Part shown: positions 1-64,000 of the stretch, one piece after another
How positions within the stretch are numbered: the stretch's first letter is position 1
Layout of the letters: the number at the start of each line of letters is the position of its first letter
DNA from: Candidatus Binatia bacterium
Lineage (GTDB): Bacteria > Desulfobacterota > Binatia > UBA9968 > JAJDTQ01
Length of the DNA stretch: 64,000 nucleotides
Reading direction: 5' to 3'
Assembly (NCBI GenBank): GCA_963666515.2
Contig: OY762897.2
Span: forward strand, 512,001-576,000
Program-made: the position numbers and the translations under genes
The notes under the pieces: model-generated
The model's database searches: none
What the model was told of the DNA's origin: nothing
The model's input: the letters and a program-made list of their open reading frames with translations, nothing else

Positions 1-201
1 GCGATGAAGGACGACGACCTCAAGTTCCAGAAGTACCTGAAGGACAAGGGCGTCATCATCGTCGATTTCTCGGCTGAGGACCGGGAGAAGTGGAAGAACA
101 GCCCGGGCGTCCAGAAGATCGCCGGTGACTGGGTGGCGAGCATGGACAAGCTGGGCCTGCCCGGCAAGAGGACCCTCGCGGCATTCCTGGGCAAGGAGTA
201 A
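1..201 (+). CDS. dctP: TRAP transporter substrate-binding protein DctP, C-terminal fragment (5' end outside window)
   Basis: Nearly identical to the C-terminus of the DctP at 1405-2436 (MKDDD.KFQKYL..KGV.IVDFS..DREKWKNSPGVQKIAGDWVASMDKLGLPGK). Confidence 0.85.
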   Translation, partial: AMKDDDLKFQKYLKDKGVIIVDFSAEDREKWKNSPGVQKIAGDWVASMDKLGLPGKRTLAAFLGKE

Positions 202-244
202 GTAGTCTGCGTGCGGGTTACACAAGCGGTACGGGAGGGACGCC

Positions 245-1312
245 GTGTCCTATGAGGACTATTCCGTAGTGGATTGCGACGGCCACGTGGTGGAGTGGAT
301 CCCCGACATGGCCGAGTACATGAGCGACCGCATCAGGATGCAGGCCACCAACCCGGCCCGGGACCGCCAGGGGGTGTTCCCCTCCATCGACGGAATGCAT
401 TTCGCTCTCCACGCTGGCACCACCGGCAACGAGCGGGTCACCGCCAGCGAATACATGCCGGGGAGCGGCGAGGACTGGGTCGCGTTCCTCGAGCAGGCCG
501 GCATCGACAAAACCGTCCTGTTCACCACCGAAGGGCTCTCCGTGGGCCTCATCCAGATACCCCGTTACGCGGTGGAGGTCTGCCAGGCCTACAACGACTA
601 CATCCACGAGAAGTTCGCCAAGGTGAGCGACCGGCTGCGGCCGGTGGCGCTCCTGCCCATGCAGGACGTCCCGGAGGCCGTGAAGGAGCTGCGCCGGGCG
701 GTGGAAAAGCTGGGCTTCGTCGGCGGCATGCTGCCGTCCACGGGACTGCCGCTGCACCTCGGCCACCAGAGCTACTGGCCGGTCTACGCGGAAGCCGAGC
801 GCCTGGGGGTGCCCATCGCCATTCACGGCGGCTCCAACCTGGGCATGGGAATGGACACGTTCACGAACTTCACGGGTTCTCACGTCCTCCATCATTCCAT
901 TCCGTTGATGATCGCTCTCGTGTCGTTCATCTACCACGGCGTGTTCGACGCGCACCCGAAGCTTCGCGCCGCGTTCATGGAGGGAGGCTGCGGCTGGCTC
1001 GATTTCCTCATCGATCGCATGGTGCGCGACGAGAACTACTTCGACGCCGCGGACCAGCCCAAGATGCGGCCGGTGGAATATCTCAAGGGCGGCCGCATCC
1101 TGCTGGGCTGCGAGGGCAGCGAGGAGACCCTGGCGTACGTGGCGAGCCGGGTGGGCATCGAGGCCTTCGCCTACGCCTCCGACTACCCGCACGAGGTGGA
1201 CCTGCCGGCGGCGAAGCACGAGATCGAGGAAGTCGTGGAACGCGACGACATGTCCCGTGAGGACAAGCAGGCGGTGTTGGGCGACAACGCGAAGCGGTTC
1301 TTCAACCTGTGA
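245..1312 (+). CDS. Amidohydrolase-2 family metal-dependent hydrolase/decarboxylase
   Basis: VVDCDGHV, AIHGG, FMEGGCGW and YASDYPH motifs; ends GDNAKRFFNL. Confidence 0.9.
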   Translation: MSYEDYSVVDCDGHVVEWIPDMAEYMSDRIRMQATNPARDRQGVFPSIDGMHFALHAGTTGNERVTASEYMPGSGEDWVAFLEQAGIDKTVLFTTEGLSVGLIQIPRYAVEVCQAYNDYIHEKFAKVSDRLRPVALLPMQDVPEAVKELRRAVEKLGFVGGMLPSTGLPLHLGHQSYWPVYAEAERLGVPIAIHGGSNLGMGMDTFTNFTGSHVLHHSIPLMIALVSFIYHGVFDAHPKLRAAFMEGGCGWLDFLIDRMVRDENYFDAADQPKMRPVEYLKGGRILLGCEGSEETLAYVASRVGIEAFAYASDYPHEVDLPAAKHEIEEVVERDDMSREDKQAVLGDNAKRFFNL

Positions 1313-1404
1313 GTAGGCCGGGGTACGTGACCCGGATGACGTTGGGCCATGACGCATTGGCGCGTCACGGCAAGGTCTGTATGAAAGGTAAGAAAGGGGA
1401 AAGC

Positions 1405-2436
1405 ATGAAGGCAGTATCGAAATCGTTGGTGGTCTTCCTCATGGCTGGCGTGCTGTGCGTTGCCGGGCTGGCGACGCCGCAAGACGCGCAATCCAAGATC
1501 ATCCTCAAGGTAGCGACGCAGTCCGCGCGCCCGGGAACCCCGCGCGCCGACTACCTGGTGCATTTCAAGAACGGCGTGGCCAAGCGGACCAACGGCGAGA
1601 TCGAGGTCCAGATATTCTGGGCCAACTCGCTGGTGCACGCCAAGGAGGCCCTGGAGGCCGTGCAGTTGGGCACCTCCGACATGGCCGACTTGGCCATCGG
1701 CTATTTTTCCGACAAGATCCGGCTGCTGCAGGTGGCCGGGCTGCCCTTCGCCGTGAGTGATCCGGTGCAGTCGCGCGACGGCGGCATGCGCGTGCTCGCG
1801 CAGATCCCGGAGGCCAGCGCGGAGTTGGCCAAGTTCGGCCACGTGGTGGTGGGCATGACCGCCACCGCGAGCTATCAGCTCGTGGCCCACTATCCCATCA
1901 CCAACCTGGCGGAGCTCAAGGGCAAGAAGGTCGGCACCTTCGGCCGCATCGCCCCCAAGGCCATCAAGGCGGGCGGCGGGATCCCGGTGAGCACCACCGG
2001 CGGCGAGATGTACGAGGCGCTGCAGCGCAAGACCATCGACGCGCGCATCCTCTCCTTCGAGGCGGCCCAGCGGTTCAAGACCTACGAAGTGGCCAAGTAC
2101 ATGAGCAAGATCGAGATGGGCTGCATCGCCGGCGTCAACACCTTCACCATCAACAAGAGGAAGTGGGACTCCCTGTCGAAGGAGCACCAGAAGATCCTCC
2201 TGGAAGAGGGCGAGAAGGTCGGCAAGTGGGAAGCCCAGGCCATGAAGGACGACGACGTCAAGTTCCAGAAGTACCTGACGGGCAAGGGCGTCAAGATCGT
2301 CGACTTCTCGGCCGCGGATCGGGAGAAGTGGAAGAACAGCCCTGGCGTCCAGAAGATCGCCGGCGACTGGGTGGCCAGCATGGACAAGCTGGGCCTGCCC
2401 GGCAAGAAGACCCTGGCCGTTTTCCGCGGCGAATAG
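1405..2436 (+). CDS. dctP: TRAP transporter substrate-binding protein DctP
   Basis: Signal peptide; TNGEIEVQIF...LEAVQLG; ELKGKK; EMYEALQRKTID; upstream of dctQ and dctM; ATG at 1405 follows a purine-rich RBS. Confidence 0.9.
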   Translation: MKAVSKSLVVFLMAGVLCVAGLATPQDAQSKIILKVATQSARPGTPRADYLVHFKNGVAKRTNGEIEVQIFWANSLVHAKEALEAVQLGTSDMADLAIGYFSDKIRLLQVAGLPFAVSDPVQSRDGGMRVLAQIPEASAELAKFGHVVVGMTATASYQLVAHYPITNLAELKGKKVGTFGRIAPKAIKAGGGIPVSTTGGEMYEALQRKTIDARILSFEAAQRFKTYEVAKYMSKIEMGCIAGVNTFTINKRKWDSLSKEHQKILLEEGEKVGKWEAQAMKDDDVKFQKYLTGKGVKIVDFSAADREKWKNSPGVQKIAGDWVASMDKLGLPGKKTLAVFRGE

Positions 2437-2533
2437 CATTGGTCATGGAACGGGGGTAAACCCCTTTCACAAAACGCGGCTGCGGGGGCGGCGGTGATGC
2501 CGTCCCCGCGCACCGTCACGGGGTCAGTCTGTC

Positions 2534-3082
2534 TTGGAAGAACCTAAGAAAACTCTTGAATCCGCCGTAACCCCGGGGTTTGCGGCGCCGGAAGGCGACC
2601 ACACCTGGATGACCCGGTTCATGACCTTCCTGAACGAGATCAGCGGCTACGTCCTGTTCTTCATGATGCTGCTGATCACGGTGGACGTCACCGGGCGCTA
2701 CGTGTTTTCGAGTCCCATCCCCGGGACGCTGGAGTTCACCGAGTTCCTCATCGTGTTCGTGGTGTTCTTCAGCTTGGCGTACGTCCAGCTCACCAAGCGG
2801 CACATCTGCGTGGAGTTGGTGACGCAGCGGCTGCCCGGGAAGGTCGGGGACGGACTCGCGGTGTTCGTCCTGCTGATCGCGGCGGTGTTTTTCGTGCTCA
2901 TGGCCTGGCAGTCGTGGCATGCCGGTCTTTCCGCTCTGGAATATCGCGAGGCGTCCGACGGGCTGGTGCAGATTCCGGTCTACCCGCCCAAGCTGGCCAT
3001 CCCCTTCGGCGCAGCCCTTATCGCCATTCAAATGTTGAGAGACGCCTGGAAGCGGTTTCGGAGTCTCATAACCCCGGGGTAG
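2534..3082 (+). CDS. dctQ: TRAP transporter small permease DctQ
   Basis: 4 TM segments, VDVTGRYVF..PI, HICVEL. Confidence 0.9.
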   Translation: MEEPKKTLESAVTPGFAAPEGDHTWMTRFMTFLNEISGYVLFFMMLLITVDVTGRYVFSSPIPGTLEFTEFLIVFVVFFSLAYVQLTKRHICVELVTQRLPGKVGDGLAVFVLLIAAVFFVLMAWQSWHAGLSALEYREASDGLVQIPVYPPKLAIPFGAALIAIQMLRDAWKRFRSLITPG

Positions 3083-3089
3083 ACATCAC

Positions 3090-4403
3090 ATGGACCCAAC
3101 CTTCCTGGCGATCCTCAGCGTCTTTCTTCTGATCTTCCTGCTCCTGTGCGGCCTTCACGTGGCCGTCTCGCTGGGGCTGGTCGGGGTGTTGGGCTTCGTC
3201 ATGCTCACCGACAGTTGGGCCGCCGGCATCGGGCTTTTACGGACGACCCCGTACAAGGTGGTGGCGAACTTCACGTTCTTCGCCATCCCCGTCTTCATCC
3301 TGATGGGGCAGTTCGCCAACTACGGCGGCTTGAGCGCGGACATCTACTCGGTGGTGCACAAGTGGCTGGGGCGGGTCCGCGGCGGCCTCGCCATGGCCAC
3401 CACGGCCAGTTGCGCCGCGTTTGCCGCGGCCTGCGGCTCCAGCGTGGCCACCGCCGCCACCTTCACCCAGGTGGCCCTGCCGGAGATGACCAAGTACGGC
3501 TACGACAAGCGGCTTGCCACCGGCGCCATCGCGGCTTCCGGGACCCTGGGAGCGCTGATCCCTCCCAGCGGTCTCATGATCATCTACGGGATCATTACGG
3601 AGCAGTCCATCGGCAAGCTGCTGATCGCCGGCGCCATTCCGGGAGTCCTCTCGGCGCTCATCTACATGGGCATGATCTCCTGCTGGGTGCGGCTCCAGCC
3701 CGAAATCGCTCCCATCATCGAGGAAAGGCCGCCGTTGCGGGAGAAGCTCCTGTCCCTGTACAGGGTGTGGGGCATCGTCACGCTCTCCATCGTCGTCATG
3801 GGCGCCATCTACCTGGGCATCGCCACCCCCACCGAGGCGGGGGCCTTCGGCGCCTTCGGCGCGTTCGTGATCATGATCGCCAAGGGCGCTTTCTCGCGTG
3901 AGAAGCTCCGCAACACCGTGCTGGACACCGCCACCTCCACCACGATGCTCTTCACCATCATCATCGGCGCCTACATCTTCAGCCGCTTCCTGGCCATCAC
4001 CAACGTCGGCCCGCGGTTGGCGGACTACTTGGTGAGCTCCGGCATGCCGCGCCACCTGGTCCTGACCGGCTTCCTGCTGCTCTACGTGTTCCTGGGCATG
4101 TTCATGGACCCGGCCGCGATGATGGCCATCACCCTGCCCATCGTCTTTCCCATCGTCATCCAGATGGGCTTCAGCGGCATCTGGTTCGGCGTGCTGGTGA
4201 TCAAGACCTCCGAGATCGGCCTCATCACCCCGCCGGTGGGCATGAACGTCTACACCGTGAACGCCGCCGCCCACGGCATGGTGCGCCTCGAGGAGATATT
4301 CAAGGGCATCCTGCCGTTCTTCCTGATGGACGTGTTCACCCTGGTCATCCTGGTGGCCTTCCCGCAGATCTCGCTGTGGTTGCCGGACAGGATGCTGGGG
4401 TAA
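3090..4403 (+). CDS. dctM: TRAP transporter large permease DctM
   Basis: AIPVFILMG, GSSVATAA, GTLGALIPPS, TPTEAGA, GLITPPVGMNVY. Confidence 0.95.
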   Translation: MDPTFLAILSVFLLIFLLLCGLHVAVSLGLVGVLGFVMLTDSWAAGIGLLRTTPYKVVANFTFFAIPVFILMGQFANYGGLSADIYSVVHKWLGRVRGGLAMATTASCAAFAAACGSSVATAATFTQVALPEMTKYGYDKRLATGAIAASGTLGALIPPSGLMIIYGIITEQSIGKLLIAGAIPGVLSALIYMGMISCWVRLQPEIAPIIEERPPLREKLLSLYRVWGIVTLSIVVMGAIYLGIATPTEAGAFGAFGAFVIMIAKGAFSREKLRNTVLDTATSTTMLFTIIIGAYIFSRFLAITNVGPRLADYLVSSGMPRHLVLTGFLLLYVFLGMFMDPAAMMAITLPIVFPIVIQMGFSGIWFGVLVIKTSEIGLITPPVGMNVYTVNAAAHGMVRLEEIFKGILPFFLMDVFTLVILVAFPQISLWLPDRMLG

Positions 4404-4419
4404 GAGCCACATAGTCGGG

Positions 4420-5478
4420 TCAACTCCAATCTGCGACGTGCTGTCCGACCGCTTTTTCGAGCGCCGTTTTTGCATCCCGAGGCAGCCGCCGGGTCCCCCT
4501 GTCCACAGCTTCTCGCCAGGAAGGTCCGCGCTCGCGTGCCTCGACGAGGGCGTCCTCGAGCTCATCGGGACGATCCTCCGCCAACACACGAATCAGGGCA
4601 GCGGACTGGTCGATGTCTTTCGTTGCCTTGGCGGCCGCCGAGGAACCTCGACGGGTTGAGACGATCAGCTTGTGGACTGCGTAGCGGGCTGGCTGGGGGA
4701 CGTTGATCAGAATCCCCGACCGGTAAAGCGCTACCGCCTGCACCGGCCCATGGATCAGATAGTCCAGAAACCGAAGCGGAAGGGCATATGCTCCCAGCGC
4801 TGGCAATTCCAGTGGCTCGTCGCGATCCGGTCCCTCGTTGGGAGTGAGCAGCTCGACGAGGACGCCGCTCTCCTGGTTCCGCCAGCCGGTGGGCTGTTGA
4901 TGGAGGCTAGGCCGAGGGACGAAAGGCCCGATCCGTTCCAGCGCCTCCGCCAGCGCCGGATCCAGTCGATCGTCGAGCGCTATTGAGACCGAATGAAACG
5001 CCGCGACATCAATGTCCTCGGTAACGGCATGGGCCTCCGAGACCTCGACTCCCAGGAGACCGGGATAGCACCGAAACGCATGCGTGCCAACGATGACTGC
5101 GCGGAGCCGAAAAATCCCCGCCTTCGAGAGCGCGAGCAACACTTTCCCGGTCTGGGCGTCGACACGCGGCAGGCCACCCTCGCGGCACATGCGGGTGAGG
5201 CGGCCGCGCTGCTTCTCACGCTGCCTCAGGTCCTCCCTCACTTTTTCGGCCTGCTCGACCCTTGCCCGCACCTCTTTCGTATCCGGCCCGAGATAGCGCT
5301 CGACGGTGTGGTCAGCTAGCCGCTGGACCGAATACCAGTACTTTCGCCCGCTCCGCTCACGAAGAACCGGGGTCCCCCCAAGTTCCAGAACCGTGTCCTC
5401 CTGGAGCCGGGACAGCAGGTCCGCGTAGGTCGTCTGTACCGTCAGAGGCAGTCGCCTGAGTTGAGCGCCTTCGGTCAT
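4420..5478 (-). CDS. GSU2403-family nucleotidyltransferase-fold protein
   Basis: IVGTHAF..Y, TEDIDVA, VELLTP, LRFLDYL, PARYAVHKLIVS, KDIDQ motifs. Confidence 0.75.
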   Translation of the reverse strand: MTEGAQLRRLPLTVQTTYADLLSRLQEDTVLELGGTPVLRERSGRKYWYSVQRLADHTVERYLGPDTKEVRARVEQAEKVREDLRQREKQRGRLTRMCREGGLPRVDAQTGKVLLALSKAGIFRLRAVIVGTHAFRCYPGLLGVEVSEAHAVTEDIDVAAFHSVSIALDDRLDPALAEALERIGPFVPRPSLHQQPTGWRNQESGVLVELLTPNEGPDRDEPLELPALGAYALPLRFLDYLIHGPVQAVALYRSGILINVPQPARYAVHKLIVSTRRGSSAAAKATKDIDQSAALIRVLAEDRPDELEDALVEARERGPSWREAVDRGTRRLPRDAKTALEKAVGQHVADWS

Positions 5479-5485
5479 TTGTGCC

Positions 5486-5516
5486 TTGCCCAACAAACAT
5501 GTTTTCTGTTGGTCAA
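5486..5516. promoter_or_regulatory. Imperfect inverted repeat (candidate operator) upstream of the NTase gene
   Basis: TTGCCCAACA-N11-TGTTGGTCAA, 9/10 arm match, just upstream of the ATG at 5478. Confidence 0.4.
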
Positions 5517-5597
5517 TCTAATCCAGATCCGCGATACACCCGGCGCCGTCTACCGGGCCTCCGGCTGGACCCGTGTCCGGACCACCCAAGGGCGAGG

Positions 5598-6368
5598 CTA
5601 CTCCACGACGTCGTTGTTTTCAATGATGTCGAGGACGCGGTCCTCGAACTCGGCCATTTCCGCGCGGGAGGCGTTGGTGGGGGTTTCCATGTCGGCCAGG
5701 ACCCGGCCGGGCCTGCCGAGGATCACCAGGCGTGAGCCGATCTCCAGGGCCTCGTGAATGTTGTGGGTGATGAGGAGGCAGGTCTTGCGGGTTTCGGAGA
5801 CAAGCTCCAGGAAGACTTCGCGCAGGCGTCTGGCTGTGGACTGGTCCAGGTGGCCGAAGGCCTCGTCGGCAAAGAAGATCTCCGGCGAGAGGCAGAAGGC
5901 CCGGGCCATGCCCACGCGCTGGCGCATGCCGCCGGACAGCTCGTGGGGGTAGGCGTCCTCGAACCCCTGCAGCTCCAGCTTGTGCAGCCACCGGGTGGCG
6001 ATGTCGTTCTGTTCTTTTTCGCCGTATTCGAGAATCTCCAGGCCGACACGGGCATTCTCCAGCGCCGTGCGCCACGGCAGCAGGCGGTCGGTCTGGAAGA
6101 TCACGCCCAGCTTGGAGCGGAACCAGTCGAACTCGGTGTAGGGGTCGTGCCCCAGCAGCTCGATGGATCCCGTGGTGGCCTGCTCCAGGCCGAGGAGAAG
6201 GTTGAACGTCGTTGACTTCCCGCACCCCGTCTTGCCCACGATGGCGACGATGTCGCCGCTGCCCACCTCGAGATCGAGGCTCTCCACCGCGGTGAAGCGG
6301 TCGCCGTCCACCGAAGTGAACACCTTGCTTACGTCCCGCATCCGGACGACGGGCTCGGCGGCGCTCAC
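5598..6368 (-). CDS. NitT/TauT-type ABC transporter ATP-binding protein
   Basis: GKTGCGKST Walker A, LSGGMRQR signature, ADEAFGHLD, ITHN; GTG start overlaps the permease stop. Confidence 0.9.
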   Translation of the reverse strand: MSAAEPVVRMRDVSKVFTSVDGDRFTAVESLDLEVGSGDIVAIVGKTGCGKSTTFNLLLGLEQATTGSIELLGHDPYTEFDWFRSKLGVIFQTDRLLPWRTALENARVGLEILEYGEKEQNDIATRWLHKLELQGFEDAYPHELSGGMRQRVGMARAFCLSPEIFFADEAFGHLDQSTARRLREVFLELVSETRKTCLLITHNIHEALEIGSRLVILGRPGRVLADMETPTNASRAEMAEFEDRVLDIIENNDVVE

Positions 6369-7204
6369 GTGGCCATCCCTCCCTGTTTCGCGGGGCGCCA
6401 GCGCAGCAGCTTGTGCTCCAGGAGGAGGATGACGAACTGGGTGATGAGCAGGAAGGTCACCAGCACCAGGGTCCAGGCGATGGCCTTGGGCATCTCGAAC
6501 AGCTCCTGCGCCAGCAGCAGCTTGTTGCCTACGCCCCGGGTGGCTCCCACCAGCTCGGCGACGATGACCACGCGCGCGGCCAGCCCGAGGTTCACCTTCC
6601 AGGCGGTCAGCACCGCGGGGATCATCCCCGGCAGGATCAGCTTGGAGAAGAGCTGCTTCCGCGTCGGGCGCATGGCCCGCAGCATGTCCAGGTATTCCTT
6701 GGAGATGCTCTTGATGCCGTCGTGGATGATGAGCGCGTAGTTGGGCAGGCAGCCGGCCAGCAGGATGAAGGCGATGCGCGTCTCCACGTGGCTGAACCAG
6801 ATGATGGCGAAGACCACCCAGGAGAGCGCCGGTATGCCCATGATGAAGTGGAGCACCGGCAGGGTGTGCTTTTCCACCGTCTGGGTGAAGCCCATGAACA
6901 CGCCCAGGATGGTGCCGCTGATGAACGCCAGGACGAGCCCCAGGAAGATCCGGCCCATGGTGACCAGCACGTCCCCCAACAGGCCGATGTTGACGACGAT
7001 CTCGATGAAGGCGGCGACGATGACGCCGACGCTGGGAATCAGGTACGGGGGCAGGAAGAAGGAGGCGATCTGCCACGACGCCAGGATCACGGCGAACGAG
7101 ATGATCGGCTCCTTCCGGGCGGCCATGAGGCCCAGGAGGCGCGAGTGCCACGCCTCCCGGGCCTGCGCCGGAGGCAACGCGGTTTGGGGCGCGTCGGATT
7201 CCAT
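6365..7204 (-). CDS. NitT/TauT-type ABC transporter permease
   Basis: Multi-TM protein, IPALSW, ILPG..P, VIVAEL.G...GVG. Confidence 0.9.
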   Translation of the reverse strand: MESDAPQTALPPAQAREAWHSRLLGLMAARKEPIISFAVILASWQIASFFLPPYLIPSVGVIVAAFIEIVVNIGLLGDVLVTMGRIFLGLVLAFISGTILGVFMGFTQTVEKHTLPVLHFIMGIPALSWVVFAIIWFSHVETRIAFILLAGCLPNYALIIHDGIKSISKEYLDMLRAMRPTRKQLFSKLILPGMIPAVLTAWKVNLGLAARVVIVAELVGATRGVGNKLLLAQELFEMPKAIAWTLVLVTFLLITQFVILLLEHKLLRWRPAKQGGMAT

Positions 7205-7220
7205 TCGGGAAGCGGCGCGC

Positions 7221-8186
7221 TTAACGGACCTTGCCCCGGTAGATGATGCCGTCGTCCGGCATCTGTTTCATGTAGCCGCTGTCGATGCCGGCCTGGAACA
7301 GGGCCTTGATGTTGGTCTCGATCTCGGCCGCGGGCACCACGTCGAGCGGATAGCGGGCCGTGGCCAGCGCCATCAGGAATGCCTTCTTGGGCACGCCCGC
7401 CTCCTTCTCGATGATCGTCGCCGCCTCGTCATGGTGCGTGGGCAGCCATTTGGCCAGCTCCTCGAAGGCCTTGTAGATCTTCGGGATCAGCGCCTTGTTG
7501 CCGGCGATCCAGTCCTCGTGCGCCGCGATGCCGAGGAAGCCCCTCTGCGGCGCCCCCTGTATGGCCTGCCACTGGTGGAAGTATTCGATCATCTTGAGCT
7601 TGCCGGGATTACCCACCAGCATCTTCGAATAGTTGGGCTCCCAGAAGTGAACTGCGTCGGCGCGCTTGGCCATCAGCAGCGTCGCCAGACCCGCGGTGCT
7701 GGTGGACTGGACGTCCACCTTGCCGAGGTCGACTCCCGCCTTCTGGGCGAAGTAGCGGAACATGGCGTAGTTGGTGGTGACGGTGACCGCGCCGAGGCTC
7801 TTGCCTTCGAGGTCCGCGATGCTGTTGATGTTGGGGTCCATGGTCAGCAGCGCGCCGTGCCCGTTGAGCACGTTGAAGAGGTAGACGGACTTGACCCCCT
7901 TGAGGCGCCGGTTGGCTTCGGACAGGAGCGCCGAGGCGATGGTGACCTTGTCCCGGCCGGTTGCGAAGTCCGTGTTGGCCGCACGGGGTTTCTTGAAGGC
8001 CCACTGGATGTCGACGCCGTGCTTCTTGTCGAACTCGTTGGCCTCGATCAGGGAAGCCGTGGTGTGGCCGAACGACGGCTTGCCGAACGAACCGATGCTG
8101 ACCGTGGGCATGCTCTGGGCCAGGACCGTGCCGGCGCCGGCTAGGGCGACCAGGGCGATCAGGAAACTCGAAATCAGTCGAAGCAT
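7221..8186 (-). CDS. ABC transporter substrate-binding protein (SsuA/NMT1-like)
   Basis: Signal peptide, INSIADLEGK, RADAV.FWEP; heads the ABC operon. Confidence 0.85.
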   Translation of the reverse strand: MLRLISSFLIALVALAGAGTVLAQSMPTVSIGSFGKPSFGHTTASLIEANEFDKKHGVDIQWAFKKPRAANTDFATGRDKVTIASALLSEANRRLKGVKSVYLFNVLNGHGALLTMDPNINSIADLEGKSLGAVTVTTNYAMFRYFAQKAGVDLGKVDVQSTSTAGLATLLMAKRADAVHFWEPNYSKMLVGNPGKLKMIEYFHQWQAIQGAPQRGFLGIAAHEDWIAGNKALIPKIYKAFEELAKWLPTHHDEAATIIEKEAGVPKKAFLMALATARYPLDVVPAAEIETNIKALFQAGIDSGYMKQMPDDGIIYRGKVR

Positions 8187-8210
8187 GTCTTGCCCTCCTT
8201 GTGACGGGTG

Positions 8211-8275
8211 TCCCGTTGAACCGGAGGTTCAACGGGAAAGTCCTGCACACTAGGAATTTTTCGACGCCGTGTCAA
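8211..8275 (-). promoter_or_regulatory. Sigma70-type promoter plus perfect 12-bp inverted repeat for the ABC operon
   Basis: Minus strand TTGACA (8275-8270), N17, TAGTGT (8252-8247); TCCCGTTGAACC-GGA-GGTTCAACGGGA at 8211-8237. Confidence 0.55.
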
Positions 8276-8392
8276 CGGAAGCGGCCGATTAACGTGAGAT
8301 CAGTCTTGAACTGTGCCGTGCGTTTGGGCTACATCCAGAGGGATCGAGCCCATGAGAAAAGCGGGGCCGGCTTAGCACACGGAGGTGAACCC

Positions 8393-9544
8393 ATGTACCT
8401 GGTCGATGCGGACGGACACGTCGAGGAAAGCGAAACCACGTTCAGCGACAAGTACTTCGATCCGGCATTCCGGGCCCAGCGCCCGCGGGTCGTGGCCATC
8501 GACCAGATGGTCTACTGGATGATCGAGGAGCAGATGTACCCGCGCCGGGTCGGACGCGGCGCCCACAACCTCGGCACCCCGGCCAGCTACAAGGGCAAGA
8601 AGACGCCCCACGCCCAGAAGAAGTCCGACACCATCGGCAGCATGGAGATCCACGGGGTCAAGGAGCGCATCGAGGCCATGGACAAGGAAGGGATCTCGCT
8701 CCAGGTCCTTTATCCGACGCTGTTCCTCGCCTATCCGTTGGCGGCGAGCCCGCCGCTCGTGACCGCCATGAGCACGGCCTACAACCGCTTCCTGGGCGAT
8801 CAGATCGGGGCTCATGAGCGGCTCAAGTGGGCCGCAGTTGTGAACCTCGACGACGTCGAGGGGGCGGTGGAGCAGGTGAAGGAAGCCCACGACCTCGGCG
8901 CCGTGGCCGTCATGCTGCTGGGCACCATCGGCGACCGGCTGCTCGACGACCCCGCCTTCCTGCCTTTCTACGAAGCCCTGGTGGAGCGGGACCTGACGCT
9001 GGCGATCCACGTGGGCTGGGCGTGTCCGGCCTTGAGCGGCCTGTTCACCCACATCTATCCTTCGTCCGTCAACGCGTTCCTCATGCCGGTGCTGCTGGGC
9101 TTCTCGTCCATGATCAACAGCGGCCTGCTGGACCGTTTTCCGACCCTGCGCGTGGGGTTTCTGGAGGCCGGCTGCCAGTGGGTCCATTTCATGATCGACC
9201 GCCTGGATCACCGGTTCGGCCATTCGGGGAACTTCCTCGCCGACATCCTCCCGGACACGGTTCCCAAGGCCAAGCTGGCGCCCATGGAGTACATGCGTCA
9301 GGGCAACCTCTACCTGAGCGCGGAGGTGGAAGACACGCTGCTGCCCCAGGTGGTGGAGTTGGTGGGCGAGGGGCAGGTGGTCTACGGGTCGGACATGCCC
9401 CACGGCGACCGCGAGGTCCTGTCCAGCGACTACCTGAAGCAGCGGGAAGACCTGAGCGAGGCCGTGAAGACCAAGATTCTCCGGGACAACGGCGCCAGAC
9501 TCTACAACCTGGACATCGGCGACGCGGTGAGGAAGGCGTCCTAG
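8393..9544 (+). CDS. Amidohydrolase-2 family protein
   Basis: MYLVDADGHVEE after a GGAGG RBS; AIHVG, FLEAGCQW, YGSDMPH. Confidence 0.9.
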   Translation: MYLVDADGHVEESETTFSDKYFDPAFRAQRPRVVAIDQMVYWMIEEQMYPRRVGRGAHNLGTPASYKGKKTPHAQKKSDTIGSMEIHGVKERIEAMDKEGISLQVLYPTLFLAYPLAASPPLVTAMSTAYNRFLGDQIGAHERLKWAAVVNLDDVEGAVEQVKEAHDLGAVAVMLLGTIGDRLLDDPAFLPFYEALVERDLTLAIHVGWACPALSGLFTHIYPSSVNAFLMPVLLGFSSMINSGLLDRFPTLRVGFLEAGCQWVHFMIDRLDHRFGHSGNFLADILPDTVPKAKLAPMEYMRQGNLYLSAEVEDTLLPQVVELVGEGQVVYGSDMPHGDREVLSSDYLKQREDLSEAVKTKILRDNGARLYNLDIGDAVRKAS

Positions 9545-9563
9545 CCGGGGAGAGGCGGGCGCC

Positions 9564-9827
9564 TCAGGGGGCGTCGGGCTGCCGGAGAATGACGTCCGGG
9601 GAGCGGACGGTCACGAGACGATCGAGCCGGCGCAACATGACCGTCGCCGCTTCGGTCGAGATGGCTTGCCCGAAGATGTTGTAACGTTCTCCGTCCAGGC
9701 TCTGGTTGTTGGCCCAGGCGGCAAATTCGTCGGGGGTGGGGTTGTGGCCGAGTTCCCGGGCACAGCGTCGCACCACGAAGCCCAGCATGACCTTCTGGCT
9801 CCCGCCGTTGTCGAGCGCGGACGGCAT
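9564..9827 (-). CDS. Small hypothetical protein (87 aa)
   Basis: Fills the intergenic gap; protein-like composition (GSQKVMLGFVVRRCARELGHNPTPDEFAAWAN). Confidence 0.6.
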   Translation of the reverse strand: MPSALDNGGSQKVMLGFVVRRCARELGHNPTPDEFAAWANNQSLDGERYNIFGQAISTEAATVMLRRLDRLVTVRSPDVILRQPDAP

Positions 9828-9891
9828 ACCGGGATTTCTTAGGCAATCCCCATGAGAGTTTCAACCCGATAGCGACCTGAGGAGGATCGGC

Positions 9892-10869
9892 TTGGCGACT
9901 CGAAGGCGTTCGAAACTGACCATGGCGCGTATCCGGGAGGCGGCGAAGCGGCTGCGCAACTGGGGCCGCTGGGGCGAGGATGACGAGGTCGGCACCCTCA
10001 ACTTCACCACGCCGGAGGACATCGTCGCCGCGGCGCAACTCGTGCGCAGGGGCCGGGTCTTTTCCCTGGCCCTCGCTTTCGACGCCGACGGTCCGCAAGG
10101 CGGCAAGAGCAACTACCCGGCCATGGGCCGGTTCAATCCCATCCACCTCATGCTCCGCACCGGCACCGACGCCTATTCCGGTGTGCTCGACCACCGCGGC
10201 ATCCGCGGCGCTGACGACGTGATCATCATGCCGCTCCAGGCCGGCACGCAATGGGACGGGCTGGCGCACATCTTCTACGAAGACCGCATGTACAACGGCT
10301 ACGACTGCCGGCTGGTGACCACCGGCGGCGCCGCCCGGAACGGCATCGAGAAGACCCGTGACAGGATGGTGGGCCGCGGCGTGCTGCTGGACGTGGCCCG
10401 GGCCAAGGGCAGCGAGTGGCTGGAGGACGGCTACGCCATCACCAACCGCGACCTCGACCGCACCCTGAAGCAGCAGAAAGTGGAAGTGCGCCGGGGCGAC
10501 TACCTGCTGGTGCGGACCGGCCAGATGAAGGCCAAGCTGGACGCCGGCTCCTGGGACGGCTATCCGGGCGGGGACGCGCCGGGGCTCGGCTTCGAGACCC
10601 TCGACTGGCTCCACGAAAAGGAGGTTGCCGCGGTGGCGACGGACACCTGGGGGGCGGAGGTGCGGCCCAACCAGACGCGGGACGCCAACCAGCCGTGGCA
10701 CTGGGTCAGCATTCCCAACATGGGCCTCACGGTGGGCGAGATATTCTACCTGGAAGAGCTGGCGGAGGACTGCGCCGAGGACGGGCGCTACGAGTTCATG
10801 TTCGCGGCCCCGGCCCTCCCGGTCACCGGAGCCGTGGGTTCCCCGACGAATCCGCTGGCCATCAAATGA
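9892..10869 (+). CDS. Cyclase family (kynurenine formamidase-like) metal hydrolase
   Basis: NWGRWGEDDEVGTLN, QAGTQWDGLAH, GRGVLLDV, GAVGSPTNPLAIK. Confidence 0.9.
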   Translation: MATRRRSKLTMARIREAAKRLRNWGRWGEDDEVGTLNFTTPEDIVAAAQLVRRGRVFSLALAFDADGPQGGKSNYPAMGRFNPIHLMLRTGTDAYSGVLDHRGIRGADDVIIMPLQAGTQWDGLAHIFYEDRMYNGYDCRLVTTGGAARNGIEKTRDRMVGRGVLLDVARAKGSEWLEDGYAITNRDLDRTLKQQKVEVRRGDYLLVRTGQMKAKLDAGSWDGYPGGDAPGLGFETLDWLHEKEVAAVATDTWGAEVRPNQTRDANQPWHWVSIPNMGLTVGEIFYLEELAEDCAEDGRYEFMFAAPALPVTGAVGSPTNPLAIK

Positions 10870-10897
10870 TCGGAATACAAGACTGGAGGAGATGACA

Positions 10898-11713
10898 ATG
10901 GCGGCGCAGCTCGGCTCGGTATGGCTTCAGGAACTGACGTGGGAGGACGTGGGGGACTATCTCGAGGACTCCGACATCATCATCTGTCCGGTGGGCAGCA
11001 CCGAGGAGCACGGTCCGGCCGGACCCTTGGGGCTGGACTGCCTCATCGCCATCGCCCTGGCGGAGGACGTGGCCCGCGCCACCGGAACCCTGTGCACGCC
11101 GCCGCTGTGGTTCGGCGACTCGCCCCATCACTTGGCGTTCCCGGGGACCATCTCGCTCCGCACCGAGACGCTGATGGCCGTGATCCAGGACATGAGCCGG
11201 AGCCTGCACAAGCACGGCTTCCGCAAGATCCTCATCATTAACGGGCACAAGGGCGCCAACCTGCCCGGCCTCCTGGCGGCCACCAAGAACCTGCGCGAGT
11301 TCGAGATGCCGGAGGTCTTCTTCGCGGTCATCGACCCGGTGAAGATCGCCAAGAAGATCGCCAACGAGATCAAGGAAGCCAAGGAGCATCACAGCGGCGA
11401 GCTGGAGATCTCGGAGTGCTGGTACAAGTACCCCCATCTGATCAAGCAGGAGAAGCTCACCACGTCGCAGGTGGACTTCGACAAGAACTTCTCGCCGTGG
11501 TCCCACGGAGACCTCTTCTACGCGCCCCACGAGGTCATCGACATCCCCTGGACCAGCACCGAACAGCGCCGGATCGTCCCCACCGGCTCCTTCAGCCCCT
11601 CCATCAAGGCTTCTCCCGAAAAGGGCAAGGCGTACCACGACTACATGGTCGACCAGATCGTCCAGTTCATCGGCTGGCTCAGGAACTACGACGGACCGGT
11701 GGCCCAGGTCTGA
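10898..11713 (+). CDS. Creatininase/creatinine amidohydrolase family protein
   Basis: PVGSTEEHG, GDSPHH..FPGTISL, INGHKGAN, HSGELE. Confidence 0.9.
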   Translation: MAAQLGSVWLQELTWEDVGDYLEDSDIIICPVGSTEEHGPAGPLGLDCLIAIALAEDVARATGTLCTPPLWFGDSPHHLAFPGTISLRTETLMAVIQDMSRSLHKHGFRKILIINGHKGANLPGLLAATKNLREFEMPEVFFAVIDPVKIAKKIANEIKEAKEHHSGELEISECWYKYPHLIKQEKLTTSQVDFDKNFSPWSHGDLFYAPHEVIDIPWTSTEQRRIVPTGSFSPSIKASPEKGKAYHDYMVDQIVQFIGWLRNYDGPVAQV

Positions 11714-11718
11714 AACGC

Positions 11719-12918
11719 GTGGAAATCGACGCTGCACAAGGCCGGGGCATTTTCGGGCTTCCGGCGCATACCGTGCGCCTGCTCGACCGGGGCCGGGAGG
11801 TTTATCTCGTCGCCACCGCCCACGTGTCCCGGGAGAGCGTCGACGACGTGCGGAAGACCGTCGAGATGGTGGAGCCCGACGCCATTTGTGTGGAGCTATG
11901 CCAGGGCCGGTACGAGGCGTTCACCCGGCCCGACGCGTGGCGGAAGATGGACGTCTTCAAGGTCATCAGGGAGGGCAAGGCGACCCTGATGGTGAGCCAG
12001 TTGATCATGTCCGCGTTTTACAAGCGCATCGGCGACCGGCTCGGCGTGCAGCCCGGGGCCGACATGCTGGAGGGCGTCAGGCTGGCCCGCGAGCGGGACG
12101 TGGAACTGGTGCTGGCGGACCGCGACGTCCAGGTGACGCTGAAGAGAACCTGGAGGGGCCTGAGCCTCTGGAACAAGCTGAAGCTGCTGTTCCTGCTTCT
12201 TGCCAGCGCCGTGGGGGAGCCGGAGGTCGACAAGGAGGCGGTGGAGGATCTCAAGCGGCAGGACCGCGCGGGGGACGTGCTGGTGGAGTTCGCCAAGGCC
12301 TTTCCCGCGGTCAAGCAGGTCATCATGGACGAGAGGGACGTCTACCTGGCGCAGAGGATCAGGGAGGCGGAGGGGGAGAGGGTCGTGGCCGTGGTCGGCG
12401 CGGGACACCTGCGGGGCGTCGCCCGCGAGATTCACCGGGACCACTCGCTCGCGCCGCTGGAGACGGTCCCCGATCGTTCCATCTGGTCCAGGAGCATCAA
12501 GTGGCTGGTGCCCTCGCTGGTCGTGGCGATCATCGCGTACGGGTTCTTCAGCGCCGGCGCCGCCCATTCCCTGGAGTCCGTCTCCATCTGGGTGCTGGTG
12601 AACGGCGTGCTGGCGGCCGCGGGCGCGGCCCTGGCCCTAGGCCATCCCATCACGGTGCTGGCGGCGTTCCTGGCCGCGCCTGTCACCAGCCTCAACCCCA
12701 CCATCGCCGCCGGCTGGGTATCGGGACTGGTCCAGGCCTGGGTCAAGAAGCCCACCGTGGCCGACCTGGAGGGCATGGGAGAGGTGGTGACGGCATTTCC
12801 CAAGGGGCTCTGGCGCAATCCCGTCTCCCGCATCCTCCTCGTGGTGGTGTTCTCGAACCTCGGAAGCACCTTGGGCACTTTCATCGGCGGCAGTTGGATC
12901 GCGGCGCGTTCGTTCTAG
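11719..12918 (+). CDS. TraB/PrgY (TraB/GumN superfamily) membrane protein
   Basis: VATAHVS, CVELC..R, PGADM, LADRD, MDERD.YLA, VVGAGH, C-terminal TM helices. Confidence 0.85.
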   Translation: MEIDAAQGRGIFGLPAHTVRLLDRGREVYLVATAHVSRESVDDVRKTVEMVEPDAICVELCQGRYEAFTRPDAWRKMDVFKVIREGKATLMVSQLIMSAFYKRIGDRLGVQPGADMLEGVRLARERDVELVLADRDVQVTLKRTWRGLSLWNKLKLLFLLLASAVGEPEVDKEAVEDLKRQDRAGDVLVEFAKAFPAVKQVIMDERDVYLAQRIREAEGERVVAVVGAGHLRGVAREIHRDHSLAPLETVPDRSIWSRSIKWLVPSLVVAIIAYGFFSAGAAHSLESVSIWVLVNGVLAAAGAALALGHPITVLAAFLAAPVTSLNPTIAAGWVSGLVQAWVKKPTVADLEGMGEVVTAFPKGLWRNPVSRILLVVVFSNLGSTLGTFIGGSWIAARSF

Positions 12919-12951
12919 AAGAGCAACGGGTCCGGAAACAGGAGGGGAGTC

Positions 12952-13671
12952 ATGGCAGATCCGGTCAAGATTGGTTTCGTCACCCCGATATCGAGCTCCA
13001 GTCCCCACTTCGAGCCGTTCAAGGCGTTCATCCCCAGGGAAGTGGAGATGGAGTTCGAGGGGCTGGGCATCGTCCGCGGGTCGCTGGAGAGTCTGGCAGG
13101 CACGGGCGACATGGTGGTGGAGACCTCGACCCGGCTGGCGCAGGAGCGCGGCTGGCAGGGCGTCATCGTCAGCGGGGCGCCGGTGGAGGTGCTCAATCCG
13201 GGACTGCTGGCGAGACTGAAGGACGCCGTGGACGTGCCGGTGACCACGGCTCTGGAGTCCTGCGTGGAGGCCCTGAAGGCGCTCTCGACTCCCAGGGTGC
13301 TGCTGCTGACCCCGTTCGTCGAGGTCATGAACAAGCGGATTCGCGACTATCTCACGGATTGCGGCATCGAAGCGGTCTCGCCCGCGGACACCTTCGACGA
13401 CTACCGCGACGCCATGACCGTCGAGCCCGAGGACGTCTACGCGCTCACGGAAAAGGCGCTGAAGGGGAACCCGGAAGTGGAGGCAATCTATTTCCAGGGG
13501 GCGGTGCTGGACCCCCTGCCGGTCCTGGACCGGATCGAGCGGGACCTCTCGCGGCCGGTGGTGGCAAGCAATCCCGCCATGCTCTGGTTCATGCTTTCGA
13601 GCGTGGGATTTTCGTGCAGCATCGCCGGTTACGGCAAGCTGTTGCAGGATTGGCCGGATATCAAGGGCTGA
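12952..13671 (+). CDS. Maleate isomerase/arylmalonate decarboxylase (Asp/Glu racemase) family protein
   Basis: PVTTA, LLTPF...N, IERDL.RPVVASN.AM.W, GYGKLL. Confidence 0.75.
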   Translation: MADPVKIGFVTPISSSSPHFEPFKAFIPREVEMEFEGLGIVRGSLESLAGTGDMVVETSTRLAQERGWQGVIVSGAPVEVLNPGLLARLKDAVDVPVTTALESCVEALKALSTPRVLLLTPFVEVMNKRIRDYLTDCGIEAVSPADTFDDYRDAMTVEPEDVYALTEKALKGNPEVEAIYFQGAVLDPLPVLDRIERDLSRPVVASNPAMLWFMLSSVGFSCSIAGYGKLLQDWPDIKG

Positions 13672-13680
13672 GAGACGCCG

Positions 13681-16110
13681 CTAGGCCTTGAACCATCGGG
13701 TTCCCCAACCGAGGGCGGCGAGACCCACCACGGCGCCGAAGATCCACTGCCAGTAACGCTCCAGGATCAGCTTTCCCTCGATCTGCTGCCTGAGAACGTC
13801 GCGTTCAGCCGTTGCCGCTGCCAACTCGGCCTTTGCCGAGGTCATCTGCTCGGTGAGTTGCCGCTTGTCGGCGCCCAGGGCCGCGACGGCCTTGTCCTTG
13901 TCGGCACGGGTCTGTTCCAGGGTGCGGTTGGTTGTGTCGAGCTGCTCGCGCAACTGCGCGGTGGCCTGTTCCCCGGCGGCCACGTCGGCGACGGCCTTGT
14001 CCTTGTCGGCGCGGGTCTGTTCCAGGGTGCTGTTGGCCGCGTCGAGGCGTTGCTGGAGTTGGGCCGCGAGCTGGTCCTTGGCGGTCAGGTCGGCCACGGC
14101 CTGTTCCTTCTCGGTCCGTATCTGTTCCAGAGAGGTGCTGGTTTCGTCAAGCTGCTGTTGCAGCTTGGCGGCGGCCTGGTCGTGGGCTGCGGTGAGCGCG
14201 GCGAGTTTCTCGGCCGCTTCCTGCTCCCTGGCGGCGAGGTCGGCGACGGCCTTGTCCTTGTCGGCACGGGTCCGCTCCAGGGAAGTGCTGGTTTCGTCGA
14301 GCTGCTGTTGCAGCTTGGCGGCGGCCTGGTCGTGGGCTGCGGTGAGCGTGGCGAGTTTCTCGGCCGCTTCCTGCTCCCTGGCGGCGAGGTCGGCGACGGC
14401 CTTGTCCTTGTCGGCGCGGGTCCGCTCCAGCGAGGTGCTCACGTCGGCCAGGCGTTTTTCCAGTTGTTCCACCGCGGTTTGATGGGCCGAGGTCAGCGTG
14501 GCCATCTGCAACGCGAGTTGTTGCTTGTCGGCCGTCAACGCGCTCATGAACTGCGCCCGTTCGGTTTCGGTCCTCTTCAGCGAACGTTCGGTGTCAGCCA
14601 GCCGCTGTTCCAGCTCCTCCTTGGCTTGGGCGTTGCCAGGGTCTTGCCGTTCCATCTCCTGCTTGAGGGCCGCCACCTCCGCCTGGGCCCGTTCCTTTTC
14701 CTCCTGGGCCTGCTTCAGCGCTGCCGTGGTGCCGGTCAGTTCGTTTTCCAGCTTCTGGATTTCGGCCGTGTGGGAGGCGTTCAATTCGGCCAGTTGGTCC
14801 GTCAGGGCTCGCTGATCCGAGGTCAGGGCGGCCAGCGCCTGTTCCTTTTCGATGCGTGTCCGTTCCAGCGACTTCGTGGCGTCCGCGAGCTGCTGCCGGA
14901 GTTCCTCGGTGGCCTGGTCCTGGCGCGACTTCAGGTCGCTCAACTGTCCGGCAAGGTCCTGCTGGTCGGTGGTGAGGGAGGAGATATCCCGATCCTTCTC
15001 CTGCCGGACCTGTTCCAGCGAAGCCGTCGCCTGAGTCAGTTGCGCCTGCAATTGCTTGACGGCCCGTTCATGGTCGGTGGTCAGGGCCGTCAGCCGCTGG
15101 GTGGCTTCCCGTTCCCTGGCGGCCAATTCCGCCAGAGCCTTCTCCTTGGCGGCGAGATCGGCGAGGGCTTTGTCCTTTTCGGCGCGGGTCTGGTCCAGCG
15201 AGCGAATGGTCTCGGCCAATTGCGTCTGGAGGTGCTGGACGGCCTGATCACGCGCAGCCGCAAGCGACGCGAGCTTCTGCGCGGCGTCCTTTTCGCCGGC
15301 GGCGAGATCGGCGAGGGCTTTGTCCTTTTCGGCGCGGGTCTGGTCCAGCGACCCTGACACCTCCGACAGTTGCTGCTGCAACTGTGTCAGCGCGGCTTTC
15401 TGGGAGGCGACTTCCGCTTCCAGGGACTGCTTCGCCGCCTTCAGATCGGCGGTTTCGGCGTTCAGGCCCGTGATGGCACGGTCCTGCTGCGCGACCTCAT
15501 CCTCGAGCCCGCGTACTCGCGCGGTCAACTCGTCCCGCCTCCGTACGAGCGCGGTGAAGTTCTCTTCCAGCTCCGTCTTGGCCGCAGTGAGAAGCGCGTT
15601 CTGCTGCACCAGGGAGTCTCTGAGGCCGGCCAGTTCCCGAGCCTTCGCATCCAGTTCCCGCACCGTGGCGGCTCTCTGGTCGAGCCGGGCGGTAAGGTCG
15701 TCGACGGTCTTGAGCGTGTTGTCCCGTTCGGCCGTCAGGGCGGCCACTCTCCGGCGATAGCGGTCCACGGTCGCGCGCCGTTCGTCGATGGCGGTGCTCA
15801 ATTCCTGCCGGACCTCGCCCAGGGAGTCGGTCAACTCCCCGACTTGCCGCCGGGTCTCCGCAAGCTGCCGGTCCCGCTGGTCGAGCATGCCCTGGCGCCG
15901 GCTCACGTCCTGCGTCAACTCGCTGACTCTCGCTTCAAGGGCGGCAACCTCCTGCCCGCGTTGCTCCAGGTTCTGCGTCAGAGCGGCGTTGTCCGCCTCC
16001 ACGCGCTGCTTCTCGCTGTTCAGTTGCTCGTGTTCCTCGATGGAGACGCACGAGGCCAGCAGCACCAACAGTCCGGCCAGAAGGCCCAAGGGTTTCAGAT
16101 ATTGCATCAT
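13681..16110 (-). CDS. Long coiled-coil lipoprotein with internal repeats and C-terminal membrane anchor
   Basis: Lipobox LLASC; heptad-rich A/E/Q/L/K body; C-terminal hydrophobic segment YWQWIFGAVVGLAALGWG. Confidence 0.75.
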   Translation of the reverse strand: MMQYLKPLGLLAGLLVLLASCVSIEEHEQLNSEKQRVEADNAALTQNLEQRGQEVAALEARVSELTQDVSRRQGMLDQRDRQLAETRRQVGELTDSLGEVRQELSTAIDERRATVDRYRRRVAALTAERDNTLKTVDDLTARLDQRAATVRELDAKARELAGLRDSLVQQNALLTAAKTELEENFTALVRRRDELTARVRGLEDEVAQQDRAITGLNAETADLKAAKQSLEAEVASQKAALTQLQQQLSEVSGSLDQTRAEKDKALADLAAGEKDAAQKLASLAAARDQAVQHLQTQLAETIRSLDQTRAEKDKALADLAAKEKALAELAAREREATQRLTALTTDHERAVKQLQAQLTQATASLEQVRQEKDRDISSLTTDQQDLAGQLSDLKSRQDQATEELRQQLADATKSLERTRIEKEQALAALTSDQRALTDQLAELNASHTAEIQKLENELTGTTAALKQAQEEKERAQAEVAALKQEMERQDPGNAQAKEELEQRLADTERSLKRTETERAQFMSALTADKQQLALQMATLTSAHQTAVEQLEKRLADVSTSLERTRADKDKAVADLAAREQEAAEKLATLTAAHDQAAAKLQQQLDETSTSLERTRADKDKAVADLAAREQEAAEKLAALTAAHDQAAAKLQQQLDETSTSLEQIRTEKEQAVADLTAKDQLAAQLQQRLDAANSTLEQTRADKDKAVADVAAGEQATAQLREQLDTTNRTLEQTRADKDKAVAALGADKRQLTEQMTSAKAELAAATAERDVLRQQIEGKLILERYWQWIFGAVVGLAALGWGTRWFKA
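14135..14435 (-). repeat. 150-bp (50-aa) near-perfect tandem repeat within the coiled-coil gene
   Basis: cagcttggcggcggcctggtcgtgggctgc at 14161 and 14311; unit LERTRADKDKAVADLAAREQEAAEKLATLTAAHDQAAAKLQQQLDETSTS; a related pair lies at 15181/15331. Confidence 0.9.
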
Positions 16111-16159
16111 CGGTAAGTTCCCTATCAGACTTGGGCGGCAACAAGCAACGCAAAAAACG

Positions 16160-17338
16160 TCAGATGACCTGCCGGCTGCGCAACCCCTCGATGTCTTCCG
16201 CGCTGTATCCCATACCTTGCAGGATTTCGTCGGTGTCCTCGCCCAGCATGGGCGGCGGGGTAGGGGTCTCCGGCGGCGTGCGGCTCATGTTGACGCCGCT
16301 TCCCACCAGCTTCACCTTGCCCATCTTCGGGTGCTCCACCTCGATGGGAAAGCCGTACTGCTTCACCTGCGGATCGTTGAACATGTCCTCCAGGTTGTTC
16401 AGCGGGGTGGAGGGCACGTCGTGCTCCCGGAGCTTCTTGAGCCACACGTCGCGCGAGTCCTGCTCGAAGACGGCCTGCAGCTCCCGCTCCAGCATGTCGT
16501 GGTGCTCGGTGCGGCCCTCCTTTTCGGCGAAGCGGGGGTCTTTCCCCCACTCGGGTTTGCCGGCGACTTCCACGAGCCCCAGCCAGAACTTGTTGGGCGA
16601 GGACAGGTGCACGACGAAGGGCCGGCCGTCGCGGTCGACGAAGGCGAACACGCCGGCGGTGCGGGTGCGGTCGGCTCGGCTGGGCACGACGCCGGTCTCG
16701 AAGTAGCGCGCGCAGTTCTCCGCGGTGAAGGACACCGACGCCCGCAGCAGGGAGGTCTCGATGATCTGCCCCTCGCCGGTCATCATGCGGTTCACCAGCG
16801 CCGCCAGCACGCCGTAGCAGGCGTAAACGCCGGTGAGGTGGTCGGACAGGGAGATGCCCATGCCCTTGGGATCGTCGGGATCCGTGAGCAGGCTCAGAAG
16901 GCCGCTCATCCCTTGGCCCACCGTGTCGTAGCCGGGCCGGTCGCGATAGGGCCCCTCCTGGCCGAAGCCGGAGATGGAGCAGTAGATGAGCTTCGGTTTC
17001 AACTCGCGGAGGGTGTCGTAGCCGAGCCCGCGGCGGGCCATGACCCCCGGACGGTGGTTCTCGACGAGCACGTCCGACCCGGCGGCGAGTTGGCGGCAGA
17101 TTTCCTGTCCCTCCTCGTTGCGGAGGTCCAGGGTGATGCTCTTCTTGTTCCGGTTCAGGCTGCAGAAGGTGGCCGAATACATCTTCCCGCCGCCCCAGCC
17201 GCGGAACGGGTCGCCGCGCTCCCGGTCCTCCACCTTGATCACCTCGGCGCCCAGGTCGGCCATGAGCATGGAAGCGAACGGGCCGGTGACGTAGCTGGAC
17301 AGCTCCAGAATCCGGATGCCTTCGAGTGTTCCCGCCAT
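16160..17338 (-). CDS. CoA-transferase family III (CaiB/BaiF)
   Basis: LEGIRILELS, ADLGAEVIKVE, NRNKKSITLDL, ISGFGQ.GP...RPGYD, PPMLGEDT. Confidence 0.95.
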   Translation of the reverse strand: MAGTLEGIRILELSSYVTGPFASMLMADLGAEVIKVEDRERGDPFRGWGGGKMYSATFCSLNRNKKSITLDLRNEEGQEICRQLAAGSDVLVENHRPGVMARRGLGYDTLRELKPKLIYCSISGFGQEGPYRDRPGYDTVGQGMSGLLSLLTDPDDPKGMGISLSDHLTGVYACYGVLAALVNRMMTGEGQIIETSLLRASVSFTAENCARYFETGVVPSRADRTRTAGVFAFVDRDGRPFVVHLSSPNKFWLGLVEVAGKPEWGKDPRFAEKEGRTEHHDMLERELQAVFEQDSRDVWLKKLREHDVPSTPLNNLEDMFNDPQVKQYGFPIEVEHPKMGKVKLVGSGVNMSRTPPETPTPPPMLGEDTDEILQGMGYSAEDIEGLRSRQVI

Positions 17339-17489
17339 CTGTTCAAGCCTCTATGTGGATGTCCCGGAGGTCCTCTTCGCCGATGGAAACCCTGGCAACT
17401 TTGCATGGATGGGTCCACATTGACGCGCCGGGGCCGTTGTGTGACGTTTCGAGTTCTATACCCAAAGACATCCCGAAACAAAACCGCCC

Positions 17490-18710
17490 ATGAAATCCGA
17501 ATCCATGCTGCGCCGGCTGTTCGCGGCCCTGAGCCACCGGAACTACCGTTTCTACTGGCTGGGCCAGCTTTCTTCGGTGCTGGCCCTGAACATGGAGATG
17601 GCCGCGCAGGCCTGGCTGGTGTTCCTGCTGACGGATTCGCCGCTGATGCTGGGGGTGGCCGGGATCGTCTACGCGGTGCCGCGGGTCTCTCTGGTCCTGG
17701 TGGGCGGCGCCATTGCCGACCGGGCCGACAAGCGCCGCATCATGGTGCTCACCCAGTCGCTGCTGGCCCTGGCCTACCTGGTGCTGGGGTTGCTGGTGCT
17801 CACCGAGCGCGTCGCCTTCTGGCACGTGCTGGTGTTCGCGTTCAACTCGGGTTTCCTGCGCGCCTTCGACCGGCCCAGCCGGTACGCGCTGCTGCCCGAG
17901 ATGGTGCCGCGCGAGGAGCTGGCCAACGCCGTGGCGCTGGGAAGCTCGGTGTGGCAGGCGTGCCGGCTCGTGGGCCCCGGGCTCGCCGGCGTCCTGATCT
18001 ACTGGCTCGGCATCGGGCCCACCTTCCTCGCCTGTTTCGCCAGCTCGGTGACCGCGGTGGTGTTGTGGGCGTTCATCCGCACCCGCGCCATCGTCGGACA
18101 GCCCCAGGGCGGCGTGTGGCGCAACATCGCCGCCGGGCTCGACTTCGTGCGCCGCACCCCGCTCTTCTACAGCCTGCTGGGGCTCACGTTCTTCAACAGC
18201 GTCTTCGGCATGTCCTACGTGATCTTGCTGCCGGTGTTCGCCCGGAGCATCCTTGAGGTGGGCTCGCGCGGGTTCGGGCTGCTCCAGTCGGTTTCCGGGG
18301 TCGGCGCGCTGCTGGGCACGCTGACCGTCGCCTATCTGGCCCAGGCCGGACGCAGGGGCTGGCAGGTGCTGGTGGGGTCGGCGGCCTTCGGGGCTCTGCT
18401 CATGATGTTCGCGTATTCGTCGTCGTTCCCGCTGTCGCTGGGCCTCATCTTCCTTCTCGGACTCTTCAACCAGATCTATCTGACCTCCATCAACACCATC
18501 CTCCAACTGAACCTCCCCAACGAACTGCGCGGCCGGGTGCTGGGGCTGTTCGGCCTTACCTGGGATCTCATGCCGCTGGGCGGCGCGGTCGCGGGAGCGG
18601 TGGCCGAATACGCCGGAGCCCCCGCGGCGGTGGCCCTGGGCGGGTTCCTGGTGGCGATGATGGGCTTCTACGGCATGGCGCGGCTGCCCACGGTGCGGGA
18701 GATCGAATAG
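17490..18710 (+). CDS. MFS transporter (MFS_3/EntS-like)
   Basis: About 12 TM segments, GGAIADRADKRR, ELRGRV. Confidence 0.9.
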   Translation: MKSESMLRRLFAALSHRNYRFYWLGQLSSVLALNMEMAAQAWLVFLLTDSPLMLGVAGIVYAVPRVSLVLVGGAIADRADKRRIMVLTQSLLALAYLVLGLLVLTERVAFWHVLVFAFNSGFLRAFDRPSRYALLPEMVPREELANAVALGSSVWQACRLVGPGLAGVLIYWLGIGPTFLACFASSVTAVVLWAFIRTRAIVGQPQGGVWRNIAAGLDFVRRTPLFYSLLGLTFFNSVFGMSYVILLPVFARSILEVGSRGFGLLQSVSGVGALLGTLTVAYLAQAGRRGWQVLVGSAAFGALLMMFAYSSSFPLSLGLIFLLGLFNQIYLTSINTILQLNLPNELRGRVLGLFGLTWDLMPLGGAVAGAVAEYAGAPAAVALGGFLVAMMGFYGMARLPTVREIE

Positions 18711-18853
18711 GCGGGAACGCGGCGATCCCTTTACAAGCGGGGGCCGGTGATTAAATTATCCGAAATCCCTGGCGCCCGGCTAAATTGATTCGGCAGGGTC
18801 TGCATTGTAGAGTTGTTGAGGGCTGAACTTGGCGAGAGGAAGGGAACAGGTCC

Positions 18854-19750
18854 ATGAAACGCGTTTTTCTTTTTCTGATCACCAACCTTGCGATACTTTT
18901 CGTGCTGGCCGTTGCGCTCCGTGTGCTCGGCCTTGACTGGTTGCTTTTTCAATACGGCATCGACTTCTGGCCGCTGCTGGCCTTCTCCTTCATCTTCGGC
19001 ATGGGCGGCGCCTTCATCTCCCTGGCCATCTCCAAGTGGACGGCCAAGAGATGGATGGGGTTGACGGTCATCGAGCAGCCCCGCAATGACACCGAGAGAT
19101 GGCTCCTCAATACCGTGCACAACCACGCTCAGGCCGCGAACATCGCCATGCCCGAGGTGGCCATCTACGATTCCCCCGAGCCCAACGCCTTCGCAACCGG
19201 TCCGAGCCGCAACAACTCCCTGGTGGCGGTGAGCACGGGCCTCTTGCGGGCCATGAACGCGGACCAAGCGTCGGCCGTGCTGGGCCACGAGGTTAGCCAC
19301 GTGGCCAACGGCGACATGGTGACGCTGACCCTGCTCCAGGGCGTTCTCAACACATTCGTGATCTTCCTTTCCCGCGTGATCGGATACGTCGTTGACCGTG
19401 CGCTCCACCGGGACGGCGAAGGGGGTTACGGCATCGGCTACTTCGTCACGGTGATCGTCACGCAGATACTGCTCGGCATCCTGGCCAGCATCGTGGTCGC
19501 CTGGTACTCCCGCCGGCGCGAGTACCGGGCCGACGCCGGCGGCGCGTATCTGGCCGGCAGGGCCAACATGATCGGCGCCCTCGCGGCGCTCCAACGCAGC
19601 GTGGAGCCCGAGCACATGCCGGAACAGTTGGAGGCGATGGGGATTGCGGGCGTGCGCAAGGGCGGGCTGCGGATGCTTTTCGCCAGCCATCCCCCCATGG
19701 AGGACCGGATCGCCGCGCTCCGGGAAGAACGCCACGCCGCCGGCACCTAG
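18854..19750 (+). CDS. htpX: Zinc metalloprotease HtpX (M48)
   Basis: [41 protein letters not shown]. Confidence 0.95.
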
Positions 19751-19777
19751 GAGGGCGTCAGGGCGAAAGGGGAGGGG

Positions 19778-20857
19778 ATGGCGATATTTTTGGGGGAGTT
19801 CGGGCTCCAGTTCGTGCTGCAGGCGGCTTCCTACTACACCACGCGGGAGCTGGTGGAGTTGGCCGAGTTGGGCGCGGAGCGGGGCTTCAAGCAAGTCTGG
19901 CTCAGCGATTCGCTCCGCTACCGCAACGTTTTGAGTGTGGCGACGGCTATTGCCGCCCGCGCGCCTCTGAAGGTCGGCACCGCCATCCTGGTGCCTTACT
20001 TCCGCAACCCCATCGACGTGGCCGATGCCGTGCTGGCCATATCCGAGCTGACCGACGGCCGCGAGATCAGCCTCGGCATCGCCAAGGGTAGCAAGGGCCA
20101 GGTCCCGCAGTACCTGGAGATGCGCAAGCCGTTCCGCGTGGTACGTGAGACCGTGGCCTTTCTCGGCGCGCTGTTCCGCGGCGAGGAAGTTCAGTTCGGC
20201 GAGTACCCCGCGCTGTGCGACTACTTCCACATGAACCCCCGCGGGCACATCGAACTCGTCCGTCCGCCCGCGGCGCCGGTGCGCTTCTACGGCGGCGGCG
20301 TGGGGCCGCGCTTTCTGGCCATCGCGGGCGAGACCATGGAAGGCGTGCTCATGGGCGGGTACTTCATCTCCATGCACAAGCTCGGGCGCCTGGAGCAGGC
20401 CATGGCGGGAGCCGACGACGCTGCGCGTGCGGTGGACCCGGACAAGAAGCTGCGCAAGGTGTGCGAGATCAACCTCGCCGTGTCCGAGGAGCCCGAGGAA
20501 GCCTTGGCTGAGGCCCGGAAGTATGCGGCCCACCACATGGTGAGCCTCCAGGCCCTGGGCTACAGTCCCGATGAGTTCGAGAGCATCGGCATTGACCCCG
20601 ATCGGGTCAACAGCATCCGGGAGGCGCTCCATTCGGGCATGACCATCGAGCAGGCGTCGCGGGAACTGGTGACCGACGCGATGCCGCGCGCGTGCTTCGT
20701 CGCCGGCCGGCCGTCGGACTGCGTGGAGCCCATCCTGGAGCTGGCGGCCGAGGCCGAGCGCCTCGGGTTCGAGCAGATTTCGTTCGCCAAGCTCGGCAGG
20801 GATTACGCTTCGGTGATCCGGTTCCTGAGCGACGAGATCGTTCCCAGGTTGTCGTAA
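19778..20857 (+). CDS. LLM-class flavin/F420-dependent oxidoreductase (Mer-like)
   Basis: AERGFKQVWLSD, GTAILVPY.RNP, ELTDGR..LGI, GPR.L.IAGE. Confidence 0.8.
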   Translation: MAIFLGEFGLQFVLQAASYYTTRELVELAELGAERGFKQVWLSDSLRYRNVLSVATAIAARAPLKVGTAILVPYFRNPIDVADAVLAISELTDGREISLGIAKGSKGQVPQYLEMRKPFRVVRETVAFLGALFRGEEVQFGEYPALCDYFHMNPRGHIELVRPPAAPVRFYGGGVGPRFLAIAGETMEGVLMGGYFISMHKLGRLEQAMAGADDAARAVDPDKKLRKVCEINLAVSEEPEEALAEARKYAAHHMVSLQALGYSPDEFESIGIDPDRVNSIREALHSGMTIEQASRELVTDAMPRACFVAGRPSDCVEPILELAAEAERLGFEQISFAKLGRDYASVIRFLSDEIVPRLS

Positions 20858-20893
20858 GGCCGTATCGGTCCCGGACAAGCACACATCAGTCTC

Positions 20894-22177
20894 TTGGCCA
20901 CCTCGCCCACCGATTCCATTTCCCGGCCTGCGGCCAGGCTCAACCGGGTCTACCCGTGGGTGGTGCTGGGCATCTCGTTCATGACCGTCGCCGCCGCCTT
21001 CGGGTGCCGCGCGGCGTTCGCGCTCTTCTTCGTGGCGGTTCTGGAGGAGTTTCACTGGAGCCGCGGGTTGGCCGCCGGCGCGCTTACCCTGGGCTCGGTG
21101 GCGTGGACCGTTTCCGCGCCTGCGTGGGGGCAGATGCTGGACCGACTCGGCCCCAGGTTCGTGTTCCCGGCGGGCGCCGGCCTCATGGCGGCGGGATTTG
21201 CCGTCAGCGCCATGACCCATACCGTCTGGCACTACTACCTGGGCATGGGACTTCTGGTGGGACTCGGTTTCGCCGCCCTGCCCATGACCTCGCAGGCCAC
21301 GGTCATCAGCAACTGGTTCGTTCGCAAGCGCGGCATGGCCATGGGCCTTGCGGCTTCGGGCATCGGCGTCGGGATCTTCCTGGTGGTGCCGGCCGCGGAG
21401 TGGCTGATCGACGCGTTGGGCTGGCGCAACGCCTATCTGGTGCTGGCCTGCGTGATGCTGGCCGCGGTGGTGCCGCTCAACCTGTTCCTCCAGCGGCGGC
21501 GGCCGCAGGACATGGGATTGCTGCCGGATTTCGGCGCCACTGCGCCTGCGGAGGGCGGAGGTCCGCGCCGGGCGCCGGAAGACGGCATGACTCTCGCCGC
21601 GGCGCTCCGCAACTACCGGTTCTGGGCGCTGTGCGGTGGGTTCGTGTTCGGCGCCATCCCCGTGCACATGGTGCTGGTGCACCAGGTGGCCGCCATGGTG
21701 GACGCGGGACTTTCGCGGGAGTTCGGCGCCTGGGTGCTGGGCCTCACCGGGTTCTTCACCACCTTCACCATGATCGGCATGGGGACGCTCTCGGACCGGA
21801 TCGGCAGCGAGCGGGCCTACACCATCGGCAGCCTGGCCCTGGTGGGCGGCATCCTGATGATCCTGTATCTCGACGGGATGTCGGAGGTCCTGGTGGCGTC
21901 CCTGTACCCGCCGCTGTTCGCCGTGGGTTTCGGGTCGCGCCAGGGGCTCTATCCGACCATCGCCGCGGACATCTTTCATGGCGAGCATTTCGGCTCGATC
22001 ATCGGCTTTTTGGCTTTCAGCATCGGAATGGGCGCGGGCGTCGGCCCTTGGCTGGCGGGCTACCTCCACGACGTTTCGGGCAGCTATGCCAGCTCGTGCT
22101 GGATCGGTATCGTCCTGTGTGTGCTATCGTTGGCGTGCATCTGGATCGTAGCCCCGAGCAAGGGGGCGGATGCCTGA
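20894..22177 (+). CDS. MFS transporter (OFA/YbfB-like)
   Basis: About 12 TM segments, G.MLDRLGPR, WF.RKRGMAMG, GTLSDRIG. Confidence 0.9.
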   Translation: MATSPTDSISRPAARLNRVYPWVVLGISFMTVAAAFGCRAAFALFFVAVLEEFHWSRGLAAGALTLGSVAWTVSAPAWGQMLDRLGPRFVFPAGAGLMAAGFAVSAMTHTVWHYYLGMGLLVGLGFAALPMTSQATVISNWFVRKRGMAMGLAASGIGVGIFLVVPAAEWLIDALGWRNAYLVLACVMLAAVVPLNLFLQRRRPQDMGLLPDFGATAPAEGGGPRRAPEDGMTLAAALRNYRFWALCGGFVFGAIPVHMVLVHQVAAMVDAGLSREFGAWVLGLTGFFTTFTMIGMGTLSDRIGSERAYTIGSLALVGGILMILYLDGMSEVLVASLYPPLFAVGFGSRQGLYPTIAADIFHGEHFGSIIGFLAFSIGMGAGVGPWLAGYLHDVSGSYASSCWIGIVLCVLSLACIWIVAPSKGADA

Positions 22178-22224
22178 CGGGCCGTGACATGCAGATCGAG
22201 CCCCATAGTGTTTAGGGAGACCCC

Positions 22225-23205
22225 ATGGCGAAGACGCTGATCATCGACGCGCACCATCACTGGATGCCCGAGGAACACTACCGGAACCCGGAACCGCTGA
22301 TCCGCGCCGGCGAGACCGTGGTGCGGCGGCCGGACCGTCTCGCCATCCGCCGGGAAGGCGTGCAGCTTTTCGGACCGCCCGCCATGACCGCGGACATGGC
22401 CGCGCAGATCGACGAGATGGACCGGGTGGGGATCGACCGCGCCGTGCTCCACGTCGGCTGCTGGGTGGACTGGATCGACGTCCCCGCGGCGCGCTTCATC
22501 AACGACGAGATGGCCAGGCTCACCGAGCGGTTTCCCGGCCGCATCATCCCGCTGGCCCACGTGCCCGCGCTGGAGGCCGGAGGCCGCCGGGAGCTCAAGC
22601 GCGCGGTGCTGAAGCTCGGCTTCCGCGGCGTCGGCATCAACACGCACATTCAAGGCGCCCTGCTGGACGACAAACGTTACCATCCGTTCTACCGCCTGGT
22701 CTCCGACCTGGACATCCCCATCTTCGTGCACCCGTCCTCGGAGCTGCCGCTGGCCCACCCCCACGGCATGGAGCAGTTCAACCTGACTCGCAACCTCGGC
22801 CGCGCCATGGACAACACCATCAACATCGTGCGTCTCATGCTGAGCGGCACGCTGGAGAAGTTTCCGAAGCTCCGCTTCGTCTTCACCCACCTGGGCGGCG
22901 CCTGGTTCGCGCTCCGCAACCGCCTGAACCCGTCCTTCTGGGACAAGCGCGAGCAGGGCTACTTCGACAAGTTCCGCGACCGCATCTTCATCGACACCGC
23001 GCCCCCGTTCTGGCGTCCGGGCGAGATCCGTTTCGCCATGGACATGGTGGGTGAGGACCAGGTGCTCATGGGCAGCGATTTCCCCACCATCGACCGGCTC
23101 GGCGACGCGGTCGCCATCGTGAAGGCGGTCAAGGTCAACGCCGCGGTGAAGGGTAAGTTGTTGGGCGGGAACGTGGCCAGACTGTTCCCGGAGAACGGCT
23201 GCTGA
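22225..23205 (+). CDS. Amidohydrolase-2 family protein (ACMSD-like)
   Basis: IIDAHHH, IFVHP, THLGG, MGSDFP. Confidence 0.9.
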   Translation: MAKTLIIDAHHHWMPEEHYRNPEPLIRAGETVVRRPDRLAIRREGVQLFGPPAMTADMAAQIDEMDRVGIDRAVLHVGCWVDWIDVPAARFINDEMARLTERFPGRIIPLAHVPALEAGGRRELKRAVLKLGFRGVGINTHIQGALLDDKRYHPFYRLVSDLDIPIFVHPSSELPLAHPHGMEQFNLTRNLGRAMDNTINIVRLMLSGTLEKFPKLRFVFTHLGGAWFALRNRLNPSFWDKREQGYFDKFRDRIFIDTAPPFWRPGEIRFAMDMVGEDQVLMGSDFPTIDRLGDAVAIVKAVKVNAAVKGKLLGGNVARLFPENGC

Positions 23206-23227
23206 GGGCAGGGGAGGGGAGCCCGCC

Positions 23228-23992
23228 GTGAAGGTACTGATGTGCCCGCCGCTCCACTACCAGCCCGCCGAGGGCGAGGACACATCCACGGTCATGGCTG
23301 AGTGGCGCGGCCTCTACCGCCTCCTGCGCGACGAGCTGGACGTGCAGGTGGATCTGCTGGAGCCCAGGCCCGACATGCCCACGCTCGTGCTGGCCGCGAG
23401 CGGCGGTTTCGTCTGGGAGGACTCCTTCATCGCAAGCCGGTTTCGGGAAAACTCAGGGCGACCCGAAGCCGAAGCGTGGGAGAACTTCTTTCTGGTGCGG
23501 GGCTACGCCACGCCCGGGCTCCCGGAAGGCTGTTGCTTCGAAGGCGAGCGGGATCTGGTGGTCGTGGGTGGGACGATGTTCGCGGGATATCGCTCCGACG
23601 ACGACTTGGCCGCTTACGCAGCCGTCGCCAAGGTCCTCGGTGGCGAGGTCCACTCCCTTCGCCTGTCCGACGCCTGGGACTGGTCCCTCGACACGTGTCT
23701 GTGCCCCTTAGGCGACGGCAGTGCCCTGTTCCATCCGGACGCCTTCGACCCGAGCGCGCACAAGGCGCTCCACGACCACGTGCCCCGGCTCCATCCCGTC
23801 GATGCGGATGATGCGCGGCGTCTGGGATGCAACGCGCTGGTCACAGGCCGGAACGCAGTCCTGCCGGAGGGTTGCCCAGAGACCGCCGCCCACCTGGAGG
23901 AGGCTGGCTTCCAGGTCCACAGCACGCCGCTCCGCTCCTATGCCCGGCACGGAACCGGGCCGAAAGCCCTGGTCCTCAAGATCGCCGGCTGA
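23228..23992 (+). CDS. Amidinotransferase/DDAH (pentein) family protein, catalytic residues apparently altered
   Basis: LMCPP, FEGERD, LDTCLCPL, GCNA; the C-terminal GTGPKAL lacks the usual Cys. Confidence 0.7.
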   Translation: MKVLMCPPLHYQPAEGEDTSTVMAEWRGLYRLLRDELDVQVDLLEPRPDMPTLVLAASGGFVWEDSFIASRFRENSGRPEAEAWENFFLVRGYATPGLPEGCCFEGERDLVVVGGTMFAGYRSDDDLAAYAAVAKVLGGEVHSLRLSDAWDWSLDTCLCPLGDGSALFHPDAFDPSAHKALHDHVPRLHPVDADDARRLGCNALVTGRNAVLPEGCPETAAHLEEAGFQVHSTPLRSYARHGTGPKALVLKIAG

Positions 23993-24051
23993 CCCGCCCG
24001 CTGCTTGCTCCGGCTCTTGCCCGCCTGCCGGGCCCCCGCAATACAACTTTG

Positions 24052-24152
24052 ACTTGCGTTGGCACAACGCTATATACTTGCAATCGATCCTCACGATGTA
24101 CTTGCAATTGCACAGCATTAAATACTTGTATTAGCACTACGCAATAAACTTG
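24052..24152 (+). repeat. Five ACTTG motifs at exact 24-bp spacing upstream of the Fic gene
   Basis: ACTTG starts at 24052, 24076, 24100, 24124 and 24148 in an AT-rich tract; two copies extend to TACTTGCAAT. Confidence 0.75.
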
Positions 24153-24171
24153 TGAAAGCGCGGACAAGAAG

Positions 24172-25719
24172 ATGAGCACGCCACACGATAAACTTGCCGC
24201 CTCGCTCGCGCAACTCGAAGAACTACAGAGGGGAGGAAGACGCGTCTTCCGCTCCAACGAGTTGACGCGCGTTCATCGTGAGCGCCTGGTGCGGAACGGC
24301 TTTCTCCGCGAGGTCCTGAAAGGATGGCTGATTTCATCCAGCCCGGGCACCGACTCCGGAGATACGACGCCTTGGTTCGCCTCCTTCTGGGAGTTCTGCA
24401 CCCGTTACTGCAACGCACGGTTTGCTGACCAGTGGCATCTCTCGCCGGAGGAATCGCTGCTCCTGCATGCCGAAAGCACCGTCATCCCCAATCAGCTCAT
24501 CGTCTATGCGCCAAAAGGCGCCAACAACGCGGTCGAGCTTCTTTTCGGCGCCTCCCTTTACGACCTGAAGCAAAGGCAGATGCCGCCGGAGGCCGACCTT
24601 TGCGAAAAGGACGGGCTCCGGCTCTTCAAGCCGGAAGCGGCGCTGGTCAAGGTCTCGGAAGGCTTCTTTGCCCGCAACCCGGTTGAAGCGCAGGTGGTGC
24701 TCGCCGGCATTCGTGACGCATCCGACCTGCTTCGCCGGCTTCTGGAAGGCGGCCATTCGGCCATTGCCGGACGGCTTGCCGGAGCCTTCCGCCGAATCGG
24801 ACGGGCCGAACCGGCCGACGACATTCTCCGGGTGATGAAGGCCGCCGGCTACGATGCGCGTGAGAGCGATCCGTTCGTGCCGCAACAGACATTCGGGGTG
24901 TTGAGCCATGTCGCGGCGCCCATCGTGGGGCGCCTGCAAGCCATGTGGGAAGCCTCCCGGCGGCCGGTGATCGCGGCATTCCCGGATCCCCCCGGCTTGC
25001 CGCGGGACCGGAACGCCTATCTGCGGGCGGTGGACGGAATCTATCGGAGCGATGCCTACCACTCCTTGTCGATTGAAGGCTATCGCGTGACCGCCGACTT
25101 GGTCGAACGGGTTCGTCTCGGCAACTGGAGCCCGGAAATCCACGAGGCCGACCGGCAGAGCCGCGACGCCCTGGCTGCGCGGGGCTACTGGCAGGCGTTC
25201 CAGCTTGTCAGGGAGACGGTCGGCGAAGTTGTCGCCGGCGGCGACCCGGGCCGACTTGTCCGCGCGGCGCACCGGAACTGGTACCTTGAACTATTCCAGC
25301 CCTTCGTGGCCGCCGGTCTGATCGCAACGTCGGCCCTCGCCGGTTACCGCGACAGCGCCTTGTTCCTGCGCAGGTCCGGTCACGTACCGCCCCGCTGGGA
25401 GACGGTCCGCGATGCCATGCCCGCCTTGTTCGAGTTGCTGGAAAACGAAACCGAGCCGTCAGCGCGCGCCGTGCTCGGCCACTGGCTGTTCGGCTACATC
25501 CATCCCTATCCGGATGGAAACGGCCGCATGGCCCGTTTCCTCATGAACGTCATGCTGGCGTCCGGCGGCTATCCGTGGACGGTAATCAGGGTCGAGGACA
25601 GGGACGATTATCTCGCGGCACTCGACGCGGCCAGCGTCAGGATGGATATCGAACCGTTCGCCGGCTTCGTGGCGCAGCGGGTCCGTATCGCGAGCAGGAT
25701 CGCCGAGGTCGCGGGTTGA
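24172..25719 (+). CDS. Fic family protein with long N-terminal domain
   Basis: Canonical Fic motif HPYPDGNGRMAR; YHSLSIEG. Confidence 0.9.
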   Translation: MSTPHDKLAASLAQLEELQRGGRRVFRSNELTRVHRERLVRNGFLREVLKGWLISSSPGTDSGDTTPWFASFWEFCTRYCNARFADQWHLSPEESLLLHAESTVIPNQLIVYAPKGANNAVELLFGASLYDLKQRQMPPEADLCEKDGLRLFKPEAALVKVSEGFFARNPVEAQVVLAGIRDASDLLRRLLEGGHSAIAGRLAGAFRRIGRAEPADDILRVMKAAGYDARESDPFVPQQTFGVLSHVAAPIVGRLQAMWEASRRPVIAAFPDPPGLPRDRNAYLRAVDGIYRSDAYHSLSIEGYRVTADLVERVRLGNWSPEIHEADRQSRDALAARGYWQAFQLVRETVGEVVAGGDPGRLVRAAHRNWYLELFQPFVAAGLIATSALAGYRDSALFLRRSGHVPPRWETVRDAMPALFELLENETEPSARAVLGHWLFGYIHPYPDGNGRMARFLMNVMLASGGYPWTVIRVEDRDDYLAALDAASVRMDIEPFAGFVAQRVRIASRIAEVAG

Positions 25720-25728
25720 TAGACGGTA

Positions 25729-26019
25729 TCAGGCCGCGGGTGATAGCCGCTCGACCTTGATTTCGTCGGCATGCTTCATCGCTTGCGCCAAGTCGTAGGC
25801 AGCCTGGAGCCGCAGCCAAGTATCGGCGCCGCCCCCGAATGCCTTGTCGAGCCGGATTGCCATTTCAGGCGAGATGCCCGCGTGACAGTTCACGATGTCG
25901 GAAAGCTGCTTGCGGCTGACGCCCAAGCGCTTGGCCGCTTCCGTGACGTTCAGCCCCAAAGGCTCCAGGCAATCGTGCCGCACCGAGAGACCTGGATGCG
26001 GTGGGTTCTTCATCGGCAT
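25729..26019 (-). CDS. higA: HigA family antitoxin (HTH)
   Basis: [36 protein letters not shown]. Confidence 0.92.
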
Positions 26020-26031
26020 AGCTCATTCCTC

Positions 26032-26310
26032 CTAGTGGTAGTCGATCAGGTCCACGTCGCTGGCGTGTCCGCCTTCAAAGCGGAAGGTTACACGCCAATT
26101 GCCGGACACCGTGACCGACCAGAAACCTGCAAGATCTCCCTTGAGGGGGTGCAACCGGAAGCCTGGCAGGTCCATGTTGCCGATCTCGGACGCCTCTTCA
26201 AGGCGTGCGAGTATGCGTCCGATCTTGTCGGCGTAGTCCGATTGTACCTTCCGCCGGTCTCCCTTCTCGAACAGGAGCTTGAGACCCTTGTGGCGGAAGC
26301 TTCGTATCAT
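26032..26310 (-). CDS. higB: HigB (RelE/ParE superfamily) toxin
   Basis: MIRSFRHKGL, LHPLKGD..GFWSV.VSGNWR.TFRF, DYH; toxin upstream of antitoxin. Confidence 0.92.
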   Translation of the reverse strand: MIRSFRHKGLKLLFEKGDRRKVQSDYADKIGRILARLEEASEIGNMDLPGFRLHPLKGDLAGFWSVTVSGNWRVTFRFEGGHASDVDLIDYH

Positions 26311-26604
26311 TTGCCAAGTGTAACCACCCACCTATCATTTCTCAAGAGGCCGACAAGCCTTCTTTATCATCGTAGCCGGGTGGCGTGGCACAAGACAACA
26401 TGAGTGGATAAATCTACTGTTATTCCGCGCGCAGCCGAGATCGGCACCCTCGCCAGGACCGGCGCCAAACGCATTGTCAGCAGGATCGCCGAGGTCAGGT
26501 TGATGGACAGCTCACAAGAGCCTGCTCACCATCTCGGCCGCCGGTCCCTGACTCGCATGCAGACAACACTTGCCCATTATTGCCAATGCCGGTAGCGTTG
26601 CACC

Positions 26605-26844
26605 ATGACCACAATGAACATATCGCTGTCCGATGCCCTCAAGTCCTTCGTGGACGATCAGGTCCGGGCGGGCGGTTACAGCAGTTCGAGCGAATTCGTC
26701 CGGGAACTGATCCGCAAGGAACGGGCCCGCCAGCACCTTCGCGGCCTGCTCCTCGAAGGCCCGGCCTCGCCGCCCGCGGTCACGGCCGATGTCGACTATT
26801 TCGACGAGCTGCGCGGCCGGGTCCGCGATGTCGGCCGGCGGTGA
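26605..26844 (+). CDS. parD: ParD-like ribbon-helix-helix antitoxin (orphan)
   Basis: MTTMNISL.D.LKSFVD.QV..GGYSSSSEFVRELIR..LLLEG. Confidence 0.85.
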   Translation: MTTMNISLSDALKSFVDDQVRAGGYSSSSEFVRELIRKERARQHLRGLLLEGPASPPAVTADVDYFDELRGRVRDVGRR

Positions 26845-26905
26845 ACGCAAGCCGGTCGTCCTAATCGTTTTTCCGCAACGCGTTTCACATTGGCATGGTG
26901 GGCAG

Positions 26906-27460
26906 TCACGTCGGTCGCGATATACGCGTCCAATATTCTTGACAGGCGAACCTCAGCGACGGAGGTGAGGGTTCGCGTAGTCGTCTTTCCTGACACATCT
27001 TGACAAGAGACTCGACATGAAAGCGGCAATCGCGCTCGCGCTCAAGGCGAGGGTAGTTGCCTTTGTCTTCGTCTACGGTTTCGCCGTTCAAATATGCCAA
27101 CCACGTCTCGATGTTCCAGGTCGGCACGAACACGGCAACATGATCGCCGTTGTCTCTTGGCGACTCCGACGCTTGGCCGCATGCATCATCGAGCGCCGTC
27201 AACCGGGCCCCAACGCCGGCTGCGTCGCCGTCCAGCATGACCACAAGCTTGCAGCCTACTCGGTTTCTGTTTCTGCGATATGCCTCAAGCTCCTTCGGGA
27301 ATTCCTCTCGGACGAATTGTTCGGCCGAGCCCTTGGCCAACGGTGAACGCTTGACTCTGAATTGACGCCCTTTCCAGCCCATGGATGTGAAAAAACGTCT
27401 CAGAAAGGCTTCATGCTGTTGATCTTCACAAAGCAAGACGAGCTGGACTTGACGTCTCAT
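26906..27460 (-). CDS. TOPRIM-like (DUF4276-type) protein, partner of the ABC ATPase
   Basis: LLCEDQQHE and VMLDGD acidic motifs, PTWNIETWL; ATGA overlap with the ATPase stop. Confidence 0.65.
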   Translation of the reverse strand: MRRQVQLVLLCEDQQHEAFLRRFFTSMGWKGRQFRVKRSPLAKGSAEQFVREEFPKELEAYRRNRNRVGCKLVVMLDGDAAGVGARLTALDDACGQASESPRDNGDHVAVFVPTWNIETWLAYLNGETVDEDKGNYPRLERERDCRFHVESLVKMCQERRLREPSPPSLRFACQEYWTRISRPT

Positions 27461-28575
27461 CGATCCCACCCGCGTGCCACGATCTCCGACAATTTCAAAC
27501 CCCCTTCAGTTGTCAGAGTCATGTCCGCGACCCTCGTTGCACTGGTTATGCCGGATGGTTCGCGAGACAATGAGATACCACTGGACAATCCCAGGTAGTC
27601 GATCAGTTCCGGGTGATGTGAACAGACAACCGCCTGGGGTATGGCGTCGCCACAGCGGACGGAAAGTTCGGCCAGCCAAGGCTCAATCTCGGACAGCGCC
27701 ACATAGTTCTCCGGTTCGTCCAGAAAAAGGGTGTAGCCCATGCCGGCCGAGATATGGATCAGTGAATAGAGCGCCACTAGCGCACGCTGGCCGTCCGAAA
27801 TTTCATCCAGTCCCAGCTCATATAGGCGGCCGTTCTCGTAGAAGTCCATTGTGAAGGCGCGGGTGTTCTGGCCGACTTTTTGCATGCGTATTCCATCGAA
27901 CCCGTCGATAACGTCTTCCAAGGACTTTCGCAATTGTCCTACCTGTTCGGGGTCTTCCAGTTGGAAGTGCTGATACCACGAACTGAAGTTATGCCCGTCC
28001 CTAGCCAGCATAACGTCATGCCTTCTAGTCTCGTGCTCGAAACCCGCCGGATACAACCCGCAAACAAGGACGTAGCGCATGAAGTCGAGGAATTGAGTCA
28101 GCCTCGTGTTGTCGTCGTGGGGGACGACGCGGGCTAACGCGGACTCTGTCCTATCTGCGGGGAAAGTGGGGCCTGGCGAGTAATCGTCTCGATAAAGACG
28201 AACGTTGCCTCCTTTGAATTCGAACAACGGCCGCCCGTCGGAATCCGAAAGCGATTCGTTGGCAATTAGCGATAGATGGTTTGTCGTGTCTTGCTCGATC
28301 TCAAGTCTATAGAGCAGGGTGCCACCAAGGAGTTCGGCCTCGACTTCAAAAACCTGAAGCTCCTCTGTTTGCCAAGCGGTCAGGGTGCGTGTGGGAAATA
28401 CGTCGGGATCGGCGATCCTGGCTTTGCCGCTCAATAGTTCGCGGAGTGCGTAGACAACCTCCAAAACGGACGTTTTGCCGGTGCCGTTCCGGCCGAGCAG
28501 CAGCGTCAGGTCCTGGAACGCCAAGTTGAAGTTTACGAGGCACTTGTAGTTGTTCACATAGAGGCGCTTGAACAT
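27457..28575 (-). CDS. ABC/AAA_21-type ATPase
   Basis: VNNYKC, GRNGTGKTS Walker A, ISDGQR, LFLDEPEN, CSHHP; lower GC than flanks. Confidence 0.88.
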   Translation of the reverse strand: MFKRLYVNNYKCLVNFNLAFQDLTLLLGRNGTGKTSVLEVVYALRELLSGKARIADPDVFPTRTLTAWQTEELQVFEVEAELLGGTLLYRLEIEQDTTNHLSLIANESLSDSDGRPLFEFKGGNVRLYRDDYSPGPTFPADRTESALARVVPHDDNTRLTQFLDFMRYVLVCGLYPAGFEHETRRHDVMLARDGHNFSSWYQHFQLEDPEQVGQLRKSLEDVIDGFDGIRMQKVGQNTRAFTMDFYENGRLYELGLDEISDGQRALVALYSLIHISAGMGYTLFLDEPENYVALSEIEPWLAELSVRCGDAIPQAVVCSHHPELIDYLGLSSGISLSREPSGITSATRVADMTLTTEGGLKLSEIVARGWDR

Positions 28576-28625
28576 AGTAGCCTCCGCGCAACCAAACTCG
28601 TGCAGAATCCCTCTGCGTCTTCTTC

Positions 28626-30920
28626 CTAGCCGCCCTTCCGCATCGCCCGCCACATCCGTTCCGGCGTGATCGGCAGGTCGCGTACGCGCACGCCCACGGC
28701 GTCCTCGATGGCGTTGCCGATGGCGGGGGAGACGGGCATGAGGCCGCCTTCGCCGAGGCCCTTGGAGCCGTAGGGGCCGGGGCCGTTGGCGTCTTCCACC
28801 ATGATGGTGTGGAAGGTTTCGGGGATGTCCTTGAAGGAGGGCAGCCGGTAGTCGATGATGTTCGGGTTGAGCAGGTGGCCGTTGTCGTACTGCATCTCCT
28901 CCATCAGCGAGTGGCCGATGGCGAACATGACGCCGCCCTCGTCCTGGCCTTCGCACTGGAGCGGGTGGATGGCCTTGCCCACGTCCGCGGTGGAGATGTA
29001 CTTGAGGAGCTTCACCACGCCGGTGTCCGGGTCCACTTCCACCTCGGCGCCGCCCCAGCTCGTTTCCCAGAAGGTGGTGGGCGAGCCCAGCACGGCCTTC
29101 TTGCTGTGCACGTCCTGGTAGGTCCCCTTGGCCAGCAACTCGCCGCCCTTGGCGCCGAAGGTGCGGTTGAGCACCTCCTCGTAGCTCATGCGCTTGCCCC
29201 TGCCCGCGTGAACGCAGCCGTTCCTGAAGGTGATCTTGTCGGCCTTGCACTTGAACAGTCTGGCCGCGGCCCGGCGCAACTGCCGCTTCAGCTCGGTGGC
29301 GGCGCGCTCCACGCACAGGCCCATGATGACCATGGAGCTGCTGGCGTTGGTGGCGGCGTCGTAGGGGGTCGAGTCGGTGTCGAGCTGGGCCACGGTGACC
29401 GCCTCGTAGGGCAGGGCCAGCTCTTCGGCCACCACCTGCGCCAGGGCGGTACGGCAACCCTGGCCCATCTCCACGGTGCCGGTGAACAGCACGGCGCTGC
29501 CGTCGGAGTTGAGCTTGATGGAAGCCGACGCCACCTTGTAGGTGCCGCCGCCGTCCTTCATGCAGCAGGCCAGGCCCATGCCGCGGTTCGGCTCTTTCCT
29601 GCTTTTGCCCCAGCCCAGGGCCTTGGCGGTGCGCCGCAGGCCCGCCTCCAGGTCGCAGTCCACCGGACTGTCGCCCTTGGTGTAGAGCGCGCCCTTCTTC
29701 ATCAGGTTGCGGACGCGGAACTCCAGGGGGTCGATTTCGAGCCGGCGGGCGATCATGTCCATCTGGGACTCGTACGCCCAGGTGACCTGCAGGGTGCCGA
29801 AGCCCCGGAACGCTCCCGCGGGCACGGCGTTGGTGTACACGGTGTAGGCGTCCACCTTGACGTTGGGGATGCGGTACGGACCCGGCGCCCGGTAGCCGGC
29901 CTTCTGGGACACCCGCGGGCCGTAATCGGCGTAGGCGCCGGTGCCCATGTGCACCTCGCACTCCCGCGCCACGAGCTTGCCGTCGCGGGTGACGCCGGTT
30001 TTGATGCGGAACCGGGCGGGATGCCGGGTGATGGTGCGGAAGGTCTCTTCGGAGGTGTGGGTGATCTTCACCGTCCGGCCGGTCTTCCACGCCAGCGCCG
30101 CCACCAGGGGCTCGTTCTTCACCGACAGCTTGCCGCCGTAGGCGCCGCCGACGTGTGGCACGATGACGCGCACCCGGTTGATGGGGATGGAGAAGAACTC
30201 GGCGATGTGGCGCTGGAGCGTGAACGGGTCCTGGGTAGAGGACCACAGGGTCACGTGACCGTCCTCCATCGAGGCGATGGTGATATGGGGCTCCAGCGGG
30301 TAGTGCTGGACCTGCGGGAAGGTGAAGACGTCCTCGAAGACCTCATCGGCCTCGGCGAAGCCCTTGTCCACGTCGCCGCGGGAATAGTTGTACGCGTAGC
30401 AGACGTTGGTGCCGCGGAACTCCTCCGGCACGCGGTAGGCGTGGCCGTGCAGCTCGTCCGCGTCGGCCACGTGCTCGTGCACCAGCGGCGCGTCCGGGGC
30501 GATGGCGTCGGCGATGTCGGTGACCGCGGGAAGCTCTTCGTACTCCGTCTCGATGAGGGCCAGGGCCTCGTCCGCGGTGGCCTCGTCGTCCGCGGCCACC
30601 GCGGCCACCGGGTCGCCGTCGTAGCGCACCTTGTCCAGGGCGACGATGGTCTGGTCCTTGTAGGCCGAGCCGAAATACGGGTTCATCCCGTCCAGGGTCT
30701 CGCGGGTCAGCACCGTGACCACGCCCGGCAGCGCCGCGGCCTTCGAGGCGTCAATGCGCAGCAGGCGCGCGTGCGGGAAGGGGCTGCGCAGCACCTTGGC
30801 GTGGAGCATGCCCGGCAGCTCCAGGTCCATGGCGTAGACGGCCTTGCCGGTGGCCTTGACCACGCCGTCCACCCGGTGGTGGGACCTGCCGATGACCTGG
30901 TGTTTCGCGGCTTTCGCCAT
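28626..30920 (-). CDS. Xanthine dehydrogenase/CoxL family molybdopterin-binding large subunit
   Basis: KATGKAVY..D, LRSPFPHA, GGAYGGK, AFRGFG, EMGQG, GPYGSKGLGE, LPITPE. Confidence 0.93.
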   Translation of the reverse strand: MAKAAKHQVIGRSHHRVDGVVKATGKAVYAMDLELPGMLHAKVLRSPFPHARLLRIDASKAAALPGVVTVLTRETLDGMNPYFGSAYKDQTIVALDKVRYDGDPVAAVAADDEATADEALALIETEYEELPAVTDIADAIAPDAPLVHEHVADADELHGHAYRVPEEFRGTNVCYAYNYSRGDVDKGFAEADEVFEDVFTFPQVQHYPLEPHITIASMEDGHVTLWSSTQDPFTLQRHIAEFFSIPINRVRVIVPHVGGAYGGKLSVKNEPLVAALAWKTGRTVKITHTSEETFRTITRHPARFRIKTGVTRDGKLVARECEVHMGTGAYADYGPRVSQKAGYRAPGPYRIPNVKVDAYTVYTNAVPAGAFRGFGTLQVTWAYESQMDMIARRLEIDPLEFRVRNLMKKGALYTKGDSPVDCDLEAGLRRTAKALGWGKSRKEPNRGMGLACCMKDGGGTYKVASASIKLNSDGSAVLFTGTVEMGQGCRTALAQVVAEELALPYEAVTVAQLDTDSTPYDAATNASSSMVIMGLCVERAATELKRQLRRAAARLFKCKADKITFRNGCVHAGRGKRMSYEEVLNRTFGAKGGELLAKGTYQDVHSKKAVLGSPTTFWETSWGGAEVEVDPDTGVVKLLKYISTADVGKAIHPLQCEGQDEGGVMFAIGHSLMEEMQYDNGHLLNPNIIDYRLPSFKDIPETFHTIMVEDANGPGPYGSKGLGEGGLMPVSPAIGNAIEDAVGVRVRDLPITPERMWRAMRKGG

Positions 30921-30962
30921 CCGTCGTTACCTCCGTGTGAATCGCTCAGCGGCACTAGCCGG

Positions 30963-31068
30963 CGTCCTTCGACTTCGCTCCGCTGGCGCTTCGCTACGCT
31001 CAGGACGAACGGGTTGGTTTTTTCGAGACCGTTCGTCCTGAGCGTAGCGAAGCGGAGTCGAAGGATGC
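30963..31068. repeat. Intergenic palindromic repeat (REP/RPE-like hairpin)
   Basis: Perfect 26-bp inverted arms cgcttcgctacgctcaggacgaacgg (30987-31012) and its reverse complement (31029-31054), extended by ccttcgact...agtcgaagg. Confidence 0.8.
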
Positions 31069-31127
31069 CAGCTATCCGACAGGTCACCAGGATGCCGAGG
31101 CCGGAAAGGGTGACCGGGGCAGCCGCG

Positions 31128-32438
31128 CTACCCTGGCGGGTAGCGGCGCCGCACCCAATCGACAGCCTCTTCGGGTGTCCTCAACTCTCCTTCGAGTTGG
31201 GCCTCCTCGACGGCCCTGAGCATGGCCGAGAACGCAGGGCCGGGCGCGTACCCGAGCCGGATCAGGTCACGGCCGCGCAGCAGCGGTTCCGGCCTCACTT
31301 CCTCTTCGCCCAGCTCGGCGAGCTTCCGCTGACAGAACTCGTAGTAGCCCAGATCACCGTTGGATGAAAGCGCGTCGATGCGGCACAACTCCAGCAACTC
31401 GTCGATGCCGTCCTCGGCGAGGAAGCGTTTCAAGGTGCTGAGGCGCATCTTCGGCGCCTGGGTGTAGCGGAGGTGGTAGCGCACCAGCCAGGCCACCCCC
31501 TCGGCCACCGCGCGGCTGCGCTTGAGGCGCCGGAGGATCTCCGTGGCCATGTCCGCGCCCATCTCCGTGTGGCCGTAGAAGGTCACGCGCTCACCCGCGG
31601 GCTGCCGGCACGGCGGCTTGGCCACATCGTGCAGCAGGCAGCCGTAGGCCAGGGTTTCGGTGGGGTTGTCCAGGTGCCCGAGCAGGAGCAGCGTGTGCAC
31701 GAACACGTCCCCCTCGGGATGGTAGTCCGGGGTCTGCTCGCACCCCTTCATGGCCGCGACCTCGGGCAGGATCACCTCCAGGAGGCCGGTCTCGTCCAGC
31801 AACTCGAAGCCGCGCCGCGCGCCGCCCTCGGTGAGCGTGCGGGTGATCTCCGCGCCGATGCGTTCCCAAGCCACCTCGGTCACGGCCGTGGCGTGGTCCC
31901 GGATGGCCTGGACCGTCGGCGGGTCGATGGCGAAGCCGAGACCGCAGGCCAGGCGGACGGCCCGGACCATCCGCAGACGGTCCTCGGCGAACCGCTCATG
32001 GGGGTCGCCGATGGCCCGCACCAGCCCGCGTCGCAGGTCTTCCCGGCCGTTCACGAGGTCGATCACCCGGTCGTCAGCCGGGTCGTACATCATCGCGTTG
32101 ATGGTGAAGTCGCGGCGCCGGACGTCCTCCTCCAGGGTGCCGTAGCGGACCTGGACCGGGCGGCGGCCGTCGCCGTAAGGGCCGTCGAAGCGGAAGGTCG
32201 TGACCTCGAACGGATCGCCGTCCACCAGCACCACCACCGAGCCGAACTTCGATCCGACGGGGACCGTGTCGGGAAAGATGCGTTGAGTGTCTCGCGGCGT
32301 GGCGTCGGTGGCGATGTCGTAGTCCTTGGGCGGCCTGCCCAGGAGCCGGTCGCGCACGCAGCCGCCGGCGAGGTAGGCCTCATGCCCGGCCTCGCGGAGA
32401 CGTTTGACGATCTGGATGGCCTTTTCCTGTTGTGACAC
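31128..32438 (-). CDS. CCA tRNA nucleotidyltransferase/poly(A) polymerase family with HD domain
   Basis: GGCVRD.LLG..PKDYDIAT, RRDFTINA, EDRLRM.RA, HPEGDVF.H, LLHDVAKP. Confidence 0.92.
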   Translation of the reverse strand: MSQQEKAIQIVKRLREAGHEAYLAGGCVRDRLLGRPPKDYDIATDATPRDTQRIFPDTVPVGSKFGSVVVLVDGDPFEVTTFRFDGPYGDGRRPVQVRYGTLEEDVRRRDFTINAMMYDPADDRVIDLVNGREDLRRGLVRAIGDPHERFAEDRLRMVRAVRLACGLGFAIDPPTVQAIRDHATAVTEVAWERIGAEITRTLTEGGARRGFELLDETGLLEVILPEVAAMKGCEQTPDYHPEGDVFVHTLLLLGHLDNPTETLAYGCLLHDVAKPPCRQPAGERVTFYGHTEMGADMATEILRRLKRSRAVAEGVAWLVRYHLRYTQAPKMRLSTLKRFLAEDGIDELLELCRIDALSSNGDLGYYEFCQRKLAELGEEEVRPEPLLRGRDLIRLGYAPGPAFSAMLRAVEEAQLEGELRTPEEAVDWVRRRYPPG

Positions 32439-32467
32439 GGCACCGGTCCTGCGAGGCGGGCCAGGGA

Positions 32468-32535
32468 GGGGCGACCGCGGGTCGCCCCTGCACATACCCA
32501 GCGATGAACCCCGTAGGGGCGACCCGCGGTCGCCC
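32468..32535. repeat. Pair of inverted GTAG-family REP elements
   Basis: GTAGGGGCGACCCGCGGTCGCCC at 32513-32535 and a reverse-complement copy GCAGGGGCGACCCGCGGTCGCCC at about 32469-32491. Confidence 0.8.
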
Positions 32536-33854
32536 TAGTTGCCGAGGCGCGCCTTCTCGAGGTCTCCGACCACCACGACGATGAGCTTCTCCGGTTGCAG
32601 GTGGGTTCGGGCGGCCCGGAGAACGTCCTCCGCGGTGACCGCGCGGATCAGGTCGGGGTAACGATCGGCGTAGTCCAGCCCGAGCCCGAGATATTCGACC
32701 TGTCCCAGGAAGTCGGCGACGTCGTCGTTGGTTTCGAGCCCCAGGGGGAAACTCCCGATGAGGTAGCTCTTGGCGTCCCGGAGTTCCTCTTCGGTGACGC
32801 CGTCCCGCCGAATCCGCTCGATCTCGGCCCTGGCCACCGACATGGCCTCGCGGGCGCTCTCGTTGCGGGTCTGCATGGCCATCTGGAACCGTCCGGCGTT
32901 CCGGCCCGCGACGAAGTAGCTGTAGACGGAGTAGGCGAGGCCCCGCTCGTTCCGGATGCTGTCTCCCAGGCGCGATGAGAGACTGCCGCCGCCGAGGATC
33001 TGGTTCATCACCCGGATGGCGTAGTGGTCGGGGTCCGTACGGAGCGGACCCTCATGACCCATGACGATGGTGGACTGGGCGAGGTTGCGGTCCACCTTGA
33101 CGGGCGCGCGCTTCGGGGGCCGCAGCGTCACCGCCGCGTCCGGCTTGCCGCCGGCCGGCTTCCAGGCCGCCAGAGCCTCGGTGAGTTTTTCGCGGATCTC
33201 CTCGTGGGTGATGTCGCCCACCGCCACCAGGATGGTCCGGTCGGGCCGGTAGTGGCGCCGGTGGAAGTCCACGACGCTGCTCCGGTCAAGTCCCTGGACC
33301 GTATCCTCCGACCCGTCCACCGGGCGTCCATAGAAGCTGTCGGGGTAGAGCGCCCCCCTGAACGCCTCCCGGGCCACCGCGTTGGGACGGTCCTGCCTGG
33401 CCCGGATCGAGGCTGCCAGGGACTGCTTCGTGCGGGACACCTCCTTCTCCGGGAACGACGCGGCCGTAAGCACCTCGCCCATGAGGGCCAGGCCGGTGTC
33501 CAGGTCCTTCTTCAGGATGTTCAGGTTCAGCGTGGCCAGCTCCCGGCCGCAGTCGGCCCAGAAGTGGGCGCCTATGCCCTCGACGAGGCCGCTGATGCCC
33601 ATGGCGTCCCGGCCGGGCGTGCCCCGGGTCAGCAGCCGCGAGGTGAGGTTGGCTAGGCCGTGCCGGCTGCCGGGATCGTAGCGGGAGCCGGCGCGGATCA
33701 GCAGCCGCACCGAGACGATGGGGAGCGCGGGCTGCTCCGAGGTCACCAGCACCATCCCGTTGGGCAGCGTCTCTCGTTGGGCGTTCATGGCGGCGGAGGC
33801 GGCGGCGCAGGGCCCCAGGAGCAGGCACAGCAACAGGGGCAGCCAGCGTCTCAT
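32535..33854 (-). CDS. M16 (pitrilysin-like) peptidase, non-catalytic subunit
   Basis: Signal peptide, LPNGM, GLANLT in place of HxxEH, SSRL...IR.ERGLAYS. Confidence 0.88.
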   Translation of the reverse strand: MRRWLPLLLCLLLGPCAAASAAMNAQRETLPNGMVLVTSEQPALPIVSVRLLIRAGSRYDPGSRHGLANLTSRLLTRGTPGRDAMGISGLVEGIGAHFWADCGRELATLNLNILKKDLDTGLALMGEVLTAASFPEKEVSRTKQSLAASIRARQDRPNAVAREAFRGALYPDSFYGRPVDGSEDTVQGLDRSSVVDFHRRHYRPDRTILVAVGDITHEEIREKLTEALAAWKPAGGKPDAAVTLRPPKRAPVKVDRNLAQSTIVMGHEGPLRTDPDHYAIRVMNQILGGGSLSSRLGDSIRNERGLAYSVYSYFVAGRNAGRFQMAMQTRNESAREAMSVARAEIERIRRDGVTEEELRDAKSYLIGSFPLGLETNDDVADFLGQVEYLGLGLDYADRYPDLIRAVTAEDVLRAARTHLQPEKLIVVVVGDLEKARLGN

Positions 33855-35185
33855 GAGCGTTTCCTCGCCTGTGGAACCAGTATTCCCACGGTGCGCCGGT
33901 CGCGGTCGAGGTACTGCCGCGCCACCCGCCGGACATCCTCCGCGGTCACGCCCTGGATACCCTGGAGATACTCGTTCATTCGGCGCCATCCTCCGGTGAT
34001 CTCATAGAACCCGATCCTCATGGCCTGTCCCCGGTTGGATTCCTGGGCGAAGATGAAGGCGGCCGCCACTTGGTTCTTGGCCTTGTCGAGTTCCGCCTGC
34101 GTGACCCCCTTGTCCCGTACCCCGGCGATGACCTCGTCGATGGCGGCCTCCACTTGGGCGATGTCCTTGTCCGGCATGGCCTGGGCGCCGATGCTGAAGG
34201 TGGTGGGATCGACGGAGACCCGGTGGTAGCCGGCCCAGGCCGAGCGGGCGATGCGCCGGTCGTAGACCAGGTCCCGGTAGAGCCGCGAGGTGCGCCCTCT
34301 CGACAGGATCATCTCCAGCACGTCCAGCGCGTAGCTGTCCTCGTGGCCCACGTTGGGCACGTGGTAGTTCATCACCAGCGAGGGGAGCTGGGCCTCCCGC
34401 TTGAGCAGCACCCGCCGCTCACCGCGCTGCGGCGGCTCGGTGAGTCCCACCTCGGGGGGCTCGGCTCCACGGGGGATCGCGCCGAAGGTTTCGCGGATCT
34501 TCTTCAGGATCTCTTCGCTGTCGAAGTCACCGGCCACCACGATGAAGGCGTTGTTGGGCGAGTAGTAGGTCCGGTAGAAAGCCTTCATGTCCTCCAGGGT
34601 CATCCGGCGAATGTCCTCGGGCCAGCCGATGATGGGGCGGCGGTACGGGTGCACGGCGTAGGTCACCGCGTTGGTGATCTCCGCCAGCGCCGCCCTGGGC
34701 CGGTCCACCCGCATGCGCCTTTCTTCCTGCACCACTTTCTTCTCGGGCCGGAAGTGCTTCTCCTCGAAGCGGGTGTTCACCATGCGGTCGGCTTCGAGGC
34801 CGATGGCGATGCCGATGGTCTCCCGGCTCATGGTGGCGTGGTAGACGGTGGCGTCGTGGGAGGTGAACGCGTTGGATCGGCCGCCGTGCTTGCGGATGAT
34901 GCGGGCGTATTCTTCGGGCGCCACCTTGTCGGTGCCCTTGAACAGCATGTGCTCCAGGAAGTGCGCCATGCCGGACTTGCCGTCCACCTCGTTCCGGGAG
35001 CCCACCCGGTACCACACCTGGAACGTGACCGCGGGGCTCCGGTGGGTCTCCAGCAGCAGCACCTTGAGGCCGTTGTCCAGCACCTCCTCCCGGACTTCCA
35101 CCATGCCCTTGGGGGCCGAGGCTCCGGCAACCGCGGGAAGCAGGGTGGCAAGAGCCAGACCGGCGAGTGTGTGTGTCCAGTCCAT
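33851..35185 (-). CDS. M16 (pitrilysin-like) zinc peptidase, catalytic subunit
   Basis: LDNGLKV, AHFLEHMLFKGT, NAFTS.D.T, EKKVVQEE. Confidence 0.92.
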   Translation of the reverse strand: MDWTHTLAGLALATLLPAVAGASAPKGMVEVREEVLDNGLKVLLLETHRSPAVTFQVWYRVGSRNEVDGKSGMAHFLEHMLFKGTDKVAPEEYARIIRKHGGRSNAFTSHDATVYHATMSRETIGIAIGLEADRMVNTRFEEKHFRPEKKVVQEERRMRVDRPRAALAEITNAVTYAVHPYRRPIIGWPEDIRRMTLEDMKAFYRTYYSPNNAFIVVAGDFDSEEILKKIRETFGAIPRGAEPPEVGLTEPPQRGERRVLLKREAQLPSLVMNYHVPNVGHEDSYALDVLEMILSRGRTSRLYRDLVYDRRIARSAWAGYHRVSVDPTTFSIGAQAMPDKDIAQVEAAIDEVIAGVRDKGVTQAELDKAKNQVAAAFIFAQESNRGQAMRIGFYEITGGWRRMNEYLQGIQGVTAEDVRRVARQYLDRDRRTVGILVPQARKRS

Positions 35186-35276
35186 GAGGTTGAAGATATC
35201 GGCCCGGAAGGGCTTGCGCAACAGGGTCCCCGGAAGGATCGTCCGCACCGTCCGCAACCGCTTTCGGCAGCCCAAC

Positions 35277-36317
35277 TCAGGGTTCCCTGGGCGCCGTCCG
35301 CCGGCGCGGTATGAGCGAGCCGAGGTCGTGGCGCCGCATCCTTTCGATGAACGTGGTGCGGTTCAGACCCAGCAGACCGGCGGCCGCGGTCTTGTTCCCG
35401 TGGGTGCGCTTCAGCGCTTGGGTCATCATGCCGCGCTGGAAGCGCTGGATGCACAGGTCGATGTCGATGCCCTCGCTCGGCAGCGTGAACTCGTTCAGCG
35501 GGGTGTCGCGAAGGCATGGCTTCATGGAGCCTGCCAGCTTCGACAGGTCGTCCAGGCAAATCTCGTCGTTATCGGTGAGCGTCACCAGACGCTCGATCAG
35601 GTTCTCCATCTCCCTGACGTTGCCGGGCCAGTCGTAGGTCTGCAGCCTTTCCATGGCCGCATCGTCGATGGTGCGCCGGCGGTCTCCGCTCATGGTTTCC
35701 AGGAAATGCGTGACCAGGGGCGGGATGTCTTCCCGGCGCGCCCTCAGCGGGGGCACTTCCAGGGAAAGGATGGCGAGACGGTAGTAGAGGTCTTCACGGA
35801 ACAGCCCCGCGGGTATCGCCTCGCGCAGGTCCCGGTTGGTGGCCGCAACGAAACGGGCATTGGTGCGCGTGGCGACATCGCTTCCCAACGGATTGAATTC
35901 GCGTTCCTGCAGCACCCGCAGCAGCTTGGCCTGGAGCCTGGGCGTCGTCTCGCCGATTTCATCCAGAAAGATGGTTCCATCCCTGGCGGTCATGAACCGT
36001 CCCTGGCGGGAGTGTTGCGCGCCGGTGAACGCTCCTCTGACGTGCCCGAACAACTCGTTCTCCAGCAGGTCCTCGGGTATCGCTCCACAGTTGACCGCAA
36101 CGAACGGCTGCTCTGCGCGTCTGCTTCGGTCGTGGAGGGTCCGCGCGATGAGTTCCTTGCCTGTGCCGCTCTCGCCGGTTATCAGGACGGTCGAATCGCT
36201 TTCGGCGATCCTGAGGGTGAGCGCGAAGACGTTCCGCATGGCCTTGCTCTTCCCGATCATGGAACCCAACGTTTCGCAACACGGGCCGCCCGGCGGACTA
36301 CTGTTCATATGACCCAT
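35277..36317 (-). CDS. Sigma54-dependent Fis-family activator lacking an N-terminal sensory domain
   Basis: GESGTGKE, ELFGH..GAFTGA, FLDEIG, WPGNVRE, C-terminal Fis HTH; AGGAGG RBS. Confidence 0.9.
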   Translation of the reverse strand: MGHMNSSPPGGPCCETLGSMIGKSKAMRNVFALTLRIAESDSTVLITGESGTGKELIARTLHDRSRRAEQPFVAVNCGAIPEDLLENELFGHVRGAFTGAQHSRQGRFMTARDGTIFLDEIGETTPRLQAKLLRVLQEREFNPLGSDVATRTNARFVAATNRDLREAIPAGLFREDLYYRLAILSLEVPPLRARREDIPPLVTHFLETMSGDRRRTIDDAAMERLQTYDWPGNVREMENLIERLVTLTDNDEICLDDLSKLAGSMKPCLRDTPLNEFTLPSEGIDIDLCIQRFQRGMMTQALKRTHGNKTAAAGLLGLNRTTFIERMRRHDLGSLIPRRRTAPREP

Positions 36318-36665
36318 TCGGTTACCTCCTTCGTCAATTCTTTATCGTTCAGGCTATAATCCTTTTGACGCAAGAGTAGGGCCATCGCCGTCTGGTCATG
36401 AAGTCGCGTGCAATTTTGACGCGGTATATGAATAAATTCCCAAGGGTGACGGACACCCCGCGCGCTGGCCGTCAGGGAAATGACCATCGGAGTTGGAGGA
36501 GCAGGCATCGTCGAGGACCAACGCGCCTTTTTCCGCCATGTTAGGAGCGTCGCTTCCATGACACGTCGTGTCAGCATTCTGGCATGTACGGTTCACGACC
36601 GGGCCGTTGCGGGAACAGCGTCTCAACTTGAAAATGGCCGGCGAAGGAAGTTAACTGAAAAGGTC

Positions 36666-37541
36666 GTGTCAGACGGTGAACCCAGGAACGACGGAGTCTC
36701 TGCCGGCGACGGCCGTTTTCCCCCCGCCCCCTTGACCCTTGAGGGCTGGAACGTCCTGCACCAGATGTTCCGCGTCCGCTGGCCGGAGTGGAACGCGCTG
36801 GGCTCGGGGCCGCGTCAGAGAGCCGTTGGCGAAGCGGTAGAGGCGCTGAAGGCGATGGAGCATACCGCCGGCGGCCGCACCGCCCTCACGTCACTGCTCG
36901 GCCACAAGGGCGACCTGATGCTCATCCATTTCCGCGACTCGTTCGACGCCCTGAACGAGGCCGAGCTGGCGCTGGCCCAGCTCAGGCTGGCGCCCTTCCT
37001 GGAGCAGACCACCTCCTACCTCTCGGTGGTCGAACTGGGGCTCTACAGCGCCTCGGGCCAGCTCTACGGCTCCCTGAACGAGAAGGGTATCGCCCCCGGC
37101 ACGCCCGAGTGGAAGGAGCAGGTGGAGACCTACCTGGCCCAGGCCCGGAAGACCATGGAAAGCCGCCTCAGGCCCGACATCCCCGCTCGACGCTACGTCT
37201 GCTTCTATCCCATGGACAAGAAGCGCGGCGAGGAGAAGAACTGGTACGAAGCGCCCTTCGCCGAGCGCCAGCGCATGATGGCGGACCACGGCTTCATCGG
37301 CCGCGGCTACGCCGGCCAGGTGACCCAGATCATCTCGGGCTCCATCGGCTTCGACGACTGGGAGTGGGGCGTGGACCTCTTCGCCGACGACCCCGTGGTG
37401 TTCAAGAAGCTGGTCTACGAGATGCGCTTCGACGAGGCCAGCGCCCTCTACGGCCTGTTCGGGCCCTTCTACATGGGGTTGCAGTTCCGGGCAGGGGAGT
37501 TGGGGGAGTTGCTGGAGGGGCGGACGCCGGGGTTCGAGTGA
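36666..37541 (+). CDS. chdC: Coproheme decarboxylase (ChdC/HemQ, chlorite dismutase family)
   Basis: PLTLEGW.VLH, GHKGDL, YLSVVEL, FYPMDKKR, M.DHG.IGR.YAG, GFDDWEWGV, YEMRFDE. Confidence 0.85.
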   Translation: MSDGEPRNDGVSAGDGRFPPAPLTLEGWNVLHQMFRVRWPEWNALGSGPRQRAVGEAVEALKAMEHTAGGRTALTSLLGHKGDLMLIHFRDSFDALNEAELALAQLRLAPFLEQTTSYLSVVELGLYSASGQLYGSLNEKGIAPGTPEWKEQVETYLAQARKTMESRLRPDIPARRYVCFYPMDKKRGEEKNWYEAPFAERQRMMADHGFIGRGYAGQVTQIISGSIGFDDWEWGVDLFADDPVVFKKLVYEMRFDEASALYGLFGPFYMGLQFRAGELGELLEGRTPGFE

Positions 37542-37568
37542 GGCGGGCGTTAGTCTCTGGCGGCGTTC

Positions 37569-37598
37569 TTGACAAAATAGACAGAATAGACGATAGAT
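37569..37598 (+). promoter_or_regulatory. -35 box with overlapping ATAGAC direct repeats (candidate TA operator)
   Basis: TTGACA at 37569-37574; ATAGAC at 37577 and 37586, ATAGAT at 37593, just before the ATG at 37606. Confidence 0.45.
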
Positions 37599-37605
37599 GT
37601 AAGCC

Positions 37606-38220
37606 ATGAGGCAAACGAGGGATCAGAATCTCCAGGAATTGGAAGGCGTCCTGCACGCTGCCACCGGCGACCTGAGCGCAGCCCATATTGCGGCGCTGGT
37701 GGAACACCCGGAGGCCGTTCGCTCTGCGTTGGCGGCGGCGGCGGAGGTGCTGTCATCGGAACGCGAGAGCACGCTTTTTCGCGAACAGTCGGATGTCGAA
37801 ACGATCTCCGGCGCAGAGCCAGAGCGGGTAAATGCTCGGGAATCGGACAGGCAGATGTCGAGTCGATCACGACTCGGGGGAACGGAGGAAGTGCTCACTT
37901 CAGACGAGTTGGCGGTACGGGTCGGGCTCAAGACCCGCCAGTCCGTCCACGACTGGCGGAGAAAGGGCAGGATCGTTGGCTGGCAGGGCGTTAAACGGGG
38001 TTACGTCTTCCCGGCGGGTCAGTTCGATCAACGCGGCAGGCCGTTGGATGGACTCGACCGGATCATTCCACATTTCAGCGACGGGTACTCGGCCTGGATC
38101 TGGTTGACCACGCCGCGTCCGTCCCTCAACGGGGCGAAACCGATCGCTCTCCTCGGTCAGGGAGAGCGTGACCGCGTGGCGGCTGCCGCCAAAGGAGATG
38201 CCCAAGGCGACTTTGCGTGA
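37606..38220 (+). CDS. Xre/MbcA/ParS-type antitoxin
   Basis: HTH (LTSDELAVRVGLKTRQSVHDW), YVFPAGQF, WIWLTTP...LNG.KPI.LL; overlaps the RES gene. Confidence 0.8.
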   Translation: MRQTRDQNLQELEGVLHAATGDLSAAHIAALVEHPEAVRSALAAAAEVLSSERESTLFREQSDVETISGAEPERVNARESDRQMSSRSRLGGTEEVLTSDELAVRVGLKTRQSVHDWRRKGRIVGWQGVKRGYVFPAGQFDQRGRPLDGLDRIIPHFSDGYSAWIWLTTPRPSLNGAKPIALLGQGERDRVAAAAKGDAQGDFA

Positions 38221-38810
38221 CCACCAGATACGATCCCGATCTCATTCGCGGGTCCCTTCGCACGGTACGGCTTGGTCGGGTCTATCGCCTGATCCATCGC
38301 AGCCACCTCTCCCGTCCGCTCAACGCTGTCCCCACGCCGAGCCGGTTCAGCGATCCGGCAGGACAATATGCTGTTCTCTATGTGACCGAATCTGTTCGTT
38401 GTGGATTTTGGGAGGCCCTCGCGCGTAACCGTTTCACACGGCGCAGGCGTCGCCAGATGCCACGCTCGGATGTTGAATCCAGGCTGGTCGTAGAGATTCG
38501 CTCGACCGGGACTCTCGATTTTGTTGACTTACGAGGGGACGGGCCGATTCGCATTGGCGCTCCAACGGCGGTAGCTCACGATGCCAACCACACGGCGGGG
38601 CGTTCGCTGTCGGCTGCTACCTACGCGGAGGTTCCAGAGGCTGACGGTTTCCTGTACCAGTCGAGGTTCACGGGGCATGCCTGCGCAGTTGTATTCGACA
38701 GGGCGTTCGGCAAGCTGGAGGTGCTGAGGCTTTCTCCGCTCGTCGAACACGTAGACTTGCTGCAGGCGCTGAGCGACTACGACATAACGCTGACGACTCC
38801 TCCAGACTAG
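38217..38810 (+). CDS. RES domain toxin (NAD+ phosphorylase family)
   Basis: VYRL, SRFSDP, VLY, FWE, DGFLYQSRF, VVFDRA. Confidence 0.85.
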   Translation: MTTRYDPDLIRGSLRTVRLGRVYRLIHRSHLSRPLNAVPTPSRFSDPAGQYAVLYVTESVRCGFWEALARNRFTRRRRRQMPRSDVESRLVVEIRSTGTLDFVDLRGDGPIRIGAPTAVAHDANHTAGRSLSAATYAEVPEADGFLYQSRFTGHACAVVFDRAFGKLEVLRLSPLVEHVDLLQALSDYDITLTTPPD

Positions 38811-38883
38811 TATCGTATCCCGTAAATTCCTGCAGTCTCGTTCAACGGCCAAGGCAGAGGACAGCCTCTTCGCAGCTTACAGC

Positions 38884-39927
38884 TCAGAACTCGATGCCGA
38901 TCTCCCTTGAACTGGCCAAGTCGAAGATGCGGCTGGCGATGGCGATGTCGGCGACGCCCTGTCCGGCGTTGTTCTTGAACAGGGTGATCTGCTCCGGGGA
39001 AGTCCGGCCGGGGATGTCACCGGTCAGCAGGTCGCACAGGTCGCCGACCTGGTCCCACTGGAGAATACCCTTCTCAACGGGCTCGTAGAAGTCGCCCTGC
39101 TGATCCTGGATGGCCTGCTCGCGGGAGTTGGCGACGATGACGTCGGCGCGCTGGACGGTGTCGTCGTCGATCTCGCGGCGCCTTTGCTTGATGAGGCCGG
39201 CGTTCATGAGGCCGACGTTGCCGCCGACGATGGAGGTGACGTGCACGCCGGGCTCCAGCCAGGAGCCGTCGAACACCGGCACGTTGGAGTTGGTGGCGGT
39301 GAGGACCACGTCGGCGCCCTCCACTGCCTCACGGGCGCTGTCTACCGGGACCAACTCGCATGGCACCAGCGGCTGCATCTCTTCGCAGAAGGCCGCTCGG
39401 CTCTCGGGGGTGCGGCAGAAGAGCTTCACCTGCTTGAACGGGCGGACGGCGGCGAAGGCCAGCAGGTGGTACTGGGCTTCGGCGCCGGCGCCGAGGAGCC
39501 CCAGGACGTCGGCGTCCTCACGCGCCAGGTGGCGCGTGCCCACCGCGCTGGTGGCGGAGGTGCGCAGTTGGGTGGCGCGGGTGGCGGGCACGCCCTTGAC
39601 GCCGAACCGGCCCACCAGCACTCCCTTGAGGGAAGAGTCCCGGGTGTCGAACAGCACCACGCACGGGCGTCCCGCGTGGTCGTAGGTCTGGTTCTCCGTG
39701 GACGTGGCCACGAACTCGGAGTGGGCCAGCACGCCGATGCCGCCCAGGCTGGGCACCCCGCCCGGATGCACGCTGACCCGGGCTCCCTCCCGGGTCATGA
39801 CCCGGCGGCGCGGGGCGTTGAGTTCCGCGTTGCCGCCGAGTTCCCGGAACCCCGTTTCCACCGCGTCGATGGCCTCCTCCATGGTGATGATGTCGGCTGC
39901 GTCTTCCGCTCGAATCAGTAGCGCCAC
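38884..39927 (-). CDS. Ornithine cyclodeaminase/mu-crystallin family protein
   Basis: LRTSATSAV, GAGAEA, ADVVLTATNS, PG.HVT, GRTSPEQITLFK..GQGVADIA. Confidence 0.9.
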   Translation of the reverse strand: MALLIRAEDAADIITMEEAIDAVETGFRELGGNAELNAPRRRVMTREGARVSVHPGGVPSLGGIGVLAHSEFVATSTENQTYDHAGRPCVVLFDTRDSSLKGVLVGRFGVKGVPATRATQLRTSATSAVGTRHLAREDADVLGLLGAGAEAQYHLLAFAAVRPFKQVKLFCRTPESRAAFCEEMQPLVPCELVPVDSAREAVEGADVVLTATNSNVPVFDGSWLEPGVHVTSIVGGNVGLMNAGLIKQRRREIDDDTVQRADVIVANSREQAIQDQQGDFYEPVEKGILQWDQVGDLCDLLTGDIPGRTSPEQITLFKNNAGQGVADIAIASRIFDLASSREIGIEF

Positions 39928-39971
39928 TGGTTGCCGTCCTTTCGCTGATTGTTCCGCCCGAGCGTGCGTGG

Positions 39972-41207
39972 TCACCCGGACGAGGCGCCGGCTGCCGCGG
40001 CCGGGACCGCTCTGGAGATTGCCCGTTCGTCGATGGGCCAATGGATGATCGCGGCCGCCACGCCCAGGCCGACGGCGGTCCACCAGATCAGGTCATAGGA
40101 GCCGGTGTAGTCGAACAGCACGCCGCCCAGCCAGATGCCGATGAAGCTGCCGATCTGGTGGTCCAGGAACACGATGCCGTAGAGCATGGCCATGTAGCGG
40201 GTGCCGAACACCTGCGCCACGATGCCGCTGGTGAGGGGGATGGTGCTCAGGAACAGCAGGCCGATGAGCGACGAGAACGCCACGACCGTGAAATGGGTCA
40301 TGGGAAACAGGAAGAAGCCCGCCATGACCACCGCCCGCCCGAAGTAGATCAGGCTCAGCAGGTTCTTCTTGCTGTAGCGGTTGCCGAGCACGCCCGCGCC
40401 CAGGCAGCCGATGACGTTGAACAGGCCTATCAACGAGATGGCGGTGGCGCCCACGGCGGGAGACAGTCCGTTGTCCAGCAGCAGCGGGGGCAGGTGCTGG
40501 GCGATGAACAGGGTCTGGAAGCCGCAGACGAAGAACCCGGCGGTGAGCAGAAGGTATCCCTTGTGGCGCCGGGCCTCCGCCAGGGCCTGCCAGGGCGTCT
40601 GGTCCGCCTGCGCCGCGCCCGCCGCCGGCCGCTTCTCGGCCAGTGCCGCGGAAAGCGGGACGATGAGCCCGGCGGTGGCCGCCAGCAGCACCAGGGCGTC
40701 CACCCAGCCGTAGGTCGAGATGAGGATCTGACCGAAGGGCACCACCAGGGTCTGTCCCAAGGAGCCGCCGGCGCTGCCGATGCCGAGGTAGAGACCGCGC
40801 CGGTGGGGCGGCGCGGCGCGGCCGATGACCGCAAGGACCATGGAGAAGCTCGTGCCGCTCATGGCCACGCCGGTGAGGAACGCCGTGCTGAAGGTCATGC
40901 TCCACGGGTCCGTGGACACCGACATGAGGTAGAGGCCGACGACGTAGGACACCGCGCTCAGGGCCACCACCCGGCCGGAGCCGTAGCGGTCGGCCAACCC
41001 CCCCAGGAGGGGCTGCGCCAGCCCCCAGATGAGACTCTGAAGCGCCACGGCGAACGAGAAGACGCCGCGGGGCCAGTCCAGGGTTTCGCTGATGGGAGTG
41101 AGGAACAGGCCGTAGGTCTGGCGGATGCCGAAGGCCAGCATCATCACCAGGGTGCCGCAGATGAGAACCACGACGGGGGTGCGCCAGGAGCGTTGCATGG
41201 GTCTCAT
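39972..41207 (-). CDS. MFS transporter
   Basis: GIRQ.YGLF, GGLADRYG, GFFVCGFQ, HQIGSFIG. Confidence 0.9.
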   Translation of the reverse strand: MRPMQRSWRTPVVVLICGTLVMMLAFGIRQTYGLFLTPISETLDWPRGVFSFAVALQSLIWGLAQPLLGGLADRYGSGRVVALSAVSYVVGLYLMSVSTDPWSMTFSTAFLTGVAMSGTSFSMVLAVIGRAAPPHRRGLYLGIGSAGGSLGQTLVVPFGQILISTYGWVDALVLLAATAGLIVPLSAALAEKRPAAGAAQADQTPWQALAEARRHKGYLLLTAGFFVCGFQTLFIAQHLPPLLLDNGLSPAVGATAISLIGLFNVIGCLGAGVLGNRYSKKNLLSLIYFGRAVVMAGFFLFPMTHFTVVAFSSLIGLLFLSTIPLTSGIVAQVFGTRYMAMLYGIVFLDHQIGSFIGIWLGGVLFDYTGSYDLIWWTAVGLGVAAAIIHWPIDERAISRAVPAAAAGASSG

Positions 41208-41273
41208 GAGTCATAGAGGCAGGAGGGAAGGGAGTCAAGGCGCGGGCGGGCCGGGGATGACAAGGGTCCCCGC

Positions 41274-42236
41274 ATGGTGCATATAGTGCTCGAAACGCTA
41301 CGGGCGGAAACGGCGGAACCAACCGCCGGAGGGTATGCGATGGTTTTCAGACTCGGCACCGCTGACACGGGCGGCACTTTCGACACCCAGGGGGCGGCGA
41401 TAGCAGAGGTCTTCAATGCGTCCCGCCCGCCGGAGGAACGTTGCGAGCTTACCCGAAGCTCTGCGAGCATCGACAACGCCAACCGGCTGGACCGGGGCGA
41501 GATCGAGTTCGGCTTCATGGCCTCCAACTGGGCGCCCCGGGCCGGGCGGGGGACGGAGCCGTTCGATCACCCCATCGGCCTGCGCATGGTGTCGCCGGCC
41601 AACGCCGGCCCCATCTTCTTCGTCACGCTGGCCGACACGCCGGTGGAGAACGTCGCCGATCTCGCCGGCAAGCGGGTGGCGGTGGGCGCCAGGGACAGCG
41701 GCATGACCCAGCACGTCCACACCCTTTGCGACGCTCTGGGCATTCCTTTCTCGGAGTTCACTCCGGTCTACATGGGGTTTCCCGAGGGAGCGGACGCCCT
41801 GGTGGCGGGGGAGGTGGACGTCCAGTTCCAGTGCCCGATTCCCAATGCCGTAATGACCGACCTGAGCCAACGGGCGCGGGTCACGGTGGTCCCGTACCGC
41901 GAGGAGCAGATCGAGCACGTGTTGTCGCAGGTTTCCTTCTACAGGCGGGTGATCATGCGCCGGGGCGTCTTCCGGGGCGTGGACGAAGACACTCCCCAGC
42001 TCGCGGTGCTCAACGTTCTGGTGACGCACGAGCGAGTGGACGAGGATCTCGTCTACGCGTTCGTCTCCACGCTGGTGCAGAACACCGGACGGCTGGCGCG
42101 GATCAATCCGTTGTTCGAGGGTTTGGATGAACTCTACGAACCGCTACGCACACAAGGGTCCCGGGCGCTGGAGTTGGAGGACGTGCCGCTGCACCCGGGC
42201 GCTCTCAGGGCCTACCGGGATGCGGGCTATCTTTGA
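41274..42236 (+). CDS. TAXI family TRAP solute-binding protein
   Basis: GTADTGGTF, ASIDN, DLAGKRVAVG..DSG, PLHPGA.RAY; start uncertain. Confidence 0.85.
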   Translation: MVHIVLETLRAETAEPTAGGYAMVFRLGTADTGGTFDTQGAAIAEVFNASRPPEERCELTRSSASIDNANRLDRGEIEFGFMASNWAPRAGRGTEPFDHPIGLRMVSPANAGPIFFVTLADTPVENVADLAGKRVAVGARDSGMTQHVHTLCDALGIPFSEFTPVYMGFPEGADALVAGEVDVQFQCPIPNAVMTDLSQRARVTVVPYREEQIEHVLSQVSFYRRVIMRRGVFRGVDEDTPQLAVLNVLVTHERVDEDLVYAFVSTLVQNTGRLARINPLFEGLDELYEPLRTQGSRALELEDVPLHPGALRAYRDAGYL

Positions 42237-42316
42237 TTGACGGGACGCGGCTGTTGGAGGCATCGTGGCTCGATTAGAGAAGCTCTCCGGCAGCCTTTGG
42301 GGAGGAGGACACGAAG

Positions 42317-44923
42317 ATGCGAACGGGAACATTGCTCAACCGGACATCGCTGATGTTTGTCGGCGGCCTGCTCGTGCTGGCCGGCGTCTTTTCCGATGGG
42401 CACCGCGCATCGGCGCAGACGCAGGAAGCGTGTCCGCTTCCTGCCGGCGGGACTCCTGTCACGCCCCCGCGGGTGACGGCGCAGCAGGTGGAAAACGGCA
42501 CCGGCAGCCTGAAGGACTATGCGCTGGACGCGAGGGAGCGGTCCAGAGAACATGCCCGGCAGGCCACGACCGTGGAACAAGGGCTGTATATCGCATGCCT
42601 CATAAGACAGGAGGGTGGGCCTTGGCGTTCCGGTTCCACCTACCTCGTGAGCCTGACGCCCGACGGCAGAGTGTTCCTTCACGCGAAGGACATGGCATTG
42701 TCCGGCAGGCTGCTCAACCCCTTGATTTATGCAGAGATACTTACTGCGCTGGGCGTCTCCCCAACCGACCTTGCCAACCTCGCGTCTGCCGATCCCGATA
42801 CGCGCCGCAGCGCCTTCGCTGCGGTCATGGCCACGTTGTCGCAGGAACCGGATGCTCCGTTCGATGCCACCGCCCCCATACCAGGCCTGCGGCCGGGCAT
42901 ACCCGGCGCTTCCGGCTACGCCGGCGTCTATGTCTCACCCGAACTACGGGCGCCGATCCTGCTGCTCGCCGGATTCGATCTCAACGCATCTCACCTGGCT
43001 CAGGAAGAGATCGATTACGGCGACCCTGCCATTACTGCCAGGGACGTCGTGGACCGGGAAACACTGAAGTCCTTCGTCACGCAAGCAGGGAATTACTTTC
43101 TTGATATCCAGAAGACCGGCGACGTAGGCACTGCCGCCAAGGCCAGGATCGCCTTGCGTGATCCGAACGGGCCCTGGAGACATGGATCCGTGTATCTCTA
43201 CGTCCTGGACCTCAACAGCAACATCATCACGTTTCACGCGGCGTTCCCGGACAGATTCGAGTATCGGCCTCTGACGCCTACCGTCCGCGACGCCGTGACC
43301 GGAGAGTTGATTCTGCCGCAAGTCATCGAGGCGGCGAAAAGCAGCCCGGAAGGCGGCTTCGTCCAGTACTACTTCGACGATCCCGGGGACGATACCGACA
43401 GTGCCGACATCCCCAAGCTGGGCTACGCCCGCGAGTTCGCCGGAAAAATCCAAAGGCCGGACGGAAGCACGATCCCGGTCGCCTTCATCGTCGGGTCGGG
43501 ATTCTACCTTAGCTCACCTTCGGTGGTCGCCGCGCGCCAGAACGCGGTCGTCAAGTCGGTGCTGCCCCAGGTCATGCGGGCCATGACCGCCGGCACGGTG
43601 GATGCGGTCTCGGGCCGCATCGAGCAGGCTACCTCCGGCACGCCGCCGGCCAAGGGGTTCAGCTTCGGCGGCGCCTCCACGTTCTCCGATGCCTTGCTGG
43701 CGCACGGGCGGGCGCTGGCGAACGGCTCGTTCGACGCCAGCCGGCTGCTCCAGGGCTCGTCCTTCACCCTGCCCCTCGACGCGGCGGCTAAGGGGCGGGG
43801 TGGCCGGCTCGGAAACCTGACGTTCTGGGGAAGCGGCGACTACCGCAATCTGGCAGGCGGCAACGCTCAGACCGTGGACTACGACGGCAACGTGGTGAGC
43901 GCCAACCTCGGAATCGATACCCGGGTGGGCGAGAACCTGCTGGCCGGGGTGTCGGCGGGGTGGGCGCGGGGGACGGTGGACTATACGGACCCCAACGCGG
44001 TGACGGGCGAGTTGGCGACCAACGTGACCAGCGTCAACCCTTACGTGGGCGTGCAGATGCAGGGTGGCATGAATCTCTGGGCCACGGGCGGCTATGGCTG
44101 GGGCGAGGTGGAGATCGACGATGCGTCGGCCGAAACGGAAGCGAGCGACCTGACGCAGAAGATGGTGGCGGCGGGCGTGAGAGGGCCGCTGATGTCCAGC
44201 GATGAGCTGTTGAAAGGCGGCACCACGAGCCTGAACCTCAAGGGCGAGACCGCTTTCACGTGGGCCGACGTCGATGGCTCGGGGACCCTGGAGAGCATGT
44301 CGCTGGCGGCCAGTCGGCACCGGCTGATGCTGGAAGGGAGCCATGTACGGAAACTCGCCTCGGGCGGGACGTTCACCCCGTCGATCGAGGTCGGCATGCG
44401 GTACGACGGCGGAGACGGCGAGACCGGCAGCAGTGTCGAGACCGGGGCCGGCCTGCGCTACATGGATTCGGCGAGCGGGCTGACCATGGAGGGCCGCGCC
44501 CGCACCGTGCTGGCCCATGGCGGCGACTACGAGGAATGGGGCGTAAGCGGGCTTTTGCGGCTCGATCCGGGTGCGGCGGGTCTGGGGTTTTCCCTCAGCG
44601 TGCAGCCGGCGTGGGGCCGGACGGCCAGCGGTGTGCAGCGGTTGTGGGAGACCGGGGCGCTGCCCGGCCCGGCGGCCAACGATCAGGCCGCGCGCGTCAA
44701 TGCGCGGGTCGGCTATGGCTTCGGCATCACGTGGGGCGGTCGGGGGGTGCTGACGCCCTATACCGACGTGTCGCTCTCCGGGAAGGGGTCCCGGCGGTTC
44801 AGCCTGGGCGGGCAATACAGGATGGGGTCGTCGGTCACGATGAGCCTGGAAGGCGTGCACAGCAATCCGGCGCACCGCGCCACCAGCCGGGGCGTCATGC
44901 TGCGCGCCGACCTCAACTGGTAG
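42317..44923 (+). CDS. Autotransporter with tandem Cache-like passenger domains
   Basis: Signal peptide; two GPWR.GS.YL..L repeats, EGGFVQYYF, IVGSGFY; C-terminal beta-barrel (WGSGDY, LGID, PYVG, PSIEVGMRYDGGD) ending in W. Confidence 0.8.
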   Translation: MRTGTLLNRTSLMFVGGLLVLAGVFSDGHRASAQTQEACPLPAGGTPVTPPRVTAQQVENGTGSLKDYALDARERSREHARQATTVEQGLYIACLIRQEGGPWRSGSTYLVSLTPDGRVFLHAKDMALSGRLLNPLIYAEILTALGVSPTDLANLASADPDTRRSAFAAVMATLSQEPDAPFDATAPIPGLRPGIPGASGYAGVYVSPELRAPILLLAGFDLNASHLAQEEIDYGDPAITARDVVDRETLKSFVTQAGNYFLDIQKTGDVGTAAKARIALRDPNGPWRHGSVYLYVLDLNSNIITFHAAFPDRFEYRPLTPTVRDAVTGELILPQVIEAAKSSPEGGFVQYYFDDPGDDTDSADIPKLGYAREFAGKIQRPDGSTIPVAFIVGSGFYLSSPSVVAARQNAVVKSVLPQVMRAMTAGTVDAVSGRIEQATSGTPPAKGFSFGGASTFSDALLAHGRALANGSFDASRLLQGSSFTLPLDAAAKGRGGRLGNLTFWGSGDYRNLAGGNAQTVDYDGNVVSANLGIDTRVGENLLAGVSAGWARGTVDYTDPNAVTGELATNVTSVNPYVGVQMQGGMNLWATGGYGWGEVEIDDASAETEASDLTQKMVAAGVRGPLMSSDELLKGGTTSLNLKGETAFTWADVDGSGTLESMSLAASRHRLMLEGSHVRKLASGGTFTPSIEVGMRYDGGDGETGSSVETGAGLRYMDSASGLTMEGRARTVLAHGGDYEEWGVSGLLRLDPGAAGLGFSLSVQPAWGRTASGVQRLWETGALPGPAANDQAARVNARVGYGFGITWGGRGVLTPYTDVSLSGKGSRRFSLGGQYRMGSSVTMSLEGVHSNPAHRATSRGVMLRADLNW

Positions 44924-44986
44924 TCGTACCCGTGCTCCCTCTGCCGGCAAGGGCCGGAACGAAGTCGGCGGAGGCACACGTGAGCC

Positions 44987-46300
44987 GTGGCAGGATCGAT
45001 GAAGAAACCCATTGACGCGGCAGAACTCCTCGTATCGAGAGCCGGCGAAGACGGCGACTTTCGCCAACGTCTTCTCGTGAAACCCAAAGAGACGATCGAA
45101 AAGGAATTCGGCGTGACGTTGGCCGAAGACCACGAGATTCACGTGCACGAGGAAACCTATGGCGCGACGCACGTGGTGCTTCCGCCGCGCAGCAAGTTCA
45201 GCAAGTCCGAACGGGAGGAGGCGAGAACCGGCGCCACCTCGCTAGAGTTTCTTCGCAAGACGCTCCACGACCCCGCGCCGCCCCTCCGTCCCCCCGCCAA
45301 CAAGCGGGCAAGAGCCCGAAAAAACGGTGCTAACTCCGAGGCGCTTGGGAGAGCGGCCAGAAAAAGCATCCGCCGCGGTCTCGTTTTCCTGGAATCCACC
45401 GTCGACGAGCAGTGGGCTTGGCACTGCATCCGGTTCAATGTAGCCAAACCGGACATTCCACGGCATTTCGAAAGACCTCCTTTCGTGTCGGCTCTCTGCG
45501 TGCTTGCGCTGCAAAGCAGCGATGAAGCGCGGGCCAAGGCCATGTGCGCCGCCACCAGGGCGTATCTCGTCAACACCATCGAGTATCCCGGATTGTGGCG
45601 TTACTATCGCCATCTGCCCCAGGATCTGGACAGCAGCTCACTCTGTTCGCTTGTCATTGGAACTCACCCGTGGATCCTGCTGGGAAGGAATGTTCCGCAG
45701 ATGTTGGCGAATCGCGACGAAGAAGGCCGTTTCATGACCTGGATGCTGGCGGAAGACCAACCCGATGTCGTGTCGCCCTTTCGAGTCGAAGCCGACCCGG
45801 TCGTCAATGCCAATGTCATCGCTTACCTGGGCGACCACGCCGAAACCAGGGATGCCCAACGATGGTTGGAAGCCCTGATCACCGAAGGCAGCCTCGAGGG
45901 CTCGTCGAAATGGTATCCCGACACGATCGCGATCTACTATGCGACCACACGCGCCATGATTTGCGCGCGGCCCGCTCTCGATTCACTACGCCCGATCCTT
46001 GCGGATCGTATCCTGGGCCTGCGCGACGGGAACGGAGCATTCGGCAACATCCTCCAGACCGCTCAGGCCGTGTCGGCGCTCTACAATATCGGAGGCCTTG
46101 AAAGCATCGACGCCAAACGCGAGGTGGAAAGGTTCATCGGTTCGCAACGTGAAGACGGTAGCTGGCCGGAGCTTCTCGCGTTCGGCGACCAAACGTTGAA
46201 GTGGGGCACGTTCGGGCAGATCGGGCATGGCTCCGAAGCCGTGACCTCCGCGTTTTGCATCGAAGCTCTGGAGCGTCTCGCCGAAGTCTTGAGGGCCTGA
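44987..46300 (+). CDS. NHLP-leader domain fused to a terpene cyclase/prenyltransferase-like alpha-barrel domain
   Basis: N-terminal RAGEDGDFRQRLL..PK.TIE.E.G.....EIHVHEE....HVVLPP aligns with the precursor leader; C-terminal DLDSS, RDEEGRF, RDGNGAF and QREDGSW (QW-like) motifs. Confidence 0.7.
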   Translation: MAGSMKKPIDAAELLVSRAGEDGDFRQRLLVKPKETIEKEFGVTLAEDHEIHVHEETYGATHVVLPPRSKFSKSEREEARTGATSLEFLRKTLHDPAPPLRPPANKRARARKNGANSEALGRAARKSIRRGLVFLESTVDEQWAWHCIRFNVAKPDIPRHFERPPFVSALCVLALQSSDEARAKAMCAATRAYLVNTIEYPGLWRYYRHLPQDLDSSSLCSLVIGTHPWILLGRNVPQMLANRDEEGRFMTWMLAEDQPDVVSPFRVEADPVVNANVIAYLGDHAETRDAQRWLEALITEGSLEGSSKWYPDTIAIYYATTRAMICARPALDSLRPILADRILGLRDGNGAFGNILQTAQAVSALYNIGGLESIDAKREVERFIGSQREDGSWPELLAFGDQTLKWGTFGQIGHGSEAVTSAFCIEALERLAEVLRA

Positions 46301-46378
46301 AGCCTTTGCGGGTTACTCTATGCGGTGGTAACATCGTACCTTGATGCCGGGGAGGAACAGTCCGTCAGGAAAGCTGCC

Positions 46379-48775
46379 ATGTCGCAAGATACAGCCGTAG
46401 GTGGCGGCTTGGGCCCAGACAACGCTGACGTCACCCAGCCCATTGAGCCGTCGATACGTAACGCCCTGCCGCATTACCTGCCACTGGGCATTTTTCCGCT
46501 GCTGCTTGCTGCCGTGATGTACGGCGGCTGGTGGTTGTTGCCGCCTTTTCTCTTCATGAGCGTCGTGGGTCCGCTTGATCGGGCGCTCGGTCCCGACGGC
46601 CGCAACATGGATCCGGAGAACACGCCGGAACGCCGGTTGCTCTGGCACAATCTGCCGGTCTGGACCTGGGCGTTTCTGTGGCCGGCGACGCTTGTTTTCG
46701 GCATGTGGCAGATCCTTGTCGCGAATCAGTTCGCGATCTGGGAAGCCGTGATCCTGGTGATCCTTCTCACCATGGAAGCACAGGCTGTCTTCGTGGTCGG
46801 TCACGAGTTGATTCACCGGCGCTCTACCTGGGAACGGCGGCTCGGAGAATTCCTGCTCGCCTCCGCTTCCTATCCGCAATATTCGACGGAACATGTCTAC
46901 ATCCACCATGCCAAGGTCGGCACGCCCCTTGATGTGGGATCCGCTCCAAAGGGGGAAAGTTTCTGGAGATATTTCCCCAGGGAGATCGTAAGCAACGTCA
47001 CCAACTCCTGGGACTTCGCCGGCGAACGCCTGGCGCGGCGCGGTCTGCCGCGGTGGCATTACAGCAATCAGTTCTGGCGCTACGGCATCGCCGTCCTGTT
47101 CTGGTACGGACTGGTGTGGTGGATGAGCGGGATCCTGGCGGTGCTGGTCTTTGCCTTCCTCGGTCTGAGCTGTGTCTTCTCGATGAAGATCAGCAACTAC
47201 TTCCAGCACTACGGTCTGCGGCGGGTGCGTCAGCCCAACGGCCGTTGGGAAAAGGTGATGCCGCGCCATTCCTGGGACGCCGACTGGAAGTTCAGCAACT
47301 GGATGTTCTTCAACATGCAACGCCATTCGGACCATCATGCCGCGGCGTCCCGCCACTATCCGCTGCTCCAGGTTCGGAGCGCCGACGACGCGCCGGTCTT
47401 GCCGGGAACCTACGCCGACATGATGAACATCGTGCTGCGGCCGAAGCGATGGTTCGAGAAGATGGATCCGTTGGTGGATCAATGGCGTGCGCATTTCTAT
47501 CCGGAGATCGATGACTGGAGCGCCTACGACAGCCCGATTTCCGCGGCGCGGCCGGAGGCCTTCGAGGCGATCGTCGAAATCTTCGGCACCGCCCCGCGGC
47601 TCGCCAAGTGGATCGAACGCAATCCCGAGCTCCTGGACTGTTTGCAGGAACGGGAATTCACCGACCTCGACCTGCCCAAGGGATTCGGGCCGGACCGGGA
47701 AACCGAGGCGATTGCGCGGCGCGGGCTTGCGAGGCTCTATTGGACGCTGGAAATGGGCGTGCAGGAGATGAAGGACCTGATCGCCGAAATCCCCACGGCG
47801 GATGCCAGGGAAACCGCCGAGATCGTGCGAAACTGGTCGAACGACAAGGCGTTTCAGATCGCCATGCACGTCTTGCGCGGAAACCTGTCGCCGGCCGAGG
47901 CGAAGACCGCCCTGTCTAATCTCGCGGAAGCGTCGATTTCGACCTTGCTCGGCGCGGTGGTGGCGGATGTGGTCGAACGGTCCGGACCGCTTGGCGCGGG
48001 TGGGGCCGCGGCGATATTCCTGGGCGATCTCGCCAGCCGGGAAGTTTATCCCGGCGTTGCCATCGACATGCTGTTCGTCCACGCCGGCGGCAGGATCGGC
48101 GACAATGAACGGCTTTGCCGGCAGTTCCGGGAGACCCTCGCCGACTTGGCCCGGGACAGTCTGTTGTTCTCGCCAATCGCGCCCGACCCGAATCCCCTTG
48201 CGGCGCTGCCCCTTTCCGAGCTGGCCGGGCATTGCGGGAGTCCTGCTTCCGGCACCATTCCCGTGCTCACCAGGGCGCGTTGCGTGTTCGAGTGCGGCGA
48301 CTCCGACATCGGCCGCCGCTTCGACGAGGCACGGCGCGACGCCTTGGCCGACTGCGGACGGAACGAGTCCCTGACTGGCGAGCCGCTCGAGCCACGGAAA
48401 GACGCCGCCGAAACCGGCGTGTCTGCATACGCCGATATGCGCGGCGGGCTGAATGACGTCGAGAGGGCCGCGCGGTTCCTGCAGTTGACGAATGGCGGGG
48501 CGGGCCTGGACGATCCGGCTCCGCCCGCGGTGGGGGTGCTTCATGGCGCGGGGGCGGAGCCCCTGGCGCAAGCCGCGTCCCTGTGGCGGGATTTGCAGGG
48601 CATCACGCGCCTCATCGGTGAGGAGGGGTTTGACGTGACCGCGGCGGGGCCGAAGGTCCACTCCCTCGTCGCGAGCGCATGCGGACACGCGGATTTCGAA
48701 GCGCTCAAGGCGGCGGTCGCCGAAACCGCGTCCCGCGCCGCCGCCGAGATCGATACGCTTCTTTCCCGCGCATGA
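46379..48775 (+). CDS. AlkB-type membrane di-iron monooxygenase/desaturase fused to a degenerate GlnE-like domain
   Basis: His boxes HELIH, EHVYIHH, NYFQHYG, QRHSDHH; C-terminal LSNLAE, LGDLASRE....IDMLFV, TRAR.V, GGLNDVE. Confidence 0.8.
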   Translation: MSQDTAVGGGLGPDNADVTQPIEPSIRNALPHYLPLGIFPLLLAAVMYGGWWLLPPFLFMSVVGPLDRALGPDGRNMDPENTPERRLLWHNLPVWTWAFLWPATLVFGMWQILVANQFAIWEAVILVILLTMEAQAVFVVGHELIHRRSTWERRLGEFLLASASYPQYSTEHVYIHHAKVGTPLDVGSAPKGESFWRYFPREIVSNVTNSWDFAGERLARRGLPRWHYSNQFWRYGIAVLFWYGLVWWMSGILAVLVFAFLGLSCVFSMKISNYFQHYGLRRVRQPNGRWEKVMPRHSWDADWKFSNWMFFNMQRHSDHHAAASRHYPLLQVRSADDAPVLPGTYADMMNIVLRPKRWFEKMDPLVDQWRAHFYPEIDDWSAYDSPISAARPEAFEAIVEIFGTAPRLAKWIERNPELLDCLQEREFTDLDLPKGFGPDRETEAIARRGLARLYWTLEMGVQEMKDLIAEIPTADARETAEIVRNWSNDKAFQIAMHVLRGNLSPAEAKTALSNLAEASISTLLGAVVADVVERSGPLGAGGAAAIFLGDLASREVYPGVAIDMLFVHAGGRIGDNERLCRQFRETLADLARDSLLFSPIAPDPNPLAALPLSELAGHCGSPASGTIPVLTRARCVFECGDSDIGRRFDEARRDALADCGRNESLTGEPLEPRKDAAETGVSAYADMRGGLNDVERAARFLQLTNGGAGLDDPAPPAVGVLHGAGAEPLAQAASLWRDLQGITRLIGEEGFDVTAAGPKVHSLVASACGHADFEALKAAVAETASRAAAEIDTLLSRA

Positions 48776-48842
48776 CGCCTCCGCATCTTGCCATGCGAAT
48801 GAACCGGACGGGACACTAGCCGATCCGGCGCGGAAAACCCAG

Positions 48843-51158
48843 ATGCCAGCGCAAACGGACGCGAATCCCCGGCGCGGAATCCTGATCAGGACGACTCCCG
48901 CGGACCAGGGCCTTGTCGAGCTTCCCGCGCTTGCGCCGCACCTGCAATTCCACGATATCGGCGAAAAGCAGACGCTGCTGGTTTCCGAGTCGTTCAATAC
49001 CCTGCTGCACGGCAAGCTGTATTGCGATCTTCTGCCGCTGCTCGACGGCCGGCGCCCGCCGGACGAGATTGTCGCCGCCCTCGATGGCGCCCATGCCGCC
49101 GCCGACGTTCTTGCGGCCATGGTTTCGCTCTCCGCCAAGGGCTATGTCGTCTCCGCCGATCACGGCATGGACCGACCACGGGCAGCCTACTGGTCGTCGC
49201 TTGGCGCATCGCCGCGCTGGGTCGAGCGACGGCTGGCGGAATCGCGCGTCGCGGTTGAAGGTGACGAGGGCCGGTTCATCCGGCATCTGGAAGAGGGCGG
49301 TGCCGGCGTGGGGACCGGCGGTCCCAAACTTACGGTCGTCGTCTGCGACGATTATCTTGAAGCACACCTTGCGGAAGTGAATCGGCGCCGGCTTGAGGCG
49401 GGAGCGCCGTGGACGCTGGTGCGGCCGCGCGGCATGGAGGCGCTGTTCGGCCCCGTCTTTCGCGCGGACAAGCGAGGACCCTGCTGGGACTGCCTGGCTT
49501 ACCGCCTGCGCAGCCACCGGGAAGTCCACGGTTTTCTGCGCAACGTTGCCGGCGAGGAGGCTGCCTTCAAGCCGTTCGCGGCCCAGCCCGCGGTGCTGGA
49601 AGCGCTGTACGGGCTGATCGCCGCGGAGATGGTCAAATGGCTGGTGCTGGAGGAGGCCGCACCGATTCACGAGCACGCGATCACCATGAACGTCGGCGCC
49701 TTCGCAAGTTCGCAGCATCGGGTCATGCGCCGGCCGCAGTGCCCGGCCTGCGGCGACGAAGCGTTGCATCGGCCGGATCGACCGCCGGTCCCGCTGTGTC
49801 TGAAGGCGAGTCCCAAAGCCCATCTCAACAGCGGCGGCGCCCGCGCCGTGGCGCCGGAAGTGACCCTGGCGAAGTACCGCCACCTAGTGAGCCCTATCAG
49901 TGGTGTCGTGACCTGGCTTTCGCGCACCACCGATGAGGCCGATCCCTGGCTGCATGTCTACTGGGCCGGAAGCAATCTCGGCATGAGAAGCCGGAGCCTG
50001 AGTTCGCTCCGGCGCAGCCTGCGCAGCAAGAGCGCCGGCAAGGGCAGCACGCGAGAGCAGTCCGAGGCCAGCGCGCTGTGCGAGGCCGTCGAGCGCTATT
50101 CGGGCGCCTTTCATGGCGACGAGATCCGCGTCCGCAAGCGATTCGTCGAATTCGCCGGAGAGGAGGCGATCCATCCCAACGATGCGCAGTTGTTCAGCGA
50201 CCGTCAGCTCGACAACGCGAAGAGCATCAACGCGAAGGGCCACCCCTACAACATCGTCCCGCCGCGTCTCGACCCCGACGCCGAAATCGACTGGACGCCG
50301 GTGTGGTCACTCACGCAGGAGCGGCCTCGCTACCTGCCGACGTCCATGCTCTACAGCATGCCGGCCGAGCAGCGCGGCTCCTCGGACCTGATCGCCGATT
50401 CCAACGGCTGCGCCGCCGGCAATACCCTGGAAGAGGCCATCCTGCAGGGCTTCTATGAACTGGCCGAGCGCGATGCGTTCGCCATCTGGTGGTATAATTG
50501 TCTGCGCGTGCCCGCGGTCGATCTTTCGAGCTTCGACGACGAGTACCTGGCCTCGGCCTCGGACCATTACGCCCGCTACGAGCGGGACCTTTGGATGCTG
50601 GACGTCACCTCCGATATCGGCGTTCCCGCGTTCGTTGCGCTCTCACGCCGGCCGGACGCCCAGACCGAGGACATCATTTACGGCGCCGGAGCCCACGCCG
50701 ACCCGCGCATAGCGGCCCTGCGCGCGGTTTGCGAGTTGAACCAGTGCCTTACCTGGCTGCCGCGTCCCGGAAGCGGGGACGGCCGGCCCATGATCGATGA
50801 TCCGCTGGCGCTTTGGTGGTGGAAGACGGCAAGACTCGCGGACTGCTCCTGGCTGGCGCCCGCGGCGGACGTTTCTCCGCGCAAGGCCGGGAGCTATCCG
50901 GTGATCGAATCGACGGACGCGCGCGAAGACGTGGAGCACTGCCGCGCGCTTGTCGAAGCCGGGGGGATGGAGTTCCTGGTGCTGGACCAGACCCGGCCCG
51001 ACATCGGCATGCCCGTGGTACGGGTCATCGTGCCGGGCCTGCGCCACTTCTGGGCAAGATTCGCGCCCGGGCGCCTGTACGACGCGCCGGTCAGCATGGG
51101 CCGCCGCGAGCGCCCCCTCGCCGAGGCCGATTTGAATCCCGCGCCTGTCATCGCGTGA
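48843..51158 (+). CDS. srpC: TOMM cyclodehydratase: leader-binding/E1-like domain fused to YcaO
   Basis: GPVF...GPCW.CL..R, RRPQCPACG, SAGKG, CEAVERYS, SNGCAAGNTLEEA, ELAERD, PGLRHFW, C-terminal PAPVIA. Confidence 0.92.
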   Translation: MPAQTDANPRRGILIRTTPADQGLVELPALAPHLQFHDIGEKQTLLVSESFNTLLHGKLYCDLLPLLDGRRPPDEIVAALDGAHAAADVLAAMVSLSAKGYVVSADHGMDRPRAAYWSSLGASPRWVERRLAESRVAVEGDEGRFIRHLEEGGAGVGTGGPKLTVVVCDDYLEAHLAEVNRRRLEAGAPWTLVRPRGMEALFGPVFRADKRGPCWDCLAYRLRSHREVHGFLRNVAGEEAAFKPFAAQPAVLEALYGLIAAEMVKWLVLEEAAPIHEHAITMNVGAFASSQHRVMRRPQCPACGDEALHRPDRPPVPLCLKASPKAHLNSGGARAVAPEVTLAKYRHLVSPISGVVTWLSRTTDEADPWLHVYWAGSNLGMRSRSLSSLRRSLRSKSAGKGSTREQSEASALCEAVERYSGAFHGDEIRVRKRFVEFAGEEAIHPNDAQLFSDRQLDNAKSINAKGHPYNIVPPRLDPDAEIDWTPVWSLTQERPRYLPTSMLYSMPAEQRGSSDLIADSNGCAAGNTLEEAILQGFYELAERDAFAIWWYNCLRVPAVDLSSFDDEYLASASDHYARYERDLWMLDVTSDIGVPAFVALSRRPDAQTEDIIYGAGAHADPRIAALRAVCELNQCLTWLPRPGSGDGRPMIDDPLALWWWKTARLADCSWLAPAADVSPRKAGSYPVIESTDAREDVEHCRALVEAGGMEFLVLDQTRPDIGMPVVRVIVPGLRHFWARFAPGRLYDAPVSMGRRERPLAEADLNPAPVIA

Positions 51159-51167
51159 GGAGACGAC

Positions 51168-52286
51168 ATGGAAATTGACGAGGCGGTCACGCTGACCCAG
51201 GGGCGGCTCGCCCAGGAGGGCGCCACTATGGCGGACTTGCTTGGGCACTTCCGCAAAAAGGTTTCGCCGGTGCTTGTGGGCGATCCGCAATGGCAGCGCA
51301 TACTCCAATGCGCCGGGCAACTCCCGATCACCATGGGCGCTCTTCCGTTCGGCTTCGAGCTGCCGCTGCATGAACCCGGGCCGGAGGCCGATTTCGGCGC
51401 CTCCCTCGCGAGCGGCACCAGAACCGCGGCGTTCTTCCGGGAGCGCGCGCGGACTGATGAAACGGATGAGACCGCGAGAGCCATCACGCGGTTGTTCGGA
51501 CAAATGGATGCCGAAAATTCACCTTTGCAGGAAATCGTCGGCCGCAAGTTGATGCTGGAATATGACATCGGCTCGGCGCGGGACAGGGAGCGTTCGCATC
51601 CGGGAATGTTCCTGCGGCCCGGCGAGCGCCCGATTGTCGGAGCCCGTGGTCAGGTGGACGATGTCGCTACGGTGGTTGACGCGCTCGTTTCCTGCGTAGG
51701 TTGGGAGGGGAGTGACGCCGAGCGCGAGAACGTCGAAAGGGTTTACCTGGCGCAGCCGGGAGATACCCGCCTGGATTCGTTCGGTGTGTTCCCGTCCCGC
51801 TCACGGTCCATCCGCCTGGCGATCATGGGCTTCAAGGCGCAGCAGGAACTGCGTGCCTATCTTGAAAACACGGGTTGGCCCGGTCGGGTCTCGGCCGTGG
51901 AGGCCGTGATTTCACGCTTCAGGGAACGTGCGAACGTCGTCAGGACCGGGGTGAACGTGGACGTGCGGGAAGAGGGTCTCGGTCCGACGCTCGGCCTGAC
52001 GCTCATCGTCAAGCAGAGGTATACAAAGGATTCACGTTACTGGCTTGACGGCCTGACCGACTGGGATCCGTTCCTGGAAGCCCTGGGCCAGGAGGATGTG
52101 GTCGTTCCGGAGAAGCTTGCGGCGCTGGCCGGCTGGGTTTCGAAAGCGACGCCGCTATTCGGGAAGTCCGGGCGTTTTGTGCTGATGCGCGGCATTCACC
52201 ACATCAAGCTGGTCATTTCCGGCGATCAGCTTCGCCAGGCCAAGGCCTACGTGTTCATGGTGCTCTCGGCCGCGGTCTCCCCTTGA
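51168..52286 (+). CDS. Conserved hypothetical protein of NHLP/TOMM clusters (possible ABBA prenyltransferase-like fold)
   Basis: FGFELPL...ADF, MLEYD, HHIKL, AKAY; 9 bp downstream of the YcaO gene with an AGGAG RBS; the fold assignment is inference. Confidence 0.55.
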   Translation: MEIDEAVTLTQGRLAQEGATMADLLGHFRKKVSPVLVGDPQWQRILQCAGQLPITMGALPFGFELPLHEPGPEADFGASLASGTRTAAFFRERARTDETDETARAITRLFGQMDAENSPLQEIVGRKLMLEYDIGSARDRERSHPGMFLRPGERPIVGARGQVDDVATVVDALVSCVGWEGSDAERENVERVYLAQPGDTRLDSFGVFPSRSRSIRLAIMGFKAQQELRAYLENTGWPGRVSAVEAVISRFRERANVVRTGVNVDVREEGLGPTLGLTLIVKQRYTKDSRYWLDGLTDWDPFLEALGQEDVVVPEKLAALAGWVSKATPLFGKSGRFVLMRGIHHIKLVISGDQLRQAKAYVFMVLSAAVSP

Positions 52287-52305
52287 CACCGGCCTGGAAC
52301 GGGAA

Positions 52306-52351
52306 AAACAAACCCCCGCCACCCCGCGATGGCGGGTGACGGGGGCTGTTT
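52306..52351. terminator. Putative bidirectional intrinsic terminator between convergent genes
   Basis: AAACA-aa-CCCCCGCCACCC loop GGGTGACGGGGG-c-TGTTT; GC stem with A/T tails. Confidence 0.6.
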
Positions 52352-52417
52352 CAAGCTGTGTACGGATGCGGATTCGGATTGTTCCGGATCTTGACCGGCT
52401 ACACGCCGGTTATGGGC

Positions 52418-52669
52418 CTACCAGCAGCAGCAAAGGCCGGCCGAGATGGCCTCGAGCTGCTCCTCGGTGATGTTCGGATCCGGCGGCAACGCGAGATGCA
52501 CCGTCTGCATGTCGCTCTCATGGACCACGACGTTCATCGAGTCGGGAATCGTGATGCCCAATTCCCCACTGATGGTGGCCTTCGGATCCGCGAGAAGCTG
52601 TTGCCTGAACTCCGGGTCCAGGGCCGACTTCTCAACAATCTGGTTCAGCATTTCGTCACCACTTCTCAT
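52418..52669 (-). CDS. srpE: NHLP (proteusin) RiPP precursor, core LCCCW
   Basis: Nitrile-hydratase-like leader (KSALDPEFRQQLLADPK..., VHLALPP, ITEEQLEAISAG) then LCCCW-stop; AGGAGG RBS. Confidence 0.93.
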   Translation of the reverse strand: MRSGDEMLNQIVEKSALDPEFRQQLLADPKATISGELGITIPDSMNVVVHESDMQTVHLALPPDPNITEEQLEAISAGLCCCW

Positions 52670-52702
52670 GGCAGTCCTCCTTTATTCTCATCCATGTTCA
52701 AA

Positions 52703-52730
52703 ACGGTAGCACACAATTTCGCAATGTCAA
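52703..52730 (-). promoter_or_regulatory. Dedicated sigma70-type promoter for the precursor
   Basis: Minus strand TTGACA (52730-52725), N16 ending TGC, TACCGT (52708-52703). Confidence 0.5.
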
Positions 52731-52761
52731 GCCCTTTGATATCGCAACTGACATGGACCGT

Positions 52762-55050
52762 TCACCTGGCGTCAATTCGTTCCACTGCCGTCAACAGCGC
52801 CGGCAGGAGCGTCAGGTCGGCAATGAGCGCGGAGCCGATGATGATCGCGGTCAAGACGCCGACCTGCGCGGTTGGAACGAACGGAGAAAACAGCAATATC
52901 AGGAAACCGGCCACCAGCACGACCGTGGTCGTGAACATGGCTTCGCCGGCCGTGTCGAAGGCGTGACGCACCGCTTCTTCCGGGCCTTGGCCGTCTTCCC
53001 GCCGCGCACGGCGGTACTTGCTGAGGAAATGCACGGTATCGTCCACGACGATGCCTACGGTCATGGCCACCACGACGGATAGCGAGAGTCCCACCTGTCC
53101 GACCGTCAATCCCCAGACGCCGAAACCCAGCACCGCGGGAACCAGGTTGGGAACGATGCTTATCAGACCCAGCCGCAGTGACCGCAAGGCGAAGAGGAGG
53201 ATGGCGGAGATGGCCAGCAGCACCACCATTGTCCCGACCACCATGGCGCGGATGTTGCGCTGTCCGATGTAGGCGAACAGCGCCGCGGGCCCGGTGCTGT
53301 TGACGCCGCCCACATGCGGCGCGTTCTCCCTCAGCCAGGCCTCGGCACGCGCGTTCAGTTCGAGCAGCTCCCGCGAAGAAAGCGTCTCCGCCGATATGGT
53401 CACGCGCGTGGCCGATCTGGATCGGTCGATCTGATTATTCAGGTTCAGACCCTGCGGGAGCGACAGCTCGTAGAGCACCAGGTATTGCGCCGCCAGCTCC
53501 TTACTCTCCGGAATCCGGTAGGCGGCCGGGTCGTTGCCGTGCATGCTCTGGTTGAGTTGCCGAAAGGTATCGGTGATGACCGCCACGTGGCGTACGCGGG
53601 GCTGCTCGCGGTACCAGGCGGCGAAGTTCGCAACGTCGGCGAGGAAACGGGGGTCGGTGACACCGCCCTCGGCGGCCGCCTGCAGCGAGTATTCGAGCAC
53701 GGTGTTGCCGCTCAGGCGCTCGTCCATGAAATCCGTATCCTGCCGAAACTGAACGCTCTTGTCGAAGAAATGAACCAGGACGTCATTCAACTCGTTGCGC
53801 GGAATGGCCAGAATCATGGCGGCCACGATCACCACCCATCCCCAGGTGATCATCTTCCTGTAGCGCAGCACGGCATCCGCCAGGAGGTTCATCGCGGGTC
53901 CGCGAAGCCGGCGGTCCCTTGCGGCACGGACCGGGAGAAGCGAAAGCACGGCCGGCAGAAAGGTGACGGAGAGAAGGAAGGAGGCGACGACACCGAAAGC
54001 GACGAAGTTGCCGAGATGACGGTAGGGAGGCACTTCGGAAAAGTTCATGCTCAGGAATCCGAGCGCCGTCGTGAGGCTCGCCAGAAACACCGGATGCAGG
54101 TTGAGCCCGACGGATTCGACGATGGCGTCGTGCGTGGAATCCCCGGCGCGCAGACGCTGCTGCAAAGCCACCAGCAGGTGCACGCAGTTTGCCACGACGA
54201 TCATCAGCACGATGGTCGGCGCCGGGGAGATGGGTGGGGAAAAAGGCAGACCGGCCCATGCGCCCAGACCCATCGACGCGAGAACGGAAAAGACGATGAC
54301 CATCCCGGTCGCCGCCACCCCGGCCCAACCCCGGGTGAGGATGCCGAGGATCAAGGCCATGAGCAGAAGGCTTGCGGGCAGGAAGATCATCTGGCTTCTG
54401 ATCGAGGCTTCCACGAAGGTCTGGTTGACCATGACCGTGCCGACGACGCGAAGGTCCATGCCGGGAAACCGTTCTTCCGCCTGCGCGGCCACCGATCTCG
54501 CGTATTCCGCAACTTCGCCCACGGCCTCCAGCAGGCCTTCCTGCGGCAGTTCGATGGTGACGCTGACGACGCTGACGTCACCGTTGCGGGCCAGCATGCT
54601 GCCTGCGAGACGAGGGTCGGACAAGGCGATGGCGCGGATTCGTGAGCGCGCTTCGGCCCGGGTCAGCTCCTGCGGGTCCACAAGATCCCGCACATACAGA
54701 TCGTCGCCGTCGGCGGTGGTGTATTGAAAGTTGGCGAGGGAGTCGACGCGCCTCGTATAGGGTGTCCGCCAAGCGGCCTCCGTGAGCCAGACGGCGGCCG
54801 AGAGTGCGTCTTGCGACATTGCGTCGCCGTCGTCCGGAACGATCAGGAACGCGACGTTCTCGTTCTTCCCGTAGGTATTCTCCAGCGCTTCCAGCGCCAG
54901 AAGCTGCGGATTGTCCTCGTCGAAGAAGATGCGGTAGTTGGCGGAGAACTCGAGGCGGGCAATGCCGCTTGCCGCCACCGCCACCAGGAACAGCGTGGTC
55001 AGGATGACCGGCCAGCGGTGCGCGAGCACCCATTCGGCAAATCGGGTCAA
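52762..55050 (-). CDS. MMPL/RND family transporter
   Basis: Two TM blocks, ASLTTALGF, PNLVP, GIVVDDTVHF, TT.VL.AGF; TTG start overlaps the upstream stop. Confidence 0.9.
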   Translation of the reverse strand: MTRFAEWVLAHRWPVILTTLFLVAVAASGIARLEFSANYRIFFDEDNPQLLALEALENTYGKNENVAFLIVPDDGDAMSQDALSAAVWLTEAAWRTPYTRRVDSLANFQYTTADGDDLYVRDLVDPQELTRAEARSRIRAIALSDPRLAGSMLARNGDVSVVSVTIELPQEGLLEAVGEVAEYARSVAAQAEERFPGMDLRVVGTVMVNQTFVEASIRSQMIFLPASLLLMALILGILTRGWAGVAATGMVIVFSVLASMGLGAWAGLPFSPPISPAPTIVLMIVVANCVHLLVALQQRLRAGDSTHDAIVESVGLNLHPVFLASLTTALGFLSMNFSEVPPYRHLGNFVAFGVVASFLLSVTFLPAVLSLLPVRAARDRRLRGPAMNLLADAVLRYRKMITWGWVVIVAAMILAIPRNELNDVLVHFFDKSVQFRQDTDFMDERLSGNTVLEYSLQAAAEGGVTDPRFLADVANFAAWYREQPRVRHVAVITDTFRQLNQSMHGNDPAAYRIPESKELAAQYLVLYELSLPQGLNLNNQIDRSRSATRVTISAETLSSRELLELNARAEAWLRENAPHVGGVNSTGPAALFAYIGQRNIRAMVVGTMVVLLAISAILLFALRSLRLGLISIVPNLVPAVLGFGVWGLTVGQVGLSLSVVVAMTVGIVVDDTVHFLSKYRRARREDGQGPEEAVRHAFDTAGEAMFTTTVVLVAGFLILLFSPFVPTAQVGVLTAIIIGSALIADLTLLPALLTAVERIDAR

Positions 55051-57977
55051 GCGATCTGCCTTTTCACGAGGTCCCGGAATACCCCTTCGACCTCCATGAG
55101 TTCCTCGAAGGAGCCGCTCTGCACGACTTTTCCGGCCTGCAACACGTAGATGCGGTCGGCCTGTTCCAGCGTGGACAGGCGGTGGGCGATCACGATCCGG
55201 GTCGAGGTCAGGAGGCCCAGGTTCTGCATGACCTCGGCTTGGCTCTCGTTGTCGAGCCAGTTGGTGGCCTCGTCGAGCAGCATGATCCGCGGGCTGCCGA
55301 GCAGTGCCCGGGCGATGGTGACGCGCTGGCTCTCGCCGCCAGACAGGACACCTCCGATGGCTCCGACCATGGTCATCATGCCCATGGGCATGGCCTTGAC
55401 TTCGCTTTCGATTCCGGCGGCCCGGGCCGCTTGCCATACTTCCTCGACGCCCGGTCCCTCGTGGTGCGTGACGATATTGTCCCAGAGATCCTGGGGATGG
55501 AGTCGCACCGACTGGGGAACCGCGCCGATTTTCCGTCGCACCTGCTTCAGGTTCAGGTGCCGCAGATCGCGTCCGTCGTAGTACACCGCGCCCGCGGTCG
55601 GCCGGTCGATTCCGAGCGCCAGCCGGAACAGGGTGCTCTTGCCGGCGCCGGACTCGCCGGCAATTGCGACGAATTCGCCGGGACGGGCGCGAATCGTGAC
55701 ATCGTCGAGAATCAACGGCCCGTCGGGATCGTAGCGGAAGGAAATGCGGTCGAACAGGACTTCACCGCCCAGGCGTTCGACCGGCTCTCCTTCGACTTCG
55801 GATTCGGGAACCGCGGCGAGCAGCGGGCGCATCTGATCGAACGCGGGCAGCATGGCGGCGATGGCGCCGAAGGATTCGCCGAGCCGGGCGATGGCGGACT
55901 GGAAAGCGATGAAGACGATGTACACGACGAGAAAATCGCCGACCGGGACGTTCCGGTCGCCCACCGTGACCACCGCGAGAAGCAGTATTCCGCCGGCGAG
56001 GAAGGGAAGCGCGGCGCCGAATGCCCGCGAGTGTCCCTCTAGCGCGCCCAGTTCGAGCTCCGCGCGTTTCTGCTCGCGATAATCCCGCGCCCACATGGCG
56101 AAAGCCGACCCTTCCGCGTTTTCCACACGCAGCTTGGCGATACCGCCCATGATCTGGAAGAGCCGCCCGGCAACGCGGCGTACCGCGCTGATCATCCGCC
56201 CGTAAGGTGAGATCTGGCACAACCCGAGGGTTACGACGACCAGCAGTGAAGCCGCGCTGAAGACGAGGGTAATGACCCCGAGGGTGGCGTCGTAGAAGAA
56301 GATGACGCCAAAGACCGGGAGCAGGAAGATGATCGACAGCAGGCTGTCGGCGACGACTCCCTGCAAGCCGTCGCGAAGGTTCTGGAACGTCATTCCCGAC
56401 ATGGCCAGATCGCCCGCCGGATGGCGGTGCAGAATGGTTGGCGGGAGGCGCATGAGGCGGTCCCAGAAGGCGGCTTCGAGCCGCGATGCCGAGCGCCCCT
56501 CCAGCCGCATCATCGCCGAGCTTTGAAAAAGGTGCAGCAGGGCGCCGAGCAGGCCGAAGCCGGCAAGAGTCACGGCCGCGGCATAGAGCGCGCCGGCGCT
56601 CCCGCCTGCCACGATGTGATTCGCAACGAATCCAAGCGCCAGTGCCGGCAGCAGCTTGATCAGGCCGCCCGGGAGCCCGGCAATCACCAGCCGTGCCAAG
56701 TCCGCGGCTGATCCATGCAGGGCGATTCCCAGCAGGTCCGCGGGTTTCACGTCCCCCGGCGGCAACGGCGGATAGAAAACCCAGGCTTCGTTCTCGAGCG
56801 CCCCGGCGCGGTCCGCCGTAAGCCGGACACTGTGCTTGCTGACGGGGTCTATTTCCCGGTAGCGCCCGAACCTTCCCGGCAGCAACGCAACGGGCCGGCC
56901 GTCCTCGCTGCGGAACGCCAGCATCGCGTTGCTGTCGCCGCGCCACCAGTCGCCCTCGTCCTTGAATCGCACGCGCCGGGCGCGAACGCCTGACGCATCC
57001 AGCACGTCAACGAGGCCGACGGGAGAATCGGAAGATCCCGAGCGTGCCGGAATCCTGAAGTCGATTCCTTGATGGCGCCCGATGATTTCCAGGGCGTCCG
57101 CCAGAGCCGTGTCCTCGACACCGGCATCCCGGTCCACCGGCAGGTCGTAGATGTTGAAAAGCCGCTGTCGGGCCGCTCTTTCGGCCGTGCGGCGGCTGGC
57201 TGTCCGCTCGCGTTCGAGATTCGCATCATCGACCACGGCCAGCCGGCGGTTGAGGCGTTCCAGGGCGAAGGCAACCGTGTAGAACGAGGCGAGCGCCGGC
57301 CGCAGCAGGCCTTGCTGCGCCAGTGCTTCGGTGGATTGGCCCGAAAGGGTCGCCTCGTCGAACAGGTCGAGCCAGCCTGTCCGCGTCAGCGGTATCAAGG
57401 GTTCGTGCGCGCCGCTCGCCTGGGCAAGTTCCGCGGGGTCGATCATGTCCATGAACAGGCTCGCCCCGCGCGGCGGGGATACCCATACGACGCCGCGCCG
57501 CACGGACAGCGTGCAGGGGGTCAGGGTTTGCGTCCGACCGGGTTCGGCCAGCGCGGTCGCGCGCGGGAGGCGGCTTACAAGACGCGAAAGCGTGTCGGTA
57601 GTGGCGATCAGCGCGGCATCGGTCTGTTCCGCCAGTTCCGCTGGATGGACCTCGGCCAGCAACGATGCCGGAAGGCGTTTCAGAAGGGTGCCCGGCAGTC
57701 CTTTGGCGACCACCTTGAGCGTGGTGTGCTTGTCATGGCCGTCCTGTTCGTCCGGCGCGACACCCGGCAGCAGCCCTCCCTGTTCGAAGCGCAGCAGATG
57801 CTGGGGCGCCGCCTGCTGCACCCCGTCCTTGAATTCGACCAGGAACATATCGACGGTACCCTGATCAACGAACCAGACGCTATCCGCGTCGTCGAGGTCT
57901 ACCGGCAGGTTGCCGGCGCAGGGCACGGATGTGCCGGAGCGAGCGGCGAGTTGGCCTATGGATGTGTATTCCGGCAT
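55047..57977 (-). CDS. NHLP bacteriocin export ABC transporter permease/ATPase
   Basis: N-terminal cNMP-like domain, GESGAGKST, LSGGESQR, LLDEATNWLD, IAHRLST. Confidence 0.9.
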   Translation of the reverse strand: MPEYTSIGQLAARSGTSVPCAGNLPVDLDDADSVWFVDQGTVDMFLVEFKDGVQQAAPQHLLRFEQGGLLPGVAPDEQDGHDKHTTLKVVAKGLPGTLLKRLPASLLAEVHPAELAEQTDAALIATTDTLSRLVSRLPRATALAEPGRTQTLTPCTLSVRRGVVWVSPPRGASLFMDMIDPAELAQASGAHEPLIPLTRTGWLDLFDEATLSGQSTEALAQQGLLRPALASFYTVAFALERLNRRLAVVDDANLERERTASRRTAERAARQRLFNIYDLPVDRDAGVEDTALADALEIIGRHQGIDFRIPARSGSSDSPVGLVDVLDASGVRARRVRFKDEGDWWRGDSNAMLAFRSEDGRPVALLPGRFGRYREIDPVSKHSVRLTADRAGALENEAWVFYPPLPPGDVKPADLLGIALHGSAADLARLVIAGLPGGLIKLLPALALGFVANHIVAGGSAGALYAAAVTLAGFGLLGALLHLFQSSAMMRLEGRSASRLEAAFWDRLMRLPPTILHRHPAGDLAMSGMTFQNLRDGLQGVVADSLLSIIFLLPVFGVIFFYDATLGVITLVFSAASLLVVVTLGLCQISPYGRMISAVRRVAGRLFQIMGGIAKLRVENAEGSAFAMWARDYREQKRAELELGALEGHSRAFGAALPFLAGGILLLAVVTVGDRNVPVGDFLVVYIVFIAFQSAIARLGESFGAIAAMLPAFDQMRPLLAAVPESEVEGEPVERLGGEVLFDRISFRYDPDGPLILDDVTIRARPGEFVAIAGESGAGKSTLFRLALGIDRPTAGAVYYDGRDLRHLNLKQVRRKIGAVPQSVRLHPQDLWDNIVTHHEGPGVEEVWQAARAAGIESEVKAMPMGMMTMVGAIGGVLSGGESQRVTIARALLGSPRIMLLDEATNWLDNESQAEVMQNLGLLTSTRIVIAHRLSTLEQADRIYVLQAGKVVQSGSFEELMEVEGVFRDLVKRQIA

Positions 57978-57988
57978 TGCGTCCTGTA

Positions 57989-60199
57989 TCAGCCTGACTT
58001 GACGAGCTTGAAATACGCGCCGTCCTCGTCCGCCATCAACTCGTCGTGGGTGCCGCGCTGCACTTCGACGCCCTTGTCGAGCACGATGATCTGGTCGCAG
58101 TCCCTCACGGTGCTCAGCCGGTGCGCCACGATCAGGCAGGTGACGCCGCGGCGCCGCAGGGCGTCATCGACGTATTCCTCCGTCGCGGCATCCAGAGAGC
58201 TGGTCGCCTCATCCAGGACGAGCACCGTCGGATGGCCCACCAGCGCACGGGCGATTTCCAGCCTTTGCCGCTGGCCGCCGCTGAAGTTGACGCCGCCTTC
58301 CTCGACGAGGGTCGCGTATCCGTGCGGCCTCAGGAGGATTTCCTCATGGATGGAGGCATCCCGCGTTGCGGCGATGATGACTTCATTCGGAACGGCCGGG
58401 TTCCACAAGGTGATGTTGTCGCGCACGGACGCGGAAAAGAGCATCGCCTCCTGATCCACCATGGAAACGGACCGCCGCAGCACTTCCTCGGGAATCTCGT
58501 CCCGCGGGTGGCCGTCGAACAGAATTTCGCCCGACCAGGGCTGGCAGATACCCGAAACCAGACGCGCCAGTGTCGACTTCCCGGAGCCGCTGGGACCGAC
58601 CACGGCAACCCGCTCCCCCGCCCTGATCACGAGGTTGAAGTCCTTGATCAGGGGCGGCCGGCTCTTGTTGTAACCGAAGGTGACGTCGCGCAGCTCGAGC
58701 CGGCCTGCAAGCTGAAGCCGGCCGTTGAACGTGGGGATGGACTCGGATTCGGGACTTCGGCGGCTGAAAGCGGAGTCCTCGGCGGTCTCGGAGACGTCTT
58801 CCAGTCGTTGCAAATCGGTTTCGAGCGCGTGGCGTTTGTCGGCGAACTCCAGAAAGCGTCCGACAGGCGCCAGGAACATCTCCGCCAGGATGTAGAACCC
58901 GACCAGCGTCCCCAGGGTCATGGCTCCGGTCATGACCAGACTTCCCCCGATGCCCACGACCGCGGCGCCGCGAAGCGCGGCGACCAGGCCCGGAAGCGCG
59001 GTATTGACGGAGGCCAGCTCGGAATAGAGCTGCCGCGCGCGCAGTTCGCGCGCCTGCTGACCGCTCCAGCGCGAAAAGAACTTGTCATCCGACCCCGTCA
59101 TGCGCAGGTTGTCCGCATGACTCAACATCTGCATGCCGGAGCTGATCAGCAATCCCTGCTCGCGCCTCATCGCGTGGCTTCGGACGTCCCGGAGCGCGTT
59201 GAGGAAGTGGGCCAGCATTCCGTGCAGGAGGGCCAGCAACAGCACGATTACCGTGAGCAGGACGTCGCAGGCCAACATGGCGACGAGCAGCACCGCGCTC
59301 ATCGCCATGTCGATGAGGAGCACAAGAAACTGCTCCGTCAGGTTCTTCGCGATCCTGTCGATGGATGAGACTCGGTCCGTCAGGTCGCCGACCAGCCGGT
59401 GTTCGAAGAACTCCACCGGCAAACGCAGCAGCCGCGACAGGCCCCGGTTGGAGCCGACCACCGAAATCCGCACTGCGAGCCGCTTGAGGAATCGGTGCTT
59501 GAGCAGGGACAGCACGTAGACCAGGACGCCGCCGCCAAGCAGGGCCGCCACCAATCCGCTCCAGGGCCCGTGGTTTTCCAGGACGTCGTCCACGAAAACA
59601 CCGAGGGACGCGGGAACGAGAAGCGCCAGCAACGTCAACATGAGCCCGCAGGCAAACACCCCGGCAAGCACGTTCCATGACCCGGCGAGCAAGGTGCGCA
59701 ATCGGCTGAACAAGCCGGGCCGCTCGCCGCCCGGCCTGAAGTCGGCGCCGCGCTTGAATTGCAGCGCAATGCCGCTGTAGCTCTTGGTGAACTCTTCCGC
59801 GGAAAGCGTGCGCCGCCCCGTGGCCGGGTCATTGAGATGGAAATTGCCGGCGTCGAACCCTTCGAGGACGACGAAATGGCTGAATTGCCAGAACAGGATC
59901 AGAGGCAGCGGCAGCTTTTTCAGTGATTCGGCGCGTACGCTGAGCCCTCGGCATTCGAGACCGTAGTGTCTGGAGGCGCGCGAGAGGCTCGCTGCGCTGC
60001 TGCCGTCCCGGCTCACCTCGCATCTTTCGCGCAGTTCGGTAAGCGGCACCCAGCGCCCGAAGTAGGCCAGGATGCTGCCGAGGCAGGCGGCGCCGCATTC
60101 CGTCGCGTGCATCTGCAACAGAAGCGGCGTGGTGACCCGTCGTTTCGACGGCTCCGACGCGGTCCTGTCGCTTGCCCCTGTAGAGGCGGCCGGCGGCAT
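57989..60199 (-). CDS. NHLP export ABC transporter with C39 peptidase domain
   Basis: QMHATECGAACL, HFVVLEG, NDPA; GPSGSGKST, FSGGQRQR, LDEATS. Confidence 0.93.
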   Translation of the reverse strand: MPPAASTGASDRTASEPSKRRVTTPLLLQMHATECGAACLGSILAYFGRWVPLTELRERCEVSRDGSSAASLSRASRHYGLECRGLSVRAESLKKLPLPLILFWQFSHFVVLEGFDAGNFHLNDPATGRRTLSAEEFTKSYSGIALQFKRGADFRPGGERPGLFSRLRTLLAGSWNVLAGVFACGLMLTLLALLVPASLGVFVDDVLENHGPWSGLVAALLGGGVLVYVLSLLKHRFLKRLAVRISVVGSNRGLSRLLRLPVEFFEHRLVGDLTDRVSSIDRIAKNLTEQFLVLLIDMAMSAVLLVAMLACDVLLTVIVLLLALLHGMLAHFLNALRDVRSHAMRREQGLLISSGMQMLSHADNLRMTGSDDKFFSRWSGQQARELRARQLYSELASVNTALPGLVAALRGAAVVGIGGSLVMTGAMTLGTLVGFYILAEMFLAPVGRFLEFADKRHALETDLQRLEDVSETAEDSAFSRRSPESESIPTFNGRLQLAGRLELRDVTFGYNKSRPPLIKDFNLVIRAGERVAVVGPSGSGKSTLARLVSGICQPWSGEILFDGHPRDEIPEEVLRRSVSMVDQEAMLFSASVRDNITLWNPAVPNEVIIAATRDASIHEEILLRPHGYATLVEEGGVNFSGGQRQRLEIARALVGHPTVLVLDEATSSLDAATEEYVDDALRRRGVTCLIVAHRLSTVRDCDQIIVLDKGVEVQRGTHDELMADEDGAYFKLVKSG

Positions 60200-60200
60200 C

Positions 60201-60752
60201 CTATGATCGCCTCATTCCGAAAAGCGCGGCCGGGGACTGCCTGCCGAGTTCGATGACGATCCGGCATTGCCGATCCGCGAGGGCACCAAAATCGATGCCT
60301 TTGTCGAGCGCGATATCAAGGCGGTACACGGACACCGGCGCCGCGGACTTCAACGCCGCCAACCCCTCGGACAGGGGTAACGCGGAAACGGTCGTGACCT
60401 CTCCGTCGAGCGTGTCTGCCTTGCCGGCCGCCCTGCCCAACTCTATCGCCGCCGGCATCCCGGCCTTGATGTGCGGTGCGAGGTCGTTTTCGATCCAGAC
60501 GAGCGCCTGGACGGACCGGTTGCCCTCGGGCAGGCTTTCGCCAGGCTTTACCAGTGCGCCCTCCACCGCAATGCTGCGAGGCACGTTGCCGAAGAAGAGC
60601 CATGCCGCGAGGATGAGCAACAACAGTCCGATGACGGCCACGAGCAGACGCTCCCGCGGCGTGGAGACCGTCAGCAGCCGGTCGAGTTGTTCGCGTTCTT
60701 CCTTTCCTTCGGCAACAGTATTGTGAAATGAGTCAAATGGATTGTTGAACAC
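60201..60752 (-). CDS. NHLP system secretion protein (short HlyD-like adaptor)
   Basis: EQLDRLL.V.TPR, single TM, G.L, C-terminal SPAALF; heads the exporter operon. Confidence 0.7.
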   Translation of the reverse strand: MFNNPFDSFHNTVAEGKEEREQLDRLLTVSTPRERLLVAVIGLLLLILAAWLFFGNVPRSIAVEGALVKPGESLPEGNRSVQALVWIENDLAPHIKAGMPAAIELGRAAGKADTLDGEVTTVSALPLSEGLAALKSAAPVSVYRLDIALDKGIDFGALADRQCRIVIELGRQSPAALFGMRRS

Positions 60753-60931
60753 GACCGTCTGCACCCTCCTCACAGAGATACAGCAACGGGAAGGAAAATC
60801 TCATGCGGCGTGAGTGGAAGTCTGGGGGATATCTGGAGGATAATATGCAATCTCGACCCGGCAAGGTCAAGTCCTTTAACCTTGCAGGGGAATCGAGGTA
60901 CAATGCGGTATCTCCATCACGGGACCTGCGC

Positions 60932-61804
60932 ATGACCCCTCACAATCAAACCGGCAGGAGACGCTTCCTCGGCCAGGGCCGGACGAAGGGTTTCCCACGC
61001 CTCCAGGGTGCTTCGTTCGGTGTCTGGCTCCTGGCGCTGGCGGGCTTCTGCCTGCCACATGTGCAGGCCCTTGCTCAGGAAGAAACGCCGGAGGAAAAGG
61101 GTCTCAGGATTGCGCGTGAAGCAAGCGCCCGCGACGACGGCTTCGGGGATTTCACCGCCGGAATGACGATGGTGCTGCGCGACCGGCACGGTCGGGAAAG
61201 CGTCCGGCGGATGCGCTTCAAGGTGCTGGAGGTGCCGGGGGACGGCGACAAGAGCCTGTTCGTGTTCGATCAGCCGCGGGACGTGCGGGGAACCGCCCTC
61301 CTGACTCACGCTCACGTCAATACTCAGGACGACCAGTGGCTGTACCTCCCGGCCCTGAAAAGGGTGAAGCGCATCAACGCCGCGAAGCGTTCAGGGTCGT
61401 TCATGGGAAGCGAGTTTTCCTATGAAGACATGAGCGCCCAGGAGGTGGAGGAATACACCTACAAGTATCTTCGCGACGAGCCCTGCGGCGAACTCACTTG
61501 CACGGTGACCGAGCAGGTCCCCCTGGACAGGAAGTCCGGATACAGCCGCAAGGTCATCTGGCAGGATACAGGTGAGCTTCGGACCTGGAAAATGGAGCTT
61601 TACGACCGGAGGGGCTCGCACCTGAAGACCCTCACTTTCGTGAACTATCAGCAATATCTGGACCGGTACTGGCGGGCAGGAGAACAGACGATGGTGAATC
61701 ACCTGACCGGTGCGAGCACGGTGCTCAAGTGGACCGATTTCCGGTTTCGCGCCAATCTTGAAGAGAGCGAATTCAACCACTTGTCACTTCGACGCATCCG
61801 CTGA
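60932..61804 (+). CDS. Outer membrane lipoprotein-sorting (LolA-like) protein
   Basis: P.DVRGTALL, DDQWLYLPALKRVKRI, SFMGSEFSYED, YDRRG..LK. Confidence 0.88.
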   Translation: MTPHNQTGRRRFLGQGRTKGFPRLQGASFGVWLLALAGFCLPHVQALAQEETPEEKGLRIAREASARDDGFGDFTAGMTMVLRDRHGRESVRRMRFKVLEVPGDGDKSLFVFDQPRDVRGTALLTHAHVNTQDDQWLYLPALKRVKRINAAKRSGSFMGSEFSYEDMSAQEVEEYTYKYLRDEPCGELTCTVTEQVPLDRKSGYSRKVIWQDTGELRTWKMELYDRRGSHLKTLTFVNYQQYLDRYWRAGEQTMVNHLTGASTVLKWTDFRFRANLEESEFNHLSLRRIR

Positions 61805-63033
61805 TGCGATTCTGCGGCGCAATTGCGGCCCTCGTGCTCCTGGTTGCCGCGGGCGCCGGGGCGCAGCCTCTCGAGTTTTCGGGCGACCTGAGCCTGCAGG
61901 GGCGGTGGTATCCGGAATCGCCGGCCTTCGCGGGTCAGCGTTCAGGCACCGCTGGTCTGGTGGCGAAGCCGGCGCTTTACGGGGAGGTCGCAAGAAACGC
62001 CAGCTTCACCCTCACCGGGCTCTATCGATACGACAGCGCCGATTCGCAGCGCACCCATGCGGACCTGCGCGAGGCCTACCTGTTGGTGCACGGAGACTGG
62101 GATGGGAATTCCTGGGAGCTAAGGCTGGGACTCGATCAGGTTTTCTGGGGCGTGGCCGAAGCGCACAACCTCGTGGATATCGTCAACTCGGTGGACCTCG
62201 TCGAGCACCCGCGCAATCGACCCAAGCTGGGTCAGCCCATGGTGCGCCTGACGGTCTCGGGCGACTGGGGCCTCGCCGAGTCATTCCTGCTGCCGTATCA
62301 TCGCAAGCTCACATTTCCGGGGCGTTCCGGGCGCCACCGATCGGGCCATCCGATCGACGAGGACGCCTTGTACGAGAGTGACGCCGAAGAACGCCACGTG
62401 GATTTTGCATTTCGCTACGGCAACGCCGTGGGCTCGCTGGATTTCGGCCTGAGCACCTTTGTAGGAACAAGCCGTGAACCCTCGTTTCTTGCCGGCCGTC
62501 CATCCGGGCCGTTGCCGGTGACTGGCGCGCCGTTGATCCCGTACTACGGGCAGATTCGGCAGTTCGGCGTCGACGCGCAACTCACCACCGAGCCCTGGCT
62601 TTACAAGATGGAAGCCATTCGTCGTAGCGGAGCACGCAATCTCCTGGGTGAGGAGGAGGATTACAGCGCCGTCATCTTCGGCCTGGAGCGCACCCTCTAC
62701 GCGCTGTTCGGTTCCCGAGCGGACTTGACCTTTTTCGCCGAGTGGCTCTACGACGGTCGCGGACGCCGCGCGACAAGCGTCTGGGCGAACGACTTTTTCA
62801 TCGCGGGCCTGCTTGCGTTCAACGACGTTCAGGGCACCGAGCTGATGGCCAGCATCCTGGGCGACCTCCGCCATGATTCTCGTTCGTTGAACCTGGAACT
62901 GAAACGCCGCCTGTCGGATAGCTGGACGATGCGCCTGGAAGCGATCGCCAACCTGGGGGTGGACAGGCGGGACTTGACTTACGATGGAAGGCGCGACAGC
63001 TTTTTGGGCCTGGACTTCACGTTCAGCTTCTGA
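61804..63033 (+). CDS. Outer membrane beta-barrel protein (DUF1302-like)
   Basis: Signal peptide, DLREAY, G..QVFWGVAE..NLVDIVN, KLGQPM, C-terminal FTFSF. Confidence 0.75.
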   Translation: MRFCGAIAALVLLVAAGAGAQPLEFSGDLSLQGRWYPESPAFAGQRSGTAGLVAKPALYGEVARNASFTLTGLYRYDSADSQRTHADLREAYLLVHGDWDGNSWELRLGLDQVFWGVAEAHNLVDIVNSVDLVEHPRNRPKLGQPMVRLTVSGDWGLAESFLLPYHRKLTFPGRSGRHRSGHPIDEDALYESDAEERHVDFAFRYGNAVGSLDFGLSTFVGTSREPSFLAGRPSGPLPVTGAPLIPYYGQIRQFGVDAQLTTEPWLYKMEAIRRSGARNLLGEEEDYSAVIFGLERTLYALFGSRADLTFFAEWLYDGRGRRATSVWANDFFIAGLLAFNDVQGTELMASILGDLRHDSRSLNLELKRRLSDSWTMRLEAIANLGVDRRDLTYDGRRDSFLGLDFTFSF

Positions 63034-63055
63034 TGGCGTCCGTGGCGGGTGCTTG

Positions 63056-63089
63056 ACCCGTGGTGATTGGATACCCGTGGTGATTGGAT
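63056..63089 (+). repeat. 17-bp perfect tandem duplication upstream of the halogenase
   Basis: acccgtggtgattggat x2. Confidence 0.85.
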
Positions 63090-63102
63090 TCAGGTCGGGG
63101 TG

Positions 63103-64000
63103 ATGCAGCCGGGCGGTAAATCCTTACGGAAGATCGCGGTTGTGGGGCGAGGAACCGCTGGGTCCCTGGCGGCCGCCAGCGTAACCCGTCTTCACCCCGA
63201 CGGCGACCACGAGCTGCACCACATCTATGACTCGCGCATCCCGGTCATCGGAGTGGGTGAAGGCAGTTGGCCGAGCCTGGTCCAGCAACTGCAGCAACTG
63301 ACCAATCTGCCCCATGAAACCGTCCAGCAGCGCTTGAACGGTACTCGCAAGTACGGTGTTGCATTCGAGGGATGGGGCCGGCGGAATCGGGACTTTACCC
63401 ACTACTTCACGCCGCAACAGGTGTCCTATGCCTATCACCTTTCCGCCGACTTGATGGCGGAGTTGCTGGAAGAAGGCACAAGCGCGCGCCACATCGACGC
63501 GAAAGTGCTCGATATCACCAGGGTGGAGGGCGGCGCGCAGGTGGATTTCGAGGACCGGGCGCCGGAACGTTACGACTTGGTTTTCGATGCCCGCGGGTTC
63601 CCCAAAGAACTCCATCCCGACCGGCACATCGACATTTCCTTCATCCCCACCAATACCGCCGTCATCCGCCGCTGCCCGGCGACCATCAAGGAAGAGGGGG
63701 ATGGCCCGGTTCTGCAACCTACCTATACCCGTGCGGTTGCGCGTCCGCACGGCTGGGTATTCGTCATTCCGCTAACGGTGCACACATCCTACGGGTACAT
63801 CTTCAACCGCGACGTCACCAGCCTTGCCGAAGTCGAATCGGATTTCGACGCGTTCCTCGAAACCGACGGCGTATCTGAATTCGAGCAACGCGCGGTCATT
63901 CCGTTTCCCAACTTCGTCCACCGTCAGATTTACGATGGCGCGGTGGCCCGCATCGGCAACGCCGCGGCCTTCATGGAGCCCCTGGAAGCGACGGCGATCG
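63103..64000 (+). CDS. srpI: Flavin-dependent tryptophan halogenase (peptidyl brominase-like), 3' truncated by window edge
   Basis: Translated by hand: KIAVVGRGTAG, IGVGEGSWP, GTRKYGVAFEGW (catalytic Lys), GWVFVIPL, IGNAAAFMEPLEATAI; absent from the ORF track because no stop falls inside the window. Confidence 0.9.
   Translation, partial: MQPGGKSLRKIAVVGRGTAGSLAAASVTRLHPDGDHELHHIYDSRIPVIGVGEGSWPSLVQQLQQLTNLPHETVQQRLNGTRKYGVAFEGWGRRNRDFTHYFTPQQVSYAYHLSADLMAELLEEGTSARHIDAKVLDITRVEGGAQVDFEDRAPERYDLVFDARGFPKELHPDRHIDISFIPTNTAVIRRCPATIKEEGDGPVLQPTYTRAVARPHGWVFVIPLTVHTSYGYIFNRDVTSLAEVESDFDAFLETDGVSEFEQRAVIPFPNFVHRQIYDGAVARIGNAAAFMEPLEATAI

Follow-up and report, generated by a model that had tools for sequence, protein, structure and literature searches.

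The window, the whole 64,000-nucleotide stretch of DNA analysed here, carries at 46379..48775 (+ strand) a gene of 798 codons plus stop whose product is a two-domain inner-membrane protein, with an AlkB-type N-terminal domain joined to a GlnE-like C-terminal domain. This fusion belongs to the core of the srp RiPP cluster of sponge symbionts and is operon-linked to its neighbours there. Judged by gene order, the gene is probably 'srpB', a name inferred in the present analysis. As the best explanation we tentatively propose that the AlkB domain may oxidise, at the membrane, some aliphatic portion of the maturing product, probably an isoprenoid one, with the GlnE relic as a non-catalytic docking domain.

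Architecture of the fusion protein

The ATG at 46379 opens the 798-residue frame, and an upstream GTG at 46325 is likewise open. The start was placed at 46379 because 54 out of 80 relatives extracted are exactly 798 residues long, with the consensus N-terminus MxQDxA. These 80 proteins and their genome loci, the survey sample used throughout, share 67-90% identity with the window fusion, and the 120 matches listed from a homologue search are all close orthologues, at least 74% identical. Pfam analysis, as suggested in the original prediction, matched both FA_desaturase (PF00487, residues 121-342, E 2.1e-27) and GlnE (PF03710, residues 462-569, E 1e-6, 28.8 bits against a cut-off of 24). The AlphaFold2 model (pLDDT 88.0, pTM 0.85) presents the two domains as a single body. 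Together with PDB sequence search, Foldseek and VIA-align, the Pfam matches bear out the predicted joining of an AlkB enzyme to a GlnE-like domain, an architecture far beyond chance.

Structural similarity search using VIA-align revealed that the N-terminal domain (residues ~20-375, 46436..47503, + strand) resembles AlkB-AlkG (PDB 8f6t), with a Z-score of 38.2 and an rmsd of 2.7 over 355 aligned residues (model residues 23-387), and Fontimonas thermophila AlkB (8sbb_A, Z 36.1), at 26-28% sequence identity. Foldseek matched the AlkB fold, a six-TM bundle with a cytoplasmic cap, at E 7e-15, and a phmmer search of PDB sequences returned 8f6t (E 3e-47) and 8sbb (E 3.3e-38). Four histidine motifs, located on the + strand by translation and the 80-row alignment of related proteins, are shared with these AlkBs: H142-ELI-H146 (46802..46816), E171-HVYIH-H177 (46889..46909), NYFQHYG from N273 to G279 (47195..47215) and Q314-RHSDH-H320 (47318..47338). 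They supply nine histidine ligands (H142, H146, H172, H176, H177, H277, H316, H319 and H320) that align to those of 8f6t and 8sbb and are invariant in all 80 rows, as is Gln276, so the four predicted AlkB His boxes, including the variants EHVYIHH and NYFQHYG, are indeed present. The nine invariant histidines, the Z-score and the phmmer match to 8f6t mark the N-terminal domain as an AlkB-family di-iron oxygenase whose structure is complete.

The fusion differs from F. thermophila AlkB (FtAlkB) in the residue beside Fe1, where the conserved Glu281 of the NYxEHYG motif, whose role is taken from the available part of PMC10110569, is replaced by Gln276 in 80 of 80 rows; among more distant fusions the position is Q or E. 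The reaction catalysed may accordingly be something other than alkane hydroxylation. In a gap-rich pairwise alignment Trp51 stands, tentatively, opposite the gate residue Trp62 of FtAlkB, which according to passages of PMC10110569 limits AlkB to shorter chains. In the same passages the AlkB vestibule is a narrow, hydrophobic channel whose dimensions suit linear chains and which opens to the bilayer, the side from which substrates enter. The fusion is also set apart from 8sbb and 8f6t by its 420-residue GlnE-like C-terminus and by its location in a RiPP cluster rather than an alkane-degradation operon; the ORFs scanned beside it within the window include none for alkane degradation. It is the sole AlkB homologue of its own genome (98.35% complete), in which rubredoxin PF00301 had no match, although a control search found it in 7 of the 14 reference genomes; a canonical electron partner is therefore missing.

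The C-terminal domain (residues 376-798, 47504..48772, + strand) is a whole GlnE half-module, composed of a helical N-part, a Pol-beta-type NTase core and a C-terminal, GlnD_UR_UTase-like helical domain. It was superimposed by VIA-align onto the E. coli GlnE N-domain (1v4a, Z 29.0, 385 aligned residues, model 376-796), the GlnE AT domain (3k7d_B, Z 27.4) and DrrA (6yx5_B, Z 18.1). It also shares 35% identity over ~410 residues (E 1.9e-44) with residues 569-1006 of P0256, a genuine 1013-residue GlnE with two GlnE and two GlnD_UR_UTase domains. The assignment to GlnE was made because of the Pfam match, the match to P0256 and the fold, whereas phmmer with the C-terminal 418 residues against the PDB reached only E 0.1 at best, to 3k7d. 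The GlnE likeness predicted for the C-terminal ~400 residues is upheld by the structural similarity at Z 27-29. Unlike GlnE, with its two tandem modules of about 950-1000 residues, the fusion has a single NTase module of ~420 residues, and it scores 68.3 bits with NCBIfam PRK14108, for which the cut-off is 724. A complete two-module glnE (1006-residue frame) lies elsewhere in the genome and matches the fusion weakly, at 29% over residues 445-570.

The NTase residues of this half-module have decayed. The motif quoted in the original prediction, GDLASREVYPGVAID, spans residues 549-563 (G549-DLASREVYPGVAI-D563, 48023..48067, + strand) and aligns with GKLGSRE-MTVSSDLD in P0256, such that G-K-L-G-S...S-D-L-D of GlnE becomes G-D-L-A-S...V-A-I-D. 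The first Asp of S-D-L-D is Ala561 in the window fusion, and eight residues (A, E, T, R, K, Q, P and D) occupy this position among 13 full-length fusions aligned. A catalytic residue would not vary in this way, so the motif, whose catalytic Pol-beta form is G-x-x-G-[GS]...D-x-D, is judged degenerate, as had been predicted. Elsewhere in the motif G549, L551 and G559 are conserved, and every row keeps D or E at the position of D563, the second acidic residue. In the 80-row alignment the C-terminal half averages 0.60-0.76 identity to the window protein, versus 0.83 for the N-terminal half. The degenerate motif, the variable first Asp and the lower conservation of the C-terminal half all point to a dead nucleotidyltransferase.

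Known AlkB fusions carry a C-terminal rubredoxin, or an N-terminal ferredoxin reductase plus ferredoxin, according to the available part of PMC8918992, which agrees with the expectation that such partners, not GlnE, are the norm; in that part of the review 'adenylyl' occurs 0 times and an AlkB-adenylyltransferase fusion is absent. Like those proteins, the present one has an extra soluble domain on the hydroxylase, at the same end as rubredoxin (PMC8918992, same part). Here, by contrast, the added domain is a nucleotidyltransferase relic with only one nearly invariant cysteine, C768, and no redox cofactor motif.

The srp cluster and its spread

The window operon is a copy of the srp biosynthetic gene cluster of sponge-derived RiPP proteusins, which was reportedly described by Nguyen et al. 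in J Am Chem Soc in 2021. The predicted RiPP context therefore stands, but the cluster is not a new one. It shares with srp an SrpE-type precursor, an SrpC-type YcaO, an SrpI-type halogenase, two NHLP-type ABC exporters and the spread over many phyla of sponge symbionts, and nothing at the cluster level sets it apart.

Upstream of the fusion gene lies a 437-residue protein (44999..46300, + strand) with an NHLP-leader-like domain and a terpene-cyclase-like second domain that resembles squalene-cyclase/prenyltransferase-repeat proteins; its frame is open from a GTG at 44987, yet the orthologues start with MKKP. This 'leader-fusion' protein was considered as the precursor and rejected, the true precursor being the 83-residue SrpE. 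Downstream are the SrpC-type YcaO cyclodehydratase (48843..51158, + strand; PF02624, E 9.8e-96), with a wHTH and a TOMM leader-binding domain, and a 372-residue protein (51168..52286, + strand). Gene order and Pfam confirm that the fusion gene sits between the NHLP-tagged and YcaO genes, as had been noted, and the successive gaps between the four genes are 79, 67 and 9 bases. Structural search with the 372-residue protein matched the PDB 86 times at E <= 0.001, and the best-ranked matches are all ABBA prenyltransferases (EpzP, 6-DMATS, TleC, NphB, DMATS1, AmbP1, CloQ and IptA). With TM-scores of 0.43-0.56 and rmsd values of 7-10, it is, by fold alone, a putative ABBA aromatic prenyltransferase. 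The 120 matches listed from its homologue search are all close orthologues, at least 78% identical.

The precursor gene srpE (52418..52669, - strand) encodes an NHLP leader, the recognition sequence ITEEQLEAISAG and the core LCCCW, and the C-terminal end reads ...NITEEQLEAISAGLCCCW. It fits the published description of an NHLP leader, an (I/L)TEEQL recognition sequence and an LCCCW core, as given in the available parts of 10.1101/2023.06.09.544420 and PMC10858898. SrpE has a mean column identity of 90%, and LCCC is the invariant part of its core. In the divergent cluster L090 the core is LCCCGI, which has no Trp, and Trp therefore cannot be a universal acceptor. A complex prediction for the full fusion and SrpE, both supplied as alignments, scored 0.00 with the verdict 'no answer', and no weight is given to it.

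The next four genes, also on the - strand, encode an HAE3/MMPL RND exporter (52762..55040, upper end approximate) that matches HAE3 and the hopanoid transporter HpnN, an NHLP bacteriocin export ABC permease/ATPase (TIGR03797-like, 55047..57977), a C39 peptidase-ABC exporter (TIGR03796-like, 57989..60199) and a 190-residue protein whose N-terminus is weakly like the NHLP secretion (HlyD-type) protein (60201..60773). The RND frame is open to 55437, but its relatives match from residue 132. Two ORFs on the + strand, 52358-52966 and 53314-54645, were rejected as genes, being antisense shadows of srpE and the RND gene. Three further genes follow on the + strand, for a LolA_like outer-membrane lipoprotein-sorting-type protein (60803..61804), a 409-residue protein with a weak DUF1302 match (61804..63033) and an SrpI-type flavin-dependent Trp halogenase (Trp_halogenase PF04820, 63067..64000, extending beyond the window end). 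The window holds no SagB/nitroreductase gene, in line with the earlier remark that a SagB-type FMN oxidase was not visible; the four PF00881 matches of the genome are all elsewhere.

The fusion adjoins YcaO in 79 of the 80 loci, which carry at least eight phylum labels, and the NHLP-tagged gene (76 loci), the 372-residue gene (75), srpE (69) and the halogenase gene (47) recur with it. The order and strand of the NHLP-tagged, fusion, YcaO and 372-residue genes are always kept. Three divergent same-genus copies (~53% identity) all lie beside YcaO and the 372-residue gene. Two divergent metagenome fusions, L091 and L102 (51-52% identity), have neither gene in their 8-kb flanks. An AcrB-type RND gene is found in both contexts, together with a PQQ alcohol dehydrogenase and an acyltransferase_3 in L091; in L102 a polyprenyl synthetase directly follows the fusion. 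The refuting condition set out with the original prediction, a fusion common outside RiPP clusters, did not arise: YcaO adjoins it in 79/80 and 3/3 loci, with L091 and L102 as the two divergent copies whose 8-kb flanks lack it. A further protein, P0226, consists of the C-terminal part of AcrB followed by the same GlnE-like module. A metagenome scan with the distant-fusion alignment found mostly plain AlkBs, because its patterns came from the AlkB domain, and 3 of its 80 loci were fusions. The analysed stretch is present in 'sponge metagenome' runs (X5, share 0.28, 340 pieces; X10, 2355 pieces).

In the available parts of 10.1101/2023.06.09.544420 and PMC11832590, srp ranks among the biosynthetic clusters that are most widespread and most strongly transcribed in sponge microbiomes, and its mature product and ecological role are described as not yet established. 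The srp-citing literature, as far as its available parts go, deals with the YcaO enzyme, the brominase (for which PMC10858898 describes thiazolines as the substrate) and the precursor, and the remaining genes are 'several genes of unknown function' in PMC11832590. It makes no mention there of an AlkB/GlnE fusion, which the primary srp description may already cover. Literature searches found none linking a fatty acid desaturase with YcaO in sponges, nothing relevant among the matches listed for AlkB or alkane hydroxylase with YcaO or proteusin, and general reviews only for prenyltransferase with proteusin, sponge and YcaO; srp terms are absent from the review PMC12426817.

Proposed role in product maturation

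We favour, at somewhat less than an even chance, membrane oxidation of the maturing product. With O2 and two electrons, the AlkB domain would hydroxylate, or oxidise in some other way, an aliphatic portion of it that partitions into the membrane. The likeliest candidate is an isoprenoid group added by the putative ABBA prenyltransferase encoded alongside; the second is the side chain of the invariant core Leu. The step would fall between the YcaO reaction, which would render the core hydrophobic, and export through the ABC and HpnN-like RND systems. The GlnE relic, at the C-terminal position held by rubredoxin in AlkB-rubredoxin fusions, would transfer no nucleotide and might serve as a rigid cytoplasmic docking platform for an electron donor, another Srp enzyme or the NHLP leader, a role that we purely infer.

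A hydrophobic or isoprenoid substrate is suggested by the ABBA-fold and cyclase-like NHLP-tagged neighbours, the HpnN-like RND exporter and LolA_like gene in the cluster, the polyprenyl synthetase that follows the L102 fusion, the entry of AlkB substrates from the bilayer (PMC10110569, in the part available) and Trp51, whose alignment with Trp62 is weak. Membrane oxidation of the product would imply a membrane-associated compound with a prenyl group and an oxygen, or the loss of two hydrogens, and it singles out a short list of srp genes to co-express. For enzymology, it would mean a rubredoxin-independent AlkB fused to a domesticated GlnE pseudo-enzyme. A broader and rather doubtful extension is that the srp product is a peptide-isoprenoid hybrid, with the ABBA prenyltransferase, the NHLP-tagged cyclase-like protein and the fusion as one lipid-tailoring module; the fusion would then be the first AlkB-family oxygenase in RiPP maturation, its rubredoxin dependence lost and a pseudo-GlnE used for docking. 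Several observations count against oxidation of the product, namely the assignment of the prenyltransferase by fold only, at the TM-scores and rmsd values given above, Gln for Glu near Fe1, the L090 core without Trp, and the contexts of L091 and L102, which fit a peptide-independent lipid or hydrocarbon role.

Such a role is unlikely but is the next to be considered. The fusion would act off the peptide, hydroxylating or desaturating a membrane lipid, an isoprenoid or a host-derived hydrocarbon, and its travelling with the cluster might reflect, for example, self-protection, an export-competent envelope or a lipid attached later. The YcaO-free flanks of L091 and L102, the link of the GlnE-like module to membrane transporters in P0226 and the HpnN-like RND and LolA_like genes of the window all agree with it, as does the activity of all characterised family members on lipids or hydrocarbons (PMC10110569 and PMC8918992, in the parts available). 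However, the fusion shares a tight operon with peptide-modifying genes in 79 of the 80 loci, it is very highly conserved together with the precursor, and it is the only AlkB homologue in a genome whose window ORFs, as scanned, include no alkane-degradation genes.

The idea that the fusion oxidises azolines, raised earlier, remains speculation and is, in our view, improbable. Here the di-iron domain would take two hydrogens from the YcaO-made thiazolines to give thiazoles, replacing the missing SagB-type FMN dehydrogenase. This would suit the adjoining YcaO (79/80 loci and 3/3 divergent same-genus copies), the invariant LCCC core and the lack of PF00881 matches among the cluster ORFs scanned, the four genomic ones lying elsewhere. 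However, activity on a peptide heterocycle is not known to us for any enzyme of the AlkB family, and the divergent fusions L091 and L102 have no YcaO in their 8-kb flanks. The replacement of the AlkB-specific Glu near Fe1 by Gln, at a position where the desaturase SCD1 has water, is in favour of azoline oxidation, whereas the narrow, bilayer-open vestibule for linear chains is against it (both from the available part of PMC10110569), as is the description of thiazolines as the brominase substrate (PMC10858898, likewise in part).

Finally, it is hardly credible that the GlnE-like domain is an active adenylyltransferase that AMPylates a Tyr, Ser, Thr or carboxylate of the peptide or a partner via non-canonical residues, for although the whole half-module fold is kept, D563, G549, L551 and G559 are conserved and the AMPylase DrrA is a structural neighbour, the first metal-binding Asp is Ala and varies freely in the family, G-[GS] reads A-S, the NTase region belongs to the less conserved stretches of the fusion, and the NCBIfam GlnE score of 68 bits compares with a cut-off of 724.

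Domain architecture of the AlkB/GlnE-like fusion

At 46379-48775 (+) lies a 798-codon reading frame that begins with ATG; a GTG at 46325 would allow a longer one. The ATG is favoured, since 798 residues is the exact length of 54 among 80 related proteins extracted from other genomes, and the family consensus N-terminus is MxQDxA. Pfam matched FA_desaturase to residues 121-342 (E 2.1e-27) and GlnE to residues 462-569 (E 1e-6; 28.8 bits, cut-off 24). In NCBIfam, residues 392-567 align to positions 576-726 of the 986-position GlnE model with a score of 68 bits, far under the equivalog cut-off of 724. AlphaFold2 with a 57-row alignment predicted one rigid two-domain body (pLDDT 88.0, pTM 0.85), and the Pfam matches together with superpositions of this model bear out the AlkB plus GlnE-like architecture of the original prediction.

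A PDB sequence search with the fusion returned two entries only, both AlkB: the AlkB-AlkG structure (PDB 8f6t, E 3e-47) and Fontimonas thermophila AlkB, termed FtAlkB (PDB 8sbb, E 3.3e-38), with all His motifs of the fusion aligned. The model superposes on 8f6t with a Z of 38.2 and an RMSD of 2.7 over 355 residues (model 23-387); for 8sbb the Z is 36.1. Foldseek gave E values of 7e-15 and 7.6e-12 against AlkB structures. The motifs quoted originally, the His boxes HELIH (residues 142-146), EHVYIHH (171-177), NYFQHYG (273-279) and QRHSDHH (314-320) plus the nucleotidyltransferase motif GDLASREVYPGVAID (549-563), were all found in the translation, and none of the nine His ligands varies when the window protein is aligned with 79 orthologues. 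The fusion's N-terminal part is a true AlkB domain with an intact iron site.

One AlkB hallmark is missing: FtAlkB has a Glu beside Fe1 (E281; PMC10110569), whereas the fusion has Gln276, which is invariant across 80 aligned fusion rows and is Q or E in more distant fusions. The invariant Trp51 falls on FtAlkB Trp62, which restricts chain length according to the same paper, but this pairwise match was given little weight because the alignment there is full of gaps. Homology search with the fusion found no second AlkB homologue in the window's own genome, and rubredoxin (PF00301) had no match in this genome, which is 98.35% complete.

Residues 376-796 superpose on the N-terminal domain of E. 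coli GlnE (PDB 1v4a) with a Z of 29.0 over 385 residues, and the C-terminal domain on the GlnE adenylylation domain (3k7d_B) with a Z of 27.4 over 361 residues, in agreement with the GlnE resemblance first suspected; the AMPylase DrrA is the next structural match (Z 18.1). In an all-against-library HMMER comparison, residues 388-794 match residues 569-1006 of the 1013-residue protein P0256 (35% identity, E 1.9e-44), which we take as a real GlnE because it carries two GlnE and two GlnD_UR_UTase Pfam domains. The motif of P0256 reads GKLGSRE-MTVSSDLDLLF, whereas that of the window fusion reads GDLASRE-VYPGVAIDMLF. Among 13 full-length fusions aligned, the first Asp position is freely variable (A, E, T, R, K, Q, P or D), as fits the degeneracy originally noted, and only D or E occurs at the second acidic position. 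Because a metal-binding catalytic Asp would not vary so, the catalytic motif was taken as lost. The C-terminal domain is one GlnE half-module with a decayed catalytic motif.

Conservation, too, is lower in the GlnE-like half than in the AlkB half: in the 80-row alignment, identity to the window averages 0.83 over residues 41-380 and likewise over the linker 381-460, compared to 0.76 for residues 461-600, 0.60 for 601-700 and 0.70 for 701-798. A complete glnE, a 1006-aa frame, lies elsewhere in the window's genome and matches the fusion weakly (29% over residues 445-570). In another library protein, P0226, the fusion's GlnE-like module comes after an AcrB-type RND sequence that spans the C-terminal third of AcrB, and an AcrB-type gene directly follows the fusion in two divergent loci (L091:10376-13579 and L102:3216-6407); a tie between this module and RND transporters is possible.

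The surrounding srp cluster

The cluster around the fusion is the published srp cluster, which encodes sponge-derived RiPP proteusins. The 252-base precursor gene srpE at 52418-52669 (-) encodes MRSGDEM...NITEEQLEAISAGLCCCW, with an NHLP leader, a recognition sequence of the ITEEQL variant and an LCCCW core, which fits published descriptions. According to bioRxiv 10.1101/2023.06.09.544420, PMC10858898 and PMC12615548, the YcaO protein SrpC cyclodehydrates three Cys of SrpE and the halogenase SrpI brominates Trp. The YcaO gene lies at 48843-51158, and the Trp halogenase gene starts at 63067 (+) and runs past the window end. Between them, the minus strand encodes a 190-aa protein and two ABC exporters of NHLP type, of which one carries a C39 peptidase domain. 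The same interval holds an HAE3/MMPL RND exporter with a further match to the hopanoid transporter HpnN (52762-55437, -), a LolA_like protein (60803-61804, +; E 6.5e-58) and a weak DUF1302 match (61804-63033, +). Judged by their families, the latter three would form an exporter set typical of lipids. Two open reading frames, 52358-52966 (+) and 53314-54645 (+), were rejected as antisense shadows of srpE and the RND exporter gene, respectively; both gave spurious "conserved" tblastn matches.

A nitroreductase-domain search found no nitroreductase or SagB gene in the window, as first read. About 1.3 Mb from the cluster, a 562-aa frame with two nitroreductase-domain matches (G000:C1:1887179-1888468, -, in the window's own genome) is a possible SagB-like dehydrogenase acting in trans.

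The left flank (38884-44923) holds an ornithine cyclodeaminase-family gene (-), a 391-aa gene without family, a TAXI TRAP binding protein and a protein of 868 aa that matches autotransporter-beta and dCache weakly. Since these genes are common only to the closest loci (L002-L004, L006, L007 and L079), we placed the left border of the cluster near 44987.

PMC11832590 describes the srp genes besides the precursor, YcaO, halogenase and transporters as "several genes of unknown function". The srp literature covered makes no mention of an AlkB or GlnE domain, although prior annotation elsewhere is possible. Full-text search found no link of AlkB or fatty acid desaturase with YcaO or proteusins. The srp cluster itself was already known; what appears new is an AlkB-family oxygenase with a pseudo-GlnE domain in a RiPP pathway, unreported in the literature covered.

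Conservation and spread

A word-indexed protein search placed the fusion relatives in at least 120 clusters, with 74-100% identity among the matches listed, nearly all of 787-813 aa and, if named at all, labelled "fatty acid desaturase" or "hypothetical protein". With each species represented by one genome, relatives are encoded in 164 stretches; the best 80 of these are 67-90% identical, with eight phylum labels in their record titles (7 of the 79 other rows are unlabelled). Within the fetched flanks of these 80 of 164 loci, matches of at least 40% identity were counted for YcaO (79), the NHLP-tagged gene (76), the 372-aa gene 3' of YcaO (75), the RND and second ABC genes (73 each), srpE (69), the C39-ABC gene (68), the halogenase (47), the LolA_like gene (21) and the DUF1302-match gene (19), several misses falling where contigs end. 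Every locus having them keeps the NHLP-tagged gene, fusion, YcaO and 372-aa gene in this order on a single strand; in the window, too, the fusion sits between the leader-fusion gene and YcaO, as first read. Of 68 srpE-like 83-aa ORFs, 65 end in LCCCW, two in LCCSW and one in LSCCW.

On a FastTree phylogeny of the fusion, phylum labels change 10 times, against a minimum of 7 and a shuffled mean of 27.4; the gene therefore mostly tracks lineages after a few inter-phylum transfers. Within the window's genus, 13 of 24 further genomes carry its C-terminal domain, compared with 0 of 16 genomes from other genera of the same order, and the fusion is an accessory gene. Locus L079, titled Vicinamibacteria bacterium, has a fusion 90% identical to that of the window, shares the window's left-flank genes and groups with Binatia/Deltaproteobacteria-labelled loci; its label may reflect binning, not transfer.

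The "sponge metagenome" run X5 holds the stretch (share 0.28, 340 pieces, 39 at 99% or above), and run X10 of the same label has 2355 pieces on it. Contigs of the sponge metatranscriptome X23 cover all 30 bins of 44900-52700, including the fusion interior (e.g. 46895-47198, ~86% alike); these are related copies, with DNA carry-over possible, and give no expression level.

Proposed role of the fusion

Two neighbours bear on the substrate. The 372-aa protein (51168-52286, +) has no Pfam or NCBIfam match, and its model (pLDDT 87.4, pTM 0.87) is predicted to adopt an ABBA aromatic prenyltransferase fold. PDB matches at E <=0.001 number 86, and this class fills the top ranks (EpzP 3.3e-6, 6-DMATS, TleC, NphB/Orf2, DMATS1, AmbP1, CloQ and IptA; TM scores 0.43-0.56), and weak protein-atlas leads point in the same direction. 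This fold and the 75/80 conservation of the gene suggest that the cryptic srp product may be prenylated. The NHLP-tagged protein of ~433 aa (44999-46300, +; start set at 44999 rather than GTG 44987 because orthologues begin MKKP) matches the NHLP leader model at residues 13-70, its leader-like N-terminus being ~33% identical to SrpE. Its cyclase-like remainder resembles prenyltransferase/squalene-cyclase-repeat proteins (weak SQHop_cyclase_C match, atlas scores 0.92-0.96), with a conserved QDLDS(T/S)SLC stretch that we take to be reminiscent of the class II cyclase DxDD motif. Altogether, the folds and family names of the ABBA, NHLP-tagged, HpnN-like and LolA_like proteins suggest that the product could carry an isoprenoid or other lipid part.

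The fusion is operon-linked to the srp maturation genes. We propose that it would oxidise an aliphatic group of the maturing product dipping into the inner leaflet, most likely a prenyl attached by the ABBA enzyme or else the side chain of the invariant Leu. The AlkB domain would draw electrons from a donor other than rubredoxin, and the GlnE relic would serve as a docking platform, fused where other AlkBs carry rubredoxin (PMC8918992). Taken jointly, aliphatic oxidation, the alternative donor and the docking relic make a tentative reading that we infer to fall somewhat short of probable.

A lipid or hydrocarbon role of the fusion, independent of the peptide, is unlikely but is favoured by two divergent contexts. 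Around the L091 fusion (52% identical to that of the window) lie a PQQ alcohol dehydrogenase, acyltransferase_3, an FG-GAP protein, an AcrB-type RND gene and both NHLP-type ABC genes, and after the L102 fusion (51%) come a polyprenyl synthetase, an AcrB-type RND gene and a PLP decarboxylase; neither the YcaO nor the 372-aa gene lies in the fetched flanks of either. The link to YcaO held in 79 of the 80 loci surveyed but not in these two flanks. Azoline desaturation, the original suggestion, is distinctly improbable: the constant association with YcaO, the lack of a SagB gene in the window and the replacement of Glu by Gln near Fe1 allow it, while nothing supports it directly. With its catalytic motif decayed, a GlnE-like domain that is still an active adenylyltransferase is very unlikely. 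The leftover probability belongs to explanations outside these four readings.

Exhaustive search found full-length fusions down to 32% identity (at least 12, of 780-828 aa), and fusions make up 3 of the 80 loci kept from the metagenome collection. A second type, of ~53% identity, occurs in five genomes of the window's genus; in three loci (L088-L090) it adjoins YcaO, one or two copies of the 372-aa gene (two in L088) and the RND gene, without the NHLP-tagged gene. The L090 precursor (777-1016, +) ends in SAGLCCCGI, with no Trp. The L090 fusion itself (10493-12879, -) lies in two overlapping frames, residues 1-410 and 406-794, and a fusion match in genome G012 (C1:497611-498864) is interrupted by one TGA; both could reflect assembly errors, or the copies may be split or broken.
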